Part shown: one piece after another, positions 1 to 64,000 of the stretch
Layout of the letters: every line of letters starts with the position of its first letter
Position numbering within the stretch: the stretch's first letter is position 1
Assembly: GCA_045863855.1 (NCBI GenBank)
Contig: BTVV01000003.1
Span: 1-64,000 of the forward strand
DNA: 64,000 nt
Direction of reading: 5' to 3'
Origin: Planctomycetota bacterium
GTDB lineage: Bacteria > Planctomycetota > SZUA-567 > H5-PLA8
Program-made: the position numbers and the translations under genes
The notes under the pieces: generated by a model
Told to the model about the DNA's origin: nothing
Database searches by the model: none
What the model saw: the letters and a program-made list of their open reading frames with translations, nothing else

Positions 1-894
1 CCGCGGAGAGCGGACGCGTTCACGCAAGATGAAGTGCAGCGGAGGCTTGACGAGCTGCGCGAAGCCGAACGGTTCGCGCAGCGGCAAGCCAGTCTCCAAG
101 CCGGCGAGGATCTGCTATCCCGTTACGGCTACTTCGGTTTCGACGACGGACTGTACATCGGCAATGCGTATGCTCCGTACTATGTCGACGGCGTGGGGAT
201 TAGCTACGGCGATTCGAGCGCGTTTTTCGGGACGGTCGGCTACGGGTATCCTCTTGCGGGCTATCCGGTTGGATACGGTTACGGCTACGGGCCTTATGTA
301 TATGCCGATCCGCATTACACGTTGCAAGGCGGGCCGCGGACGGGGTCGGCGGAGTCGTTCCGGGCGCAGGAGTTCTACCGGACGTACGGCTACTATCCGG
401 GCGTAACTGCCGGCACGGGAAGCGTTTCGGTGACGGGCGGGACGCTGTTTTCGAGCTACCCGAAGGTGACCGATCCGGCGCGCGGCGTGGGCGGCGTGGG
501 GTATCCGGACGGGAGTTTCAATCGCCTGGCGCGGCCGCTTCCGGCGCACACGACGACGATCGGACCGTTTGGGCCGGGGCAGACGGCGACCTTTGCGACG
601 CTGGGAAGTTATTACTACCAACCGTATTACAGCGGCGGGACGAGCCACGCGGCGCTGAGTCGAAGCTTCCAGCGGCAGTACGGGTATTCGCCCGGGATTG
701 TGTACGGGAACAAGAAATTCGGGTTCGCATTCGGGACGAATTTCAGCGGCGGCTACGGGTATCCGTCCTACGGGAACGGCTACTACGGCGGATCTAATTT
801 CTATATCCAGGGCGGGAATAAGAACTTCCGCTACTCGGTCGGCTTCGGCGGTTTCAGCGGGTACCGCAGCGGTGGATTTGGGTTCGGATTTTAA
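1..894 (+). CDS. Gly/Tyr-rich low-complexity hypothetical protein (5'-truncated by window edge)
   Basis: Frame is open from base 1 to TAA at 892-894, with biased codon usage, repeated YG/GY motifs and a terminator hairpin after it. Confidence 0.75.
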   Translation, partial: PRRADAFTQDEVQRRLDELREAERFAQRQASLQAGEDLLSRYGYFGFDDGLYIGNAYAPYYVDGVGISYGDSSAFFGTVGYGYPLAGYPVGYGYGYGPYVYADPHYTLQGGPRTGSAESFRAQEFYRTYGYYPGVTAGTGSVSVTGGTLFSSYPKVTDPARGVGGVGYPDGSFNRLARPLPAHTTTIGPFGPGQTATFATLGSYYYQPYYSGGTSHAALSRSFQRQYGYSPGIVYGNKKFGFAFGTNFSGGYGYPSYGNGYYGGSNFYIQGGNKNFRYSVGFGGFSGYRSGGFGFGF

Positions 895-932
895 GCGGAA
901 TTGCCGCCTTTTCGAGTGCGGTGTCGCAGCGG

Positions 933-961
933 AAAAAGCGCCCATTTTGGGCGCTTTTTTT
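933..961 (+). terminator. Rho-independent terminator (possibly bidirectional)
   Basis: AAAAAGCGCCCA-TTT-TGGGCGCTTTTTTT: hairpin with flanking A and T tracts. Confidence 0.8.
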
Positions 962-1238
962 GTGTTCAAAATGGTGCGAAATATAGCTTGGGAGAGGCAT
1001 GAACCGCGTGGCGGGGGGTGCTCTTGTGCGGCGGAATTTCGGACGTGTTTTAAGGAGTTATAAGAACAAAATGGGTGTCTATACCACCTCGCGCACGTAG
1101 GGCAAAAAATCGGTTCTGCTATAAAACTGCTATAAATGCATAACGCAAAGCGTAATTTTGGGCGCACGAGGTGCGGCACTGGTGCAGGGGCATTGCACGT
1201 GGGGGGGGGGCTAGTGGGAGCGAGAGCATGTATCGGAA

Positions 1239-1295
1239 GTGTCCAGTTGACGAGTTTCGGTAAAGCAATATGAAGCTGGAATGGCTTGGCCGCAC
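1239..1295 (+). promoter_or_regulatory. Promoter-like repeat, copy 1 (TTGACG-N16-TATGAA)
   Basis: GTGTCCAGTTGACGAG..GGTAAAGCAATATGAA..GGAA..GGCCGCAC is nearly repeated at 2016-2073; both copies lie just upstream of a GTTRRRY site and an ORF. Confidence 0.5.
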
Positions 1296-1328
1296 TGATG
1301 AGGTGAATTGGGATTGGGTTAAGCGCTT

Positions 1329-1670
1329 ATGAACGCTCAGGCACTATTTGTCGAGGCGGTTCGAGCGATGCCGGATTTGCCTGAGCTGTTGCGTGCGCAT
1401 GCTGGCGATGTTACTGGCTTGGAGGAATGCCGGTTCGATTACTCTTATATTGAGTTTCTCGACACGCAGATTCGCCTGAGCCCGCGAGGCCCCGCTTGGA
1501 CCGAACAGCTCAACCGCAGACGCGCTGCACTGTTACCGTTCTGTAATGTCACGCTCTTACGTGGCATAGTGACAGTTGGCGACAGTTACTTCACCGTTCA
1601 GATTCACGTCGAGACCAAAGATGTTATCCATTGGGAGCAAGAAAAGTATGACCCTGCTGCCAAACCGTGA
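1329..1670 (+). CDS. Hypothetical protein, cassette-like
   Basis: 113-aa ORF of lower GC; GTTAAGC core site at 1318-1324 just before the ATG; its 3' end resembles a degenerate attC left end. Confidence 0.6.
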   Translation: MNAQALFVEAVRAMPDLPELLRAHAGDVTGLEECRFDYSYIEFLDTQIRLSPRGPAWTEQLNRRRAALLPFCNVTLLRGIVTVGDSYFTVQIHVETKDVIHWEQEKYDPAAKP

Positions 1671-1690
1671 CCTGAAGCGAGCCTGGCGGT

Positions 1691-1885
1691 GGAGTCGCCC
1701 GCGCGCTGGGCAACATCGCTCGGGCGAAAGGCATGTCCTAGGTTGCCAAAGATGCGGGGCTTAGCCGCGAGGGCCTTTATCGCGCGTTAAGTGCGGAGGG
1801 GAATCCGAGTTTGGCAACGATCCTCTAAGTGGCGAAAGCGCTTGGAATCCGATTCCACGCGCAAGCGTCGGAAGGCGGGGTTTGA
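1691..1885 (+). pseudogene. Addiction-module antidote (HTH antitoxin, HI1420-like) remnant
   Basis: Translates GVARALGNIARAKGMS*VAKDAGLSREGLYRALSAEGNPSLATIL*VAKALGIRFHA, with in-frame TAG (1739-1741) and TAA (1826-1828) and no N-terminus. Confidence 0.85.
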
Positions 1886-2015
1886 CTTCTCGTCGAGGTG
1901 CGGCCGAATGGCAAGCCGCGCTGGACCCTGGCGGGCGGTGCGGTGTAGCGGAGCGATTTTCGTAGAGCCGCGTGCCGAGCGGTCTACCCAACGGAGATCA
2001 TGCCGTTTAGCTAAT

Positions 2016-2073
2016 GTGTCCCATTGACGAGCAGCGGTAAAAGCAATATGAACTTGGAAATACTAGGCCGCAC
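2016..2073 (+). promoter_or_regulatory. Promoter-like repeat, copy 2 (TTGACG-N17-TATGAA)
   Basis: Near-copy of 1239-1295, located about 20 bp upstream of the first cassette core site GTTAGGC (2092-2098). Confidence 0.5.
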
Positions 2074-2105
2074 GTAGGCGGTCGAATACCTGTTAGGCGA
2101 CTACT

Positions 2106-2393
2106 ATGCGTCTCGAAGATTTCGCCGAGATTACGCAGAGAATCATCCACAAGGACGGCTTCGCTGCTTTCTTGCCGACGCTATGTCTGCCGGAGCAGAA
2201 GCACATCTCAGTTCTTGAGGGTGTACCGGAAGAGAAGCAGCCAGAGATTCGTTCCATTGCATTGGCGTGGGCGAGACGCCATGTCGGAGAGCAGGAAGAG
2301 TTTCTGTTGGCTGTTCGCGAGGACGGATCATCATTTCGCATCATTCGGTGCTTTTGTGGAGAGATTAGTGAGAGAGTATTTTCAGTCGCCTAA
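2106..2393 (+). CDS. Cassette-encoded hypothetical protein
   Basis: 95-aa ORF; its TAA stop lies inside the attC inverse core GCCTAAC. Confidence 0.75.
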   Translation: MRLEDFAEITQRIIHKDGFAAFLPTLCLPEQKHISVLEGVPEEKQPEIRSIALAWARRHVGEQEEFLLAVREDGSSFRIIRCFCGEISERVFSVA

Positions 2394-2513
2394 CCAGAAC
2401 GCTGCAGCGAACCGCCGACCCGCTGGGCAGTCGGACGGGTCAGGTAATGTGCTCGCGACTGTTACAGCCGACCGGGCGTTTCCGGCGGCGGTCGCTGAGC
2501 TCTGGCGTTAGGC
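2388..2513 (+). other. attC recombination site 1
   Basis: GCCTAAC-cagaac-GCTGCAGCGAACCGCCG ... CGGCGGTCGCTGAGC-tctggc-GTTAGGC, an imperfect palindrome of 126 bp. Confidence 0.88.
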
Positions 2514-2517
2514 CACT

Positions 2518-2922
2518 ATGCGCGGCGTTCAGATTCGAGACATGAATGAGAGCGGCCACGTTCTTGCCGTTGACCTCCAGCACATCCTCGACTTGTTTGG
2601 TGAGCGCACGATTCAGTCACGATGGCGTGCATCCGAGGTGTGGGCGACTAGCCCAGAGACAGGCGAGGCGGCGGTGGAATTGGAGCGGTTGGCTGACGGG
2701 CAGACGTTCATTACTGGCGAGCATCTCAGCCGCATCGCGCACGATTTGACTCAGGTTATTGATGGCGAGTTCTCGGCTTTCGAGCGTAGCAGTGACTCTC
2801 CGTGGATTATTGTTCGAGCAGTGGACAGTTCGTTCTACGAGGTGTTCTCGACAGACCCAGCGGTTTTAGGTAGAGTTCGCGAATCATTCCAGAAAGTTTC
2901 AGATTGTGATTACATGGCCTAA
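2518..2922 (+). CDS. Cassette-encoded hypothetical protein
   Basis: 134-aa ORF starting 4 bp after GTTAGGC; stop lies inside GCCTAAC. Confidence 0.78.
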   Translation: MRGVQIRDMNESGHVLAVDLQHILDLFGERTIQSRWRASEVWATSPETGEAAVELERLADGQTFITGEHLSRIAHDLTQVIDGEFSAFERSSDSPWIIVRAVDSSFYEVFSTDPAVLGRVRESFQKVSDCDYMA

Positions 2923-3010
2923 CCAGGGCGCTGCAGCGGACCACGGCCCTACAGGTGGATTCCCAGGCTCAGCGCCCCCGGGCCGCAGCCGCTGAGCTTG
3001 ATCGTTAGCC
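2917..3010 (+). other. attC recombination site 2
   Basis: GCCTAAC-cagggc-GCTGCAGCGG ... CCGCTGAGC-ttgatc-GTTAGCC, 94 bp, with the same L-box sequences as attC1. Confidence 0.88.
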
Positions 3011-3025
3011 CATACCTTGGACCAC

Positions 3026-3508
3026 ATGCTGAAACTATATCGCTTCGAAAACGGCAAACCTGTCGCGTACCACGAGGCGTGGGTGCATGGCTCGAAGGTC
3101 GTTGAGCATTGGGGGCCACTTGGTGAAAGAGGGGAAAGCCGTGAGCATCGTGTTGATCGTAAATTGAGCGAAGAGGAGAATGTCGAGCGAATCCTTCAGC
3201 CAGCCTTAACGGAGGGTTACGAGCCAATTGATTTCGACGATCACGCGACGCTTCTGATTGAGTATCCAGTCAACGGGATGGGATCGGCGACTGATCTCGA
3301 AAAACGTCATGCGCTTCAAGATCGCATGAATGAAACTCTGGGCTGGACCGGTCTGGGTCTTTGCGATGGCGGAAGCATCGGATCAGGTACGATGGAGGTT
3401 TGCTGCTTCGTTGTTGATTTCGCTAAGGCCAAGCGCGTGATCGAGGCAGATTTGACCGGCACGAAGTTCTCCGACTACTCCCGCATCTACGACGAGAATG
3501 CGGGCTAA
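3026..3508 (+). CDS. Cassette-encoded hypothetical protein (N-terminus weakly WGR-like)
   Basis: About 160-aa ORF (YHEAWVHGSKVVEHWGPLGERG...GWTGLGLCDGGSIGSGTME); stop lies inside GGCTAAC. Confidence 0.8.
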   Translation: MLKLYRFENGKPVAYHEAWVHGSKVVEHWGPLGERGESREHRVDRKLSEEENVERILQPALTEGYEPIDFDDHATLLIEYPVNGMGSATDLEKRHALQDRMNETLGWTGLGLCDGGSIGSGTMEVCCFVVDFAKAKRVIEADLTGTKFSDYSRIYDENAG

Positions 3509-3537
3509 CCAACCGCTGCAGTGGACGTGCAGCGCGG
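3503..3537 (+). other. attC site 3, left half only (interrupted)
   Basis: GGCTAAC-caacc-GCTGCAGTGGAC matches the left arms of attC1/2, but the right arm is missing and an inverted-repeat element follows. Confidence 0.7.
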
Positions 3538-3800
3538 GGCGAGTGGCCGGTAGGGCGGTGTACTGTGTGCGCAGGAGCAAGCGACTTGGACTTGCTCCTG
3601 GCCGGGCTGAGCGCCGAAGGGAGGCTCGCCGGCAGTGTCCAGTTAGAGATGCGGTCCGCGTTCATGATGGTTGATGCCGAAGCGAAGAGCGGGCGAACGC
3701 GCGGCGGTGGATGCGTCGATGGAGGTTTGAGCGGGTGCGGTCGGTGAGGCACGGAGCAAGCCCACGACGCTTGCTTCGTGGCACCCCGCGGCCACTCGCC
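3538..3800. repeat. Small inverted-repeat (MITE/REP-like) element, long copy
   Basis: Terminal inverted repeats GGCGAGTGGCCG (3538-3549) and CGGCCACTCGCC (3789-3800); both ends are shared with the 5237-5318 copy. Confidence 0.65.
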
Positions 3801-3853
3801 TAAGCGCTTATATTGTATCCTATAGCCCAGCCCTATTTTGGGGGAGTTAGCTC

Positions 3854-4306
3854 TTGAAATTGATTCAGCTAAGTCTGCTTGAATGCCTGATAGTCGTCGC
3901 CACATGGTCGGCAGTCCTCTTTTTTGCGACAAGAACGATGACGGAAATTAAGTGGATTAGCGTCCATGGATTCGATTGCGTATATCTCATGGACGTGCGC
4001 ATGGGTGCGCCGCTAGCCGTATTCAGCAATCGGGTGGAAGCGAGAATCAAACTTAATGGATTCTACGATCATTCCATGTTTAAGAGTTTCGACGGATTGG
4101 CGGAAGTTTATCCGGAAGTCAGCCGCTTAGTGGTCCAACAACAGCCACTATTGAGGACAAGAACTAAGGGGAATGGTGAGTGGATTGTGGGCAATATTCT
4201 CCTTCTATTGCTTCTCGGTGCAGCCGTTTCACTTGGAGCGGTCTGTGTTTCGCGAAAATGGGCTTGTGCCGTCATCGCCGCATGCGGCCCTGCGCCGACA
4301 GAGTGA
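3854..4306 (+). CDS. Hypothetical membrane protein (2 TM)
   Basis: 150-aa low-GC ORF with N- and C-terminal hydrophobic segments; a core-like GTTAGCT at 3846-3852 precedes the TTG start. Confidence 0.5.
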   Translation: MKLIQLSLLECLIVVATWSAVLFFATRTMTEIKWISVHGFDCVYLMDVRMGAPLAVFSNRVEARIKLNGFYDHSMFKSFDGLAEVYPEVSRLVVQQQPLLRTRTKGNGEWIVGNILLLLLLGAAVSLGAVCVSRKWACAVIAACGPAPTE

Positions 4307-4316
4307 GTTGTTTAGG

Positions 4317-4394
4317 CCGCCCCTACAGGGCGGAACGGGGATGGGGGGCGGCAGACCCAGGGCGGCGGCCGCGGGGCGGCCTTGCCCTGGGCTA
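4317..4394. repeat. REP-like palindromic repeat
   Basis: CCGCCC-ctaca-GGGCGG followed by a CCCAGGGC...GCCCTGGG stem in an intergenic position. Confidence 0.6.
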
Positions 4395-4667
4395 ACCAAG
4401 GTTGTGCCTTCGGCACAAGGGTCGAAGACGGCTTGGGGGTTGAAGGGTGGGGCGCTTGGAGAAGGTTGGGGCGGCCAGAGTGTTGGAAAAGTTTGGGGCG
4501 GAGCTTTGGTGAAGGTTGGGGCGTGTGCGGGCGCGGTCGGAAGGTTAGAGAAGGTTTGGGAAAGTGTTTGGCAGGGCGGTTGGATCGGTGGCACGCGGAT
4601 CTGTGCGCGTGCTACCGAGTTATGATTTTCCAGCAGGAGGGTTCGGGTATCTAGGGGAGGGAGCGGC

Positions 4668-5249
4668 ATGCGGTGCGCCACGGACGAAGAGCGGACGACG
4701 GCGATTCGACAAGCCAAGATTGGGCTGGCTTGGCTCGCGCCTGGAGCGACACCCAAAGGCAGGACGCAACGCGCCTTTGAAGATGCGGGGTACGTGTACG
4801 TATTCGAATCCGAGATTTGGAAAGGATGCGTGCTGCTCTTATCGGAGCCCACTAGCGCGTCCAATATAGACCGCAAAGGCGTCCGCATTCGGCACGACCT
4901 CGTTCAGCCTCAGGAGAAGGCTTTTCGGAGTGTATTCAGCCGGCATCTGTGTCTCTTGCGCTCGGGGCGGAACGTGTGGTCGGCTAAGGACTGCCATGTC
5001 GTCGAACCGCTTTTGGATATCGAAGAGCCTGGACAGTTTCATGTCATTGAGATCAAGCGGCGGGTGGCGCGGATTCTCCGTGTGGAGCCGCAAGGTGTTT
5101 CGTGCCTTGAGCGGATTGGCGGCAACGAGCTTAAATGGGATATGAATCCATCGGTGTTGGCGAGCTACGCAGGCCATCAGCCGAGCGTGCTGCTTGGGTT
5201 CAACATAAGGACGCCGCGGGTGGTGCGGCGAACGGCGGGTGGCCGGTAG
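4668..5249 (+). CDS. Hypothetical protein
   Basis: 193-aa ORF with a GGAG-rich RBS; the stop codon is supplied by the downstream repeat; no family recognised. Confidence 0.45.
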   Translation: MRCATDEERTTAIRQAKIGLAWLAPGATPKGRTQRAFEDAGYVYVFESEIWKGCVLLLSEPTSASNIDRKGVRIRHDLVQPQEKAFRSVFSRHLCLLRSGRNVWSAKDCHVVEPLLDIEEPGQFHVIEIKRRVARILRVEPQGVSCLERIGGNELKWDMNPSVLASYAGHQPSVLLGFNIRTPRVVRRTAGGR

Positions 5250-5355
5250 GGCGGTGTACTGGGTGCCTCGGAGCAAGCCCACGACGCTTGCTTCGTGGCA
5301 CCCCGCTACCGGCCACCCACCAAGCCCACGAGGCTTGCGCCGTGGCATCCCGCTA
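5237..5355. repeat. Small inverted-repeat element, short copy plus a partial third copy
   Basis: GGGTGGCCGGTAG...CTACCGGCCACCC inverted ends (5237-5318) around a GGGTGCC-GAGCAAGC/GCTTGCTT-GGCACCC hairpin; partial copy CAAGCCCACGAGGCTTGCGCCGTGGCATCCCGCTA follows. Confidence 0.7.
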
Positions 5356-5394
5356 CAGGGCAGCCGTCATCTCGCCGCAGTCCGTTCGCTTTGA

Positions 5395-7236
5395 TTACTT
5401 CTTATAGATGGGCAGGTAGCGGTAGTAGACTTCCAGGCACATCGCTCCCAGCGCGGTGCTCATGACGCGGCCGCCGCCTTCCGATTGGACCCACGGCCCC
5501 ACGATCGGCCACGAGCCGTCGTCCGCTCCGCCTTTGCATTGGTTATTCAAGAGCGTGGGCTTCATGGCTTCGTTCCAGCGCTTCCACTGGTCCCCGCCGC
5601 TTTGGAAGCAGGTGAGCGTCGCGTAGTACCAGTAATAGAAGTGCGGCTTGTTCCAGTCGGGCACTCCGCCGCCCGGGGTGGTGAGGAAGTGTTCGACGCC
5701 GCCTTGAATATCGTTGGCCGGCACGCCCAGGAAGAGCCGGCCCAGGCAGCCGATCGCGGTGTTGCAGGCGTCGTCCTTGACGCGCACGCCGTTGGGCGCG
5801 GCGGGCGCATCCTTGCGGTAGCCGTAGCGGTTTCCGCCGTAACCGTTCTGCGCATCGGCCAGCGGCAACATCACCGTATCGAGGTAGGCCATGACGCCTT
5901 GGAACGCGGCGGGGTCCACGTTCAGCCCCGCGATCTTGGCGCTCTTGAGCTGCATGACGTACCAGCCGGTCACGGAGGTATCGCCCAGGGCTTCCTTGGG
6001 GCTGTAGCGCCACGCGAGGCGCTCGCTGCCTTCGCCGTACTGGATCTCTTCGCTGTAGTTGACCGCTTTCTGCGCGGCGTCGCGGGTCTCGGCGACGCGG
6101 CCCATGGCGGCGGCTTCGGCCAGCGCCAAACCGGCGATGGGGTGCGAGTAGCTCGGCCGGTCGCCGGCCATGCAGACGAGGCCTTTATCGTTCTGGACCG
6201 AGCGGAGCCATTCGATGCCGCGTTTGACGTTATCCTTATACTTCCCGACCTTTTCGGTATGCCCCGCGCCCAGGAAGGCCAGCAGCGCGAGCGCAGAGAC
6301 TCCGGTGGTGGAGCCGTGGAAGCTGGCGCCGTGTTTGGCCGCGTCCCACTGCCCGCCGGGTTCCTGGTTGCGCGCAAGCCACGCGAGGGCGGCATCTACG
6401 GCGCTTTCGGTGGCTTTGTTCCCGCCGCCGCGGACGGCCATGCGCATGCGGCCGCCGCCCAGGCGCTGCCCGAAGGCGCCGCCCCCGCCGCCGCCCATGC
6501 CCAGCGCGGCCACCGTGCCCACGCCGCCCAGCATCACGTCGGAGATCGCCTGCTCGTCCCCGCGCGCGGTATTCAGGTCCGACTCGTTGGCCGTCTCGAC
6601 ATGCTCGGCGATCTCGACTTCCTCGTGCGTCACGACCGGCGATTCGACGACGACGTTCTCGGCGGTCTCGATGGGCACGGGCTTGCGGAAGATGTCGCGT
6701 TCCAGCGGCTGCTTGGGATCTTCCACTTCGGGTCGGCGTTCCAGGTCGGTCACGATCACCGCCGCGTCGTCCTGCGCACGGTAAATGGCCATGCCGATCA
6801 AGGTGACCAGGAGCAACAGGAGCGCGTGGAAGGCTCCGCTGACGATCCACCAAGGCGCCGCGCCGAGGCGCTTTTCGAGCGCCTCCGCGAATCCCGGAGC
6901 CGGCGGATCGAGTTCCTCGTCCGTGGCGCCCATGGCGACGGCGCTGAGCTTCTCGCTGGTGGTCCCGCCGGTTTCGAGCGCGGCGGTGCGTTCGGCCAAT
7001 CGGCGCTGGGATCGTTCGCTGAAGTCCGGCGAAATGCGCCCCGCGCCGAGCGTGCCGTGAAGTTGCGCGTGGACGTCGCGGAATTGCGCGGCGGCCTTCC
7101 GGCAACGCGGGCACGCGTCGGCATGTTCGCGCAGTTCGGCCGATCGTTCCGGATCGAGCCGTCCTTCCAGATCGGCCACGATGTGGCTGAGCATGTTGCG
7201 GCAATCGACTCGAACGGCCTGCAGCGGGGCGGTCAT
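5395..7236 (-). CDS. Zinc-finger (zf-HC2) anti-sigma factor + TM + prenyltransferase/squalene-hopene-cyclase-like repeat domain
   Basis: HxxxCxxC motif (HADACPRC), TM helix WWIVSGAFHALLLLLV, QW-like repeats (ALAWLARNQEPGGQW, GIEWLRSVQNDKG, LLNNQCKGGADDGSW); start overlaps the sigma-factor stop (ATGA). Confidence 0.85.
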   Translation of the reverse strand: MTAPLQAVRVDCRNMLSHIVADLEGRLDPERSAELREHADACPRCRKAAAQFRDVHAQLHGTLGAGRISPDFSERSQRRLAERTAALETGGTTSEKLSAVAMGATDEELDPPAPGFAEALEKRLGAAPWWIVSGAFHALLLLLVTLIGMAIYRAQDDAAVIVTDLERRPEVEDPKQPLERDIFRKPVPIETAENVVVESPVVTHEEVEIAEHVETANESDLNTARGDEQAISDVMLGGVGTVAALGMGGGGGGAFGQRLGGGRMRMAVRGGGNKATESAVDAALAWLARNQEPGGQWDAAKHGASFHGSTTGVSALALLAFLGAGHTEKVGKYKDNVKRGIEWLRSVQNDKGLVCMAGDRPSYSHPIAGLALAEAAAMGRVAETRDAAQKAVNYSEEIQYGEGSERLAWRYSPKEALGDTSVTGWYVMQLKSAKIAGLNVDPAAFQGVMAYLDTVMLPLADAQNGYGGNRYGYRKDAPAAPNGVRVKDDACNTAIGCLGRLFLGVPANDIQGGVEHFLTTPGGGVPDWNKPHFYYWYYATLTCFQSGGDQWKRWNEAMKPTLLNNQCKGGADDGSWPIVGPWVQSEGGGRVMSTALGAMCLEVYYRYLPIYKK

Positions 7237-7880
7237 GGGGCGGCTCCTCGTTCCAGGCGCGCCGATGCGGCGCGCACGGGTTCGGCGCCGGCCGCGCACG
7301 CAGCGCGGTACGGCGCCGGAGGAGAAGCCACCGGCGGCGGCAGGACGCGGGCCAGCAAGCGGTAGGCGCGAGCCATCCGGCTGTTGACCGTGCCGACGGG
7401 CACGCCCAGGATCTGAGCGATCTCGTCGTACGTCCGGCCTTCCCAGAACCGCAGCACCACCACGGTCCTGTTTTCTTCCGGCAAGCCGTCGATCGTCCGG
7501 GCCAGACGCTCCAGCGGCGCGCGCGAACCGGCCGCCGCCGGAGCGATGGCCGGCTGCGCATCCGTGGGCAACCGGCCCTCGCGCTGAGACTGCAAGCGCC
7601 GCCGGCGCGCCGCGCGAATCGCGTTGCGCCGGTTGATCGCCCGCATCCAATGGCCCAGCTTTTCCGGATCGCGCAGTTCCGACAGGCTCTGAAACGCCTG
7701 GCACAGCGACTCCTGCGCCACGTCCTCGGCGTCGCTCAAGCTGCCCAGCACGGCCAGCGCCTGATTCACCAGATCGGCCCGGAAGCGTTCCACCAGTTGC
7801 CAAAAGGCGGTGGGACTGACGCCTTTCGGGTCGTGGCGGAGCTTCACCAGCTCCTGGATCATCAGGTCCGTAGTGGGCAT
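7233..7880 (-). CDS. ECF RNA polymerase sigma-70 factor
   Basis: Region 2 DAEDVAQE and region 4 LPEENRTVVVLRFWEGRTYDEIAQILGVPVGTVNSRMARA; AAGGAG RBS. Confidence 0.93.
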   Translation of the reverse strand: MPTTDLMIQELVKLRHDPKGVSPTAFWQLVERFRADLVNQALAVLGSLSDAEDVAQESLCQAFQSLSELRDPEKLGHWMRAINRRNAIRAARRRRLQSQREGRLPTDAQPAIAPAAAGSRAPLERLARTIDGLPEENRTVVVLRFWEGRTYDEIAQILGVPVGTVNSRMARAYRLLARVLPPPVASPPAPYRAACAAGAEPVRAASARLERGAAP

Positions 7881-8082
7881 CGGGCTCCTTCGTGACCTCT
7901 CCTGAAGCAGCAGGGGCCGCGAACGTTCGAATCCATCCCCAAATCCTGAAAAATTATCGCACGGGTGCTGCACCTATGGGGTGCGCGCGGTGCGCGATAC
8001 GGTGTCCCGCGTACTGTACCCCACGCCAAGGCTGGATGGCCATAAGGCGCTTGGATGGAATATGAAGGCGGCAGGCCGCGAA

Positions 8083-9747
8083 TTACGGCTTCGGCGCGGC
8101 GGATTCCAGGCGCATGTCCGGCGCGGGCGGGTAGATCGTGCGCGGATCCAGGCGGCTGAGGAGTTCCCTGACCAGCGCGTACTCCAGTTGCGCGCGCTCG
8201 AAGTCGGCGCGTTCCACCTTCTGGCTTACGTTCGGGAAGGTGACCTGCTGGTCGGGGCCGGCGTCGGGATGTTCGGGCATCAGTTTTTTAACGAAGGCAC
8301 TGGGGTCTTCGGCCTCCAGCACCTCGCCGGCCTCGCCGAGCTTGACGATCTTGCGGCGGTAGGGATTGAGCTGGCCTTGTTCGTCGCGCGTGCGCAGCGC
8401 GTTGGCGAAGTTCTGCTGGGCCAGGAGCATGCGGCGCCGGAGGCCATGGAGGACGCGCGCCAGGGATTGAATGAGTTGCTGGCGTTCCTTCTCGCCGCTG
8501 CCGACCGTCAGCGTCGTGCGGCCGGGCGAGACTTCGACTTCCGTACCCAGGAGCTTAAGGTGCGCTTCGGTCAGCGGCATATCGGCGGCGAGGGCCAGCG
8601 TCTCTTTGCGCGGACCGGGATCTACGGCCGGAACGGCGCCGCTGCCTGCGCGGACGGGCTGCGCAAGGGCCAGTTCGATCGCGTTGAGCAGGCGCAGTTC
8701 GGCCAGCGCCGTCACCAGCCGCGCGGCTTCTGCGTCGGCATCGACGGCCGGAAATTCCAGGTGCCCGGTGCGCAAGGCCGGCGCGACGCCTTCGGCTGGA
8801 GCGACTCGCGCGCCGGGCGCTTCGCCTTCGGGCGGTGCAAAGAGCGCTCCGTCGCCGCGTGCGGCATTCAGACGAATCAATGCCAGTCGTCCCAAACCGA
8901 CAGACGCTCCCGAAGCATCGATGGCGGTGACCGTGCCGTCCGCGGCCAAGGAGACCGCTTGCGCGCCGGCCGGGACGGCCGATAGGCCGGTCGCGAACGG
9001 ACCGGCGGCCAAGCGCAAGTAGCCGTCGTCGCCGACGTATGCGCTGCCGCCCCGCACGAATCCCAGGTCGCCGGCCTTCAGTCCCAGCGCGGGCTGATGC
9101 TGCTCCAGCGCCACGGGCAGGAAGTATTCCGCAAAGCCGTCGGTGGCCGGCAGCGCCAGATCCAAGGCCGCGCCGGTGTACGCCAAGCGCCCCGCGGGCC
9201 AGCGCTGCGCCGCTTGCGGATCGCCGGCGGCCTCCAGGCGGCCCGGCTGCTGCACCGATTCGAGCCGCCTGCGCGCCGCGGCGACCTGGCCGCGCGCCGC
9301 CGCGCGGCGGGCTTCGATCAAGCCGGGCCACGTGTCGCGATCGCCCAGCGCCACCGTGCGCTGATAGAGGCGTTGCACGCCTTCCTCTTTGGGGCGATCG
9401 GCGAAGCCCAAATGCTTGAGCGCTTCGAGCACTTGGCGCGTGCGCGGCGTATCCTCCAGCATCGTCACCGTGAGGACGATGTCGCCGTCGCCCAGGAGAA
9501 GCGAACTCGGCACCGCGACGGGCGCCAAGGCGTCGAGCATCGCCTGCATCCGCCACGTATCGGCTTTGAACGCATCCAGCGGCGGCGCACGGCGAACGGG
9601 CGTTGCCGGCGCGAAGCCGCCGACGGAAGTGGTCTCGGAACCGGATCCGGCTGACGCCGAGCGCGGCGTGTGGCCCTGCGGATGGCAGCCTGTGGCGAAG
9701 ACCAAGGCGGCCAGCGAGGCTCCCATCCAGATTCGAAGTTTGAGCAT
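8083..9747 (-). CDS. Putative lipoprotein with fused FlgG/FlgF-like and FlgC-like flagellar rod domains
   Basis: Signal/lipobox LAALVFATGC; FlgG-like TGAALDLAL..DG..VSLAADGTVT..LGRLAL..LRTGHLE; FlgC-like NFANALRTR..NPYRRKIV..EDPSAF..PEHPDA..VTFPNV. Confidence 0.75.
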   Translation of the reverse strand: MLKLRIWMGASLAALVFATGCHPQGHTPRSASAGSGSETTSVGGFAPATPVRRAPPLDAFKADTWRMQAMLDALAPVAVPSSLLLGDGDIVLTVTMLEDTPRTRQVLEALKHLGFADRPKEEGVQRLYQRTVALGDRDTWPGLIEARRAAARGQVAAARRRLESVQQPGRLEAAGDPQAAQRWPAGRLAYTGAALDLALPATDGFAEYFLPVALEQHQPALGLKAGDLGFVRGGSAYVGDDGYLRLAAGPFATGLSAVPAGAQAVSLAADGTVTAIDASGASVGLGRLALIRLNAARGDGALFAPPEGEAPGARVAPAEGVAPALRTGHLEFPAVDADAEAARLVTALAELRLLNAIELALAQPVRAGSGAVPAVDPGPRKETLALAADMPLTEAHLKLLGTEVEVSPGRTTLTVGSGEKERQQLIQSLARVLHGLRRRMLLAQQNFANALRTRDEQGQLNPYRRKIVKLGEAGEVLEAEDPSAFVKKLMPEHPDAGPDQQVTFPNVSQKVERADFERAQLEYALVRELLSRLDPRTIYPPAPDMRLESAAPKP

Positions 9748-10154
9748 AAGAATCACATCGGCAAAAGGCTTAAACGTAAGAGCACAAGCGCAGTACCGAG
9801 TCTTACCGCAGCCGCATTTCTTTCGCAACCGACCTGTGTAAACCCTTGGCCGAGTGTTGCTTCGTCCAACACATGAATTCGGTTTTTCGCTAAACTCGCT
9901 TGGCAAAACAGCCGACTTAGGAATATATTAAGATGCTTAGGCTAAGGTTGCACGAAATTCGAGCAACTCAGTGCTACGGTAAGTGGTTGGTTTAGGTCGA
10001 TATAAGCAGCAGAAGTACGACCGAGGATGAGAACGAGCAGTGCAGATGTGAGGCCGTGGTACGAGTCGGATGAATCGCTCACGTGCGCGGATGAACGGGC
10101 TGGAGGAGTCTCCAGGGGGCCTGTCATCGCGTGCCCATCAGGGAGGCGCTTTGG

Positions 10155-10757
10155 ATGAATTACACCCCTAAGCAGTTGCAGATCCTGCGGCTGATTTTCG
10201 ATTACCAGAACCAGCACGGCTACTCGCCGACGTATGCCGAGTTGGCCAAGGATCTGGGCGTCTCGACGATCACGGTCTTCGAGCACTTGGAGGCGCTGGA
10301 GCGAAAGGGCGCAATCCGGCGGCGCCGGCATGAAGCGCGCAGCGTGGAGATTATCGAGCCGAACTTCCTGCGCGATCAGGCCACGAAGAAGGCTCTGCCG
10401 CTGCGCGGAACCATCGCGGCGGGCAAGCCCATCGAAGCGATCGAGTCGAGCGAAGAAGTACCCATCGGCGAGGTCTTCGGCTGCGGCGGGAACATGTTCG
10501 TCCTGAAGGTTCGCGGCGACAGCATGATCGAAGATCACATCATGGACGGCGACCTGATCGTCGTCGAAGGACGCGACCAGGCGCAGGACGGCGAGATCGT
10601 CGTCGCGCTGCTGGACGACGGCACCGCGACGCTCAAGCGGCTCTTCCGCGAGAACGGCCGCTTCCGCCTGCAACCGTCCAACGCAACGATGCAACCGATC
10701 TTTGCCGAACGCGTGCGCATTCAGGGGGTCTTTAAAGGTCTGGTCCGCAAGAACTAA
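10155..10757 (+). CDS. lexA: SOS repressor LexA
   Basis: N-terminal wHTH (YSPTYAELA..HLEALERKG), Ala-Gly cleavage site (IAAGKP), catalytic Ser (GDSM) and Lys (TLKR). Confidence 0.96.
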   Translation: MNYTPKQLQILRLIFDYQNQHGYSPTYAELAKDLGVSTITVFEHLEALERKGAIRRRRHEARSVEIIEPNFLRDQATKKALPLRGTIAAGKPIEAIESSEEVPIGEVFGCGGNMFVLKVRGDSMIEDHIMDGDLIVVEGRDQAQDGEIVVALLDDGTATLKRLFRENGRFRLQPSNATMQPIFAERVRIQGVFKGLVRKN

Positions 10758-10778
10758 GTTCGTCCGCACCTGTGCAAT

Positions 10779-10805
10779 AAGGGCGGCCTTCGGGCCGCCT
10801 TTTTT
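10779..10805 (+). terminator. Rho-independent terminator
   Basis: GGGCGGCC-TTCG-GGCCGCCT hairpin followed by a T tract. Confidence 0.85.
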
Positions 10806-10885
10806 ATTCGGCGCGAATGTACTAGTACGCTTGAGCGCGGAGCGGTGTATGCCTTCCAAGAGCGCAACGCTCGGGAGGAGGATTC

Positions 10886-12562
10886 GTGACCCGCAACCGC
10901 ATCATGATGGTCCTCGTGGCGCTCTTGGCTCCGCTTGTCTCGAATCTGCGTGCGGCCGAAACCTCCAACGCCGTCCAGCCTGGCGAACTGGTTTGCGATC
11001 CGGGTTCCTTTACCTGCCTCTCGTTTCGCTGGTTCGTGAAGGGCGACGCCAATTACAACGCAACGTTGACCGCCACCTTTCGCGAAGCGGGCCAGGATAC
11101 TTGGGAAGATGCATTCCCGTTCATGCGCGTGAAGTATTCGGAGATCGCCAAGGGCGACAAAAAGATTCGCAACTGGCGCAAGGGGATGCAGAACCCCAAC
11201 CTGCTGGCCGGATCCATTTTCCACCTGCAGCCAGGGCGCGAGTACGAGGTTCGTTTGAAGCTCGGCGACCCGGACGGAGGCGCGGCCGAGAAGACCGTCA
11301 ACGTTCGCACGCGCGCGCTGCCGGCCATGCCCAGCGAGATGAAGGTGATCGAGGCCACGCCCGCCGACGCCGTGGCGAAATTGAAAGAACTCAAGGCCGG
11401 CGACCGATTGGTCCTCGCTCCGGGCACGTATCCTAAACTGGCTTTCAAGGCCCAAGGCCGCGAAGGGCTGCCCGTGATCGTCGAAGGCGCCGACCGCGAC
11501 CGGGTGATCGTCGACGGCGGCGTGGCGTTCAGCGGCCCGCACATCTGGGTCAGCAAGCTGACCGTGCGGAACGCCGAAATCGGGATCCATGCCGAGGATG
11601 CGCCGTGGGCGGTCGTCAGCCACTGCCACGCGACGGTGAAGCAGTACGGCGTCTTCGCCGAGGATTCCGATGGCACGGTGGTGACGGACAACACGGTCCG
11701 CGGCCCATGCACTTGGCCGCGTTCGAAAGGTATCGAAAGCCCCCACGGCATCGAGACACGCGGCGCGCACGTGATCGTCACGCACAACCGCGTCTCGGGA
11801 TTCGCCGACGGGATCTCCAACAACAACTACTACGAGTGCGTGAACTGGGAAGTGAGCTTCAACGAGGTTTCCGAATGCACCGACGACGGTATCGAAGTCG
11901 ATTTCTGCGCGCAGAACGCGCGCATCTTCAACAACCGCTTCACCAATACGTATCAGGCGGTGAGCGTCGCGCCGACCTTGGGCGGGCCGATATACATTCT
12001 GCGCAACGAGATCTTCAACACGTTCACCGCGTACAAGATGCAGCGCACGCCGACGGGTCTGGTGGTCTTCAACAACAGCTCATTCAGCTGGCGGCACGCG
12101 ATGTACTGCCCGTCGGCGGAGCGCTGGCACCGCGTCACTTTCAAGAACAACCTGTTCGCCGGCGCGGGGTTCAAAGCCATGGAGGTCACGCCCGGAACCG
12201 ACGCGGTCGATTTCGACTACATCGGCTGGGGCCCGCACGATCCGAAGGCTCCGTTCGCCAAGTGGAACCAGGTGAACTTCGAGAGCCTCGCGGCGATGCA
12301 AAAGGCCGGCCAGCAGCCGCACAGCATCGCCTTCGAGCCTTCGATCTGGGCCAAAGTTCCGGTCCTTTCGGTCGTCACCGACGAACGCAAGGCACAACAC
12401 TTCGAGCCTTCGGCTTACGATTATGCGTTGAACGATGGAGCGGCGGCGATCGACAAGGGCTTGAAGGTCCCCAACCTCCTGGGGCCGTATTCGGGCGAAG
12501 CGCCGGACCTGGGCGCGCGGGAGCACGGCGCGCCTGCGCCGCACTTCGGTCCGCGTCCGTAA
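10886..12562 (+). CDS. Secreted right-handed beta-helix (pectin-lyase fold) protein with an N-terminal FnIII-like domain
   Basis: Signal peptide; GSIFHLQPGREYEVRL; Asn-ladder repeats (DGISNN..N.VSECTDDGIEVD..NRFTN); C-terminal AIDKG..APDLGARE. Confidence 0.8.
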   Translation: MTRNRIMMVLVALLAPLVSNLRAAETSNAVQPGELVCDPGSFTCLSFRWFVKGDANYNATLTATFREAGQDTWEDAFPFMRVKYSEIAKGDKKIRNWRKGMQNPNLLAGSIFHLQPGREYEVRLKLGDPDGGAAEKTVNVRTRALPAMPSEMKVIEATPADAVAKLKELKAGDRLVLAPGTYPKLAFKAQGREGLPVIVEGADRDRVIVDGGVAFSGPHIWVSKLTVRNAEIGIHAEDAPWAVVSHCHATVKQYGVFAEDSDGTVVTDNTVRGPCTWPRSKGIESPHGIETRGAHVIVTHNRVSGFADGISNNNYYECVNWEVSFNEVSECTDDGIEVDFCAQNARIFNNRFTNTYQAVSVAPTLGGPIYILRNEIFNTFTAYKMQRTPTGLVVFNNSSFSWRHAMYCPSAERWHRVTFKNNLFAGAGFKAMEVTPGTDAVDFDYIGWGPHDPKAPFAKWNQVNFESLAAMQKAGQQPHSIAFEPSIWAKVPVLSVVTDERKAQHFEPSAYDYALNDGAAAIDKGLKVPNLLGPYSGEAPDLGAREHGAPAPHFGPRP

Positions 12563-12654
12563 CCCGCGGGGACGCCGCCTGCATTTCCTCCTTAGCACCC
12601 GCTCCGAATGCTCTGTATAGTGCGCGGCGAACCGCCCCACGGAGCACGCCGAAC

Positions 12655-14106
12655 ATGCCTTTCCAGAACCTTCGCGAACTGCTGCGCGCCTACGAAGCAC
12701 GCGGCGAACTCGTCCGCGTACAGGAACGCGTCAGCCCGATCCTCGAGATCACCGAATGGAGCGACCGCACCGTCAAGCGCGGCGGTCCGGCGCTTCTTTT
12801 CGAGAACGTCGAAGGCTCTTCGATGCCGGTGGCGATCAACCTATTCGGCACCTACGCGCGCACCGCGCTGGCGCTGGGCTGCACGAACTTCGACGAGATC
12901 GCCCGGGAGATCGACGCGCTGCTGCATCAGCGCCCGCCCGAAACGATCGTCGAGAAGCTCAAGATGCTCCCGCTGCTGGCGAAGCTCGCGAATTTTCCAC
13001 CCAAGAAGGTCAAGAGCGCCGCGTGCCAGGAAGTGGTGTACGAGGGCGCGAAGGTCGATCTGGGCATCCTGCCCGCATTGAAATGCTGGCCCGGTGACGG
13101 CGGTCGGTACTTCACGCTTACCAACGTCTTCACCAAGGATCCCAGCGGCTTGCCTAACTGCGGGATGTACCGAATCCAGATATTCGACCGCAACACCTGC
13201 GCCATGCACTGGCACCTGCACCACGACGGCGCGCGGCATTTCCGCGCCTGGGAGGCGCAGGGCAAGCGCATGCCCGTAGCCGTCGCCATCGGCGGCGATC
13301 CGGCGGTGATTTACGCCGCCACCGCGCCGATGCCGCCGGGCATCGACGAGATGATGCTCGCCGGGTTCCTGCGCAAGAGTCCCGTCGAGATGGCGCCGTG
13401 CGTCTCGCAGCCCGATCTGTTCGTTCCGGCCGAGTCGGAAATCGTGATCGAAGGCTATCTGGAACCGAAAGAACGCCGCCGCGAAGGGCCGTTCGGCGAT
13501 CACACCGGTTTCTATTCGCTCGCCGACGATTATCCGGTCTTCCACGTCACCGCGGTGACGCACCGGCGCGATCCGATCTATCAGACCATCGTGGTCGGGC
13601 CGCCGCCGATGGAAGATACGTTCTTGGGCAAAGCGACCGAGCGTATCTTCCTGCCGTTCCTCAAGCTTACGCTTCCCGAAATCGTCGACTACAACCTGCC
13701 CGAGTTCGGCGTCTTCCACAATTGCGCCTTCATCGCGATCGACAAATCTTACCCGCAGCATGCGCGCAAGGTGATGCACGCGATCTGGGGCCTCGGGCAG
13801 ATCATGTTCACCAAGATCATCGTGATCGTCGATAAGCACGTGAACGTGCAGAACGAGGACGAAGTCTGGTTCCACGTCGGGGCGAACTGCGATTTCAGCC
13901 GCGACCTGGAACTCGTCAAGGGGCCTACTGACGTGCTCGACCACGCCAGCCAGCATTACGGCTGGACGGGCAAGATGGGCATCGATGCGACGAAGAAATG
14001 GCCGGACGAAGGCTTTGTGCGCGAGTGGCCCGATTACCTCGTGATGGACGAAGCCGTGAAGCGCAAGGTCGCCGAACAGATGAAGCGCGCCGGACTGCCG
14101 GTGTGA
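12655..14106 (+). CDS. UbiD-family (prFMN) decarboxylase, menaquinone-biosynthesis type
   Basis: GGPALLFENV, NCGMYRIQ, EGPFGDHTGFY, DVLDHAS, GKMGIDAT motifs. Confidence 0.93.
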   Translation: MPFQNLRELLRAYEARGELVRVQERVSPILEITEWSDRTVKRGGPALLFENVEGSSMPVAINLFGTYARTALALGCTNFDEIAREIDALLHQRPPETIVEKLKMLPLLAKLANFPPKKVKSAACQEVVYEGAKVDLGILPALKCWPGDGGRYFTLTNVFTKDPSGLPNCGMYRIQIFDRNTCAMHWHLHHDGARHFRAWEAQGKRMPVAVAIGGDPAVIYAATAPMPPGIDEMMLAGFLRKSPVEMAPCVSQPDLFVPAESEIVIEGYLEPKERRREGPFGDHTGFYSLADDYPVFHVTAVTHRRDPIYQTIVVGPPPMEDTFLGKATERIFLPFLKLTLPEIVDYNLPEFGVFHNCAFIAIDKSYPQHARKVMHAIWGLGQIMFTKIIVIVDKHVNVQNEDEVWFHVGANCDFSRDLELVKGPTDVLDHASQHYGWTGKMGIDATKKWPDEGFVREWPDYLVMDEAVKRKVAEQMKRAGLPV

Positions 14107-14759
14107 CCCCCGCCACGCACAAGGCTCTCGGATGGTGGGGCTTCTTGTCGGCGCTCGGCGCCTTGGGACTTTTCGCCCTGCGCTGGTGGCAAGCGCCGCC
14201 GTTCGCACACGAAGTGGGTCTTGCGCTGGTCGTTCTGCTGCCGATGCTCGGGGTCAACCTGCGCGTGCTGCTGACGGCGTATCATAAAGTGCCGCTCGAA
14301 CGCCGCGCCCGATTTCAGTTCGCGTTGCTGGATCTGGTGGTCATCAGCCTCGGGCTGGCTTCGGCCGCCAGCCTCTGCCTGCTCTGCGCCCCCGAATATT
14401 TCTGGGCCTACGGCATGTACGTGCTTCTGCATGCCGCATGGCTCTACGCGCTCTGCGTGCTGGCGGCGGCGGCGCAAGGCGAGCGGCCATCCGCGCGGCG
14501 CTATCTCCTGGCCGCCGAGTGCCTGGCCCGCCTTGCCGGGCGGCTGGGCGCGGGCGGCCTGATCTTGTTTAACTTGCTGATTCAGGCGCTGCACGGCGGG
14601 TTGGAGTGGCACGCGTGGTGGCGGCCGTTCTGGCTGCTCCTCGATCCTTGGAGTCCCTTGGGCTGGAACGGCTGGTATCCCACCTTGGGTCGGCTGTGCC
14701 TCTACGCCATTCCTTTGGCCACGATTCTGCACATCTTTGCGTCCCGGGCGAAGTCTTGA
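14103..14759 (+). CDS. Hypothetical multi-pass membrane protein
   Basis: GTG start overlaps the ubiD stop (GTGA); about 6 hydrophobic segments. Confidence 0.7.
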   Translation: MTPATHKALGWWGFLSALGALGLFALRWWQAPPFAHEVGLALVVLLPMLGVNLRVLLTAYHKVPLERRARFQFALLDLVVISLGLASAASLCLLCAPEYFWAYGMYVLLHAAWLYALCVLAAAAQGERPSARRYLLAAECLARLAGRLGAGGLILFNLLIQALHGGLEWHAWWRPFWLLLDPWSPLGWNGWYPTLGRLCLYAIPLATILHIFASRAKS

Positions 14760-14879
14760 TTCCACGGGTTCTGGAATACCTACTCGCCGCTCGGGTATGA
14801 TGATGCACAAAGGATGCGCCGCCGTGGCGCACCCGAAATGCCCTTCACGGGGCCAATCTCCTAAATGGAGGGGTCATTC

Positions 14880-15209
14880 ATGATGACTCGTAGGCAGGTG
14901 GCGGCGGGAGTGCTCGCGTTGTGCGGGTTCCTGGCGGCCGGGCAGGTGCAGGCGGAGGAAGCCGTTCAAGCCAAGGAGGCGACGTACAACATCACCGGTA
15001 TGACGTGAGGTGGTTGCGCCAAGGCCGTGGTCACGGCCTTCAAGAAGGCGCCCGGTGTGCTCGAAGCCACCACCGATTTCAAAGCCAAGACGGCCACCGT
15101 CAAGTACGACCCCTCCAAGACGGATGTCGCCAAGCTGTCCGATGCCCTCAAAGGCACCGATTTCACGGCCACGCTAAAACCAGAAGAGGCAGCGAAGACG
15201 GGCGGCTGA
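14880..15209 (+). CDS. Secreted heavy-metal-associated (HMA; MerP/CopZ-like) selenoprotein, Sec at UGA 15006-15008
   Basis: GGAGG RBS, then MMTRRQVAAGVLALCGFLAAGQVQA-EEAVQAKEATYNITGMT[TGA]GGCAKAV..PGV..ATVKYDP; the TGA occupies the first Cys of GMxCxxC; SECIS-like hairpin downstream. Confidence 0.88.
15021..15040 (+). promoter_or_regulatory. Bacterial SECIS element
   Basis: Perfect stem AAGGCCGT-GGTC-ACGGCCTT starting 12 nt after the UGA, with G/GU in the apical loop. Confidence 0.8.
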
Positions 15210-15231
15210 CGCGTCGCTCCGCTGCGGATGT

Positions 15232-17724
15232 TTACGCCGGCTTGGCGCCGGGCGCGGGAAGACTCGCGCCCGGCGCAGGCGGCGCTTCGAAAGGCAGTTC
15301 GATCCAGAACGTAGAGCCCGTGCCGGGCGTGCTCTCCAGTCCGATCTGGCCGCCCATCAGCTCCACCAACCGCTTGCAGATCGCCAAGCCCAGCCCCGTT
15401 CCGCCGTAGCGGCGCGTGATCGATTCGTCGGCTTGCGTGAACGGGTTGAACAATCGGAGCCGAAGCTCCGGCGCCACCCCGATGCCCGTATCGCGAACTT
15501 CGATGCGTAAGCGGTCGTTGTCCGCAAGGTACGCGCGCAGGGAGATCTCGCCCTTGGCGGTAAATTTGACGGCGTTGCTGAGCAGGTTGAGCACCACTTG
15601 GCGCACGCGCACGGGATCGCCGACGGCTCGAGCCGGCACGCCGGGTTCGATCCGATCGCGCAGTTCGAGGCCTTTTTCCTTCGCGCGCGGTTCGACCAGA
15701 TCCATGGCTAGGCGCAGCGTTTGAGGCAGGTCGTAAGAGATGCGCTCCACGTCCAGCCGCCCGGCTTCGATCTTCGAGAAGTCGAGCAGGTCGTTGAGCA
15801 GCGCCATGAGCAGGTCGGCCGAATAATGCAGCGTCTGCGCGTAATCGCGCTGCTCATCGTTCAGTTTCGTGGTCAGCAGCAATTCGGTCATGCCGATCAC
15901 GCCGTTCATCGGGGTGCGGATCTCATGGCTCATGTTGGCCAGGAAGCTGCTCTTGGCGATCGCCGCAGCTTCGGCGGCTTCCTTGGCGCGGCGAAGTTCC
16001 TCTTCGGCGCGGCGGCGTTCGGCGATCTCCGCGGCGAGTCCGGCGTTTGCGGCGGTCAACTCCGCCGTCCGGGCCTCGACCATCCGTTCCACCTGCTTGG
16101 TCCGGCCGGTGACGACCAGCAGCATCGCGCCCAGCATCGCGCTGAACATCACGGCGCTGGCCAACAGCCACCAGGCTTGCAGCGAACGATGCGCCGCGAG
16201 GTACGTGGGCGCCGCCGAGACTTTCAGCCGGAAGGTCAAGCCGGCCGTCTCCCAGTCCGTCGTCCAGTTCACGGTTTGGCCCGCCGCCGCGAGAGCATCG
16301 TACGCTTGGCGGTCCTTGGGCCGGCCGTGCCAACTCGCCAAGGCCGGCCGCGTGCCGGCGCCGTTCGCTTCAGATAGTTCGAAATCCAATCCCGTAGCCT
16401 CGTGCGTATCCAGCGCTTCTTCGATCCAGCCGCGGATTCCAACCAAGGCGAACACATAGCCCTGCAGATTCCGCTGCCGGTCTTGCGGCGTTTCCAGCTT
16501 CGTTCGATTCGCATAAATCGGACGGCACAGCAGCAATCTGTCTGCCTGCCCTGCGCCATTTTTTCCGTAAATTGCCGCGCGCGAGCGCCCCGAAGTCGCG
16601 GACTGTTCCAGGATCGCGCGAAACGCGGGCACCGTGGCCGCATCGCGGCCCAGGTGGTCGGCGGCAAGAGTGGAACCGTGGAGGTACAGAATCGGAAACG
16701 CCGATTCGCTCGCGTCCGCATTGCGTTCGCTGCCCTTCCAGTCGCGTATCGCGAAATCGGGCGCGCCGCCCGTCCGCGCTGCCGCTTCGAATGCCGCGAA
16801 ATCCGCGCGGTTCACCCGTGGCGCCCAAGCCATCGCTTCCAGACCCGGGTGCAGCGAAATCGGGTTCTCCGTGAAGCTGCGAAACTCCTCGCGGTCGACT
16901 TCCACCGAACTGGCGTACAGGCTCTGCGTCGACCTCAGGGCGTCGCGGTACTTGTCGAAGGCTCGCTGCAGCGCGACTTCGTAAACTTTGGCGCGCTGCT
17001 CGAACTCGGTCTGAATCCGGATTTGGTCGCTGCGGCTGACGAACGCGAAGAGCACGATCGAGAGGGCGAAAGCCAGCAAAATGGGGAGCGCGACCGAAAC
17101 GCGCCGGTGCACCCAGACTTCCGGCGGTTGGCCCAGCGCGATCAACGTCAACGGCGCGAAGATCACCACGCCCAGGGAATCGCCGGTGAACCAAGTCCAC
17201 CAATTGAACGGCGCGGCCGCGGCGTCCACTGCGCCCGAAAGCCACAGCGCCCCCACGCCCACGGTTGCATTGACCAGACAGGCCAGCGGACCGCCCAGGA
17301 GCAGGAAGCGGAAAATGGCGCCGGGCTGCTCCAGGGGATTGGAAGCGCCCACCGATCGTTCGATCAACCACGCGCCCAGGCTCGCCTGAACGGTGGCTCC
17401 GATCCCGATCGCCAGCGGAAGCAGCAGCGCGGGAATCAGTCCGGCCGGTTCGTCCTGAAGCCAGACCTGGTGGCCGTTTAAAATAAAGGACCCCAGCAGC
17501 ACTCCGGGCGCGAGGCGCGGACCCCACAGCAGGAGCGCCACTAAGGCCAGTCCCGAGGGCGGCCAGACCGCGGTGGCGTAGCCCGGCGGGATCGCCAGGA
17601 AGAGCCCCAACTTTCCGAATGCAAAGTAACTCGCGGCAACGATCACCACGATCCCGAGAGTAATCGGTCGTGGAGGGGTGATCGCGTTCAGAGGGGCCCT
17701 ATTTTCGGGCATTCGGCTTTCCAT
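15232..17724 (-). CDS. Membrane sensor histidine kinase (MASE1-CHASE-HisKA-HATPase, no receiver domain)
   Basis: MASE1 AVWPPSG / [13 protein letters not shown] region; H-box [16 protein letters not shown]-box [11 protein letters not shown] boxes DTGIG and GGTGLGL. Confidence 0.93.
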
Positions 17725-17836
17725 TCCATACGGAGCATAGGGGGGGTTAATTTACCCGTAAAAAGCCGGCGCCACCACCTGCTTGCGCAGTCCCCGTACC
17801 GGTCGGTGCTTGGAGCGCGTGGTCGAATCCTCTAGC

Positions 17837-18613
17837 ATGACCGGAATGAGCGCCGCCGCATCCTCGTCCCTGACCTCCTCTGCTGCGCCGGAATTGCGCA
17901 ACGCCGGGGGCAAATCGCCCGCCGAAGTGCGCGAAATGTTCGGTCGCGTCGCGCGCCGCTACGATTTCCTCAACCACCTGCTCTCGCTGGGGCTCGATTT
18001 CACCTGGCGCCGCCGCCTCGCGCGGGAACTGGAGGGACTCGAATCCGGCGCCTGGCTGGCCGACATCTGCACCGGCACGGGCGATGTGGCCTTCGCGGCG
18101 AAGCGGCGCGTGCCCGGCCTGCGTGTCCTGGCGCTGGACTTCACGCCCGAAATGGTCGCTTACGGGCCGCGCAAAGCCGCCCGCAAAGGGGTGGGGGGGA
18201 TCGTCTTCGGCATCGGCGACGCGCTGCGCCTGCCGCTGTCCGATGCGTCCGCCGCCGCCAGCAGCGTCTCGTTCGGGATTCGCAACGTCGGCGACCTGGA
18301 ACGCGGCCTGCGCGAACTGGCCCGCGTCGTCCGCCCCGGCGGCAAGGTGCTGGTGCTGGAATTCACGAAGCCCCGCGGGCGCATTTTCGGCCCGCTGTAT
18401 ATGAGCTACCTCAAATACGTGCTTCCGCTTGTTGCGAAGCTGATCGCCTTCGCCGCCGGCGACGCGTACCGGTACCTGCCCAGCAGCATTCAAGCCTTCG
18501 CCGGACCCGAAGAGATGAAGCAGCGCATGGAGGCGATCGGGTTGAAAGACGTGCAGGCCGTGCCTTTGACCTTCGGGACGGTGCATTTGTATGTAGGGAA
18601 CAAGGCGAGTTAA
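17837..18613 (+). CDS. ubiE: Ubiquinone/menaquinone biosynthesis C-methyltransferase (UbiE/MenG)
   Basis: MFGRVARRYDFLNHLLSLG, DICTGTGD, SFGIRNV, RVVRPGG, AYRYLPSSI. Confidence 0.92.
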   Translation: MTGMSAAASSSLTSSAAPELRNAGGKSPAEVREMFGRVARRYDFLNHLLSLGLDFTWRRRLARELEGLESGAWLADICTGTGDVAFAAKRRVPGLRVLALDFTPEMVAYGPRKAARKGVGGIVFGIGDALRLPLSDASAAASSVSFGIRNVGDLERGLRELARVVRPGGKVLVLEFTKPRGRIFGPLYMSYLKYVLPLVAKLIAFAAGDAYRYLPSSIQAFAGPEEMKQRMEAIGLKDVQAVPLTFGTVHLYVGNKAS

Positions 18614-18714
18614 GTATTACAAAGGCCCATCGAGAAGAGAATCAGGTCTAAAGGGGGCGTGCTTCGGGCCTGCGGGTCGAGTTTCCGTGGCCCGTTGAAG
18701 TTAATAATTCGTTC

Positions 18715-19491
18715 CTAATTTCGATTCGATAATTCGCTTCGCACTCGCATTAGGGGAAAGAACTTCCCCGGGCAGACCGTGCTTCCGCCTTCGCGAATTT
18801 CGCCGTGCCCGTAGATACGCGTGGGCGGGATGCCGTGGCGCGCGCAGAGTTCGCGGCACAGGGCCACTACCGCTTGGAGTTGCGATTCGCTGGGCGGCGC
18901 GAGTTCGAAATTGCCGACGAGGCAGATCCCGATCCCGTGCGTATTGTAGGCGTTGCTGTTGGCGTGCGCGCCGGCTTCCTGCCGCCGCCAGCGCGGTCCG
19001 GCTTCGATCTCGCCGTCGGGCGTATCGGTGCCGTTCCCGATCACGAAATGGTAACCCAGGCTGCGCCAGCCGCGCTGCTGGCGGTGGTACGCGTCGAAGC
19101 TGGTGGCGCTTCCGCGCGTGGTGGCGGAATGGTGCAGCACGATGCTGGTCCATGCGTGGGCCGGCGCGTCGGGATCGGGCGAGAGCGGGTCGCCGCCGCG
19201 GATCGGCGCCGCGTAACCGGGCACCGACGGGGCTTCGGGCGCCGCTTCCTCGTGCGGCCGCCCGCCGGCTTGCGGCGAGGGGCTCAGGAGCGCCATGGTC
19301 AGGAGCGACAGCCCGCCCAGCGCGCCGAGGAGCAGAAAGGCGCGGCGCCGCTCGCGCCGTGGCGACCATGAATGCCGGTAGAACCGTTCGCCAACCGGGC
19401 GTCGCAACCGCGAAGCCTGCCGCCGCAGCGCTCGTTCACGCAATCCGCAAGCGATCCCGCGCAAGAATTCGGGCAGCGCGCGCAACGACAT
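18715..19491 (-). CDS. N-acetylmuramoyl-L-alanine amidase (Amidase_2/PGRP-like) with N-terminal TM anchor
   Basis: IVLHHSAT, LGYHFVIGNG, GAHA, IGICLVGNF, GHGE..TVCPG motifs; start uncertain. Confidence 0.88.
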   Translation of the reverse strand: MSLRALPEFLRGIACGLRERALRRQASRLRRPVGERFYRHSWSPRRERRRAFLLLGALGGLSLLTMALLSPSPQAGGRPHEEAAPEAPSVPGYAAPIRGGDPLSPDPDAPAHAWTSIVLHHSATTRGSATSFDAYHRQQRGWRSLGYHFVIGNGTDTPDGEIEAGPRWRRQEAGAHANSNAYNTHGIGICLVGNFELAPPSESQLQAVVALCRELCARHGIPPTRIYGHGEIREGGSTVCPGKFFPLMRVRSELSNRN

Positions 19492-19634
19492 CCGGTGACC
19501 TCGGGACGTGCCTGAACTCGAGCGGCGAAGACGCCTGATCGGTGTATCGGCAGGAAAGGGCGAGGCATGCAGCGGATTGGGCGGAAGCGGAGCGATGGCC
19601 GACGAAGGGCGGCGCCCGTCGGCCCGTCGGCGGG

Positions 19635-21020
19635 CTAGTTCACTTCCTTGTAGACCCCGTCGTTGTCCTTCGCGATGCCTTCGAGGAAGGACTTCATGCT
19701 TTCCTGGCCTTGCTCGGTGGGGTCGCCGGCGGCGCGGGTGTAAATACCGATGGTGTGGATGCGCACCTTCAGGGTGCTGTTGATGAACTTAATGCGCCGG
19801 CGGATCGCGTTGTTGCTCGGGGGCAGATCGCTGAATGCTTTGACCGACGGCATCCAGTGTCGCATCGGCATGGGCGCGCCGTCGGAAATCAGAAAGATGG
19901 TCTCGACGCCGTTGATGAGCGAGATTTCACGCAGCGCTTCTTCCAAAGCCCAAGCCGTCTCGGTGCCGCCGCCCGGGCGCATGTCGTCCAGGAAGGCTTG
20001 CGCCTGCTTCTTGTTGTGGGCCGTCGCCTGCACCATTACCGGATCGCGCATCCAGCGCTTGGTCGCGTTACTGTAGGTGATGATGTTGAAGAGCGTCTTT
20101 TCGGGCAAGCGGTTGATCAGTTCCTTCATTTCGGTCCGCGCGCGGTCCAGCCGGTTGGGATCGCCGCCCAGCTGCATCGAGCCCGAGACATCCAGTACGA
20201 AAACGATGCGGTTCTCGACCAGCGGGATCTCGTAGTAGCTCAGTTCTTCCTCGGTTTTGCCGGTGTTCAGCGTTTCGTAATTGAAGACGGGCTCGCCGGG
20301 CTTGGCCGTGAAGCCGGCCTTTTGCTTGTCCCACCAGCCCTGCCAGGTCGCGGCATCCTGATTGAACTCCTGGCCCGAGATCGCGCGCAGCGCCGCGGTC
20401 GCTTCGAAGCGCATGCGGCTGCCCTTCATCGAGCGCAAGTACTCGATCAGCGGCTCCATCGCCTTCGGATCGCCCATCCGCGCCAGTGCGCGCGCGCTGG
20501 CCACCTGCAGCGCCACGATCACCTCCGGCTTCAGATGCCGCAGAATCTCCTCCGTCGCCGCCGTGTACTTATGCGTGCTCAGCAATTCCATGCACGCCAC
20601 CTGCACCTGGAAATCGCGCGTGTTCTTGAGCAGCTTCAGGACGGCCTCGTCGAGTTCCGAACTCGCCGGATGCGTCAGCAGCCCCTGCAGGATCGTCGTC
20701 TGCGACATGCTGTCCATGCGCTGCAGGCCCATCACGAAAATGCCCACCGCTTCGGGCGAGCGCAACCGGCTCACCTCGACCTGCGTGTCGATCAACAGTT
20801 CTTCCCATTCGCGCAACGCGTGGCGGTTCGAACCGAACTGCTTGACCCCGCCTACGGCTTGGCTCAGCACGCCGCACAGCACGCCCGCGCCTTGCGCGTT
20901 GTCGTGCTGGCTGCACTGCTTGAGCTGCTCGCGCAGCGGGTCCACCGGGCTGGCCGCAAACAACGGCATGGCCAACGTCAGTAGCGTCCCCACGGCCCAT
21001 TCGAGTTGCCGCCGCTGCAT
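19635..21020 (-). CDS. Secreted HEAT-repeat + von Willebrand A domain protein
   Basis: Signal peptide; HEAT-like ARALARMGDPKAMEPLI and ALRAISGQEF; MIDAS motif FVLDVSGSM, GGTET, IFLISDGAP. Confidence 0.85.
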   Translation of the reverse strand: MQRRQLEWAVGTLLTLAMPLFAASPVDPLREQLKQCSQHDNAQGAGVLCGVLSQAVGGVKQFGSNRHALREWEELLIDTQVEVSRLRSPEAVGIFVMGLQRMDSMSQTTILQGLLTHPASSELDEAVLKLLKNTRDFQVQVACMELLSTHKYTAATEEILRHLKPEVIVALQVASARALARMGDPKAMEPLIEYLRSMKGSRMRFEATAALRAISGQEFNQDAATWQGWWDKQKAGFTAKPGEPVFNYETLNTGKTEEELSYYEIPLVENRIVFVLDVSGSMQLGGDPNRLDRARTEMKELINRLPEKTLFNIITYSNATKRWMRDPVMVQATAHNKKQAQAFLDDMRPGGGTETAWALEEALREISLINGVETIFLISDGAPMPMRHWMPSVKAFSDLPPSNNAIRRRIKFINSTLKVRIHTIGIYTRAAGDPTEQGQESMKSFLEGIAKDNDGVYKEVN

Positions 21021-21237
21021 GCATCACTCCAATCTGTACAAAGGTAAACCAGCCCGCCGACTTTGCCCGCAACGGCGGTGTATGTCCATGTGGTACCAAC
21101 GCCTGTGGACGTACTGGCCTGTCAAAAGTTTAGGTGATTCGTTCCGCATTGGTTCAGACCGCCTTGACGCCCGGAGCCCCTTAGCGCTACAACCGCGCGC
21201 AGTTGTACAAGGTGCAGCAACGAGGAGCTTCCTTCGA

Positions 21238-22500
21238 GTGGCCAGTCCGTCCCTACAACCGCCGCCGGGTCCGCACGCTGAGGCCGCGCAACGTGCGGTC
21301 GGAACGCTCCAAAAACGTCAAGATCTGCAACCCTTCTGGAGCAAAGTACGCGCCGCGGGCGACGAGTTGGTCGACCGCGCCGCCGAACTATGCGCCATTC
21401 CGGCGCCTACCTTTCACGAGCAGGTTCGCGGCGATTTTGTAGCACAGTTTCTGACCTTTTCTTGCGGCATCCCGGTTGAATCCGACGCGCTGGGGAACCG
21501 CTGGATCCGCATGGCCGGGGCGCTGGGGAGCGGCCCTCGAGTCATGGTTTCCGCGCATCTCGATACGGTCTTCCCCGCCGGGACCGATTGCACGGTCCGG
21601 CGCGAGACGACGCGCGTGATCGGCCCCGGCATCGGCGACAACTGCACCGGGCTGAGCCTGCTGCTGACGGCCGCAAAGTACTTGGCCGAAGCCGGCCGGC
21701 CGTTTGCCGGCGAACTGATCTTTGCCGCCAACGTCGGCGAGGAAGGCCTCGGGAATTTGAACGGGATTCGTGCGCTCTGCGAGCGTCTCGCGCCGGAACT
21801 CGACGCCGCCCTGGCGCTCGACGGCGGCTTGGGGCACATCGTCGGCGCGGCGGTGGGCAGCGTGCGCTACCGCGTCAAGGTGAGCGGCCCCGGCGGGCAT
21901 TCGTGGTCCGACTTCGGCAAGCCCAGCGCGATTCACCACCTTTCGCGCATTGCCGCCGAGCTGACCAAGCTCGAAGTGCCCGTCCAGCCGCGCACCACCT
22001 TTAACGTCGGCATGCTCGGCGGCGGGACCAGCGTCAACACCATCGCGCCGGAAGCCGAACTGCTCCTCGATCTGCGCAGCATCGATCCGCTCCAACTCGA
22101 ACTCCTCGACGCGCGCGCGCGCCGGCTGATCGAGCAAGTGCCCGTCCCGCCCGAACTGACCGTCCAGGTCGAAGATCTGGGCCGGCGGCCCACCGGCGAC
22201 CCCGCGCACACCACCGATTGGGTCGATGTCGGCCGCGCCGCCTGGACCGCGCTGAACGTGCCCGTCAAAGTCACCGCCAGTTCCACCGACGCCAACGTGC
22301 CGCTCGCGCTGGGCCTGCGCGCCTCGACCATCGGGACCCATCGCGGCGGCGGCGCGCATACCGAAAACGAATGGATCGAACCCTCCACGCTCGTCACCGG
22401 CTTCGAAGCGCTCCTGCTGGCGCTCCTGACCGGGCAGGCCGTCTTCCCCGCTCAAGCCGCACGTGCCGATGCGCTGCCGGAGGCGGCGGGCGACGATTGA
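21238..22500 (+). CDS. M20/M25/M40-family metallopeptidase
   Basis: SAHLDTVF, GIGDN, GEEGLG, GGHSW, STDAN, AHTENE; GTG start chosen from the GAGGAG RBS. Confidence 0.88.
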   Translation: MASPSLQPPPGPHAEAAQRAVGTLQKRQDLQPFWSKVRAAGDELVDRAAELCAIPAPTFHEQVRGDFVAQFLTFSCGIPVESDALGNRWIRMAGALGSGPRVMVSAHLDTVFPAGTDCTVRRETTRVIGPGIGDNCTGLSLLLTAAKYLAEAGRPFAGELIFAANVGEEGLGNLNGIRALCERLAPELDAALALDGGLGHIVGAAVGSVRYRVKVSGPGGHSWSDFGKPSAIHHLSRIAAELTKLEVPVQPRTTFNVGMLGGGTSVNTIAPEAELLLDLRSIDPLQLELLDARARRLIEQVPVPPELTVQVEDLGRRPTGDPAHTTDWVDVGRAAWTALNVPVKVTASSTDANVPLALGLRASTIGTHRGGGAHTENEWIEPSTLVTGFEALLLALLTGQAVFPAQAARADALPEAAGDD

Positions 22501-22658
22501 TAGCGGCAGGGGCGCAAAGGAATGAGTAAAACGTAATCCACGGCGCATGCGCAAAAGAGTCGTCGATTACTTTTTACTTATCGCTCCCCGTCCATCCCCA
22601 CTTTCCCCCTGCCGCTCCGCACAGTATCCTCTGCCAGCCCGTGCACCCGAGACCGAGC

Positions 22659-23150
22659 ATGTCCAAAGCGCCTGCCGCCGTCGAAAAGAAAGAGTACTTT
22701 AAGGTCGTCGCGACCAACCGGCGCGCGCGTTTCGATTACCACATCGAGGAGTCGCTCGAGGCGGGGTTGGAGTTGCACGGCAGCGAAGTCAAAAGCCTGC
22801 GCGCGGGGAAGGTCGATTTCGCCGACAGCTACGCGCGGATCTACGAGGGCCAGGCGTGGCTGGTGGGGCTGCGCATCACCCCTTACGAGAAGGCGTTTGT
22901 GGAAGTCCCCTTGGCCGACCGCCGCCGCAAGCTCCTGCTTGCGCGGCGCGAGATCGACAAGCTCCAGCAGAAGACCGAGCGCAGCGGATACACGATTGTC
23001 CCCCTGGAACTCTATTTCCGCGGGAATTGGGCCAAGGTGAAGCTGGGGGTCGGCAAGGGCAAGACTCGCGGCGACAAGCGCGAGACTCTTAAAGAGAACG
23101 CCGAACGCCGCGAGATGCAGCGCGAACGCCGCCGGCGCGAGAAAGAGTAG
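22659..23150 (+). CDS. smpB: SsrA-binding protein SmpB
   Basis: NRRARFDY..EAGLELHGSEVKSLR..RKLLL..GYTIVPL..GKGK..DKRE. Confidence 0.97.
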   Translation: MSKAPAAVEKKEYFKVVATNRRARFDYHIEESLEAGLELHGSEVKSLRAGKVDFADSYARIYEGQAWLVGLRITPYEKAFVEVPLADRRRKLLLARREIDKLQQKTERSGYTIVPLELYFRGNWAKVKLGVGKGKTRGDKRETLKENAERREMQRERRRREKE

Positions 23151-23560
23151 CGCGCAGGTCCAGTTTCCAGATTCCGGATGCCGGTGCACGGCGCAGGCCG
23201 GGTGACGCCCGGCTGGGCGCACCTTGCGCCCAGTTGAATCCGTGCGAGCCCGGGTCGGCCGCCTGGAAAATGGAAAGCTCAGACCGTCATTCCGATTCCC
23301 TGCTCGTTGTGTCAGGAGCGTCCCGGCTTGGATTGGAAATGCACATTGGTGCATTCATTTATGGGGATAGTTCTCTAAGAGGGCGATGCGGGGTGCGTCT
23401 TGGGCCTACGTCTCGGGAGCCTCTGTCCCGGGATCGGGGTGCGGGGAACGGTCTTGCGGTCCGGTTTGAGTTAGGTTTTTGGTTTTGCGTTTTGGTCCGA
23501 ATCCACGGATACTGGGCCACTCCTAACTCAAGAATCGGCAAGACGAAAGGGGCCACAGTG

Positions 23561-26500
23561 ATGGTTCGGCAACTGCTTTCGGAACGACGTGCGGGGAATC
23601 GGTCGACGCGAGCGCGCAGCGCGACGTGGACTTGGGCCTCGCTGTTGCTGTTGGCCCTGTCGGCGGCAGGCGCACAGGCGCAGACGGTGGTGGTGGATGA
23701 CTTCTCTGATGATGGTGGTGGCGCGGAACCTGTGGTGGCCAATTCCAGCACCAACGGGGTGGCCAATGTCGTCACTGGAGCCATAGGCGGCGAACGAGAC
23801 ATTACCATTACGGAGACGGGCGGCGCGAACATCACGGTCGGCGTAAACGGCGGAGGTGGATCGTTCGTCATCCAGTCTCAGGTGGGTGCCATTGGAACCT
23901 ATGAGGTTCAGTACGATTTAACCGATGGAGATGAGACCACGCTCGATTCGGCTGCTGGTTCTGGTTTGGCTGCCCTTAACCTCACGCTTACGTCAGGTGG
24001 AACTCAAAACGCCTTTGTCATTAACATGGCAAGCAATGCGGTTGCATTTACCTCCACCTTGCGGGTTTACTCGGACACCACTGTATTCAGCCGCTTTGAT
24101 ATCGCCTGGCCGGTTTCCGCCGCGCCGTTGCGGCTCGTGATTCCGTACAGCGCATTTGTCACGGGCGGCGGAGCCACGGGTCCGGCGGACTTCACGGCGG
24201 TTACCGCCATCACGCTTTCGGGAACGATTGCAGGCGGCGTGTCGCTTGCGCTCTCCCCAAACTTCGAGACCACGCAGGAAATTACCGCCTCGCTGGTCGC
24301 TAGCCTCCAGGTGGACGTGAACGGCGACGGCTTCTATCAGCCCGGCGACACGATCCGCTACACGGCCACGCTCACCAACCCGGACGACGACGCGAACCTC
24401 GCCATCAACAACGTCGATATCAATATTCCCATTCCCACAGATACGACCTTGGTTCCGGCATCGGTGGTGGCGGCAGGCGGGACGATCAACACGACCAATC
24501 CGGTCAACGTCACCTTCGCGAGCATCGCGGACAACGCCACGGCCGTCGTCACGTTCGATGTCCTGATTGACGATCCGCTCACCAACGCGGGGACCTTCCA
24601 AATCACGGCACAGGGTACGGTCCAGGAAGGACGCGCGACGCAGGACTTCATCGTGGATCTGCTCACTGATGACGAAGAGCCGCCGATGGGTAACGATCCG
24701 ACGGTCGTGGACCTCAACCATTTCATCACGGGTGTGGTCTTCGTTGACGACGATGGCGACGGCTTCGACAACGACACGATGCCGCTGGCCGGCGTCTCGG
24801 TTGAATTGTTGGACTCGGGTGGCACCGCCTTGGTGCCTCCGATTGTCGATATTACCGATGCCGCGGGCGCTTATGGGTTGAGTCCCCCGGCGACTGCGGG
24901 TCCGGACGATTACATCGTTCAAGTGACCCTTCCTGGGGGTCGGGCATTTACGGTGCAGGATCAGACGGTGCCGGCGGCGGACGACACCATCGACAGCGAC
25001 GTGGATACGGGCACGGGACAGACCGCCGTATTCTCGTTGGACAGGGCCACCAACATCGGTGATTTCGATGCCGGCGTCTTCACGCTCGTCACCATCAGCG
25101 GACGCGTCTTCGAGGATGTGGACGGCGACGGGCAGTATGACGGCGGCGTGACCGACCTTGACGAGCCGGATGGGTTTACGGTCAACTTGCTGGATGGCGC
25201 CGGCACGTTCATCACGTCCACCACGACGGCCACCGCCACGTACAGCTTTACCGGCCTCGCCCCTGGCAGCTATATCGTCGAGTTCGACGACGCCAGCTTG
25301 CGCGTAGGCTACGGTTTCACGACCCAGGATTCGGGCGCCGATGCCACCGACAGCGACGCCAATCCCGATTCGACGAGCCTGACGCACGGGCAGACGGCGG
25401 TCATCACGCTCACCAGCGGGGTGGACAACACCACCACCTTCGCGGGTACGGCCACGGCCACCATCAGCGGCCGCATCTTCGACGACCGCAACGACAACGC
25501 TCAATACGGCGCGCCGCCCGATGTGGACGGACCGGACGGATTCACCGTCAACATCTACGACATCAACGATCTGGTCACGCCCTTCGACACCACGACCACT
25601 TCGGGCGGAACGTACAGCTTCCAGCTCCCCCCCGGCGATTACGTCGTCGAGTTCGATCCGGCTGGCCTGGCCCTTTTCGGCACGAACTACACCTTCGTTC
25701 CGGCCGATGTGGGCTCCGACGCCACAGACAGCGACGCCAACGTCACCACCGGCCGAACCGGCACCATCACGCTTCCGGCGGCCACCGTGATCGGCAACGT
25801 CTTTGCCGGCGCGAACAACATCGTCGATCTGACGGTGACCAAGACGGTCAACAACCCGTCTCCTTCCGACGGCGGCACGGTGACCTACACGATCACCGTC
25901 ACCAACAACAGCACGCGCAATACCGCCGCCGCGGTTGAGATTACGGACGACTTAGCGGGCGGTTCGGGCGGCATCACCATTGTGGCGGCCAGTTCGGTGG
26001 CCAGTGCGGGCAGCTTTAACGAAGGCACGGGCGTGTGGGACGGCTTCTCGCTCGCTCCCGGCGCGACGGAAACGCTCACCTACGACGCCACCATCGACTT
26101 CGTCGCCGGCGGACCGCTCATCACCAATACGGTTGTCGTCACCGGCATCCAGGGCGTGGACCCGACGATCGAGGACCTCGACCAGGACGACAACGACGAT
26201 ACGGCCACCGTCTCCGTCTCGGGCGGGGCGATCAAAGTCACCAACATGAACTTGTCGCTCAACTTCAAGAAGCACCTCTTCCCCACGGCCAACCTCACCG
26301 ACACGCTCACCGCGAGCGGTCGGGTCAACTTGGCCGCGTTCGTTACGGCCAGCGTGGACGAAGCCGCGTTCCTCACGGAAGTCCGCTTCTACGCGTTCCG
26401 CGTGGTGGTCGGCACGCCCGGCGGGCCGGTGGACATCACGCTGAATACGCCGATGAAGGCCAGTTCCAAGCTGGTCTCGTGGCAAAGCAACCGCTCGGCT

Positions 26501-27286
26501 CGGCCCAATGTCCGCGCCAGCTTCAGCCCCACGACCGGCGCGTTTAGCGTTTCGATCGTGAACGACGATATCTACGACGCGCTGGGCGCTCCTGCCGCCC
26601 TGAACATGCTTCCGGCGCCGGCCACGGTGGACGTCCCGCTGGCGATCTGCATCGGGCCGTTCAACGTCGATCCGGCCACGGGCGATCCGGCCGAGTACGC
26701 CACGAACAGCCTGGTCTACACGCTGCGCAAGCCCGACACGGTGGGCAAGGGCGCCTTCCGCTTCGGCAGCGTGGGCCAGCCGCCGACGGAGCTGACCTTC
26801 GTCGATTTCCTCGCGATCACTCAGCGCGGGAACGTGATCGACGGCTTCGAGCAGCGCGCGCAGGTCAAGCTCAGCCTGGTCCGCGATCCGATGGATCCGC
26901 TCTTCGATCCGGCCACCTTTGGCGTGGATATCGGCGTGGGCGCGATGCCGGCGGTCACTATCCCGCCGGGTTCGTTTACGGGCACGAACGGGAAGTTCAG
27001 CCTCACCGGACCCGCCGCGCTGGCCCTGGGCTTCAGCCAGGTCAGCTACGACGAGACCCGTTTCATATTCACCTTCACCACGGACTGGCTGCCCGACGGC
27101 ACCTTCGGCGAGACGGCCATCCTGGACGTGCCGGGCGATCCGCGCCGGGCGATCATCGTACCGATCCAGGTCAGCATCACCGACGGGATGGCGACCACGA
27201 CCAACTTCCTCGCGTCCGGCGTCGCCGGCCGCGCGGGCGCGGTCTTCAGCAGCACGGCTCCGACGGTGATCTTCGCCGGACAGTAG
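23561..27286 (+). CDS. Large secreted Thr/Asp-rich surface/adhesin-like protein (DUF11-like and SdrD-B-like Ig repeats)
   Basis: Signal peptide ending AQAQ; PGDTIRYTATLTN and DLTVTKTV..VTYTITVTN (DUF11-like); three ISGRVF.D.DGDG..Y.VEF..DSDA..GQT units. Confidence 0.85.
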   Translation: MVRQLLSERRAGNRSTRARSATWTWASLLLLALSAAGAQAQTVVVDDFSDDGGGAEPVVANSSTNGVANVVTGAIGGERDITITETGGANITVGVNGGGGSFVIQSQVGAIGTYEVQYDLTDGDETTLDSAAGSGLAALNLTLTSGGTQNAFVINMASNAVAFTSTLRVYSDTTVFSRFDIAWPVSAAPLRLVIPYSAFVTGGGATGPADFTAVTAITLSGTIAGGVSLALSPNFETTQEITASLVASLQVDVNGDGFYQPGDTIRYTATLTNPDDDANLAINNVDINIPIPTDTTLVPASVVAAGGTINTTNPVNVTFASIADNATAVVTFDVLIDDPLTNAGTFQITAQGTVQEGRATQDFIVDLLTDDEEPPMGNDPTVVDLNHFITGVVFVDDDGDGFDNDTMPLAGVSVELLDSGGTALVPPIVDITDAAGAYGLSPPATAGPDDYIVQVTLPGGRAFTVQDQTVPAADDTIDSDVDTGTGQTAVFSLDRATNIGDFDAGVFTLVTISGRVFEDVDGDGQYDGGVTDLDEPDGFTVNLLDGAGTFITSTTTATATYSFTGLAPGSYIVEFDDASLRVGYGFTTQDSGADATDSDANPDSTSLTHGQTAVITLTSGVDNTTTFAGTATATISGRIFDDRNDNAQYGAPPDVDGPDGFTVNIYDINDLVTPFDTTTTSGGTYSFQLPPGDYVVEFDPAGLALFGTNYTFVPADVGSDATDSDANVTTGRTGTITLPAATVIGNVFAGANNIVDLTVTKTVNNPSPSDGGTVTYTITVTNNSTRNTAAAVEITDDLAGGSGGITIVAASSVASAGSFNEGTGVWDGFSLAPGATETLTYDATIDFVAGGPLITNTVVVTGIQGVDPTIEDLDQDDNDDTATVSVSGGAIKVTNMNLSLNFKKHLFPTANLTDTLTASGRVNLAAFVTASVDEAAFLTEVRFYAFRVVVGTPGGPVDITLNTPMKASSKLVSWQSNRSARPNVRASFSPTTGAFSVSIVNDDIYDALGAPAALNMLPAPATVDVPLAICIGPFNVDPATGDPAEYATNSLVYTLRKPDTVGKGAFRFGSVGQPPTELTFVDFLAITQRGNVIDGFEQRAQVKLSLVRDPMDPLFDPATFGVDIGVGAMPAVTIPPGSFTGTNGKFSLTGPAALALGFSQVSYDETRFIFTFTTDWLPDGTFGETAILDVPGDPRRAIIVPIQVSITDGMATTTNFLASGVAGRAGAVFSSTAPTVIFAGQ

Positions 27287-27361
27287 TGGGGCCGGTGAGG
27301 GCAAGATCGATACGGTGAACGTTCAACCGTAAACGGTCACGACAACCCAAAGACGTCAACG

Positions 27362-27394
27362 CGGCGCGCCCGAAACGGCGCGCCGTTTTTTTTT
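27362..27394 (+). terminator. Rho-independent terminator
   Basis: CGGCGCGCC-cgaaac-GGCGCGCCG followed by T9. Confidence 0.8.
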
Positions 27395-27591
27395 GTCGCG
27401 AAGATGCGGCCGGCCTGCGCCATAGCGATCGTTCGGAAAGGGGCAGGCTTTTCAGGTTACGGGCCGTGGAACGGCGGGCGCCCCTGCCCGCCGGCGGGAA
27501 ACGAAGACCCCGGACGAGGGCGTCCGGGGCTCCGCACTATTCCGAACTCCTGCCTTCGACTGGTGAAGTCTGGCGTAGATCGCGTTACCGG

Positions 27592-30900
<3,309 letters not shown>

Positions 30901-31040
30901 GAATCCATCCCAATGGGGGAGCGCACCCGTGCACCCGCCCAAATTGGGACCGAATGATACGTGCCTGCGCCCGATTTGAAAGCGTGGAAACGCTTGTGAG
31001 CCGATTTAGCCGTGCGGCCAACTTCGCGCGCGGCTTGAGG

Positions 31041-32408
31041 TTACTCGTAGGTGACGGCTTCCAGCGGGCCGGGGGCCGCGTACGCCCACGCCCACTCGCC
31101 CACGGGATCGACATCCAGTTCGCGCGCCAAGCGTTGAAATTCGGCTTCGGACAGAACCAGCGGCTTGACGGGATCGGCCGGCGCCGGTTGCGCTTCGACG
31201 GGCAGCGGGCGCTTCTCGGCCTTGGCGGGCTCGGGTTCCGGCTCGGGCTCGAGGGAGGCTTTGTACTCCTCGACCGAATCCGCCACCATCTCGGCGACGG
31301 GCAGGCTTTCGACCAGATCCAGCAGCGCCGCGTCGGGCTCCACGTCGTCGGGCGGCGCGACGCCGTCTTTGTAGAAGAACGCGATGTCCACTTCCTCGAA
31401 CGCGACCAGCGCTTCGCGCGCGGCCGCTTTCGGAGCGTCCTGCTTCGGGGCCGCCGCCGCGGCTTTGCGCGGGGCGGGGGAGCGCGCGGCGGCCGGCGCG
31501 ATCTCCTCGAGGTTTTCCTCGGCTTCGTCCTCGTCCGAGCCCACCACTTCGTCGGTGGCTTCGACGTCCAGCTCGTCGAGGTTGACGTTGATCTTGGCTT
31601 CGCGGACCGGCATCTTGTACGGCTCGTCGGAGACGATCTTCCGTTCGCGGCGGCGCAGCCCGCGGTTATCGACTTCGATCGTCTCCGCGTTGGACTCGTC
31701 GAGGTTATCGAGGCCTTCGATCTCGGGTTCGGGCGGAAGCGCGGGCGCGGCTTTCTGCCGGGCGGCCGGCGCGCGGGCGGGCGGAGCGGCTTCTTCGGTC
31801 TCGATCTGCTCGGGCGGCGCGATCTCCATCGGCGCTACCACATCGGCGCCGGCGTCGTCCAGCGCCTCGACTTCCGGCGCGCCGGCTTCGCCGTCGCCGA
31901 CATTCAGATCGGGCTCGGACTCGTCGGGCCGCGCCAGGTTCTCTTCGGTGTAGCTGCGGTCGATCAGTTCCTTGATCTTCGGCCAAGGCGCCTTGAACGG
32001 CTTGACCTTCAGGCGCGTCTTTTCTTCGATGGTGTTGATCGCGCGACGATTGAGCGGGTTGCCCATGACCACGCAAAGCAGATTGCCCAGGCGCTCGAAC
32101 GGGCAGAGCTTGTCGGCATCGCACTGGTCGGCGGGAACCGTCTTGAGCACCGACGAGCCAACCTGGAGATCTTCGCAGTGAATGTCGGTGACTTGGACCT
32201 GCTTGAGCAGCGCGGCGCCGACGGCATGCTCGTCGCACGCGCCGAGGCTGCGCAGGATCTGTCCGATCAGGCCGCCTTCTTTTTCCTGGATCTTGAGCGC
32301 TTTGGCGATCTGCTCCGCCCCCACGTCGCCGTTGTCCTGCAGCAACTGGCCGAGTTGCTTGGAGCGCATGGAAAAGCGCGTGGAGCGCCGTGATGGGCTG
32401 TTCGCCAT
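31041..32408 (-). CDS. MshEN/T2SSE_N-domain protein with acidic disordered C-terminus (no ATPase)
   Basis: KQLGQLLQDNGDVGAEQIAKALKIQEKEGGLIGQIL followed by a GSPII N-terminal fold (LCPFER..VVMGNPLN..I..IE). Confidence 0.78.
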   Translation of the reverse strand: MANSPSRRSTRFSMRSKQLGQLLQDNGDVGAEQIAKALKIQEKEGGLIGQILRSLGACDEHAVGAALLKQVQVTDIHCEDLQVGSSVLKTVPADQCDADKLCPFERLGNLLCVVMGNPLNRRAINTIEEKTRLKVKPFKAPWPKIKELIDRSYTEENLARPDESEPDLNVGDGEAGAPEVEALDDAGADVVAPMEIAPPEQIETEEAAPPARAPAARQKAAPALPPEPEIEGLDNLDESNAETIEVDNRGLRRRERKIVSDEPYKMPVREAKINVNLDELDVEATDEVVGSDEDEAEENLEEIAPAAARSPAPRKAAAAAPKQDAPKAAAREALVAFEEVDIAFFYKDGVAPPDDVEPDAALLDLVESLPVAEMVADSVEEYKASLEPEPEPEPAKAEKRPLPVEAQPAPADPVKPLVLSEAEFQRLARELDVDPVGEWAWAYAAPGPLEAVTYE

Positions 32409-32441
32409 GGGGTCAACACTCTCCCGGATGCGCGTCCCGGA

Positions 32442-33488
32442 TCACTCCAGGACCTTGATCAGCGTCAGCAGGTTTCCGCCGCGCGGGTTGGGGCGGTGTT
32501 CCACGGTGTCCATCGACTGAATCACGCTGGCGAAGCGCTGGTCGGCGTAGATCGAGCCGCCCGCGCCGAAGTCGAACGGCTTGCCGTGGTCGGAAATCTT
32601 GACGGTGAGCGTCTTTCCGTTGGGCACGATCAGCAGGTGGAAGCTGCTCTTGGAATCGCTCTCGTAGGCCAAGTCGATCACGCGCTCGCAGGCATCCACC
32701 ACCGCTCCGCTGATCTGGTCGAGGTTATCGCCGTTGAATCCGCAACCTTCGGCACAGCGCGCGGCCAGTTCACCGACACCGCTCAGCAGTTCCTTGCGCG
32801 TGGGCAGGCTGAGTTCGACGGGCGTGCCCTTTTTGGAAGCGAAGAAGCGGACCTTGCCCGTCGGTTCGACGGCCAGCACCGTGCCGCAGCGCGGGCACTT
32901 GTACTTACCGACGGCCGGAATATCGAGCGTCACGCGGCAGCGCGCGCACTGGGCCTGAGTCGGGAACGCGGCCGGAGCCGCGGCTGCGGGGGCCGGAGCG
33001 GGCGCGGCGTGCGCCGCCGGAGCCGCGTAGTGCGAAGGGGTCGCCGGGTAAGCCGGGGCCGCCGGAGCGGGCGCGGCGTACGACGGCGCCTCCTGATGCA
33101 CTTTCACCGAGGCCGGCGGCGCGGTTTCGCCGCTGAAGCTGCGCAGCGCGGTCGCCTCGTCCGGAACGATGTTGAAGAGTGCGTTGAAGCCCAGCATTTC
33201 CATCACGAGCATGACCTTGCTCGGTACGCGGCAGAACGCGATATGCCCGCCGATCGATTCGAACGTGTCGGCGTACTTGAGCAGCGTGCCCAGACCGGTC
33301 GAATTGATGTACTTTACGCTGGTGCAGTCGAGGATCAGGTTCTTGACGCCGCGCTCGATCAGCTTGTCCATGACCTGCTGGAACTGCTGAATGGTCGTCG
33401 CGTCGATGGAGCCGTCGATCTCGGCCAGCGTCGCCGTGGTTCCCGAGGGGGACTTGATGACTTTGACTCGAAACTCAATGGATGCCAT
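32442..33488 (-). CDS. STAS anti-anti-sigma + Zn ribbon + degenerate RsbW-like HATPase fusion
   Basis: STAS GSIDA..LILDCTSVKYINSTGLG; Ala/Pro linker; CARC..CPRC; KISDHGKPFD..MDTVEH. Confidence 0.88.
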   Translation of the reverse strand: MASIEFRVKVIKSPSGTTATLAEIDGSIDATTIQQFQQVMDKLIERGVKNLILDCTSVKYINSTGLGTLLKYADTFESIGGHIAFCRVPSKVMLVMEMLGFNALFNIVPDEATALRSFSGETAPPASVKVHQEAPSYAAPAPAAPAYPATPSHYAAPAAHAAPAPAPAAAAPAAFPTQAQCARCRVTLDIPAVGKYKCPRCGTVLAVEPTGKVRFFASKKGTPVELSLPTRKELLSGVGELAARCAEGCGFNGDNLDQISGAVVDACERVIDLAYESDSKSSFHLLIVPNGKTLTVKISDHGKPFDFGAGGSIYADQRFASVIQSMDTVEHRPNPRGGNLLTLIKVLE

Positions 33489-33563
33489 GACCGCTCCACC
33501 TCACCCTGCGCGCGCCACCGGTTGTCGTTCCGCCCCCCACGGCCCTGGACCGGGCCTCGCGGG

Positions 33564-34670
33564 TCAGGCTTTCTGGATGTACTTCGTCAGCGTGATTTTG
33601 TTTCCGGCGTAGTTGTACTCCAGCTTGTCGACGCAGCGCAGCATCAGCATGATGCCCAGCCCGCCGGCGCCGCCGGCCAAGTTGCGTTCGCGCGCCGCTT
33701 CCACCGGGTTCCCGCCCACGCCGCGGCTCAGGTAAATCTCCGTGTCGAAGCCTTCGCCGTCGTCCATCACCGAAACCGTCACCTTCTCGCGGTCCACGAA
33801 GTATTGGATATCGACGGGCCGCGCTTCGTTGTACTTGTTGCCGTGCCGGGAACCGTTGTCCACGGCTTCGCGGAACGCGATCGCCAGCGCCTCGCGCGAC
33901 TCTTCGGGCAGCCCCGACTGCTGCAGCATCTCGCCGAACAGATCGTTGCAGCGCTCGATGCAGTCTTCCTTCGTCTGCAGGCGGAAATGAATCGAATGGT
34001 CGAAGTAGTTGCGTTCCTCGGCGAAGCGCGCCAGCTCCGACTCGGCCAGCCGCACCAGCTCGGAAAGCTCGAACGGCTCGACGATGGACTCGTCGTGCTG
34101 GACCTGCAGGCCGGTCACGGCCTGCGGATCTTCGCCTTCCGCGAAGATGCGGACGATGGCGATCATGCTCGATTCTTTGCGCTTCTTGACCGCTTCGCAG
34201 ACCTTCCACGGTTCGGAGAGTCCGACGTCTAGCACCACGAGGTCGGGCGGCTCTTTGCGCAGTTGAGCGACCGCGTCGTCTTCGCCCTGCACCACCGTCA
34301 CGTTGCTGCGCGGGCTCGTCAGCCGCGCGGCCATCACGCCGGTGAAAAAATTCTTCTTCGGGACCACCAGCAGAATCTGGTAGACGCCCGTTCCTTCAAG
34401 CTTCTTGCGGAACTCTTCGTCGAGATCGAGATGCACGCGCCGCACGGCGGGCAAATGCATGTTGGAACCCGCGGCGCTTTTCGCCGCCACGGTTTGCCCC
34501 TGCTTCAATTGGACGGTGAGGAATTGTGGCAGTTCGATTCGGTTGCCGCGCTGAAGTTCTTTCTTCATCACGTCAATGGCCCGGTCCAGCACCGCCAAGG
34601 CCGTGGCTTCGGGCTGATTCAGCTCCTGAGCCACGCGCTGTGCCAGCTCGGGTGTCGATAGGCTCTTCAT
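33564..34670 (-). CDS. HU/IHF-like domain + receiver-like domain + RsbW/SpoIIAB-type anti-sigma Ser kinase fusion
   Basis: ELAQRVAQEL..LDRAIDVMKKELQRGNRIELPQF (HU-like); PDLVVLDV (REC); EAVDNGSRHG, DDGEGFD, GGLGIMLM (HATPase_c_2). Confidence 0.85.
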   Translation of the reverse strand: MKSLSTPELAQRVAQELNQPEATALAVLDRAIDVMKKELQRGNRIELPQFLTVQLKQGQTVAAKSAAGSNMHLPAVRRVHLDLDEEFRKKLEGTGVYQILLVVPKKNFFTGVMAARLTSPRSNVTVVQGEDDAVAQLRKEPPDLVVLDVGLSEPWKVCEAVKKRKESSMIAIVRIFAEGEDPQAVTGLQVQHDESIVEPFELSELVRLAESELARFAEERNYFDHSIHFRLQTKEDCIERCNDLFGEMLQQSGLPEESREALAIAFREAVDNGSRHGNKYNEARPVDIQYFVDREKVTVSVMDDGEGFDTEIYLSRGVGGNPVEAARERNLAGGAGGLGIMLMLRCVDKLEYNYAGNKITLTKYIQKA

Positions 34671-34784
34671 GTACGCCTCGCGCTCCGCAACACCCCCAGC
34701 GCCGGGTCTCGGCCCGGCGTCTGCCCCAACTCGAATCGCCAATAGAGCTTCTAGTATACTGCCCCGCGTGCATTCCGGTCAATG

Positions 34785-35408
34785 CTACTTGTGCCGAGCT
34801 ACCCGCGCGAACAGTTCTTCCCGAGAGATCACCTGCTTCTCGGCCAAAAGCTCCACCAGCGCCTTCAACAAAACCGTCGGCGCCACCTCGACCCGGCCCT
34901 TGGCGCCGCCCGAACCGGCCGCCGCCGCCACGCCGCCCGAAGCACGGTACGCCGCTTCGGCTTCTTCCAGCTCCGGGTTGGATCTTCCATGACAGTAGTA
35001 GTCGATCGCCTTTTGGATATCCAAGCGCGTCGAGACCGCCAGATCGGTCCGCAATCCGGTTAAAAATCGAATCTCATCGATGGCCGCGAAATCGAGCGGA
35101 TCGGAAACTGCCAGGATCAACGCATCTTCGGTCCGGCGCAGGGGAAGCAGTTGATGCTTTTCCAGCACCTCTACGTCGATCAGCGCCGAGACCTGCGGCG
35201 AGACCACCAGGTCTTTCAGGCCCAGCATCGGGAGGCCCATCTGCTTGCTCATAAGCTGCGTCAGTTGCTCTTCGGTGACGTAGCGCAGCTTGGCCAGGAT
35301 GACCGGAAGCTTACCGCCGACCTGCTTTTGAGTATCCTGAGCGGTCTGTAGTTGTTCGGGCGTAACCAAGCGCGCTTGAGTGAGCCATTCGGCCAGCTTA
35401 TCGCTCAT
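34785..35408 (-). CDS. Stand-alone MshEN/T2SSE_N-domain protein
   Basis: KLAEWLTQARLVTPEQLQTAQDTQKQVGGKLPVIL..KHQLLPL..LAVSDPLDFAAIDEIRFLTGL; short C-terminal helical domain (LVELLAEKQVISREEL). Confidence 0.82.
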   Translation of the reverse strand: MSDKLAEWLTQARLVTPEQLQTAQDTQKQVGGKLPVILAKLRYVTEEQLTQLMSKQMGLPMLGLKDLVVSPQVSALIDVEVLEKHQLLPLRRTEDALILAVSDPLDFAAIDEIRFLTGLRTDLAVSTRLDIQKAIDYYCHGRSNPELEEAEAAYRASGGVAAAAGSGGAKGRVEVAPTVLLKALVELLAEKQVISREELFARVARHK

Positions 35409-35633
35409 CGTGCAGCCCCTTTCGCCTGAGCCCATATCTATGCGGCTCGGAAACGGAAGATTCATAGCTGTCAAGGCTTTACGGAAACTAGCCAGGACCG
35501 CGAAGACTGTCAAGCCTTTTCATGCTTTACGTACGGGCATGAGATAGGTCGCGATCTGCATCGAATGTGCGGCAGGCGGAAAAAAGATTTCGAGCGGATT
35601 CAGGCGGGACTTGCAAAGGCCTGTGCGCCCAGA

Positions 35634-38600
35634 TCAGCGCAACTGGGACACCAGACCTTCCATTTCACGGGCGACCTGCAGGAACTGATCGCCTTGCTTG
35701 TGGATCTCTTTGATCTTCTGGTCCGAGGCGTTCATGCCGCCGTCCACGCTCACTTCGCCGATCTCGCGGCTGTGGTGCGGTTGAGCGGTGGTGCTTTTTA
35801 GTTCATTGCCCTTCGAATTGATCTTTTTGCGCACTTCGTCGAGGCCGCGGCGCGCGGTGTCTTTTGCGCCGTTCGAGGTGGCCTGAGCCAGACGATCGGC
35901 TTCCACAAAGCGGCTGGCCAGGATCTCCTGGTTGGCTTGCGCCAGGTTGCCTTGCACGGCGTTAACCGTACCCTGGAGTTCCGGTTCGTAGTTGCGCGCG
36001 ATGGACTTGCGCAGAAGCGTGCGGGCGCTCTCGATCGTCTGCTTGGCCCGGTCGACATCTTGCTTGGCTTTGGACATGTTTCCTAAAGCCAAAGCGAGCG
36101 TGGCCAATTCGCCGGGATTGGCGCCCACTTTACGCACCGCGCTATCGGCCGCGGACTTGGCTTGATCGTAGTTACCGTTATTAACCGCCGAGGTGACGGT
36201 CGGCCAGATTTCGGCTTTGGCCAGGCGGATTTTGCGTTGGTGAATGGCGGATTGAACTTGGCTGATGAGTCCGTCGGCTTCCTGGACGAAAGGCGGCCCA
36301 TTGGTCTGGTCTTTGGCGAAGACCGTTCGGGCGGCCGTCGCTTTTTCCAGCGCCGTATCCAGGCCATTGTCTCCTTGCCCGTAGGCCGTGCGCGCGGCAG
36401 TCATGAGTTCCTTGAACGCGGCCTGATTCTTTTCGAACTCGATCTGAAGCTGGCGCTGCACTTTGGCGTTGGCCAGCAGCGGTTCGTACCCCGCCTTGCC
36501 CAAGGCGTTTAGTTCGATCAGCGACTCGTAGGTCTTGATCGCCCCGGCCCAGTTCTTGCCGGTCTCTTCCTGCTTAACCTGCGTCTCGAGCTTGTTCGTT
36601 TCGCGCGACTTCTTCAGGTGCGTATCGAGGTACTCGCGGATTTTCTGGCCGACGGCGGGCACCTTTTGCTTGCTCTCTTCCAGCTTTTTCAGGGCTTCGC
36701 CGTACTTGCGGTCCGCGCGTTCCAGTTCCTCGACCGCGCTGAACGCTTTCAATTCCTGCAGCGCTTTTTCGCCCCGCACCGCGTGCTCCTGGACCTCCGC
36801 CAGCACGTTGCGGAACGCCACCGCGGCTTGGGCGACTTCGTCGCTGCGATGCTTAAGCGCCTCGGCGTAGGACGTCCGCGCTTCACTTGCTTTGCGGGCT
36901 TCGAGGTACGAATCGCCGGAGATTATGGCGTTCTTGTACTGGAGGAGATTGTTCAACAGCCCCAGCTTGGCGTCGAACTCGCCCCGCTTTGCCGGATGTT
37001 CCTGGCTCAAGCCCTTGAAGATCTCGATGGACTTGGCGTAATCCTCCTGGGTTTCCGCATCCAGCCCCTGCTTCTCCAGGTCCGCCAATTCCTTCAACTT
37101 CATTCCGAGGTTCGCGATCTTGGTTTCCAGCTCTTTGATAAGTTCGGCCTGATTGGAATCCTTCGCCAGCGCCTGCGCGCCTTGGAATTCCTTAAGCGCG
37201 GCTTCCCATTCCTTATTCTCTTCCTGCTTGGCCGCTCCCACCATCTTGGATCGCGAGCGGGCCGCCGCCAGTTTTTGCGTAGCCGGCACGTCGTCGGGCT
37301 GTTTCTGCAGCGCTTCTGTGTAGTACAGTTCGGCGTCCTGGTACTTACCGTCGCGCATGCGCGAATCGCCGTCGCTGACCAGCCGGACGTAGTCCTTGCC
37401 CTTGAAGACTGCCTCACGCGCCTGCTGGAGTTGCGTCTTCAAGCCTTCGTCGTCCGGAATCATGCTCGAAGCCAGCGCGATCTGGCTCAGCGCGCTTTCC
37501 AGTTCGCCCTTCTCCTTAAATTTGGCGGCTTGGTCCAAGTACCCGTCGGCACGCGCGCGCGCCGACTCTTTGAGCAGGATCTGGCGCAGTTCGTCGTCGT
37601 TCCCCAAGGCCAGCGAGGCCGCTTGGCGCAAATTCTCCGAAGCCGTTTCGAAATTCCTGCCTTCGGCCAGCGTCTTGGCGGTCGTTCGCAGGCGCTCGAT
37701 GTCGATGCGCGCTTTCCAGCGGGCGATGTGAGCGGCAGCGGCTTGGTAATCTTCCTGCCCTGCTCGCTCGGCGAAATCGCGCGCGCCTTCGAAATCCTGC
37801 TTCTTGGCCGCGGCTTCCATTTCGAGCATGGCCTTCTCGAATTTCACCTTCGACAGCAGCGCCGCGGCTTCCTTGGTGGAAAGCCGTTTTTGCTCCAAGG
37901 AATCCGTTTGCGTGAGTATTGAAATCAAGTTTTGCCAGTCCGCATCGGACTTCTCTTTTTTCTTGTAAATCTCCAGGGCCTCATCCAGCTTTTCTTGCAC
38001 GACCAGGAAGCCGGATTCGGTCGCCCGCGTCAGTTCGCCGTCGGTGTGCTGGTAGAGTTCGCTGAGCAGTTTGCTTGCGGCGAAATCGCGCTGCGCCTGG
38101 TAGGCCAGGTTTTTCGCTTCCTTGTAGCGCTTGGCGTCGATGAGCGTGCGGACTTGGTCCTGGGTCTGCGTTTCGATCCCTTTCAGCGCGTCCTGCTCCA
38201 GCTTGAGGAGCGATTCGTCTCCGCTGAAGCGCTGCAACGCGTCCTTGGCCATGGCATAGGCGTCGGAGAACTCTTTCTTGTCGATCTTGCCTTGGACTTC
38301 TTCCGTCCAGCGCCCGCGGATATCGTCCTTTAGCTTCAGCAACGAGCTGTCGTCGCGGAAATCGCCCAAAGCGTTGGAGACCGTTTTAAGCGCTTCTCCG
38401 AAACGTCCGTCGGCCATCTTCTGGTTGGCCTCATTGACGTATTCGTTCAGCCGGGAATTCCGGTACGCCCAAAAGCCTCCGCCGGCAACGACCACCAAAA
38501 GCGCCGCGGCGGCGACGCCGATCCAGAGGAAGGAGCTCTTGGCGCTGGGGCCGCCCGGCCCCGTCGGCGTGGCGGGCGTATACCCGCCGGGCAAGGGACC

Positions 38601-39761
38601 GGGGCGCGGCGTGTGCGTCCCGCCCGGGCCGTGGATCATCGTCGGTTCGAAGCCCGTGGTCGCGCGAGCCGTCCCAGGCGTGGACCCGGATGCGCTCGGG
38701 CCGCTGGGCGGCGAAATCAGCGTCGGCGTCATGGCGTCGCCGTAGGTGCCCGGCGTCGAGACCCCTTGGCCGCCCTGCGTCGAATAGACCGATCCGCCCG
38801 TGGCCGTTTGAGGCACCTGGGTCCGCTGTGTCATCGGCGTCGGACCGGGCGTCATCTCGCTGGGATCGAGGTCTTTGGCCGCCGGAATCGAGGCTTCGAT
38901 CACCTTCAGGAAATCGAACTCGGAGGGCGGCTCGGGAACGATCTTTTTGGCCTTCTCGACATCCTTGAACAGCTCATCGGCCGTCTGGTAGCGGTCCTCG
39001 CGCTTCTTGGCCATCAGCTTGAGGACGATGCGGCAGGTTTCCTCGTGCAGATTAGCCACGAGCGTTCGCGGATCGGGTACCGCTTCGAACTTATGTTTGT
39101 ACAACACGCCCAGCGCCGTGGGCGCCGTGAACGGCGGCTGTCCCGTCATCACCGCGTAGAAGGTGGCGCCGAGCGAATACAAATCGCTGCGTACGTCGGC
39201 CACGTCGCCGTCGCACTGCTCGGGGCTCATGAACGTCGGCGTGCCCAGGAAGGTTCCGGTGCGCGTGAGATGCGATTGGCTGGAGGACTCGAGCACCAAG
39301 CCGAAGTCCACCAGCTTGAGCGTGCCTTCCTGATTGACGAGCATGTTCTCGGGCTTGATATCGCGGTGGATCAAGCCGTGCTTGTGCGCGCCGCCCAGCC
39401 CCTTGGCCGCCTGTGCGAGGCAGTCGAGCATCACCGATTCGGGCAGCGGCCCGTAGTCGCGTACGATGCCGCCGAGGCTCGCGCCTTCGATCAGCTCCAT
39501 CGCGATGTAGTAAAGCCCTTCGGCTTCACCGGCGTCGTGGACGGCAACGATATTGGGGTGGTTCAAGTTCGCGATGGCGCGCGCTTCCCGCATGAACCGC
39601 GCGACGTATTCGGGCGAACGGGTGAACTCGCTGGGAAGAACCTTCAACGCGATTTTGCGGCCGAGCGTGGTGTGCACGGCGCGATATACGCTGCCCATGC
39701 CGCCGGCGCCGATTTTGCCGACGATCTTACAGTTGGCAATAACTCGTGCACTGCTTTCCAC
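35634..39761 (-). CDS. Hanks-type Ser/Thr protein kinase with TM helix and large TPR-like helical extracytoplasmic region
   Basis: IGAGGMGSVY, ALK, HRDIKPEN, DFG, GTPTFMSPEQ, SDLYSLG; Pro/Thr linker; TM LWIGVAAAALLVVVAGGGFW. Confidence 0.95.
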   Translation of the reverse strand: MESSARVIANCKIVGKIGAGGMGSVYRAVHTTLGRKIALKVLPSEFTRSPEYVARFMREARAIANLNHPNIVAVHDAGEAEGLYYIAMELIEGASLGGIVRDYGPLPESVMLDCLAQAAKGLGGAHKHGLIHRDIKPENMLVNQEGTLKLVDFGLVLESSSQSHLTRTGTFLGTPTFMSPEQCDGDVADVRSDLYSLGATFYAVMTGQPPFTAPTALGVLYKHKFEAVPDPRTLVANLHEETCRIVLKLMAKKREDRYQTADELFKDVEKAKKIVPEPPSEFDFLKVIEASIPAAKDLDPSEMTPGPTPMTQRTQVPQTATGGSVYSTQGGQGVSTPGTYGDAMTPTLISPPSGPSASGSTPGTARATTGFEPTMIHGPGGTHTPRPGPLPGGYTPATPTGPGGPSAKSSFLWIGVAAAALLVVVAGGGFWAYRNSRLNEYVNEANQKMADGRFGEALKTVSNALGDFRDDSSLLKLKDDIRGRWTEEVQGKIDKKEFSDAYAMAKDALQRFSGDESLLKLEQDALKGIETQTQDQVRTLIDAKRYKEAKNLAYQAQRDFAASKLLSELYQHTDGELTRATESGFLVVQEKLDEALEIYKKKEKSDADWQNLISILTQTDSLEQKRLSTKEAAALLSKVKFEKAMLEMEAAAKKQDFEGARDFAERAGQEDYQAAAAHIARWKARIDIERLRTTAKTLAEGRNFETASENLRQAASLALGNDDELRQILLKESARARADGYLDQAAKFKEKGELESALSQIALASSMIPDDEGLKTQLQQAREAVFKGKDYVRLVSDGDSRMRDGKYQDAELYYTEALQKQPDDVPATQKLAAARSRSKMVGAAKQEENKEWEAALKEFQGAQALAKDSNQAELIKELETKIANLGMKLKELADLEKQGLDAETQEDYAKSIEIFKGLSQEHPAKRGEFDAKLGLLNNLLQYKNAIISGDSYLEARKASEARTSYAEALKHRSDEVAQAAVAFRNVLAEVQEHAVRGEKALQELKAFSAVEELERADRKYGEALKKLEESKQKVPAVGQKIREYLDTHLKKSRETNKLETQVKQEETGKNWAGAIKTYESLIELNALGKAGYEPLLANAKVQRQLQIEFEKNQAAFKELMTAARTAYGQGDNGLDTALEKATAARTVFAKDQTNGPPFVQEADGLISQVQSAIHQRKIRLAKAEIWPTVTSAVNNGNYDQAKSAADSAVRKVGANPGELATLALALGNMSKAKQDVDRAKQTIESARTLLRKSIARNYEPELQGTVNAVQGNLAQANQEILASRFVEADRLAQATSNGAKDTARRGLDEVRKKINSKGNELKSTTAQPHHSREIGEVSVDGGMNASDQKIKEIHKQGDQFLQVAREMEGLVSQLR

Positions 39762-40322
39762 CAGCGAGCAACCTTATGTAAGGGTGGCGGATGCGAGGCG
39801 GTCCTGGGCGAATACCCAACCATCCGCCAGACCGGAAAGATCCCCGGCGGTCGCCTATCGCCTTACGCTCCTTATCGTTGGATTTCGTCTCAATGCAATC
39901 CTATTTTCGGAGCCAATCTCTACAGGGTGAGGTATGGCTTTGCCGAGACCCCATGCAGGTGAAGTGAGGATGAAGAAAAATAACACTTGTTCAGCACGCG
40001 TCGAAAGCTAAGAGCGGGTGTTGTCGGCCTTCGAAATCACGTAAATGGTTGTCGGCAAAGGGTACTCATGGCTGTCCAAAATGGAGCAGTCGAACTCCGA
40101 ACATGTGCAAGCGAGGGTCGATTTGACTCTCGAAAAATGAGTAAGCAGGGTCGCCGTGTTTCTGTAAAATGTTTCAAGTAAAGGGATTACAAGCAAAATG
40201 AGGACTCTTTATTATGCGCGAAACCATATTGACTTCCGATGGAAGGTCGTTAGATTCTTTGCATCTTGCTACTCGGCAGTAACTGAATTGGCCGTATGCA
40301 CGGTCCTTGGAGGGGCTGCAAC

Positions 40323-41942
40323 ATGCAGAGCCTGGTTCGTTTGTGGGTCTTGTTCGCGGTGTTGGGCTGTGTAGGCCTGATCGCTGCGGCAGAGGGCGTT
40401 TCCGATAAAGATCTCTCGGATGTGAAGAAGGAGATCGAGTCGCTTCGGGCGCGCTTGGCCAAGAAGAATTCGACACCCACGACGGCGGGTCCGATCGGTC
40501 GTGCGAACGATCTGGTCGACAACAAGTACGGCCCGAACTCGACGGTGACCACTAAGGACGGCAAGCTCACGATGGGCGGGCTGGTCCAGGTGTGGTGGTA
40601 CAACATTCAGAACGATTCGAAGGACTTCCGCGCGGTTCCGCCGGCGCTTGGCGGGCAGACGGGCGAAGTGAGCGATAACGACGGTTATCGCGTTCGCCGC
40701 GCCGAGCTGAAGTTCACCTTGGACATCACTCCTCATATTACGGCGGTGGTGATGATCGACCCGACGGGTCAGGACGAGTTCAACTCGTTCCCAGGCGCGC
40801 CGACGAACCAGGGCATCGTGATCAAAGGCCAGTCGGAATCGGCCTTCATGGGCAGCATGCCGTTCAACAACTTGGTTGGCCCGCGCAATCCGATCTTCGG
40901 CGGGAGCAATTCGAGCTCGAACAGCGACCCGGCCAATCCGCTGGGCGGCGGCACGACGGACGTGACTCGCGTGCGCGTGCAGAACGGTACGGTCGTGGCG
41001 AACCGCCTGCTGCAGGACGCGTACATCAACTACCACCCGCACTTCATGCCTGAGCACGACTTCACGATCGGCCAGTTCAAGCCTCCGATGAGCGAAGAAG
41101 GCTGGCGCAACACGGGGCAGCTCGACTTTGCCGAGCGCGCGATGATCAACCAGTTCCCGAACCAGCGCGACTTGGGCCTGATGGTCCACGGCACGTGGTG
41201 GGAAGGCCGCTTCCAGTACTGGTTGGGCGCGTTCAACGGCGCCGGTTCGTTCCAGAACACGTTCGGCGGCTACCAGAACCGCTCGGATGACAACGATCCG
41301 TTCGATGTGGCTTGGCGCGTGCAGGTTCGCCCGGTTTGGCACAACGAAACTTGGGGCAGCTTGGAATTGGGCGTCAGCCGCCAGGACGGCGTGCACGGCG
41401 AAGCGAAGCGCGGCGGGAACTTCCTCGGCGGGGACCCGCTGGACGGCCTAGGCTTCACCGAGACGCATGCGTTCCGCCAGTGGGCGTGGGCGTGGTACCG
41501 CCCGGGTTCGGTGATGCGCGGCTTCTGGTTGCGCGGTGAGATCGGGCAGATGAAGGACCGCTTGCAGCCGATCTTCCAGAACGATCCCAACAGCTTCGAA
41601 CGCCACGGCTGGTACGCGGCGGTTGGGTACCACCTGGGTCAGAGCATCTGGGCGGACGATCTGGAGAACGGCGGCTGGTTCTGGAAGATGATGAAGGATG
41701 TGGAGTTCGCCTTCCGCTACGAGCAGTTCCAGAACATGATCCTGGAAGACCTTGACAATCCCAGCGTCGAGACGGACCGCTTCAAGAGCGAGGCGATGAC
41801 GGTGGGCTTCAACTACTACTGGAAGGGCCACAACGTCCGCTCGCAGGTCAACTACATTTGGGTCAACGAGCTGGAGAGCGATGCCCGGATTCGCGAGGTT
41901 CACAACAATACGTTCATCGTGACCCACCAGGTTCAGTGGTAA
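40323..41942 (+). CDS. Outer-membrane porin (phosphate-selective OprO/OprP-like beta-barrel)
   Basis: Signal peptide; RVRRAEL, LQDAYINY, IGQFKPP, LDFAER, RDLG, GFNYY; aromatic C-terminus HQVQW. Confidence 0.8.
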   Translation: MQSLVRLWVLFAVLGCVGLIAAAEGVSDKDLSDVKKEIESLRARLAKKNSTPTTAGPIGRANDLVDNKYGPNSTVTTKDGKLTMGGLVQVWWYNIQNDSKDFRAVPPALGGQTGEVSDNDGYRVRRAELKFTLDITPHITAVVMIDPTGQDEFNSFPGAPTNQGIVIKGQSESAFMGSMPFNNLVGPRNPIFGGSNSSSNSDPANPLGGGTTDVTRVRVQNGTVVANRLLQDAYINYHPHFMPEHDFTIGQFKPPMSEEGWRNTGQLDFAERAMINQFPNQRDLGLMVHGTWWEGRFQYWLGAFNGAGSFQNTFGGYQNRSDDNDPFDVAWRVQVRPVWHNETWGSLELGVSRQDGVHGEAKRGGNFLGGDPLDGLGFTETHAFRQWAWAWYRPGSVMRGFWLRGEIGQMKDRLQPIFQNDPNSFERHGWYAAVGYHLGQSIWADDLENGGWFWKMMKDVEFAFRYEQFQNMILEDLDNPSVETDRFKSEAMTVGFNYYWKGHNVRSQVNYIWVNELESDARIREVHNNTFIVTHQVQW

Positions 41943-41964
41943 TGTGAAGCGGCTTCGGCCGCGG

Positions 41965-41998
41965 AAAAGCGCCCTCCGCACGGAGGGCGCTTTTTTTT
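41965..41998 (+). terminator. Rho-independent terminator
   Basis: AAAAGCGCCCTCCG-ca-CGGAGGGCGC followed by T8. Confidence 0.85.
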
Positions 41999-42183
41999 GA
42001 AATGCAGTTGCACACGCGCGTGGGCTAGGTATTCTCCGAAGCCCAGAGAGTGAGCGCGTGAAGAACAAGGCGGTGTGCTCCATCGAGGGAGTGCGCCGAG
42101 GTCTCCGGTGTGGAGATCCAGTCGGGTCTGTGACATTGACCCGCCGAAGGATGAGTCCGTTGGGTGGAGCGATTTAAAGTCCC

Positions 42184-42453
42184 ATGCCTCTGACCGTAGA
42201 AAAACGTCAGGAACTGGTGAAGCAGTACCAGCGCAACGACAAGGACACCGGGAGTTGCGAGGTCCAGGTGGCGCTGCTTACCGAGCAGATCCAGAGCATG
42301 ACCGGACATTTGAAAACGCACCGCTTGGATAATCATTCCCGGCGCGGGTTGGAGGCCATGGTCTCCAAGCGTACCCGCCTTCTTACCTACCTCCGCAATA
42401 CGGATGCGGGGCGTTACAAGGCGCTGATCGAGCGTCTTGGGCTGCGCAAGTAG
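42184..42453 (+). CDS. rpsO: 30S ribosomal protein S15
   Basis: [33 protein letters not shown]; upstream of pnp. Confidence 0.98.
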
Positions 42454-42575
42454 CCCCTTCACCGCTTGTTTTGGTATGAGCAGCAGGATGCCTCGCGGCG
42501 GGTTTGTGCCCGTCGCGCGATGGCGTTGGCTGCATTGCCGGCGGCCGGGCCGCCAGAGCGAAAGGATTGGGATAG

Positions 42576-44780
42576 ATGAATCACGTCGTTGTGGAGCGTG
42601 AGATCGGCGGTCGTACGCTGCGGATCGAAACGGGCAAGTGGGCGAAGCAGGCGGCCGGTTCGGCGGTGGTGACGCTGGGCGAGACGATGGTGCTGGCGGC
42701 GGTGGCCGAGCAGCCGTTACGGGAAGGCATGGACTTCTTTCCGATGACGGTGGATTACCGGGAGCGCGGTTACGCGGCGGGGATGATTTTCGGCGGGCGC
42801 TTCATGAAGCGCGAGAGCCGGCCCAGCGAAAAAGAAATTCTGACGATGCGGCTGATCGACCGGCATATCCGGCCGCTCTGGCCCAACGGTTACGCCAGCG
42901 ACGTGCTGATCCAGTGTCTGGTGCTTTCGGCGGAGCAGGACGTGGATCCGGACGTGGTGGCGATGATCGCGACGAGCGCCTCGCTGGCCGTATCGAACCT
43001 GCCATTCCAGGGTCCGACGGGCGGCGTGCGCATCGGCTGCGTGGACGGCCAGTACGTGGTCAATCCGGGCATCGAAGCGCTGAAGAAGTCGACGATCGAG
43101 CTGGTGGTCGCGGGCACGAAGCATGCGGTGACGATGGTCGAAGCCGGCGCGCAGTGCGTGACGGAAGATCAGATGTTCGGCGCGATCCAGCATGGGCACG
43201 AAGTGATCAAGACGATCGTAGGGGCGATCGAGGAACTGGCCTCCAAGGGCGGGGCGAAGAAGCTCGAGTTCGCCGAGACGCCGTCCGATCCGCTGGTGAA
43301 CGACCTGTGGGGCAAGCACGAAGCCGAGTTCATGACGGCGGGATACACGGAAACGAAGTTCGGCCGGGCCAAGGCGCGCAAGGCGCTGACCGAGAAGATG
43401 GTGGCAACGTACGCGGCGAAGGACGAGACCGAAGAGAAGTCCGGCAAGCCGAGTAAGGGGCGCGTGAAGGAGCTTTGCAGCGCGCTTTGGGAGCGGACGA
43501 TCCGCAAGATGATCACGCTGGACAAGCGCTGCGACGGACGTTCGCGCAAGGGCATCCGCCCGATCTGGTGCGAGGTGCAGTTGCTGCCCCGCGCGCACGG
43601 TTCGGCGCTGTTCACGCGCGGCGAGACGCAGGCGCTGGTGGCGATGACGCTGGGCACGGTGGACGACCAGCAGCTCGTGGAGAGCCTGACGGGCGAGTTC
43701 AACGAACGCTTCCTGTTGCATTACAACTTCCCGAGCTTCTGCGTGGGCGAAGTGAAGATGCCGCGCGGTCCGGGACGGCGCGAGATCGGGCACGGCCGGC
43801 TGGCCAAGCGCGGTCTGGAAGCGATGCTGCCGGACTACGAGAAGTTCCCGTACACGATCCGCTTGGTGAGCGAAATCCTGGAGTCGAACGGGTCGAGCTC
43901 GATGGCGACGGTCTGCGGCGGGACTTTGGCGCTGTACGACGCGGGCGTGCCGATGAAGGCGCCGGTGGCGGGCATCGCGATGGGCCTGGTGGAAGAGGGC
44001 GGGAAGCACTACGTCATCAGCGACATTCTGGGCGACGAAGACCATTACGGCGACATGGACTTCAAAGTGGCCGGCACGAAGGACGGGATCACGGCGCTGC
44101 AGATGGACATCAAGAGCAGCGGGGTTCCGAGCGACGTGATGCGCCAGGCGCTGGATCAGGCGCGCGAAGGGCGCATTCACATCCTCGACCAGATGGCGCA
44201 GACGATGGCGGCTCCGCGCGAGCAGATTTCGGAGCACGCTCCGAAGATCGTGCAGCTCAAGATCGACCAGGAGAAGATCGGCAAGCTGATCGGCCCCGGC
44301 GGCAAGACGATCCGCGGGCTGGAAGAGAAGTACGGCGTGACGATCAACGTGGAAGACACGGGGAACGTGGTGGTGGCGGCTCCGAAGCGCGACAAGGCGG
44401 ACGAGGTCGCGGCGCTGATCGAAGCGATCTGCGGGACTCCGGAAGTGGGCCGCGTGTACCACGGCGAAGTGGTCAACATCAAGGATTTCGGCGTCTTCGT
44501 CGAGATCATGCCGGGCGTGGACGGGATGTGCCACGTTTCGGAACTGGATGTGGCCTACGTCAAGAGCCCCGGCGATGTGGTGAAGGTGGGTGACAAGATC
44601 GACGTGAAGTTGATCTCGATCGACGACCTGGGCCGGATGAAGCTGTCGCGTAAGGCGCTTCTGATCGAGCAAGGCGTACCGGTACCGCCGCGTCCGGAAG
44701 GGGCTGAGGACCGTGGCGGCGGTGGCGGCGGCGGGCGCGATCGGCGACCTCCGCGCCGGCGCGAAGGCAGTCCGGAGTAA
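42576..44780 (+). CDS. pnp: Polyribonucleotide nucleotidyltransferase (PNPase)
   Basis: FFPMTVDYRE, HGSALFTRGETQ, RREIGHG, SNGSSSMA, GDMDFKVAGT, KH and S1 domains. Confidence 0.98.
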   Translation: MNHVVVEREIGGRTLRIETGKWAKQAAGSAVVTLGETMVLAAVAEQPLREGMDFFPMTVDYRERGYAAGMIFGGRFMKRESRPSEKEILTMRLIDRHIRPLWPNGYASDVLIQCLVLSAEQDVDPDVVAMIATSASLAVSNLPFQGPTGGVRIGCVDGQYVVNPGIEALKKSTIELVVAGTKHAVTMVEAGAQCVTEDQMFGAIQHGHEVIKTIVGAIEELASKGGAKKLEFAETPSDPLVNDLWGKHEAEFMTAGYTETKFGRAKARKALTEKMVATYAAKDETEEKSGKPSKGRVKELCSALWERTIRKMITLDKRCDGRSRKGIRPIWCEVQLLPRAHGSALFTRGETQALVAMTLGTVDDQQLVESLTGEFNERFLLHYNFPSFCVGEVKMPRGPGRREIGHGRLAKRGLEAMLPDYEKFPYTIRLVSEILESNGSSSMATVCGGTLALYDAGVPMKAPVAGIAMGLVEEGGKHYVISDILGDEDHYGDMDFKVAGTKDGITALQMDIKSSGVPSDVMRQALDQAREGRIHILDQMAQTMAAPREQISEHAPKIVQLKIDQEKIGKLIGPGGKTIRGLEEKYGVTINVEDTGNVVVAAPKRDKADEVAALIEAICGTPEVGRVYHGEVVNIKDFGVFVEIMPGVDGMCHVSELDVAYVKSPGDVVKVGDKIDVKLISIDDLGRMKLSRKALLIEQGVPVPPRPEGAEDRGGGGGGGRDRRPPRRREGSPE

Positions 44781-44815
44781 GGCTGACCTTTCGTTAGTAA
44801 ACTTAATAAAGTGGG

Positions 44816-44850
44816 ATACGCCCCGTGCATGCACGGGGCGTATTTTTTTT
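44816..44850 (+). terminator. Rho-independent terminator
   Basis: ATACGCCCCGTG-catg-CACGGGGCGTAT followed by a T tract. Confidence 0.85.
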
Positions 44851-44966
44851 ATTGGCCTGGGGACCCTTTTTAGTCCTTGTTTCGAGACTATAATGATACG
44901 TGCACGCACTGACTTTGGGTGCGTTCGGCGGTGTAAAGACAGTAGAGTCACCCCTTGGACGCTTCG

Positions 44967-46631
44967 ATGCTTCCGATTCGCCATCCCCACAGCCTATTCG
45001 TTCTGCTCGCGGCGCTGGCGCCGTTGGTTTGTCCGGGCGCGGCGCGGGGCGGCGAGGTCTCGGCGGATTCTCCGGAGAGCGGCGATTGGCTGCGGGTGGA
45101 GCCGTCGGATTTCACGGTGGTCTGCCGCGAGGACGGCTGGCTGCTTCCGGTCAAGGTGACGACGATCGGGTTCATGACCTCGGGCAGTCTGGCCTGGATG
45201 GTCGAAGAAGGGACGCGGGTGAAGAAGGGCGATACGATCGCGCGGCTGGATACGGCTCAACTGGAAACCACGATCGAGGCGATTCGGGACGAGCTGGCGG
45301 TGGCGGAGCGGGATCTGGCGCAGCAGCAGCAGGCGCGCGAACTGGAGGTGAAGCGCCTGGACGCGGAGTTGCAGGCGGAGCGCGACAAGGCGGCGCTGGC
45401 CGAGATGAAAGAGCGCGAGGCGATCGAGCATCCGACGGAGCTGGAGCGCGAAGAGGCGGCGAATTTGAAGGCGGGGGCCGAGGCGCGGGTGGCGGCGGCG
45501 CGCGCGGACTGGGAAGCGATGCGGCCGCTGATCGAGAAGGGCTACGCGAACCGTTCGGATCTGGAAGCGAAGGAGTTGGCGCTGAAGCTGGCGGAGACGG
45601 AGCTGGAGCGCGCGCAGATGCAGGCGCGTGCGATCCTGGACGGCGCGCGTTCGGAAACACGGCGGCGGGCGGCGCTGGAGCGCTTGCAGGCGGAGACGGC
45701 GCTTAAACTGAAGGATCTGGACCGGCGGTTGGCGCTCGAGAAGCTGGAAGCGAAGATTCAGAGTTTGCGTCACAAGCTGAAGCGGGTGGTGGAGAAGCGC
45801 GACGACCATATCGAACGGCTGGAGCGCTGCACGCGCACGGCGCCGCACGACGGCATCGTGGTGTACCGCGAGATCGGCTGGCGGAGCAAGAAGAAGGTCA
45901 CGCTGGGCGAGCGGGTCAACGAATGGCAGCCCCCGTTCGATCTGCCCAGCTACGACAAGATGAAGGTCCGGACGCAGGTTCCGGAAAGCGTGGTGCGGCA
46001 GCTTAAGGCGCGGCGCGAAGGCCAGGCGGGTTCGAAGGCGCTGGTGCGGATCAAGACGCTGCCGGACGTGGTGTACCACGGGGAAGTGACCTGGATCGAC
46101 GGCTGGGCGCGGGACCGTAACGCCAAGCTTTCGGACGCGGACATCAAGGCGCAGGGTCTGGCGGGGCTGCGCGTCTTCGACCTGGAAGTGGAACTCGAAG
46201 AGAGCGATCCGACGCGGCTGCGCGAGGGATTCAAAGCAAGCGTCGCGTTCCCGATCGAGACGCTTCCGAATACGCTGGCGGTACCGCGGCAGGCGGTTCG
46301 TTACGCGGGGCGGCAGGCGGTGGTCCGGGTGGCGGGGGCTTCGGGGGGCTCGGATCGTCCGGTGACGCTGGGTCCGGAATCGAACGGGCAGGTGGTGATC
46401 CGCGAGGGCTTGAAGGCGGGGGACCGGGTGTGGGTGCCGCCCGCGCCGGTGGAACGCGAAGCGCCCACGGCGGGTCCGGCGAAGGCGACGGCGGCTGGCG
46501 GAGGGGCTCCGGCGGCCGGCGGGGGCAACGGGGACGCGGGGGCGGCGCCGGCGGGGAAGACCGGCGGGGAAGGCAAACGCCGCGGCGGCGGGAAGCGTGC
46601 GGGAGGAGGCGGCCCGCCGGCGGGGCCGTGA
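44967..46631 (+). CDS. Efflux membrane-fusion protein (HlyD/MacA-like) 1
   Basis: Signal peptide; lipoyl halves VEEGTRVKKGD and APHDGIVVY; long coiled coil; LAVPRQAV..GLKAGDRV. Confidence 0.88.
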   Translation: MLPIRHPHSLFVLLAALAPLVCPGAARGGEVSADSPESGDWLRVEPSDFTVVCREDGWLLPVKVTTIGFMTSGSLAWMVEEGTRVKKGDTIARLDTAQLETTIEAIRDELAVAERDLAQQQQARELEVKRLDAELQAERDKAALAEMKEREAIEHPTELEREEAANLKAGAEARVAAARADWEAMRPLIEKGYANRSDLEAKELALKLAETELERAQMQARAILDGARSETRRRAALERLQAETALKLKDLDRRLALEKLEAKIQSLRHKLKRVVEKRDDHIERLERCTRTAPHDGIVVYREIGWRSKKKVTLGERVNEWQPPFDLPSYDKMKVRTQVPESVVRQLKARREGQAGSKALVRIKTLPDVVYHGEVTWIDGWARDRNAKLSDADIKAQGLAGLRVFDLEVELEESDPTRLREGFKASVAFPIETLPNTLAVPRQAVRYAGRQAVVRVAGASGGSDRPVTLGPESNGQVVIREGLKAGDRVWVPPAPVEREAPTAGPAKATAAGGGAPAAGGGNGDAGAAPAGKTGGEGKRRGGGKRAGGGGPPAGP

Positions 46632-46641
46632 GTGGGCGAGG

Positions 46642-48078
46642 GTGGCTTTGAAGCGTATTGCTTGGGCAGCCGGATTGGGGGCCGCGGCGGTGTTGGCCGC
46701 GGGTGTGGCGTTCGGTCTGCGCGGATCTCCGGGGTTTGGCGAAGACCCCCGGGTGGCGCGTGTGGAGTCCCGTGCGTTCGTGCAGTCGATCCGGCGCTCG
46801 GGGATGCTTACGCCTTTCAGCCAGCAGGATATCAACGCTCAAGTTCAAGGCACGCTGCTGGAGATCGTCGCGGACGGCGCGTCGGTGGCCGAAGGCGCTC
46901 AATTGTTCCTGGTGGACCCGAAACCGCACGAGGAGGCGCTGACCGAGCACGAGTCGAAGATGCGTCGCGTGCAGGCGGAGTGGACCAAGGAACGCGAGAC
47001 GCTGGCCAAGGAGCTGCAAAAGGCGCGCAGCGAGCAGGAAGACCGGCGCCTGAAGCTGGACCTCGAGACGCTGCGCCTGAAAGAGATGGAACTGGGGCCG
47101 AGCACGAGCGACGAACTGAACGCGAAGAACCAGCTCGAGAACGCGCGAAACCTGTTCGAGGCGTTGAGCGAAGAGCTGACGATTCTGGAAAGCCTGGCCC
47201 AGGACGGGTTCGTCTCGGAGGCCGAACTGCGGCAGAAGCAGCTCGATACGACCGAGCAGGGGCTGAAGGTGAAGGACGCGGAGATCAAGTACCGCAAGCT
47301 GCACCAGCCTGATCCGATCAAGGTGGGGGAGCAGAAGCTGAAGGTCCAGGAAGCGTCGAAGGCGCGTGAGCGGGCGGCGGAGCGGGTGGAGGTTTTGGAT
47401 CGGAATAAGGCTCAGGCGGAGGAGCGCTTCAAGGCGCGCTGGACGGCCGAAGAGAAGCGGTTGGCGGACCTGAAAGCGAACATCGGCAAGACGAAGCACG
47501 TCGCGCCGACGCCGGGCGTGGCGATGGTGCAGTCGCGCTGGGGGATGCGCTACGGACCGGGGGCGGAGGTGCAGCCGGGACGGGACGTGATCCGTCTGAG
47601 CGATTTGAGGCGGATGAAGGCGGTGCTGACGGTGGACGAAGGGCGGATCGGGCGCGTCACGAAAGGTCAAGCGGCGCGGCTTTATCTGCCGGGTCTTCCG
47701 GACCGCGCGTTCGCGGGGAAGATCGTGCGGGTGGCCGAGAAAGGGCGGGACGAATTCGAGAGCTTGCGCGGCGAGACGCGCGAGTACACGGGGATGGCGG
47801 AGCGGCAGGTCTTCGACGTGGAAGTGGAACTGACGGAGGAATCGGACGCGCTGCGGCCGGGTCTGCGGGTGGAGGTGGAACTGGAACTGGGCCGCCTGGA
47901 AAAGGCGCTGGTGGTTCCGCGCGCGGCGCTGGTGCGCGAAAAGGACGCGGTGTACGTGCGGCTGGTGACGAGCGCGGGATCGGAGCGGCGGAACGTGACG
48001 GTGGTGGGGGAGGACCGGCTGTACGTGGCGGTGGAGGGCGTGGAGGAGGGGGCGCGCGTATGGCTGGTGACGCCCTGA
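46642..48078 (+). CDS. Efflux membrane-fusion protein 2
   Basis: GTLLEIVADGASVAEG, APTPGVA, LRPGLRV, LVVPRAAL..GVEEGARV; start approximate. Confidence 0.88.
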   Translation: MALKRIAWAAGLGAAAVLAAGVAFGLRGSPGFGEDPRVARVESRAFVQSIRRSGMLTPFSQQDINAQVQGTLLEIVADGASVAEGAQLFLVDPKPHEEALTEHESKMRRVQAEWTKERETLAKELQKARSEQEDRRLKLDLETLRLKEMELGPSTSDELNAKNQLENARNLFEALSEELTILESLAQDGFVSEAELRQKQLDTTEQGLKVKDAEIKYRKLHQPDPIKVGEQKLKVQEASKARERAAERVEVLDRNKAQAEERFKARWTAEEKRLADLKANIGKTKHVAPTPGVAMVQSRWGMRYGPGAEVQPGRDVIRLSDLRRMKAVLTVDEGRIGRVTKGQAARLYLPGLPDRAFAGKIVRVAEKGRDEFESLRGETREYTGMAERQVFDVEVELTEESDALRPGLRVEVELELGRLEKALVVPRAALVREKDAVYVRLVTSAGSERRNVTVVGEDRLYVAVEGVEEGARVWLVTP

Positions 48079-49712
48079 AGCACTCCGAGTCTTCGGGTTC
48101 GACCCGCCTGGTTCCTCCGGGCGCTCCGGAATTGAACGGCGCGTCGGCCTCGGCATTGCTGCTGGAAGCCCGATTGAGCGCGCGGCGCAAGCGGACGGCT
48201 CGGCGGCGCGGGCTGCTGGCGGCGCTGGGGGTGGCGGCGTTATGCGCGCTGGGCTGGTGGCTGGGCAGCGCGCGGCCCGAAGCCGGGACCTGGTACAAAG
48301 TCGAGCGCAAGACGCTGCTGCTGACGCAACACGAGTTGGGCGAGGTGGTGGCGCGCCTGGAAACGCCGGTGCTTTCTACGTTTTCCGGGGAAGTGGTCTG
48401 GAAGATCGAGGAAGGGACGAACGTGCACGCGGGCGAACCGATCGTGCGCTTCGACGCCACACGCGCGAAAGATGACCTGAGCGAGCGCGAGAAAGACCTT
48501 TTCGACAAAGAACAGAACGTGCAGCAGGTGCGGCGGGACGCCGAAGCGGTGGCGGAGCGCTACGCGCTGGAATTAAGCCGCCGCGCGGCGGCGCTGGAGT
48601 TGGCGCAGATCGCTCGGGCGGAGACGTACGAGCATCCCACGGCCGATGAGCGGCTGACGGCGGACCTGGACCTGCGCAGCGCGGAACTGAAGCATTCGAA
48701 GGTACTCTCGGATTACCTGAGCCACGAGGATTTGAACCGGGCGGGGTTCGTCACGGAAGCGGTGCTGAAGCAGAAGCGGCTGGCGTGGGCGCGCGAGAAG
48801 GCGGAGCTGGCGAAGGCGAAGATTTTGCATCAGCTCACGCTGGCCGGATCGAGCCGGGACAGCAAGCGTCTGGCGGATCTGGCGGTGGCGGAGGCCGAGT
48901 TGAATCTGAAACTGGGGGAGTTCGAGCGCGACGCGGACGTGGCGATCGCGAAGGCGGATCTGGATCTGGCGGAAGTGGAACTGGCGGACTTCAAGCTGGG
49001 ATTGGAGCGTAAACGGCGCGAACTGGAACAGGCCGAGGTGGGGGCTCCGGTGGGCGGTCGGGTGGCGTTCGTGGACGTGTGGAAGGGATCGGACACGCTT
49101 TCTCCGATCCAGGTGGGTGAGACGCGTAACCGCGGGCAGGATCTGGCGAAGATGGTCGATACGGCGGGCCTGCGGGTGCGCGTGCTGGCGAGCGAAGCGG
49201 ACGTGCTGAAGTTGAAGGTGGGCCAGCGGGCGGAAGTGCGTCTGCCGGCATATCCGCAGCGGCTGTACAAAGCGCGCGTGGCGGAGATCGCGGTGGTGGC
49301 GACGGACAAGAACGTGGCGCTGACGCGTCTGGCGCTGCAGAAATCGGGCGAGGCGTTCGTGAACGTGGTATCGGTGTGGCTCGACTTCGACGACTTGACG
49401 GAAGCGGACCGGCAGGCGATGCGGCTGGGATTCACGGCGGAAGCGGAGATCGAGTGGGGGCGCGTGGAGTCGGCTCCGGCGATCCCGTGGGGCGCGGTGG
49501 AGTACGGGCCGGCAGGCGCGGCGTACGTGCGGGTGCGCGGCGGCTTGGGCGGGAACGAGCGTCGCGCGGTCGAACTGGGCCGGGGCAACGCGTTCTTCGT
49601 CGAAGTGCGTTCGGGCCTGAGCGAAGGTGAAGACGTTCGCGTGCCGCGGCACGCGCTGCCTCCGGAAGCTCAAGGCGCGAACGCGGGGCCTCACGAGGAG
49701 AACCGTTCGTGA
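48060..49712 (+). CDS. Efflux membrane-fusion protein 3
   Basis: TM anchor; EEGTNVHAGE, APVGGRV, AIPWGAV..GLSEGEDV; start uncertain. Confidence 0.86.
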   Translation: MAGDALKHSESSGSTRLVPPGAPELNGASASALLLEARLSARRKRTARRRGLLAALGVAALCALGWWLGSARPEAGTWYKVERKTLLLTQHELGEVVARLETPVLSTFSGEVVWKIEEGTNVHAGEPIVRFDATRAKDDLSEREKDLFDKEQNVQQVRRDAEAVAERYALELSRRAAALELAQIARAETYEHPTADERLTADLDLRSAELKHSKVLSDYLSHEDLNRAGFVTEAVLKQKRLAWAREKAELAKAKILHQLTLAGSSRDSKRLADLAVAEAELNLKLGEFERDADVAIAKADLDLAEVELADFKLGLERKRRELEQAEVGAPVGGRVAFVDVWKGSDTLSPIQVGETRNRGQDLAKMVDTAGLRVRVLASEADVLKLKVGQRAEVRLPAYPQRLYKARVAEIAVVATDKNVALTRLALQKSGEAFVNVVSVWLDFDDLTEADRQAMRLGFTAEAEIEWGRVESAPAIPWGAVEYGPAGAAYVRVRGGLGGNERRAVELGRGNAFFVEVRSGLSEGEDVRVPRHALPPEAQGANAGPHEENRS

Positions 49713-50440
49713 GCGGCGACCACGCGATCATCGAGATTCGGGATCTGGTGAAGGTGTACACGCTTCCGGGCGGTCTGGAGGTTCCGGCGCTGCGCGGGGT
49801 GACGTTCACGGTGCGGCGGGGCGAATTCGTATCAATCATGGGACAGTCGGGTTCGGGCAAAAGCACGCTGCTGCATGTGGTGGGCTGCCTGCACCAGCCG
49901 ACCGAAGGCATGTACCGTCTCGACGGCGTGGACGTGAAAGGCCTGGACGACGAGGAACTTTCGCGACTGCGCAACGAGAAGATCGGATTCGTGTTTCAGA
50001 AGTTCAATTTGCTGACGCAGGAAGACATCGTGGACAACGTGGCGCTGCCGCTGGTGTACGCGCGGGTGGGCCGCGACGAGCGGCTGAAACTGGCGCGCAA
50101 CGCGCTGCGGCTGGTGGGGCTGGGCGACCGCCTGCAGCACAAGCCCTCGGAGCTTTCGGGCGGGCAATCGCAGCGGGTGGCGATCGCTCGCGCGCTGGTG
50201 ACGGAGCCGGCGCTGCTGCTGGCGGACGAGCCGACGGGGAACCTCGACAGCCGCACGGGCGACGAGATCATGGGCGTCTTCCAGGCGCTGCACCGGATGG
50301 GCCGTACGATCGTGCAGGTGACGCACGACCGCGAGAAGGCCGAGTATTCGCAGCGGATCGTTCATTTGAAGGACGGCTTGGTGGAGCGCGAAGAGCCGAT
50401 CGCGTCGCCGCGGACGTCGGAGCATGTGGCGTTGGCGTAG
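49709..50440 (+). CDS. ABC transporter ATP-binding protein (MacB/LolD-like)
   Basis: Walker A GQSGSGKST, signature LSGGQSQR, Walker B LLLADEPTGNLD, VTHD. Confidence 0.96.
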   Translation: MSGDHAIIEIRDLVKVYTLPGGLEVPALRGVTFTVRRGEFVSIMGQSGSGKSTLLHVVGCLHQPTEGMYRLDGVDVKGLDDEELSRLRNEKIGFVFQKFNLLTQEDIVDNVALPLVYARVGRDERLKLARNALRLVGLGDRLQHKPSELSGGQSQRVAIARALVTEPALLLADEPTGNLDSRTGDEIMGVFQALHRMGRTIVQVTHDREKAEYSQRIVHLKDGLVEREEPIASPRTSEHVALA

Positions 50441-50453
50441 GGGTGAGGTCGAG

Positions 50454-51725
50454 ATGGACTGGTTGAGCGCGCTGCGCATCGGTTTGAAGGGGCTGGCGGT
50501 CCACAAGGTCCGCGCGGCGCTTTCGATGCTGGGGATAATCTTCGGCGTGGCGAGCGTGGTGGCGGTGATCGCGGTAAGCCAGGGCGCTCAGACGGAGATG
50601 CTGAAGCAGTTGGCGGCGCTGGGCGCGAACAACGTGATCGTGAAGGGGATCGACTGGCGCGGGAAGACGCCGGAGGAGCGGCGGCTGAAGAAGGCCGCGC
50701 GGCTGAACAGCGACGGGTTGACGGTACGCGAGGCGGAGGTGCTGGCGGCGTCGAGTCCGCTGATCGACCGTTTCGCGCCGCTGCGCCGGGTGGTCGCGAC
50801 GGTGCGGCACGGCGAGGCGGCGGTGCAGGCCGAGGTGGTGGGGACGACGCCGGATTTCCTAGAAGTGATGAATTTCAAGCTGCGCCTGGGGCGCTGGCTG
50901 AATCCGGGCGACGAGGCGGAAGCGCGTCGCGTCTGCGTGATCGAAGAGGCGCTGCAGTTCGAGAACTTCGCCGAAGCCGATACGCCGATCGGGCGGACGC
51001 TGGTGATCGATTACGAGCCGTATCTGGTGGTCGGCGTGCTGCAGGGTAAGGAAGAGACGGACGAGAAGTTCGACGTGGCGCAGGTTCGGCAGCTTAACCG
51101 GCGCGTCTACGTCCCGCTTTCTGCGGCGCTGCGGCGGACCACGCAGGCGCCGCTGGACGACGAGATCACGGAGGTGATTTACCACTGCCGCAGCTTGACC
51201 GAAGTCTCCGCGGCGAAGGTGCTGATCGACCGCTTTTACGAGACCGCGCACGGGATGTCGGGGCGTCCGCACGAGGACCGCGATTTTCAGGTGGTGGTGG
51301 CGCAGGAGTTGTTGAAGCAGGTCGAGCAGGCGCAGCAAATCTTCAACATCGTGATGCTCTGTTCGGCCGGAATTTCGCTGGTCGTCGGCGGCATCGGGAT
51401 CATGAACATCATGCTCGCGAACGTCTCGGAGCGGCGGCGCGAGGTGGGCATCCGTCGCGCGGTCGGCGCGACGAAGGCGGATATCCTCAAGCAGTTCCTG
51501 TTCGAGTCGCTGATCATCTGTCTGGTGGGTGGGATCATGGGCTGTTTGGTGGGGATCGGTTTCGCTTACTTGGTGCATCAATTGACGGGCTGGCAGGTCA
51601 CGCTGGCGCTGTGGGGCATGTTCGTGGCGGTAGGGGTGTCGCTGCTGGATGGGGTGGCGTTCGGGACGTTTCCGGCATGGAAAGCGGCGAGTCTGGACCC
51701 GATTGAGGCGCTGCGGTACGAGTAG
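50454..51725 (+). CDS. ABC transporter permease (MacB/FtsX family)
   Basis: LSMLGIIFGVASVVAV, ISLVVGGIGIMNIML..ERRREVGIRRAVGA, PAWKAASLDPIEALRYE. Confidence 0.95.
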   Translation: MDWLSALRIGLKGLAVHKVRAALSMLGIIFGVASVVAVIAVSQGAQTEMLKQLAALGANNVIVKGIDWRGKTPEERRLKKAARLNSDGLTVREAEVLAASSPLIDRFAPLRRVVATVRHGEAAVQAEVVGTTPDFLEVMNFKLRLGRWLNPGDEAEARRVCVIEEALQFENFAEADTPIGRTLVIDYEPYLVVGVLQGKEETDEKFDVAQVRQLNRRVYVPLSAALRRTTQAPLDDEITEVIYHCRSLTEVSAAKVLIDRFYETAHGMSGRPHEDRDFQVVVAQELLKQVEQAQQIFNIVMLCSAGISLVVGGIGIMNIMLANVSERRREVGIRRAVGATKADILKQFLFESLIICLVGGIMGCLVGIGFAYLVHQLTGWQVTLALWGMFVAVGVSLLDGVAFGTFPAWKAASLDPIEALRYE

Positions 51726-51823
51726 TCCGCACGACGTGCAACTTCTTTGTAACGTATTGTCCGAAAAGGCCTCCCACGGATAAGATACGAGGCGTCTCAA
51801 GTAGGAACCGTGGAGATGGAACG

Positions 51824-53011
51824 ATGTCGCGACTGAAGCTCTGGGCGAGCGTGGGGCTGGCGCTTTGCGCCGGTTGGTCGAGCGCCGAAGAGGGCATGGT
51901 GCCGGACCGCGGGTACTCGTTCGAGCGCGGGACGCGCCACGACCTCGAGAGCGGCGTACGCATCGTCGACGAAGAGAAGAAGGACGGCTACGACAAGAAC
52001 AAGAAGGCGGAAGCCGAGCGCAACGCGCGCGCGGTGGCGATGCATGTCCAGAATCTGTCCGATCCCGACGAGAAGATTCGCGAGACGTCTGCCGAGATGC
52101 TGGGCTATTTGACGGCGGTGGAAGCGATTCCGAATCTGATCGAGGCGCTGAACGACCAGCACATCAACGTTCAGATCAAGGCGCACGGGGCGCTGAACAA
52201 GATCACGGGCCAGAACTTCGGCTACAAGAATTATGCGGCGTGGAAGAAGTGGTGGATGAGCAACAGCAAGGAATTCCTTGCGAAGCAGCAGGCGGGCGTC
52301 TCGCAGCTTAACGAGACGCGCGGGATGTACATGAACACGCTGGGTCTGGAAGCGCTGAAGTCGGCGCAGTTCGCGCAGGCGACGCGGATGTTCCAGGAAG
52401 CGGTGAACGCGGACCCGAAGATTCCCGACTACCGCAACAACCTGGGCCTGGCGCTGATGGAACAGGGCCGCCCGATCGACGCGATCAACTACTTTCAGGA
52501 AGCGCTGGGGCTGAACGACCGCCTGCCGCAGCCGTACATGAACATCGGCTCGTGCTTCGCTCGGCTGAACCGGCACATCGAGGCGCAGCACTGGTACCGC
52601 AAGGCGATGCTGACGGACAAGGAAGGCAAGCTCTGGGAGCCGTTCTGGACGCTGGGCAAGGAGTTCCTGCGCAAGGGTAGCTTCCCGATGGCGATGGAAT
52701 TCTTGGAGCAGGCGCAGTTGAAGGCGCAGAAGAACAACATATTCGATCCGCGCATTTACCGAGACTTGGCGCTGACGTACTACGGGCTCGACCAGTACTA
52801 CTCGGCGTGGATCGCGGTGAACGACGTGAAGCGCCTGGGCTACGAACTGGACGAAGGGTTCGTGAAGAAGGTACGCCAGGCGCTGATCGCGCAGGGCTAC
52901 GATCCGGATAACCTGGACCCGATGGGCAATCCGGGTTCGCCTTCGCCGCCCGCTGCTTTCGCGCCCAAGGCGCCCGCCACGCCGCGCGAGACGGCCAACT
53001 CCGGACAGTAG
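51824..53011 (+). CDS. Secreted HEAT + TPR repeat protein
   Basis: Signal peptide; AIPNLIEALND..ALNKITGQNFG; TPRs (NNLGLALMEQG, YMNIGSCF). Confidence 0.85.
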   Translation: MSRLKLWASVGLALCAGWSSAEEGMVPDRGYSFERGTRHDLESGVRIVDEEKKDGYDKNKKAEAERNARAVAMHVQNLSDPDEKIRETSAEMLGYLTAVEAIPNLIEALNDQHINVQIKAHGALNKITGQNFGYKNYAAWKKWWMSNSKEFLAKQQAGVSQLNETRGMYMNTLGLEALKSAQFAQATRMFQEAVNADPKIPDYRNNLGLALMEQGRPIDAINYFQEALGLNDRLPQPYMNIGSCFARLNRHIEAQHWYRKAMLTDKEGKLWEPFWTLGKEFLRKGSFPMAMEFLEQAQLKAQKNNIFDPRIYRDLALTYYGLDQYYSAWIAVNDVKRLGYELDEGFVKKVRQALIAQGYDPDNLDPMGNPGSPSPPAAFAPKAPATPRETANSGQ

Positions 53012-53052
53012 TCCCGCCGCCGCCGGAGGGTTCGCCGCTTCCGTTCGCCGCC

Positions 53053-54501
53053 ATGTCCGCCACTCGCACGCTGTCCGTACCCGGCGCCGCCAAGGCGCCC
53101 GAAGCCGAACCGCTTCCCGAATCCGAAACCCGGCGCAACTTCGCGCTGGGCGTGGCGAACGGTTCGCTCGTCCAGGGTTCCTTCGCCTGCATCGCGCCGT
53201 CGATCATCCTCGCTCCGCTGATACTCGACTTGACCGGCTCGGTGATGCTGGCCGGCGTGGTGGGCGTCTTGCAGCAGGCGTTTTTCATGCTTCCGCAAAT
53301 GGCGGCGAGCGCCTACATCGAATCGCTGCCGCGCAAGATGACCTGTTACCGGATCTGTTCGGCGCTGCGCGCCTTGAATTGGATCGTCATCTGCGCGGCG
53401 GTGGCGTGGCTGGGTGCGGATCCTTCGGGCTTTCGCGGGCCGCTGCTGGCGGGGCTGATCGTCGCGTTTCTGTGCGTCCATGGGATGCTCGTCGGGACGT
53501 CGATGCTAGCGTTTCAGGATATCGTCGCGCGGGCGGTGCCGGTGACGGGGCGCGAACGTTTCTTCGGGCTGCGCACGTTTTTCGGGCGGCTGATCCAGAC
53601 GGCGCTCACCTTTATGTGGATTCCGTTTGTGCTTCAAGACCAGGATTGGCTGCCGTATCCGCATAACCACGTGCTGCTCTTCTGCACCGGCTTGGCGTTC
53701 GAAGTGCCGGCGATGCTCTGCTTTCTGCTGGTGCGCGAACCGCCGGGTCCGCCGCCGGAGCCGCGGCGGAAGATGACCGAGCAGTTCCGGCGCGCGCGGA
53801 CGATGCTGGCCGAAGAGCCGCATTTGCGGCTGCTGGTGGCGTTCCGGGTGCTGGGGTTGATCAGCGTCATGGCGCTGCCGCTGATGGCGGTGTACGCGCT
53901 GGCCGAACCGTCGCAGGGCGGGCTGGGGCTGGGCGGATCGGGGGCGGAACGGACGGAGCTGACGGCGCGGGCGCAGTCGCGTTTCGTGGTGACGCTGGCG
54001 GTGAGCGAGGCGGCGCTGGCGGGCGTTTGGTCGTGGATCGGCGGGCGCTGCAGCATCGGGCTGGGGCTGGCGCTGGGCGTGGGCGCGCGGTTGCTGCTCA
54101 CGGCGCTGCTGGCGCTGGCCGTGCCGCTGCTGGGCTGGTGGGGGACCGATTGGGAGACGCGCCTGAACGCGGTGACGGTGCTGTACGTTCTGCAAGGATT
54201 CCAAAACGTGCTGACGATGATCGAGATGCAGTCGCTGGTGCTGGAGCTTGCGCCGGCCGACAAGCGCCCGACGTTCTTCGGCTTCCTGAATACGCTCTCG
54301 TTTCCGCTGATGCTGGGCCTGCCGGTCCTGGGGGGCTGGGTGGCGCATGCCTTCGGGTACGCGGCGGCGTTCGCGGCGATGACGGTTTTCGGCGTGGGTA
54401 CGCTGGTGGTGGCGCGCCGGCTGGGCGCGGCGAAGCGGCATCTTCGCGAGCGCCTCGCGCCGCCGCCTGCTGCGCCTCTGGACCTGACAACGACGCGCTG
54501 A
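53053..54501 (+). CDS. MFS transporter
   Basis: About 12 hydrophobic segments; DIVARAVP..RERFFG and ELAPADKRPTFFG loop motifs. Confidence 0.82.
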   Translation: MSATRTLSVPGAAKAPEAEPLPESETRRNFALGVANGSLVQGSFACIAPSIILAPLILDLTGSVMLAGVVGVLQQAFFMLPQMAASAYIESLPRKMTCYRICSALRALNWIVICAAVAWLGADPSGFRGPLLAGLIVAFLCVHGMLVGTSMLAFQDIVARAVPVTGRERFFGLRTFFGRLIQTALTFMWIPFVLQDQDWLPYPHNHVLLFCTGLAFEVPAMLCFLLVREPPGPPPEPRRKMTEQFRRARTMLAEEPHLRLLVAFRVLGLISVMALPLMAVYALAEPSQGGLGLGGSGAERTELTARAQSRFVVTLAVSEAALAGVWSWIGGRCSIGLGLALGVGARLLLTALLALAVPLLGWWGTDWETRLNAVTVLYVLQGFQNVLTMIEMQSLVLELAPADKRPTFFGFLNTLSFPLMLGLPVLGGWVAHAFGYAAAFAAMTVFGVGTLVVARRLGAAKRHLRERLAPPPAAPLDLTTTR

Positions 54502-56249
54502 TGAGCCAAGATACGGGCATGAACGGAATGCGCGCCTTGGCGGCGCTGGGTGTGGCGCTGGCCGTGGCCGCGGGGGCGTACGCGCTGCGGCACCGCGCGG
54601 CGGGCGGCTCGGACGGGCCGGACCTGCCGCCGGGCAACGCGGTGAGCCTCGTGCTGGGGCGCGGCGGGATCGTCGTCGAAGGCGATGCGGCCGATCCGAT
54701 CGCCGGCGTGCGCGTGACGCACGAAGGCGCCGAGCGCGCGCTGGACGGTAGCTGGACCTGGCCCGATGCCGGCCGCGCGGCGCTTTTCTTCGATACCTCC
54801 GAGCGCCCGCTGGATGTGCGTGTCGAGACGAAGCACCGCGAACAGTCCTTCCGCGTCGACGGGTCGTGGGCGCCGGCGCCGGTGCTGCTGCGCAGCATCG
54901 ATCTGACGCTGCCCGCCGACTACGCCGCCGATCAGGTGCCCGATGCCGTGGCGGCCTTCTCGCCCGACGGCCAATGGCTCGCTTACGCATCGGCCGGCGG
55001 CGAACTGGCGCTTCAGAACGTCACAGGCTCGACCGAACGCCTGCGCCGGCCGCTCGCGGAAGGTTACGTCAAGGATCTGGCCTTTGCCGCAGACGGTTCG
55101 ATGCTGGTGGCCGGCGAGCAATCTCCGGACGGCTTTGTATATGGATTCGACGTCGCGAGCGGGAAGGAAGCGTGGCGCTTCCGGCTTGCGGACGAACTGG
55201 AGTCGTCGCCGCCGGAAGGCGGAGCGTACGGCGTCTATGCGTTTCCGGGCGCGTACCGCGTGCTTGCGGCCGGCGCGGACGTGCTGGTTCTGGGCCTGCA
55301 TTCGTGGCGGCCCGGCCCGCAGCAGAAGCGTTCGCTTTCGCGGATCTACCGGCTCGATGCGAAGACCGGCGCGGTGCGCTGGCGCTTTCCGGCCGCCGCG
55401 CCGCTGCCGCGAAACCTGACCTGGCTGAGCGCCTCCGCCGACGGGAGCCGCGTGGTCTGCGTCAGCAGCATCCCCGGCGCGGGCCAGCAGACCGGGGACG
55501 ACGCGGACCTCGAAGTTCTGGCGCTGGATGGCGTGAGCGGCGCGGAGACCGGACGGCTGACGCTGCCGCCGCTGGCTCCGCACTTCAAGAGCGCGTATTC
55601 GTGGCAGTCGCTTGCGGTGGTTCCGGACGGTTCGTGCGCGTTGCTGGGTGCGAACGACGGCCGCGTCTGGTCGCTGGACTTAAAGGACGGCCAACCTTCC
55701 GTGCGCTGGCGCTGCGACGTGGGTACGCCGATCCAGGCCGGTACGCTGAGCGTGCATTGCCATATCGGCTGGGGCGCGGCGTCGGGCGAGGCGTTGTTCG
55801 TGACGGTGGATAAAAATTACGAGCCATTCGGCGCGGTGACGCAGCCCAGCCGCCCGCCGGACGTGCATCCGGAAGCCGCGACGGTGCAAGCCTTCGCACC
55901 CGGCGGAACCGAAGCCCAGCGGTTGTGGCGCTTCGACGTGCCCGGCCGCCCGCAGGGCCTGTGGCTTTCGCCCGACCGGCGCTGGCTGGCGGCCGGCTAC
56001 CACCAGCCCGCCGGGACCAACGCCTTCAATCAAGCCACGCCGCCCGATTTCGGTATCGCGCTGCTGGATCTATCCAGGCCCGGCTCGGGACGCGAGAAGC
56101 TCGTCTGGGCCTACGCGACCGAAGGTCCGGTCTTTTTCCGCGCCGCCTTTTCGGCCGACGGACGCTACCTGGCGGTGATCGAAGGTCCGAAGCCGAGCCC
56201 CGACCGATTGTCGGCGACGCGGACGTACCGGTTGTTGGTGCTGCATTGA
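54501..56249 (+). CDS. Exported WD40/PQQ-like beta-propeller protein
   Basis: Start overlaps the MFS stop (TGATG); N-terminal hydrophobic segment; repeats FSPDGQWLA, GKEAWRF, GAVRWRF, FSADGRYLA. Confidence 0.8.
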   Translation: MSQDTGMNGMRALAALGVALAVAAGAYALRHRAAGGSDGPDLPPGNAVSLVLGRGGIVVEGDAADPIAGVRVTHEGAERALDGSWTWPDAGRAALFFDTSERPLDVRVETKHREQSFRVDGSWAPAPVLLRSIDLTLPADYAADQVPDAVAAFSPDGQWLAYASAGGELALQNVTGSTERLRRPLAEGYVKDLAFAADGSMLVAGEQSPDGFVYGFDVASGKEAWRFRLADELESSPPEGGAYGVYAFPGAYRVLAAGADVLVLGLHSWRPGPQQKRSLSRIYRLDAKTGAVRWRFPAAAPLPRNLTWLSASADGSRVVCVSSIPGAGQQTGDDADLEVLALDGVSGAETGRLTLPPLAPHFKSAYSWQSLAVVPDGSCALLGANDGRVWSLDLKDGQPSVRWRCDVGTPIQAGTLSVHCHIGWGAASGEALFVTVDKNYEPFGAVTQPSRPPDVHPEAATVQAFAPGGTEAQRLWRFDVPGRPQGLWLSPDRRWLAAGYHQPAGTNAFNQATPPDFGIALLDLSRPGSGREKLVWAYATEGPVFFRAAFSADGRYLAVIEGPKPSPDRLSATRTYRLLVLH

Positions 56250-56384
56250 GTGGCGAAAAGTAAAAAGTAATAACGGCAACGGCGCGGCTTCCAGGAGCGC
56301 GTTACGTGCTTGAGCCTCCTGCATGCACTCTGCGCTCGCATCGCACGCAAAACCTAAGCGCCTCGCCCCTTTTATTACCTTTTG

Positions 56385-57536
56385 CTATTTGCCCTCCGCC
56401 CGCCCTCCCACCGACTCCCGCTCCACCCATTCCACCGCCACCGATTCGCGTTGCGGCGGGCGGGCGGGTTGGGCGAGTCGCGCGGTAATCAGGCCGGCGG
56501 CGCGGCGACCGTAGGCGGCGCGGTCGATGCGAAGGGTGGAGAGCGGCGGCGCCAGTCGGGCGGCGATCTCGTTGTCGTCGAAGCCGATCACGCTGAGCGC
56601 TTGGGGGATGCGCAGTTCGCGGGCGGCGGCGGCTTCGTAAAGGCCGCAGGCCAGGCGGTCGTTGCCGCAGAAGACGCCGGCGGGGAGCGCCAGACGATCG
56701 AGGAGTTCGGGCGCGGCGGCGCGTCCGCTGGGTTCGTCCCAGCCGCCGGCCCAGACGGGTGCTTCGACGCGGACGCCTCGTTCTCGTGCGGCTTCGCGAA
56801 ACCCTACGTAGCGCGCTTGGGCGCGCGGGTCGTCCGCGGGACCGCCCAGATAGGCTAGGCGTTTGAGGCCGGCTTCGGCGAGGCGTTCGGCCGCGCGGCG
56901 GGCGCCGGGTTCGTCGTCGACGAGGAGCGCGTCGCTGCCGGGTGTGCGTGCGGTCCCGAAGCCTTCGGGCGCGCCGTGGACGGCGAGCATGGGCAAGAGC
57001 GGGCAGCGCGCGCGGGCGCGGGCCAGAAAAGCCGGGCGGTCCAGACCGACGAGGAGCGAGACGCCACCGCCTCCGGAACTTAGTTCTTCCAGCAGCGCCG
57101 TCTCGCCGGCTTCGCTGAGCGGCGCGTAGCGCACGCGCAAACCGGCGTGGGTGAGGGCTTCGTCGAGCGCCTCGGCGATGGGATAGCCAAAGCGCCCGCG
57201 CACGAGCGCCTGCGGATCGAGGGCCAGGAGGATCGTGGCGCGCGCGGCTTCGCCGGGTCCGGAGGCTTCCATGGGCGGGCGCGGCGCGACGAAAGTCCCG
57301 CGACCCTGCTGCCGGACGAGCCAGCCGCGTTCGACGAGTTCGTTCAGTGCGCGGACGACCGTCTGGTAGCTGATGCCGTATTGCTTACTGAGCGCGGGGC
57401 CCGACGAGACGAGCGCGCCGGGGGGCAGGCGGCCGTCTCGCATTTGGGCGATCAGGTCGGCGACGAGGTCGGCGGCGGCTCGGCCGCGCGAGAGCGCAGG
57501 CGAGGCGGGGGCCGGTGAGCGGCGCGGGCGGGGCAT
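56385..57536 (-). CDS. GntR-HTH / LacI-type ligand-binding hybrid transcriptional regulator
   Basis: YGISYQTVVRALNELVERGWLVRQQGRGTFV; VFCGNDRLA, LSVIGFDD, PPLSTL. Confidence 0.92.
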   Translation of the reverse strand: MPRPRRSPAPASPALSRGRAAADLVADLIAQMRDGRLPPGALVSSGPALSKQYGISYQTVVRALNELVERGWLVRQQGRGTFVAPRPPMEASGPGEAARATILLALDPQALVRGRFGYPIAEALDEALTHAGLRVRYAPLSEAGETALLEELSSGGGGVSLLVGLDRPAFLARARARCPLLPMLAVHGAPEGFGTARTPGSDALLVDDEPGARRAAERLAEAGLKRLAYLGGPADDPRAQARYVGFREAARERGVRVEAPVWAGGWDEPSGRAAAPELLDRLALPAGVFCGNDRLACGLYEAAAARELRIPQALSVIGFDDNEIAARLAPPLSTLRIDRAAYGRRAAGLITARLAQPARPPQRESVAVEWVERESVGGRAEGK

Positions 57537-57593
57537 GAGATAGGTTGTAGATAAGTTCGGGAATGCCCGCAAGGGCGGGCGCGCGCGTTGAAT

Positions 57594-59145
57594 TCAGACG
57601 TGCGAAGACGGGATGGGCGCGGCATCGGGTTCGGGTTCGGGGTGTGGCGGTTCGACATTCAGCGCAAGGCGCGCGGCTTCGGCAGTGGATTGCATGCATC
57701 GAACTTCATGCACGGCGGCGCCGAGCCATAGGAACGGATACGAGCCGAGCATCACGAGCAGGTTGAAGCCGAAGACGAACATGAGCAACTCGTCGAAATC
57801 GTTCATTCGGCCGAAGTTGAACAAGATTTTGAGGAAGGTCAAGAACCCCAAGAGCGCGCAGGCGCAGCCCGTTCCAATCAACAAGTAGATCCCCCAAGAC
57901 TCCGGAGCCGATCTTGCGTTGCGTACCCCCGCAGCGTTGCGAGTACTTCCCATGAGGAGTGTTTCGAGGCCGCGCCGGCCGGCGTGGAGGCGCTTGAGCG
58001 CGATCCAGAACAGAAAAGCGAGGCCGCCGAAAGCGAGGTCTATCGAGAAAGTGACAAGGAACTCCTTGAAGTTGACGCTGCTTTCGTTGAGCCAGGCGCC
58101 AAAGTTGACCATGATGCCGGCGGGGAATGCGGCCAGTGCGATGCGGCTGATGGTGTCGGCCCAGGCCGGTTGCGGGGGTTGGCGCAGGCCGGCGTAGGCG
58201 CATTCAGAGAGGGCGGCATCGAAGGCACGGCCGAGCAGCGTGGCGCTGAAGCCGAGGGCGACGAACGAGAGCAAGAACAGGACCGGCGGAAGGATCGCTT
58301 CGTTGTTGCGGGAGAACCAGAACCAGCGGTCGACCATGAAGAACACGGTTAACAGGGCCGCGCCACCAAAGACCAGCATCCCGGCGATGGCCGAGGGACT
58401 CTCGAAGATCGGGCTGATGCGCGACTTGCCGTGCCTGCCGTTCAGGTGCAGCGCGAGGACACGCAAGCGAAATGAGGAACAGGTTGAGGTTTTCGAAGAG
58501 CAATCCCACGAGCATGCCGGCTCCGGCAATGAGCAAGCCGCCGATGACGACCAGAAACTCCTCGGATTCGAAGCCCGCGAACGCGACCATAAGGCCGCCG
58601 ACGCCGCCGGCGACGGAGGGCGGCAGAATGAATGGGAGATTGGAGCCGACGGGGCGCGGGAGCGAACCTTGGAGCTTGCCCCTGCGCCAGGCGAGGTGAA
58701 CCAGCGCGGCATCCAGCGGCCCCAAGCTGCGCGCGAGCGCCCAGAGGCCCCAGGCGAAGATCACGCCGCCGGGCCAATACAGCAAGCCCCAGCACCCTTC
58801 GACCTCCAACCTTCCGTACTGGAAAATCTCGGGGATGGCGAAGACGCCAAAAGCGAGCGCGCCGACGGCCGACGCCAGCAGCAGCACCGATGCGCAGACG
58901 GTGACGAGCACGAAGCCGCCGCCGGCGGGCTCACGCGTCGGAGGCGGATCCTCCGAGAACGAGCCGGTGCGCGGAGTTGGTTCGAGGGCGGCGTTCACGG
59001 CGAAGCGCATGCCGCAGTTCAGGCACTTCGTTTTGCCGTCGGCGCCCGGCACGACGTTGCGCAGCGTGGTTTCGCATTGCGGGCAGACGGCGGAGTCGAT
59101 GGCGGCGGGCGGGGCTTCCGGCGGCGACGCTTCGGGATCGGACAT
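57594..59145 (-). pseudogene. Zn-ribbon multi-pass membrane protein split by a frameshift near 58470-58473
   Basis: N-half (CPQC..CLNC plus TMs, GGAG RBS) becomes non-protein-like after ENLNLFL, exactly where a second frame starts reading FRLRVLALH plus more TMs; that frame has no good start of its own. Confidence 0.7.
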
Positions 59146-59168
59146 GCGCGGAGTCTCCGGCCGGCGCG

Positions 59169-61304
59169 TCAGGGCTGGGCGGGCGCGGGCGGCTTTCGAT
59201 ACACGGCTTCGATCACGTGGAACGGCAAACGTACTTCGCTGCCCATCAATTCGGCGACGAGATGCGTGGCGCCGATGGAGCGGATATCGAGATCGAAGGC
59301 GCTGCCTTGACGGAGCACCAGGCGCCAGAGGCGCGGCGCGGCCTGCGCCGGCTGCGCGCTTTCGGGGAAGACAAGATAGCGCGCGCTGGACAGATCGATG
59401 GGCCACTCGCCCGCGCCGTCCTTGGGATCGACGACCAGCTCGTTCGTTTCCAGATTCACGCGCAGGATCTCGGCGAGGTCCATGCGCGGGAGGCCCTGGG
59501 TAGGAAAGACGTTGGGGTCCTTGGGCTTGGCGGCTTCTTCGGGGGTTTCTTCGATCTGCGGGGAGGCCTCATCCTTCAAGGCCTGCTTCTGGCGGAATTC
59601 GACGCCGGTCTTTTCGTCCTTCTTCACGGCCAGCGCGACGGGCTCGGCCGTATCCAGCGCGGGATCGGGCCAGAGGTCGACCTTGCGCAGCAGGGCGCGC
59701 GGGAGGGTGAGCGTCACGCCGCCGGCGAGGCCGAGTTCGCAGGATTTGTCGTCGAGCTTGCGAAGCTGCGCGCGGAAGCATTCGCCGCTTTGCATCAGGA
59801 CGTCGTGCTGCAGGCGAACGCGCAGATCTTGCGCGGGGCCGTCCGGGGCGATGGTTTCGAGCGGCGGCTCGAACCGCGCGATGCGTTCGAGCGCGACCGG
59901 CCACGGCGCAGCTTGCGGATCGAGGAATGCGGGGCGCAGCGCCGCAGCCGAACCGGCCGGCGGATCGGCGGCTTCGCCCACGAGGCGTTGTCCGTCGGCG
60001 AGTTCCAGCAGCGCGAAGCGCTCGTCGCGCTCTACGGGCACGACGCGGTCGAAGAAGAGGTCGTCGATGCGCAGCACGGTTTCGCTTTGCGGATCGGTGC
60101 GGAAGAAACGCACGCGGTGGATGGGAATCTTGGATTTCACAGCCAGCCATTCGTGCCCCATGGCGCCGCCGGCGACGAGGTCGCTTTCCTGGCGGCTGAG
60201 CACGCGCAGGATGAGCTGCCCATGGCGGTCGAAGGCTTCCAGCCCGATCTGACCCGCGCCGGCGTTGGCAATCACGCAGCCGACGGCGTGCACGGCTCCG
60301 GGGCGGCCAGAGTTCTTTCCGGCTTCGAAACTTCCGGGGCGGATAAAGCGCGCTTCGATATCCCCGCGTCCACGCGGCGGATCGGCGGCGGCCGAGAGGC
60401 CGCGCGAGAAGCCCAGCAATTCTTCTCCGCCGTCGGCGACGACTTGCTGCGCGGCTTCGGTGGCGCGCAGTAGCAGACCCCATTCGGCGTAGGCGTGGCT
60501 CAGGTTCGCGCCGGCGGCCAGGTCGGACTTGCCATCCGACGGCTTATCGAACCCCGCGAAGCGTATGTCCGCCATTCCGGCCCACGGCGAGGCCGCCTGG
60601 CCGGCGGCCACCAGCGCGGTCTGTTCCCGATCGGCCAACGGATCGAAGCGTTCGGCGGCATCGTTGAGCGCGCGGGGCGGCGGCGCGCGCGCGAGGAGCG
60701 CTTCGCCGGCCGGAAGCTCCGGCAGCGCCACTCCTTCGGGTGCGGCGGTTAACGCGTGCAGCGTCTCGGGCGGAAACGTGACCGCATGCCAAGCGGTCTC
60801 CAGCGCCAGAGCCGTCAACTCGACCTTCCCAGACAGCGTGCGGCCGTCGGCGAGTCGGACGCGGTCGCCGCCGCCGGCTTCTTCGCTCAGGCCCAGCGCG
60901 CCGAGCAACTGCGCCGCTCGGGCCTGAACTTCGGCATCCGGCGAAGCGAGGGCCGCCTGTAGCGAAGGCGCGGCGCTGCGGCCCAGCGCGCGCAGCGCCT
61001 CCAGCGCTTTGCGCCGCGTCTCGTAGTTGTCGTCGCTGAGAGCCTGCACGGCCGCGCGCGCCTGTTCGTTGAGTGCGGGGGCTACGCGCATGCCCATCTT
61101 GAGTTCGCGCAGATCGATCCAGGGCAGCACGACGGGATCGGGGCTGGAGGTGCGCAGCGCGAGCGGCTCGGCATGGCGGACGCGCACGAACAGGCGGGTC
61201 CCGTCATGCGATTCGAGCGTCATGACCGGCGCGGGCGCTTCGCCGCTCCAACCGGGAGCCGCGAAGCCGGCCAGCGCCAGCAGGATCGGCAGCGCACGCT
61301 TCAT
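59169..61304 (-). CDS. Secreted hypothetical protein with a HEAT repeat
   Basis: Signal MKRALPILLALAG; LSDDNYETRRKALEALRALG..SPDAEVQARA; repeated L.DG..L.G beta modules. Confidence 0.8.
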   Translation of the reverse strand: MKRALPILLALAGFAAPGWSGEAPAPVMTLESHDGTRLFVRVRHAEPLALRTSSPDPVVLPWIDLRELKMGMRVAPALNEQARAAVQALSDDNYETRRKALEALRALGRSAAPSLQAALASPDAEVQARAAQLLGALGLSEEAGGGDRVRLADGRTLSGKVELTALALETAWHAVTFPPETLHALTAAPEGVALPELPAGEALLARAPPPRALNDAAERFDPLADREQTALVAAGQAASPWAGMADIRFAGFDKPSDGKSDLAAGANLSHAYAEWGLLLRATEAAQQVVADGGEELLGFSRGLSAAADPPRGRGDIEARFIRPGSFEAGKNSGRPGAVHAVGCVIANAGAGQIGLEAFDRHGQLILRVLSRQESDLVAGGAMGHEWLAVKSKIPIHRVRFFRTDPQSETVLRIDDLFFDRVVPVERDERFALLELADGQRLVGEAADPPAGSAAALRPAFLDPQAAPWPVALERIARFEPPLETIAPDGPAQDLRVRLQHDVLMQSGECFRAQLRKLDDKSCELGLAGGVTLTLPRALLRKVDLWPDPALDTAEPVALAVKKDEKTGVEFRQKQALKDEASPQIEETPEEAAKPKDPNVFPTQGLPRMDLAEILRVNLETNELVVDPKDGAGEWPIDLSSARYLVFPESAQPAQAAPRLWRLVLRQGSAFDLDIRSIGATHLVAELMGSEVRLPFHVIEAVYRKPPAPAQP

Positions 61305-61488
61305 CGCGTTCAAAGCATACGCTTGTTCGCGCGCCGAATCCATCGGTAGCCCGGCCTCCGTAAGTGCACGCCATGTAAAAGTTAATACGCAGATTCGGGT
61401 GCTTCTTTCGCTCCGGATCGAGCACCATCGTTTGGACGCCGGAGCGGGTGGCGCGTATGCTCACGGAATAGGAGGCCGAGCGGCGAAA

Positions 61489-62088
61489 ATGGTGGGTGCA
61501 ATTCTCGTGGGCGGGCGCTCCCAGCGCCTGGAAGGCGGCGATAAAACGCGTCTGCAGGTGCACGGCGAGCGTCTGATCGTGCGGCTGGCGGAATTCCTGA
61601 AGCCTTGGTGCGACGAATGCGTGCTGATCGGTCGGGAGGAGCAGTTGCCGGAGTTCGAGGCGCTGGGCGTTGGGGAAGGGCTGGCCGATCTGTACCCCGG
61701 CTGCGGCCCTTTCGGCGGCTTGTATACGGTGCTTGAAGACCGCGACGAGGATGTCTTCCTCGTGGCCTGCGACATGCCTTATCTGACGCCTTCGCTGCTG
61801 GAACGGTTGGTGCTGGCTTATCGCATGCCGCCGAAGTCGTTCGGTGCGCTCTTTAGGGTGCCGGATGCAGGCCGGTATCGGCTGGAGCCGCTGTGCAGTA
61901 TTTGGTCCCGCCAGTGCCGGCGACCGGCAAACGTGGCGTTGGAAGCCGGCGAGCGATCCGTCAGTGCGTTCGCCCAGAGCATGAACTTGCGCACCGTAGA
62001 TCTGAATTTAGAAGAGGCCGGCCTGCTGGCGAGCGTGAATTTCCGCCGCGATTTGGAGGGCCTGACGGGTATCATCGAGCTGCCGTAA
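61489..62088 (+). CDS. mobA: Molybdenum cofactor guanylyltransferase
   Basis: GAILVGGRSQRL.GGDK, DLYPGCGPFGGL, VACDMPYL, EPLCSIW; AGGAGG upstream. Confidence 0.88.
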   Translation: MVGAILVGGRSQRLEGGDKTRLQVHGERLIVRLAEFLKPWCDECVLIGREEQLPEFEALGVGEGLADLYPGCGPFGGLYTVLEDRDEDVFLVACDMPYLTPSLLERLVLAYRMPPKSFGALFRVPDAGRYRLEPLCSIWSRQCRRPANVALEAGERSVSAFAQSMNLRTVDLNLEEAGLLASVNFRRDLEGLTGIIELP

Positions 62089-62282
62089 TTCGTGTAAGTC
62101 ATTGATGTGTTATGGGTTGAATGAGACATGGGTCGGCGAAGGCAGGTGCTAATAATGCTTACGCCTTGGAAAGATGCCCAAACGCGAGGGGGAACGCATC
62201 TTTTAAATGCCAGTTCTACCGATTGACCGCGTTTGATGGTATATAGGTGAAGGGCATTCGGGGACGGTTAAGGGATCGCAAC

Positions 62283-62519
62283 ATGCAGAGCGAATTCAAC
62301 GACCGCAGCCTTGGCGGCGAGTCGTCGGAAGATCGTGGCAGCGGTTTCATGCCTCTCCAGCCTCCGATTTACATCAGTCTTTGGCGCATTCGAGCCAACG
62401 TCTTTCCACTCCTGACGGCCACGCTGGTTCGCTCTGTGGCGCCGCGCCTCTCTATTAAGACCAAGAAGGGCAAGGGGTTAAAGACTCCCCGGATGATGCT
62501 GCCCAACTTGCTTGGTTAG
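62283..62519 (+). CDS. Possible small hypothetical protein
   Basis: 78-aa ORF with a weak AAGGGA RBS in an otherwise empty 680-bp gap; no family recognised. Confidence 0.3.
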   Translation: MQSEFNDRSLGGESSEDRGSGFMPLQPPIYISLWRIRANVFPLLTATLVRSVAPRLSIKTKKGKGLKTPRMMLPNLLG

Positions 62520-62766
62520 CCTACCCAGCAATCTCCCATTTAACGAGCCTGCCGCCGCCTGAATACTTCAGGTGGTGCATGCGTTATAACGTGCAGCAGG
62601 TGAAAAGTCCGAAGCGTCCTCCACTTCGGTAGCTTAAGATTTCAACCGCATGGCCTGGCATTTAAACCGATACGTCCGGCGCAACCAGGACGCCGCCGGA
62701 TGGGAAGAGCGCTCCGCCGTAGGACGCGAGCCGGCCGGCTCGCCGCGGGGAACGCGCGAGGGAGGT

Positions 62767-63342
62767 ATGGGGATGGTACGGAACGAAACGAGGACTTGGG
62801 CGGTGGCTGGGCTGTTGGCGTTGGCGCTGTGTGCGCTTCCGGGGTTGCGCGCGGAAGAAGGCATGGGCGGCGAAGGCGGACCCAAGCCGGAAGGCGAAGC
62901 CAAGCCCGAAGGCGATAAGCCCAAGGCCGAAGGGCAGGGCTTCAACCTGGCCACGGTCGAGACGATTCAGGCCAAGCTGGGCGACGACAAGCTGACCGAC
63001 GAACAGAAGACCAAGATCGAAGCGCTGCGCGAACAGCTCAAGGCGAAATGGGAAGAGCTGCGCGGAAAAGAAGAAGTGAAAGCGGCGATGGATAAGATGA
63101 AAGAAGCCGCCGAGAAGAAGGATCGCGATGGCTTGAAGGCCGCGCGCGAGGAGCTGCAGAAGGCCACGGGCGGTTTCCAATTGATCGGCGAATACCGCAA
63201 GGGGCTGGGCGAAATCCTGACGCAGGAGCAGGTCGATAAGGCGATTCCGGCCCGCGCGCCGCGCGAAGGCAAGCGTGACGGCAAACGCGAAGGCGAAAAG
63301 AGCGGGGAAGGCGCGCCGGCCGAAGGCGGAGAAACCAAGTAG
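62767..63342 (+). CDS. Secreted helical Lys/Glu-rich protein (Spy/CpxP LTxxQ-like)
   Basis: GGAGG RBS; signal peptide ending LRA; LTDEQK and ILTQEQ motifs. Confidence 0.75.
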   Translation: MGMVRNETRTWAVAGLLALALCALPGLRAEEGMGGEGGPKPEGEAKPEGDKPKAEGQGFNLATVETIQAKLGDDKLTDEQKTKIEALREQLKAKWEELRGKEEVKAAMDKMKEAAEKKDRDGLKAAREELQKATGGFQLIGEYRKGLGEILTQEQVDKAIPARAPREGKRDGKREGEKSGEGAPAEGGETK

Positions 63343-63367
63343 GTCAAGGCTTGGACGGTTGAAGCCC

Positions 63368-63400
63368 AACGGCCTCCCGCAAGGGAGGCCGTTTCATTTT
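63368..63400. terminator. Terminator hairpin between convergent genes
   Basis: AACGGCCTCCC-GCAA-GGGAGGCCGTT. Confidence 0.75.
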
Positions 63401-63419
63401 GAGCGTTCTCGGAAACGCT

Positions 63420-64000
63420 TTAGCGGTCGTTACCGAAGATCCCGAAGCCGCCGCCGTCGGGCGGCGGGGCGCTGGACGCGTCGGTGGCGGCGTGTCCCGA
63501 GCCGCTGGCGCCGGCGGATTTGGCTTTGGGCGGCGGTTCGGCCGGAGCGGGCGTTGGCGGGGGTGCGGGCTTCATGCGCAAGCGCGTCGGCGGGCGCGTC
63601 TTCTGTGCGGCGGGCGCCGCGGATTCGGCGACGTCCTCGGTGTCGTCGCCTTCCGGGCCGGCGTCGAATTCGTCGTACTGCGCGGGAACGTAGCCGGGCT
63701 GGCGGCTGCGTTCGAGTTCTTCGTTAAAGTTCTTGAGGATCGCGTCCTGGAGTTCGTTGCGGCAGCGGCTGTTGATGGGATGGGCGATGTCGGCGTGGAG
63801 CTTGGCCCGGCCGCGGCTGTCGGTTCGGGAGCGGTTCTCGCCCTGACGCTTGCCGCACTGGTTGCAGTACTGCGCTTGCAGATGGTTCTTGGTTCCGCAC
63901 TGCGGGCAGCGGTCGGTCATTTTGCGGCTGGGCATGGCGACGAAGAGCGCGTTGTTGCCTTGGATCACGCGGATATCGCGCACGACGAAGCTCTGGTCGA
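63420..64000 (-). CDS. spoVG: SpoVG-family nucleic-acid-binding protein with Zn-ribbon insert (5'-truncated by window edge)
   Basis: FVVRDIRVIQGNNALFVAMPSRK..CPQC..CNQC..ADIAHPINS. Confidence 0.92.
   Translation of the reverse strand, partial: DQSFVVRDIRVIQGNNALFVAMPSRKMTDRCPQCGTKNHLQAQYCNQCGKRQGENRSRTDSRGRAKLHADIAHPINSRCRNELQDAILKNFNEELERSRQPGYVPAQYDEFDAGPEGDDTEDVAESAAPAAQKTRPPTRLRMKPAPPPTPAPAEPPPKAKSAGASGSGHAATDASSAPPPDGGGFGIFGNDR

Follow-up and report, generated by a model that had tools for sequence, protein, structure and literature searches.

A four-gene unit conserved in Planctomycetota combines two MshEN proteins with an RsbW/STAS pair without a linked sigma factor

Partner switches are known mainly as controls of sigma factors. 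The MshEN domain, the N-terminal adaptor domain of PilB/GspE ATPases, is known chiefly from pilus ATPases. In RsbW/SpoIIAB switches the cognate SigB/SigF-type sigma factor is usually linked. The RsbW/RsbV/SigB and SpoIIAB/SpoIIAA/SigF systems of Bacillus (PDB 6m37, 1tid, 1til) share with the locus described here the N, G1 and G2 boxes of the GHKL domain and the acceptor Ser of the STAS domain, and the models of both proteins fold onto these structures. Here, however, both proteins are multidomain fusions, and the STAS domain shares its chain with a dead GHKL domain and a zinc ribbon. Their genes are accompanied by those of two MshEN proteins and not by a gene for a sigma factor or PP2C phosphatase. 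LvrC of Leptospira (PDB 9qih; PMC13269768) also combines a receiver and an RsbW-type Bergerat domain in one chain, but its receiver is canonical and is phosphorylated by LvrB, whereas that of the present module lacks the Lys, the Thr/Ser and the acid pocket; the module kinase has in addition an HU domain, and no histidine kinase is linked to it.

Kinase/STAS pairs with an output other than release of a linked sigma factor include BtrU/V/W of Bordetella, in which BtrW acts on a secretion machine, and SypE/SypA of Vibrio fischeri (PMC8256260). These differ from the module in having a single-domain STAS protein and a dedicated phosphatase, and in lacking MshEN, HU and pseudo-kinase domains. The CapK/CapS pair (bioRxiv 10.64898/2026.02.02.703251) consists, as here, of an anti-sigma-like kinase and a STAS substrate, both with extra domains and without a sigma factor, but CapK, an HTH-STAS-GHKL protein, senses ssDNA, the repressor CapS has a STAS-wHTH architecture and is encoded beside immune operons, and neither has an MshEN domain. 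Neither the CapK/CapS architecture nor an adjacent immune operon was found with the module, the neighbours of which are housekeeping genes. Because of BtrUVW, SypE/SypA and CapK/CapS, a non-sigma output of the module would have precedent. V. cholerae MshE and the GSPII-B domain of T. thermophilus PilF have two 24-residue motifs. The two Gly and two Gln of these motifs are retained in MshEN-2 of the module, and motif 2 of MshEN-2 starts with Leu, as that of PilF GSPII-B does. Unlike MshE and PilF, the MshEN proteins of the module have no ATPase domain and carry unrelated tails, and MshEN-1 here lacks both Gly. The use of the HU fold as a domain of a larger protein, here sometimes in tandem, is shared with fusions of the HU/IHF superfamily (PMC5499826); the main text of that paper does not mention kinase, receiver, STAS or sigma. 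A literature search found no description of the present module, and its designation as undescribed in the initial annotation was retained for the conserved MshEN and RsbW/STAS unit without a linked sigma factor or phosphatase.

The window, the whole stretch of 64,000 nucleotides that was analysed, contains five co-oriented ORFs (Table 1), which in the order from the Hanks-type kinase to MshEN-2 are separated by 225, 114, 75 and 33 nt and are flanked by carB and by porin/rpsO/pnp. The coordinates and domain order first given for these ORFs agreed with the ORF calls and with Pfam and NCBIfam, and the domain architectures are real. No sigma factor, PP2C phosphatase or pilus gene was found in the cluster, as had been noted earlier, nor among 31 further ORFs of the window that were scanned.

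Table 1 Features of the locus, with positions in the window
Feature	Position	Strand	Description
Hanks-type Ser/Thr kinase	35634..39761	-	1375 aa; Pkinase E 1.3e-47
Predicted sigma70-type promoter of the four-gene unit	35485..35513	-	TTGACA, 17 nt, TAGTTT; past the stop of the Hanks kinase and ahead of MshEN-1
MshEN-1	34785..35408	-	207 aa from conserved ATG; Pfam MshEN E 1.4e-22
Secondary promoter-like site before the kinase gene	34753..34782	-	TTGACC, 18 nt, TATACT; 10/12 consensus match
HU-pseudoREC-RsbW kinase	33564..34670	-	368 aa; Pfam/NCBIfam
STAS-Zn-pseudoGHKL protein	32442..33488	-	348 aa; Pfam/NCBIfam
MshEN-2	31041..32408	-	455 aa; Pfam MshEN E 3.6e-9

The HU-pseudoREC-RsbW kinase consists of an HU-like domain (residues 1-95), an atypical receiver (96-220) and a GHKL serine kinase domain of the RsbW/SpoIIAB type (226-368). 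The Pfam matches to HU (PF00216, E 3.6e-8, over cut-off) and HATPase_c_2 (2.7e-18) supported the HU and RsbW parts of the architecture proposed initially; the match to REC (2.5e-6) was below cut-off, and the atypical nature of the receiver had been overlooked. The RsbW active site (N-box, G1, G2) is conserved, with E268, N272, G305, G307, G337 and G339 present in 67 of 67 rows and D303 in 66. In the receiver, D148 is kept in 62 of the 67 rows, the Lys is replaced by E/Q in 66, Pro is found at the acid pocket in 54, and the Thr/Ser column holds an aromatic residue or His. Without the Lys, Thr/Ser and acid pocket, the receiver is, as judged from these residues, unable to work canonically. HU/IHF proteins bend DNA and have a basic beta-arm with an intercalating Pro. 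This arm motif is absent from all 24 rows of the class to which the present genome belongs, and among the 34 distant rows 17 have an arm motif with Pro (17 of 58 orthologues overall). The net charge of the HU domain is +2, compared with +7 in the true HU of the genome, which has an intact RNP arm. The DNA-binding output proposed in the initial annotation is weakened by the erosion of the HU arm in this class; polar scaffolding was put forward there as the other possible output. The HU domain is retained throughout and duplicated in tandem in many lineages, and the replacement of HU by STAS in 26 paralogous loci suggests that this slot may hold a swappable dimerisation or input module. The model of the kinase (pLDDT 87.6) had LvrC (9qih) as its best fold match (Foldseek E 9e-13), and its HU part matched Anabaena HU (Foldseek 1p71), with profile matches to both HU and IHF. 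The predicted complex of the kinase dimer with MshEN-1 had a score of 0.03, which was counted neither for nor against binding.

The STAS-Zn-pseudoGHKL protein has a STAS domain with Ser63, a Pro/Ala linker, a zinc ribbon of four Cys (CxxC..CxxC) and a GHKL domain. It was matched by the Pfam family STAS (1.4e-16), weakly by HATPase_c_2 (5.2e-7), and by TIGR00377 over its cut-off. Ser63, which is preceded by Asn, and the four Cys are invariant in 30 of 30 rows. In the GHKL domain the G2 box was found in none of these rows and the N-box Glu in two, and the domain, a pseudo-RsbW, is catalytically dead by this alignment. The STAS domain, zinc ribbon and HATPase fold assigned originally were thus recovered, but the loss of the HATPase active site had been missed. 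The model folds like RsbW/SpoIIAB and SpoIIAA, and comparison of the STAS-Zn and kinase families with hhalign gave 97%. Ser63 is the likely predicted phospho-acceptor of the HU-pseudoREC-RsbW kinase.

MshEN-1 is composed of an MshEN domain and a conserved C-terminal helix pair, and MshEN-2 has a long acidic Pro/Ala linker and a C-terminal motif with a Trp that is nearly invariant in 28 rows. The presence of two ATPase-less MshEN proteins was confirmed, with MshEN in ORFs 2 and 5 and no ATPase match in Pfam for either; the T2SSE domain of the PilB/GspE/MshE secretion ATPases is absent. For c-di-GMP binding by MshEN the Gly are essential and the Arg dispensable (PMC5013675; PMC11731258), and bulky substitutions at the motif Gly abolish binding (PMC5013675). 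Since Ala and Pro replace both essential Gly in MshEN-1 of this genome (A6, P35), c-di-GMP binding by this protein is doubtful; the two-motif signature is complete in 14 of 52 MshEN-1 orthologues. In MshEN-2 the Gly and Gln residues G20, Q41, G49 and Q70 are intact, as they are in 26 of 26 class rows, and the motif decays outside this class. Position 1 of the motifs is Gln/Pro and Leu/Met; the Gln with which motif 1 starts in the MshEN-2 of the window is outside the published consensus. On the evidence of these residues c-di-GMP input via MshEN-2 is plausible, so that the c-di-GMP link drawn in the initial annotation was upheld for MshEN-2 but not for MshEN-1 of this genome. Of 36 module genomes compared with a short profile of the C-terminal motif of MshEN-2, 14 had a match and 22 had none; no match was found in 20 other genomes.

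Conservation was assessed by a six-frame recount of 95 homologous loci (L051 and L053 were left out as too distant) and by a survey of 401 genomes of the phylum; all named homologue matches were from Planctomycetota. The conserved unit is four genes (35408 to 31041), not five. MshEN-1, the HU-type kinase, the STAS-Zn protein and MshEN-2 occur together at 18 of the 95 loci, in this class and, with the STAS gene in reversed orientation, in two other lineages (L077, L087). The synteny in relatives that was checked for the five-gene cluster held for these four genes and seldom for the Hanks-type kinase. Elsewhere the module persists as two pairs. MshEN-1 is directly upstream of the HU-type kinase gene at 50 of 58 loci, and an MshEN gene is head-to-head with the STAS gene at seven of 19 unlinked STAS loci, as is an MshEN-2-type gene, recognised with the C-terminal profile, at four more loci. 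The STAS-Zn protein was found in 40 of 44 genomes with the HU-type kinase compared with four of 21 with a self-contained STAS-REC-RsbW form. The module is kept even in genomes of 2.1-2.6 Mb and is present in dozens of mostly uncultured families of Planctomycetota. Its recurring neighbours (dcw, thrS-infC-rplT-pheST, dnaA-gyrB, carB and clpX) are lineage-specific housekeeping genes and give no clue to the output.

GGDEF domains were found in all 56 genomes tested, 46 with the module and 10 lacking it. PilT was present in 46 of 46 module genomes compared with three of 10 genomes of the same families lacking the module, and at least five PilT copies were present in 57 of 84 module genomes compared with 16 of 251 with neither gene. 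The pilus link is nevertheless weak, because PilT is near-universal in the phylum (381 of 401 genomes, so that presence or absence does not discriminate) and few independent lineages underlie the contrasts. No recurrent pilus gene was found in any neighbourhood examined, and PilB was nearby once (L103). In the comparison of sigma factors, which covered the FliA/WhiG and SigB/F/G families, FliA/WhiG was matched in all 10 genomes lacking the module and in 40 of the 46 that have it; one of the six module genomes in which it was undetected is a single contig. The module tracks PilT-rich genomes only weakly better than FliA-type sigma factors. The present genome encodes two FliA/WhiG sigma factors over cut-off, flagellins and four SpoIIE phosphatases, all in trans; SigB/F/G (TIGR02980) had no match over cut-off in this 94% complete genome. 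In RsbW/SpoIIAB switches a SpoIIE-type PP2C phosphatase resets the STAS protein; such phosphatases do not recur near the four-gene unit.

The four genes may encode a sigma-independent, c-di-GMP-linked partner switch with a post-translational output on the type IV pilus machinery, a reading held with slightly less than even confidence. In this switch the predicted target of the HU-pseudoREC-RsbW kinase is Ser63 of the STAS-Zn-pseudokinase protein, and the predicted source of the c-di-GMP input is MshEN-2. It is an evenly balanced proposal that the dead GHKL domain would pair with the active kinase via the usual beta1/alpha1 dimer face, tethering the substrate. The chances are similarly even that MshEN-1 or MshEN-2, docking as protein partners on the pseudo-receiver/HU module, would switch the kinase with no histidine kinase. 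The switch may be reset by one of the four SpoIIE phosphatases encoded elsewhere in the genome, and the MshEN domains could, more tentatively, couple the switch to the pilus motor or to the polar position of the motor. A broader proposal is doubtful, namely that the module would be an ancient, sigma-less planctomycete hub in which the partner-switch kinase, paired as a heterodimer with the pseudo-kinase domain of its substrate, would be controlled by separate MshEN adaptors and c-di-GMP in place of a histidine kinase and would position or switch multiple PilT/PilB motors for surface motility in deep-branching Planctomycetota. A module coupling a partner switch with MshEN would be, for these lineages, a first candidate regulator of surface behaviour that depends on c-di-GMP. 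Two of its proteins are unusual in design, one joining a STAS substrate to a dead kinase copy and the other placing an HU fold on a kinase. All parts of the module are soluble and amenable to study in vitro without culturing the host.

The same proteins could instead form a classical anti-sigma switch whose sigma factor gene lies outside the cluster, and in which the LvrC-like kinase would sequester a FliA/WhiG-type or primary sigma factor, the STAS protein would release it and the MshEN proteins would only tune the switch via c-di-GMP. The structural match to LvrC, a Rec-Bergerat anti-sigma candidate, the FliA/WhiG sigma factors of this and most other module genomes, and the unlinked Rsb system of Chlamydia, which acts on the primary sigma factor (PMC8256260), all favour this. 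However, the neighbour families that recur at 95 kinase loci and 20 STAS loci include no sigma gene, and this result, the lack of SigB/F/G over cut-off in this genome and the detection of FliA/WhiG in all of the 10 genomes lacking the module but not in all of the 46 with it make such a switch rather unlikely. It is unlikely, to a greater degree, that the module is a nucleoid-bound regulator similar to CapK/CapS, in which the HU domain would bind or sense DNA and the switch would control chromosome binding or transcription directly. The retention and duplication of HU, its match to Anabaena HU, the arm motif with Pro in some orthologues and the activation of the anti-sigma-like CapK by ssDNA are in line with this, but the loss of the arm in this class, the low charge and the replacement of HU by STAS in paralogues argue against it.

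In the initial annotation the cluster had five genes, and the membrane Hanks-type kinase would feed an envelope signal into the switch. This kinase has a Pkinase domain (13-263) with the catalytic motifs, a single hydrophobic helix (TM, approximately 411-430) and a periplasmic helical-repeat region; the TPR domain originally assigned to it had weak, sub-cutoff matches (E 0.014-0.028). A five-gene pathway is favoured by the full-length orthologue that adjoins the module, co-oriented, in close relatives of two identity tiers, and by a related family in which a Hanks kinase is fused to STAS-Zn-HATPase (P0243, P0267), but that family is a paralogue with an active-looking HATPase. The adjacency was seen at five of 95 loci, 12 of the 16 four-gene loci having upstream room lack a neighbouring Hanks kinase, the C-terminal region of this kinase is present in five of 19 related genomes, and the similarity of other kinases near distant loci is confined to the kinase domain. 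Kinase-TM-TPR proteins are common and lineage-expanded in Planctomycetota (PMC11032199), and the present genome has 83 Hanks kinases in 6.9 Mb. The predicted promoter ahead of MshEN-1 separates the two genes: all nine upstream regions examined have TTGACA followed by a TA..T-like -10, at positions -98 to -136 relative to the start of MshEN-1, whatever gene stands upstream, with the -10 in the window under the threshold of the promoter scan. Because of the rare adjacency, the promoter downstream of the Hanks kinase gene and the number of Hanks kinases in the genome, its membership is unsupported; it is very probably a lineage-specific neighbour outside the conserved module, and the five-gene pathway is improbable. 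The secondary promoter-like site is present in the two closest relatives and absent where the gap is short, and a terminator scan was uninformative (16 sites, 16.4 expected). In metatranscriptome assemblies (four runs from two studies) a single contig of a 96%-identical relative spans the four genes (30970/31003 to 35127-35466), with the Hanks kinase and carB on separate pieces and no bridging piece among those listed; this pattern fits the promoter, but contigs are not proof of transcripts and it was not counted as evidence.

It is also conceivable, but highly improbable, that two independent pairs, MshEN-1 with the kinase and the STAS protein with MshEN-2, are merely adjacent in this class. 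The STAS-Zn gene adjoins the kinase gene in 30 of 57 HU-type loci, and outside this class the pairs are usually unlinked. Against their independence, of the 87 genomes, among 401 of the phylum, that have the STAS-Zn protein at E ≤ 1e-30, 84 also have the kinase family, the pairs are rejoined in another orientation in L077 and L087, the kinase and STAS genes are together in a third lineage (L107, L125, L126), MshEN-2 is directly upstream of the kinase gene in L097, and the kinase and the acceptor are complementary.

The five open reading frames of the signalling cluster proposed in the initial annotation were found on the minus strand, and family scans bore out the domain architectures assigned to them. 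The cluster is flanked by carB on one side and by a porin gene, rpsO and pnp on the other and, as had been claimed, contains no sigma factor, PP2C phosphatase or pilus gene.

Features of the MshEN/partner-switch locus (coordinates in the window; protein features from family scans)
Feature	Position	Strand	Length (aa)	Description
Hanks kinase	35634..39761	minus	1375	One TM helix, weak TPR-like repeats
Putative promoter of MshEN-1	35513-35485	minus		TTGACA + -10-like hexamer
MshEN-1	34785..35408	minus	207	MshEN domain
HU-REC-RsbW kinase	33564..34670	minus	368	
STAS-zinc ribbon-HATPase (STAS-Zn) protein	32442..33488	minus	348	
MshEN-2	31041..32408	minus	455	MshEN domain, acidic tail

The RsbW-type kinase had a match in 147 of 401 genomes of the phylum (E ≤ 1e-25), and 95 homologous loci were compared. 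In 93 of these the anchor was strong, and it was of HU type in 61, of STAS type in 26 and unassigned in 6. Of the 58 loci with room, 50 had MshEN-1 as the immediate upstream neighbour of the HU-type kinase; the STAS-Zn gene adjoined this kinase in 30 of 57, and the complete four-gene set was present in 18 loci, from close relatives, three more families of the class and, beyond the class, two genomes. The four-gene module is thus real and conserved, and this much of the proposed five-gene unit and of its expected synteny stood, whereas the set of five was found in close relatives only. All named related genomes are Planctomycetota MAGs and all named protein homologues are from Planctomycetota.

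At L077 and L087, loci outside the class, the STAS gene is inverted, head-to-head with MshEN-2. Unlinked STAS genes had a head-to-head MshEN gene in 7 of 19 loci, and six of these seven MshEN proteins end in the Trp-containing C-terminal motif of MshEN-2. A profile of this motif identified four further STAS/MshEN head-to-head pairs and one case immediately upstream of the kinase; it had no match in 20 module-less genomes and missed 22 of 36 module genomes. The kinase family was carried by 84 of the 87 genomes having the STAS-Zn protein (E ≤ 1e-30), which was present in 40 of 44 genomes with a fetched HU-type kinase versus 4 of 21 with a fetched kinase bearing its own STAS, counts which are descriptions rather than tests because kin are not independent. 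The latter one-protein paralogous switch, STAS-pseudoREC-RsbW (e.g. L090:5617-6903), was seen at L090, L091, L099, L105, L110, L111 and 20 more loci; most retain the acceptor Ser, six are still behind an MshEN-1 gene, and the STAS-Zn protein is missing from most of their genomes. Families f19 (23/23) and f32 (16/16), in which the kinase has no match, carry weaker Zn-pseudoHATPase homologues, most of them at E 1e-8 to 1e-27, so that a sister family has another partner.

The GHKL boxes, receiver residues and role of the HU arm are textbook features, with which the present sequence and structure results were compared. The kinase has an intact RsbW domain, in which E268, N272 and the glycines of G1 and G2 are unchanged in 67/67 rows. 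In the receiver Asp148 is kept in 62 of these rows, but the acid pocket has Pro in 54 and the Lys position Glu or Gln in 66, with no Thr/Ser; by established receiver chemistry these losses make canonical phosphorylation unlikely. The predicted kinase model (pLDDT 87.6) matched Leptospira LvrC best, followed by SpoIIAB/RsbW, receivers and HU. In many of the distant orthologues the HU domain is present in tandem or STAS takes its place; HU-HU-pseudoREC-RsbW forms of 440-470 amino acids (L079:2052-3398, L083:9464-10885, L101:9055-10404 and many other lineages) often adjoin dcw or thrS-infC-rplT-pheST clusters. The source genome also has a REC-RsbW paralogue (C10:62156-63184).

In the STAS-Zn protein, Ser63 and the four zinc cysteines are unchanged in all 30 rows. 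Its C-terminal domain has an RsbW-like fold according to the predicted model and profile comparison, but the G2 box is missing in 30/30 rows and the N-box Glu in 28/30, and therefore this GHKL domain is regarded as a pseudo-kinase. A stand-alone STAS 40% identical to that of the module is encoded at C6:46433-46903 in the source genome.

Bulky replacement of either motif Gly of MshEN abolishes c-di-GMP binding, the Arg being of little importance (passages of PMC5013675), and Lys or Leu at motif position 1 gives nanomolar binding (passages of PMC11731258). In MshEN-2 the two Gly and the two Gln are kept in 26/26 class rows; outside the class this motif decays and the C-terminal motif persists. 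Of 52 MshEN-1 rows, 14 have complete motifs, and the source genome has Ala and Pro at the Gly positions; the suggested c-di-GMP link is plausible for MshEN-2 and weakened for MshEN-1 here.

As in the RsbW/RsbV switch, kinase and acceptor are present, but a linked sigma factor is not. Leptospira LvrC has a canonical Rec (excerpts of PMC13269768), and the module kinase does not qualify as a canonical response regulator of the LvrC type. The non-sigma switches BtrUVW and SypE/SypA (PMC8256260) and CapK/CapS (bioRxiv 10.64898/2026.02.02.703251), as portrayed in excerpts of these sources, lack MshEN partners, a pseudo-kinase-fused STAS and an HU-fused kinase. No description of the module was found in the literature, where such fusions might be among the entries in the architecture tables of PMC5013675 and PMC5499826; word searches found no kinase, receiver or STAS in the main text of the latter, an HU-superfamily survey, and no pili, STAS or c-di-GMP in a 2026 preprint on predatory planctomycetes.

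From sequence, a sigma-less partner switch with pilus-level output is proposed, tentatively and at slightly under even chances when taken whole. The HU-pseudoREC-RsbW dimer would very probably phosphorylate Ser63 of the STAS-Zn protein, to which a kinase/pseudo-kinase heterodimer might, on an even balance, tether it. MshEN-2 probably reads c-di-GMP, MshEN-1 would be an adaptor, and resetting would fall to an unlinked SpoIIE phosphatase. As output, the switch may, rather tentatively, control the pilus motor or its positioning at the protein level. Both c-di-GMP and phosphatase might be supplied in trans by a separate cluster of the source genome (C15:37423-41737), which is of more conventional make-up, with GGDEF, SpoIIE phosphatase, RsbW and STAS genes.

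Chance joining of two gene pairs is very improbable, and a five-gene pathway including the envelope Hanks kinase, as initially annotated, only slightly less so. In a paralogous family (P0243, P0267) a Hanks kinase is fused to a STAS domain, a zinc ribbon and an RsbW-type HATPase that looks active; this undescribed all-in-one architecture speaks for such a pathway. Against it, a full-length orthologue adjoins in 5 of 95 loci, every one a close relative, and Hanks kinase ORFs number 83 in the source genome; lineage-specific expansions of kinase-TM-TPR proteins are a feature of Planctomycetota (passages of PMC11032199). Among the 16 four-gene loci that have room upstream, 4 have the orthologue alongside, and the extracytoplasmic region of the Hanks kinase had matches in 5 of 19 related genomes. 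TTGACA and a -10-like hexamer precede MshEN-1 by 98-136 nt in 9/9 upstream regions, irrespective of the preceding gene. The Hanks kinase is not core to the module. A second TTGACA, 39 nt beyond the first, lies inside a CCGTAAAGC-TTGA element (35484-35441) common to six of the nine regions, possibly an operator or second promoter. A Hanks kinase paralogue (32% over about 930 aa) is encoded at C59:17198-20365 in the source genome.

As to output, no neighbouring gene family indicates one. Several PilB/PilT ATPases are encoded in the source genome, as are GGDEF and SpoIIE domains, four of each; no SigB/F/G was over the cut-off. The genome also has flagellins and two FliA/WhiG sigmas. A sigma factor in trans is an unlikely target of the switch. 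When 46 genomes having the module were set beside 10 same-family genomes lacking it, FliA/WhiG was present in 40/46 versus 10/10, PilT in 46/46 versus 3/10 and GGDEF in all of both. In one genus, five single-contig genomes lack both module and PilT. Of the phylum's 401 genomes, 381 have PilT, and five or more copies were counted in 57/84 module genomes versus 16/251 with neither gene. The distribution weakly favours pili over a FliA-type sigma, only weakly because independent losses are few. DNA binding by the HU domain, suggested earlier as output, is less likely still: the arm motif with proline occurs in 17/34 distant rows but 0/24 of its own class, and the net charge is +2 versus +7 in the true HU of the source genome.

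Elsewhere in the window, three tandem HlyD-type membrane fusion proteins are followed by a MacAB-type ABC transporter (44955-51725), and a 1350-aa SdrD_B/DUF11 surface protein is encoded at 23234-27286. The region 1-10757, possibly a mobile-element remnant, has lower GC (56-61% over the first 6 kb), short ORFs without Pfam match and a LexA/S24 repressor, besides two large orphans (5395-7803, 8083-9906). A phosphate-porin-like gene (40296-41942) had the top contig depth among the RNA runs compared, a depth which does not rank expression.

Follow-up and report, generated by a model that had tools for sequence, protein, structure and literature searches.

Introduction

RsbW and SpoIIAB are single-domain Bergerat-fold proteins of ~140–160 residues that are encoded together with a sigma factor and a PP2C phosphatase. 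For regulators that combine a receiver (REC) with an RsbW-type domain, the first genetics was reported in 2025 for TciR (PMC12826045) and the first structure in 2026 for LvrC (PMC13269768). LvrC from Leptospira interrogans is described as a homodimer that binds ADP and whose REC touches the Bergerat domain of the partner; its receiver is canonical, and the kinase LvrB phosphorylates D53 in it (Nat Commun 2026, PMC13269768). TciR from Vogesella indigofera is paired with TciK, a histidine kinase, lacks an HU domain and comes from a genome without RsbV, according to the cited portion of the report, in which 13 of 100 CDART hits to this architecture fell in Planctomycetes and the kinase residues were conserved, per the authors (J Bacteriol 2025, PMC12826045). 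In the Vibrio fischeri SypE/SypA system, an RsbW-like serine kinase with a receiver acts on a STAS protein, with an output other than a sigma factor; the cited part of that work gives the order kinase, REC and PP2C phosphatase, with a functional REC (PMC10120452).

Here we describe P0001, which is encoded in a 64,000-nucleotide stretch (contig BTVV01000003.1 of assembly GCA_045863855.1, positions 1 to 64,000; hereafter the window) from a Planctomycetota bacterium and combines an HU fold, a receiver keeping only the phospho-aspartate and an intact RsbW-type kinase. Literature searches returned no publication on such an architecture or family, and the words HATPase, receiver, kinase, anti-sigma and STAS are absent from the full text of the HU-fusion survey by Burroughs et al. 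2017 (PMC5499826).

Domain architecture of P0001

The features of the locus are listed in Table 1. Homologues begin with M-K-T/S-V/L-S at the place of the P0001 start codon, and a GAGG Shine-Dalgarno-like motif lies 6 nt upstream of the ATG. Pfam, the AlphaFold2 model (mean pLDDT 88.4) and Foldseek, which matched all three domains in the PDB, agree on the fusion and confirm that the three folds reside in one protein. This architecture had been proposed in a sequence-only reading of the locus as having no characterised counterpart, and none is described in the literature searched.

Table 1. Coordinates of the features at the P0001 locus and of two further genes of the window.
Feature	Position	Strand	Remarks
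ECF-type sigma factor	7236..7973		
MASE1-CHASE histidine kinase	15235..17724		
MshEN_B, second MshEN-domain protein	31041..32408	−	455 aa; last of conserved four-gene block
STAS / Pro/Ala linker / Zn ribbon / catalytically degenerate RsbW-like protein	32442..33488	−	348 aa; presumed kinase substrate
P0001, target gene	33564..34670 (incl. stop; ATG at 34670)	−	368 aa; HU-fold / pseudo-receiver / RsbW-type kinase
P0001, HU-fold domain	34392..34670 (residues 1–93)	−	Arm ~56–73 degenerate
P0001, pseudo-receiver (REC-like) domain	34014..34382 (residues 97–219)	−	
P0001, RsbW/SpoIIAB-type Bergerat kinase domain	33579..34004 (residues 223–364)	−	N, G1 and G2 boxes intact
Sigma-70-like promoter match	34753..34782	−	TTGACC-18 nt-TATACT; in 114-nt gap between MshEN_A and kinase gene
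MshEN_A, stand-alone MshEN (c-di-GMP-receptor-type)	34785..35408	−	~207 aa from ATG 35408; longest ORF from TTG 35513
Ser/Thr protein kinase, long helical C-terminal region	35634..39761	−	1375 aa; Pkinase 162.9 bits

The N-terminal domain has a genuine HU fold. Residues 7–91 matched PF00216 (Bac_DNA_binding) over profile positions 4–89 of 90 (34.0 bits against a cut-off of 22.4, E 3.6e-8), and PF18291 (HU-HIG) reached 27.8 bits against a cut-off of 26.2. The model follows the HU order, with helices at residues 6–17 and 21–40, five strands within residues 45–83, and a helix at residues 85–92. Foldseek superposed the HU domain on HU 5l8z with a TM score of 0.82 (rmsd 2.0 over 95 columns), on 1p71_B (TM 0.75) and on IHF 1ihf_A (TM 0.74). 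Two HU-like chains were hit by the family profile, 6n2l_A at E 2.1e-8 and 5eka_A at E 2.5e-7. The domain thus shares the fold of HU and IHF, with a profile match over the whole 90-residue domain, but differs from them in that most arm arginines are gone and signalling domains are fused to it. The pattern P..R.V....E.RK.L, by which the HU domain had initially been recognised, is two residues off in its spacing, which is immaterial to the assignment.

The central domain has a receiver fold. Many REC chains were matched by Foldseek at TM 0.73–0.82, and the family profile found the REC of YycF (E 3.7e-15), PhoB and other REC chains. PF00072 (Response_reg) scored 28.1 bits on residues 108–207, which is below its cut-off of 30.2, and this cut-off was passed by only one of 80 locus homologues (L005, 34.9 bits). 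In the profile alignment with YycF, the acidic pair is replaced by P104-K105, the threonine by F176 and the lysine by E198, and only the phospho-aspartate, D148, is kept, in line with its earlier description as a pseudo-receiver. Among 79 relatives, the first acidic position is proline in 67, the threonine position holds Thr/Ser in none, and the lysine position is occupied by Glu (46) or Gln (33) and never by Lys; Asp148 is kept in 78. This near-invariance of Asp148 hints at some function.

The C-terminal domain matched PF13581 (HATPase_c_2) at residues 242–363 with 66.7 bits (cut-off 27.4), and Foldseek aligned it with SpoIIAB (TM 0.82–0.83) and RsbW (TM 0.85–0.91). The NCBIfam RsbW equivalog model gave 42 bits, far under its cut-off of 145. 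The N box (E268, N272, H276), the G1 box (D303-x-G-x-G307) and the G2 box (G336-G-x-G339) are intact, as originally noted: E268/N272/H276 and the G2 glycines are present in all 79 relatives and D303 in 78 of them. P0001 thus shares both the Bergerat fold and the N/G1/G2 boxes with RsbW/SpoIIAB (6m36, 6m37, 1th8, 1til), carries every ATP-binding box, and is predicted to be a serine kinase; it differs in having two extra N-terminal domains and no sigma-factor or phosphatase gene nearby.

The top Foldseek match to P0001 was LvrC (PDB 9qih; E 5.3e-12, 325 columns), which covered both domains. As in LvrC, the receiver lies directly N-terminal to the RsbW-like Bergerat domain; unlike LvrC, P0001 possesses an N-terminal HU fold and a pseudo-receiver, and the relative domain orientation differs between the two proteins (TM 0.31–0.38, rmsd 14). 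TciR similarly pairs a REC with an RsbW-like anti-sigma domain in the cited sections of its report (PMC12826045); P0001 differs from it by its adjacent STAS partner and by having no linked histidine kinase.

Family distribution and the HU arm

At least 251 homologues of P0001 were found, and the Planctomycetota family comprises 217 clusters at 50% identity (E ≤ 1e-30). Its members occur in the phagocytosis-like Ca. Uabimicrobium as well as in the anammox bacteria Ca. Kuenenia and Ca. Brocadiia. The PF00216 cut-off was passed by 59 of 80 locus homologues, and in many relatives a half HU unit accompanies a full one, resembling an intramolecular pseudo-dimer. The N-terminal module varies on a common REC-kinase core: the sister clades nearest the window clade have a shortened arm, and in another the HU domain is replaced outright by STAS, with the core and the neighbours kept. 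This STAS-for-HU fusion was found in five loci and two further representatives. Twelve family representatives scanned with Pfam contained no MshEN domain. Seven of them exceed 500 aa. Five of these, three of 651–691 aa with Pfam-blank N-termini and two of 542 and 513 aa, have no STAS or MshEN match, and P0180 and P0233 are STAS-REC-kinase proteins; the shorter representatives, a 472-aa protein and four of 275–291 aa, consist of the REC-kinase core only. A search for longer homologues, aimed at fused forms, gave none at E ≤ 1e-10, which is weak evidence.

The canonical HU arm carries the motif R-N-P-x-T-G with an intercalating tip proline. The arm of P0001, K56-QGQTVAAKSAAGSN, has no R-N-P-x-T-G tip, as the remark that it lacks GRNP had anticipated; as aligned, it reads K-Q-G-Q-T-V-A-A-K-S-A-A-G-S-N, with no proline, and the K-D-P-K-T-G tip of relatives corresponds to K-S-A-A-G-S. 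The tip proline is absent from the window clade, in which the arm segments scored (those of L003, L004 and L009) hold one to three K/R; P0001, whose segment is outside the scored set, has by reading two lysines, K56 and K64. Arm-keeping relatives have 4–10 K/R per arm, their HU units score up to 80–90 bits, and the arm of the Ca. Uabimicrobium homologue reads K-N-P-R-T-G-R-K. Of 70 HU-type members, ~32 have a basic arm, and 28 of these also a tip proline; the pattern [DN]P.[TSH]G, with 18 of 70, undercounts arms. Within the window clade, conservation is lowest in the arm (0.63, with the other regions at 0.72–0.80), compared with 0.77 for the HU helices and 0.75 for the β3-α3 segment. This contrast inside the clade is modest. 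The net charge of the HU domains does not discriminate between the clades.

These data bear on two readings in which the HU domain defines the function. In the first, a nucleoid-tethered kinase, HU would bind DNA, and the kinase or anti-sigma factor on the chromosome would capture a sigma factor or phosphorylate DNA-bound proteins. The fold is indeed that of HU, close to half of the HU-type members retain a basic arm, and P0001 itself keeps the arm at full length together with R77, R78, R88, K89 and K90, which may leave its HU domain some DNA affinity. Against such a tether, the tip proline and the arm arginines are gone from the window clade, the arm is its least conserved segment, sister clades delete the arm or swap HU for STAS while retaining the REC-kinase core and neighbours, and the net charge of the domain is only ~+2. 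We therefore regard a tether as unlikely. The initial proposal of a nucleoid-tethered protein is not supported in that form for the window clade; what stands of it concerns the other half of the family, which keeps basic, Pro-tipped arms.

In the second reading, also raised initially, the HU domain would pair with free HU/IHF and either recruit the kinase to HU-bound DNA or sequester or phosphorylate HU. HU folds dimerise via the α1-α2 body, and both the helices and the β3-α3 segment are better kept than the arm. In addition, the half and full HU units of many relatives argue for HU-body pairing as a theme of the family. The presence of STAS at the position of HU in a sister clade is, however, hard to square with an HU-specific partner, and a heterodimerising regulator appears very unlikely.

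Downstream STAS protein and missing partners

The STAS gene lies ~75 nt downstream of the kinase gene. Its product matched PF01740 (60.6 bits) and, on profile positions 2–80 only, PF13581 (30.2 bits), and its AlphaFold2 model (pLDDT 86.2) was aligned by Foldseek with SpoIIAA (1til_B, TM 0.83) and SpoIIAB (1th8_A, TM 0.83). The motifs K-Y-I-N-S-T-G and C-x2-C...C-x-R-C are invariant in 25–26 homologues of this fusion protein, in which the RsbW-like domain has no N, G1 or G2 boxes. The neighbouring STAS protein mentioned in the sequence-only reading is encoded immediately downstream and has a phosphorylatable serine. It is RsbV/SpoIIAA-like in bearing the serine of D/N-S-T/S-G-L-G and differs from RsbV and SpoIIAA by its fused Zn ribbon and dead RsbW-like domain.

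Among the 73 loci with enough sequence, the STAS gene is directly downstream in 25, which are the non-fused members of one half of the tree, that of the window; L003 and L015, whose loci end early on the 3' side with a partial STAS match, are further members. MshEN_B (PF05157 36.9 bits; 32.2 bits with the NCBIfam motif model, under its cut-off of 38) comes after the STAS gene in this half. The other half, with basic Pro-tipped arms, has no adjacent same-strand STAS gene. Proteins that join STAS, instead of HU, to this REC-kinase core tie STAS to the P0001-type kinase.

No sigma-factor or PP2C/SpoIIE gene was found in the four-gene block. In the window, Pfam scanning of 33 + 87 ORFs, which covered those of ≥ 150 aa, gave no PP2C/SpoIIE phosphatase, and the sole sigma factor found was of the ECF type and lies 26 kb away. 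With neither a phosphatase nor a nearby sigma factor, the partner switch is incomplete as seen, and the label "anti-sigma" that had been attached to P0001 is unproven.

Farther upstream, full-length homologues of the 1375-aa Ser/Thr kinase occupy the same place in L001–L004, and a Pkinase+WD40 gene occurs there in Ca. Uabimicrobium, L061 and L062; the position is not conserved elsewhere, and the association of this kinase with the module is uncertain.

Upstream MshEN protein

MshEN domains are described, in the cited part of the work of Wang et al. 2016, as tandem 24-residue motifs with a 5-residue spacer, followed by a GSPII/T2SSE_N fold (PMC5013675). MshEN_A resembles these receptors in its putative tandem 24-residue motif region and the GSPII/T2SSE_N fold that comes after it, but it stands alone, at ~200 aa, and lacks any ATPase or glycosyltransferase domain. 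CdgR (PMC10068817) was considered as a model for a stand-alone c-di-GMP receptor working through protein contact, but it is ComFB-like rather than MshEN and provides only a loose analogy.

MshEN_A scored 79.2 bits with PF05157 and 49.4 bits with the NCBIfam c-di-GMP motif model NF053729 (cut-off 38). Measured against the relaxed tandem motif of Wang et al., 6 of its 22 constrained positions are mismatched, compared with three or fewer in 25 of 42 relatives; Ala and Pro occupy the two R-L-G glycines, and Arg both turn glycines. Binding of c-di-GMP by the MshEN_A of the window is uncertain.

In 66 of 70 loci, an MshEN gene of the same orientation lies directly upstream of the kinase gene (tblastn detected 62 and Pfam another 4); none was seen in the remaining four, namely L009 and L011 (tblastn and Pfam) and L012 and L014 (tblastn only). 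The gap between the two genes is 1–7 nt in many loci, and GGDEF genes flank both sides in one locus. Of note, this adjacency is the strongest contextual signal at the locus and was absent from the sequence-only reading. The promoter match in the gap of the window agrees with the consensus at 10 of 12 positions; it is a consensus match only, and four such sites occur in 13.5 kb vs 1.7 expected. Terminators were not enriched (16 found vs 15.9 expected). Operon structure would be suggested here by gene spacing only.

The conservation of the neighbourhood also bears on a third reading, a conventional REC-regulated anti-sigma factor akin to LvrC and TciR. An unlinked histidine kinase would phosphorylate Asp148 and the Bergerat domain would sequester a sigma factor encoded elsewhere, with the STAS protein as antagonist only and MshEN unrelated. 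LvrC, the best structural match, and TciR are proposed to act so in the cited sections of their reports (PMC13269768, PMC12826045), the aspartate is kept in all but one of 79 relatives, and the window encodes a MASE1-CHASE histidine kinase. Yet the Mg-binding acidic pair, the Thr/Ser (0/79) and the Lys (0/79) are absent throughout the family, PF00072 falls under its cut-off in P0001 and 79 of 80 locus homologues, no histidine kinase is conserved beside the kinase gene in the loci examined, and an MshEN adjacency of this frequency is hard to dismiss. Such conventional regulation seems highly doubtful.

Proposed mechanism

The reading we prefer, and to which we give about an even chance, is a partner-switching-type kinase module in which a dimeric kinase acts on the STAS neighbour, MshEN provides input via the pseudo-receiver, and the HU domain is mainly a scaffold. 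Since HU folds occur as obligate dimers and the Bergerat domain mediates the dimerisation of RsbW, SpoIIAB and LvrC, P0001 is probably a dimer. It would bind the STAS domain encoded downstream and phosphorylate it on Ser63, and the dead RsbW-like domain and Zn ribbon of the STAS protein may convey the output or provide docking to the kinase. The pseudo-receiver would stay unphosphorylated and, like the REC of LvrC, pack on the kinase domain and relay a protein-protein input, for which the upstream MshEN protein is the best candidate; the module would then be c-di-GMP-responsive. SypE, by comparison, has neither an HU domain nor an MshEN neighbour. In the window clade, the HU domain would have lost the arm chemistry for DNA bending and serve mainly for dimerisation or as a scaffold. 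Family members of the other half, whose arms are basic and Pro-tipped and which have no adjacent same-strand STAS gene, may still use it to keep the kinase on DNA.

A broader version, which we consider quite unlikely to hold as a whole, would make this an undescribed phylum-wide module, in which a stand-alone MshEN c-di-GMP receptor controls an HU-anchored RsbW-type kinase via the pseudo-receiver. In the half with intact arms, the kinase would sit on DNA and couple second-messenger levels to phosphorylation at the nucleoid or to the capture of a sigma factor; in the half of the window, the HU arm would have decayed as the STAS partner was acquired, giving rise to a soluble c-di-GMP-gated partner switch.

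Significance

The family adds to the REC-RsbW kind of regulator an HU fold, a receiver unfit for normal phosphorylation chemistry and a near-obligatory MshEN neighbour. If the link to this neighbour is functional, c-di-GMP would feed directly into a partner-switching kinase, and if the members with intact arms bind DNA, they would represent a rare case in which a nucleoid protein forms the base of a signalling kinase. The series from intact through decayed and truncated arms to the STAS swap, all on one core, is a natural experiment on the N-terminal module. The family is found in anammox bacteria and Ca. Uabimicrobium, in which regulation is almost unexplored.

Gene definition and family extent

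The target gene was assigned an ATG start because homologues elsewhere begin with M-K-T/S-V/L-S at this position and a GAGG motif lies 6 nt 5' of the ATG; a longer reading from TTG 34742 was judged unlikely. The minus-strand genes of the block all have conserved homologues. The long plus-strand ORFs that overlap them resemble the antisense ORFs common in ~65% G+C DNA, and nothing pointed to those over the target gene (e.g. 32496..34232) being real genes.

A word-indexed search returned at least 251 homologous proteins at E ≤ 0.001. Among the 120 matches listed, the source names shown were those of Planctomycetota MAG proteins, typically of 368 aa, with generic annotations ('ATP-binding protein', 'anti-sigma regulatory factor / nucleoid DNA-binding protein'). 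When 1.84 billion cluster representatives were scanned in full with an HMM, 217 matched at E ≤ 1e-30. The locus set comprised the best 80 of 138 relatives in one-genome-per-species contigs, of which 75 carry Planctomycetota-level names and five are labelled only 'bacterium'; family hosts include Ca. Uabimicrobium amorphum, Ca. Kuenenia stuttgartiensis and Ca. Brocadiia.

Features of the window and of homologue loci (L061, L076), with other genes of the window in the last rows
Feature	Coordinates	Strand	Remarks
HU/pseudo-receiver/kinase gene	33564..34670	minus	ATG start; 368 residues; stop included
STAS gene	32442..33488	minus	downstream of kinase gene; STAS + linker + ribbon + RsbW-like
Upstream MshEN gene	34785..35408	minus	
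Second, weaker MshEN protein	31041..32408	minus	after STAS gene; then carB
Ser/Thr protein kinase	35634..39761	minus	1375 aa; directly upstream of MshEN gene
ECF-type sigma factor	7236..7973	minus	Sigma70_r2 + r4_2; only sigma factor found among window ORFs scanned
Overlapping long ORFs	30954..32393, 32496..34232, 34526..35254	plus	242–578 aa
Double-HU form	L061:7473-8813		Ca. Uabimicrobium amorphum, plus about 40 other loci; 430–465 aa
GGDEF diguanylate-cyclase genes	L076:124-804, L076:3046-3690	plus, minus	flank MshEN + STAS-REC-kinase pair
Pkinase+WD40 protein	L061:3505-6717		Ca. Uabimicrobium; place equivalent to Ser/Thr kinase
Sensor histidine kinase	15235..17724	minus	MASE1 + CHASE sensor domains, HisKA, HATPase_c
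LexA-type repressor	10131..10754	plus	LexA DNA-binding domain + S24 peptidase
Probable surface protein	23234..27283	plus	1350 aa; SdrD B-like + DUF11 repeats; 35% identity to L002 homologue vs 73–86% for flanking genes
MacB-type efflux set	46597..51722	plus	two HlyD-family adaptor ORFs, ABC ATPase, MacB/FtsX permease
Polynucleotide phosphorylase	42576..44777	plus	housekeeping
SmpB	22641..23147	plus	housekeeping
SpoVG	63423..63983	minus	housekeeping

Domain architecture

The sequence-only reading had described an HU-like domain fused to a pseudo-receiver and an RsbW-type kinase, an architecture, HU fold included, that was borne out. Pfam identified Bac_DNA_binding (residues 7–91; 34.0 bits, cut-off 22.4), HU-HIG (27.8 bits, cut-off 26.2), Response_reg (residues 108–207; 28.1 bits, slightly below the cut-off of 30.2) and HATPase_c_2 (residues 242–363; 66.7 bits). 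AlphaFold2 was run on alignment A1, which held 59 full-length sequences picked from the 120 matches listed of 251, and the resulting model (mean pLDDT 88.4, pTM 0.71) begins with helix, helix, five strands and helix, the HU order. Foldseek against the PDB matched the HU domain to 5l8z (TM 0.82, rmsd 2.0, 95 columns), 1p71_B (TM 0.75) and IHF (1ihf_A, TM 0.74), the receiver to many receiver structures, and the kinase to SpoIIAB (TM 0.82–0.83) and RsbW (TM 0.85–0.91), with the Leptospira REC-Bergerat protein LvrC (9qih; E 5.3e-12, 325 columns) as the best structural match. The A1 sequence profile likewise detected HU-like chains across the whole domain (6n2l_A, E 2.1e-8; 5eka_A, E 2.5e-7), YycF-type receivers (E 3.7e-15) and RsbW (E 2.7e-7).

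Receiver and kinase residues

In the profile alignment to YycF, the acidic pair is occupied by P104-K105, the phospho-Asp is D148, and the Thr and Lys positions are F176 and E198. Across 79 relatives (the 80 loci minus the near-identical L001), the Asp position holds D in 78, the Lys position E in 46, Q in 33 and K in none, the Thr position Y, F, H, L, G, C or R and never T/S, and the first acidic position P in 67. A retained phospho-Asp with the acidic pair and Lys lost, first read from the target, is common to the family, and the receiver is, judged by these residues, a conserved pseudo-receiver family-wide. That the protein is instead a conventionally phosphorylated REC-anti-sigma factor, with D148 as the retained acceptor position, is improbable. 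The kinase boxes proved as intact as initially read: E268, N272, H276, the G1 glycines and G2 G-G-x-G are kept in all 79 relatives and D303 in 78, and the kinase domain joined to the pseudo-receiver looks competent from its sequence.

Variation of the N-terminal module

HATPase_c_2 was found in all 80 locus proteins and PF00216 in 60 (59 above cut-off); of the remaining 20, six are cut at the contig end, five carry STAS instead of HU and nine have short N-termini. This variation across the family is informative. STAS, with a Y-I-N-S-T/S-G motif, replaces HU on the same pseudo-receiver/kinase core in L026, L051, L053, L076 and L077 and in the protein representatives P0180 and P0233, forms that unite antagonist and kinase in one chain and still have the MshEN gene upstream. 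In many distant members, two helices and one strand make up a half HU unit that precedes a full one; the full unit scores up to 80–90 bits, and its basic proline-tipped arm looks canonical (e.g. K-N-P-R-T-G-R-K in Ca. Uabimicrobium); these double-HU forms are possibly intramolecular pseudo-dimers. P0170, P0188 and P0195 (651–691 aa) carry about 330 additional N-terminal residues with no Pfam match at E ≤ 0.001.

Among 70 HU-type N-termini classified, the arm is basic and proline-tipped in 28 (20 P-x-x-G-[HQRK], 8 Q-P-K-G-H), basic without Pro in four and absent in about 10. Within the clade of the target's close relatives (15 sequences), it is full-length and the tip Pro is absent, which agrees with the non-canonical tip reported for the target; arm segments scored in three members (L003, L004, L009) contain 1–3 K/R. 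The arm is also the least conserved segment of the clade, although the contrast is modest (mean column identity 0.63, with 1/18 columns invariant, versus 0.72–0.80 elsewhere). In this clade the HU fold would serve as a dimerisation scaffold. The sequence-only reading had proposed a nucleoid-tethered or HU-heterodimerising anti-sigma kinase, of which the architecture and intact kinase stand; tethering of the kinase to DNA by the HU domain is an unlikely rival to the scaffold, and pairing with free HU is more doubtful still.

Core tree and neighbouring genes

A FastTree phylogeny (LG+gamma) was computed from 80 sequences over the 272 columns of the REC-kinase core, with L020 omitted as too short; it was rooted at the midpoint only, with no outgroup, and thus does not fix the direction of change. 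The family splits into Group A (support 1.00, 32 sequences), comprising STAS-fused forms, short-HU forms and the target's clade, and Group B (support 0.95, 48 sequences), comprising single and double HU forms with better arms. A STAS link, fused or as the next gene, occurs in every Group A member. In Group B, no STAS gene follows the kinase gene on its own strand; at L031 and L069 a homologue is encoded on the other strand. Because relatives share traits, the association counts as one or two events, not as a statistic.

A homologue of the upstream gene, which encodes a stand-alone MshEN protein, immediately precedes the kinase gene in the same orientation at 62 of 70 loci by tblastn, and Pfam adds L024, L030, L033 and L040 (66/70); of the other four, L009 and L011 also lack it by Pfam, and L012 and L014 were searched by tblastn only. 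Gaps of 1–7 nt to the kinase gene are common. The window's own MshEN product passes both Pfam MshEN (79.2 bits) and the NCBIfam c-di-GMP-motif model (49.4 bits, cut-off 38); six of 22 constrained positions depart from the published relaxed motif, and 25 of 42 relatives have at most three mismatches. The GGDEF flanks at L076 fit a c-di-GMP link.

The STAS-gene product combines a STAS domain in which K-Y-I-N-S-T-G is invariant, a Pro/Ala linker that is disordered, a four-Cys ribbon that is likewise invariant, and an RsbW-like domain from which the N, G1 and G2 boxes have been lost; the model of this product reaches TM 0.83 to both SpoIIAA and SpoIIAB. The scan of window ORFs turned up no PP2C phosphatase. 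In the 1375-aa Ser/Thr kinase, the C-terminal region is very long, helical and rich in Lys, Glu and Ala.

Proposed mechanism and relation to known systems

By analogy with RsbW acting on RsbV and SypE on SypA, the kinase protein would form a dimer that binds the neighbouring STAS domain and phosphorylates its Ser63. The pseudo-receiver would relay a protein contact rather than a phosphoryl group, as suggested by the REC-to-Bergerat contact in LvrC, and that contact most likely comes from the MshEN protein, an arrangement that would make the module c-di-GMP-responsive. We regard the chances of this reading as a whole, including the HU scaffold in the target's clade, as evenly balanced.

REC-RsbW-like is a recognised architecture: TciR has been studied genetically, in a paper that notes Planctomycetes in 13/100 CDART hits (PMC12826045), and LvrC has a structure and demonstrated phosphotransfer (PMC13269768). 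The LvrC receiver is phosphorylated, whereas that of the target is a pseudo-receiver behind an HU fold. The words HATPase, receiver, kinase, anti-sigma and STAS are absent from the full text of a 2017 survey of HU fusions (PMC5499826), and no description of the family was found in the literature searched, which included few subscription papers; within that scope, the view that the architecture had not been characterised held. The target belongs to the REC-RsbW class: its RsbW-type kinase domain follows an HU-fold N-terminus and a dead receiver, and its MshEN partner gene is conserved.
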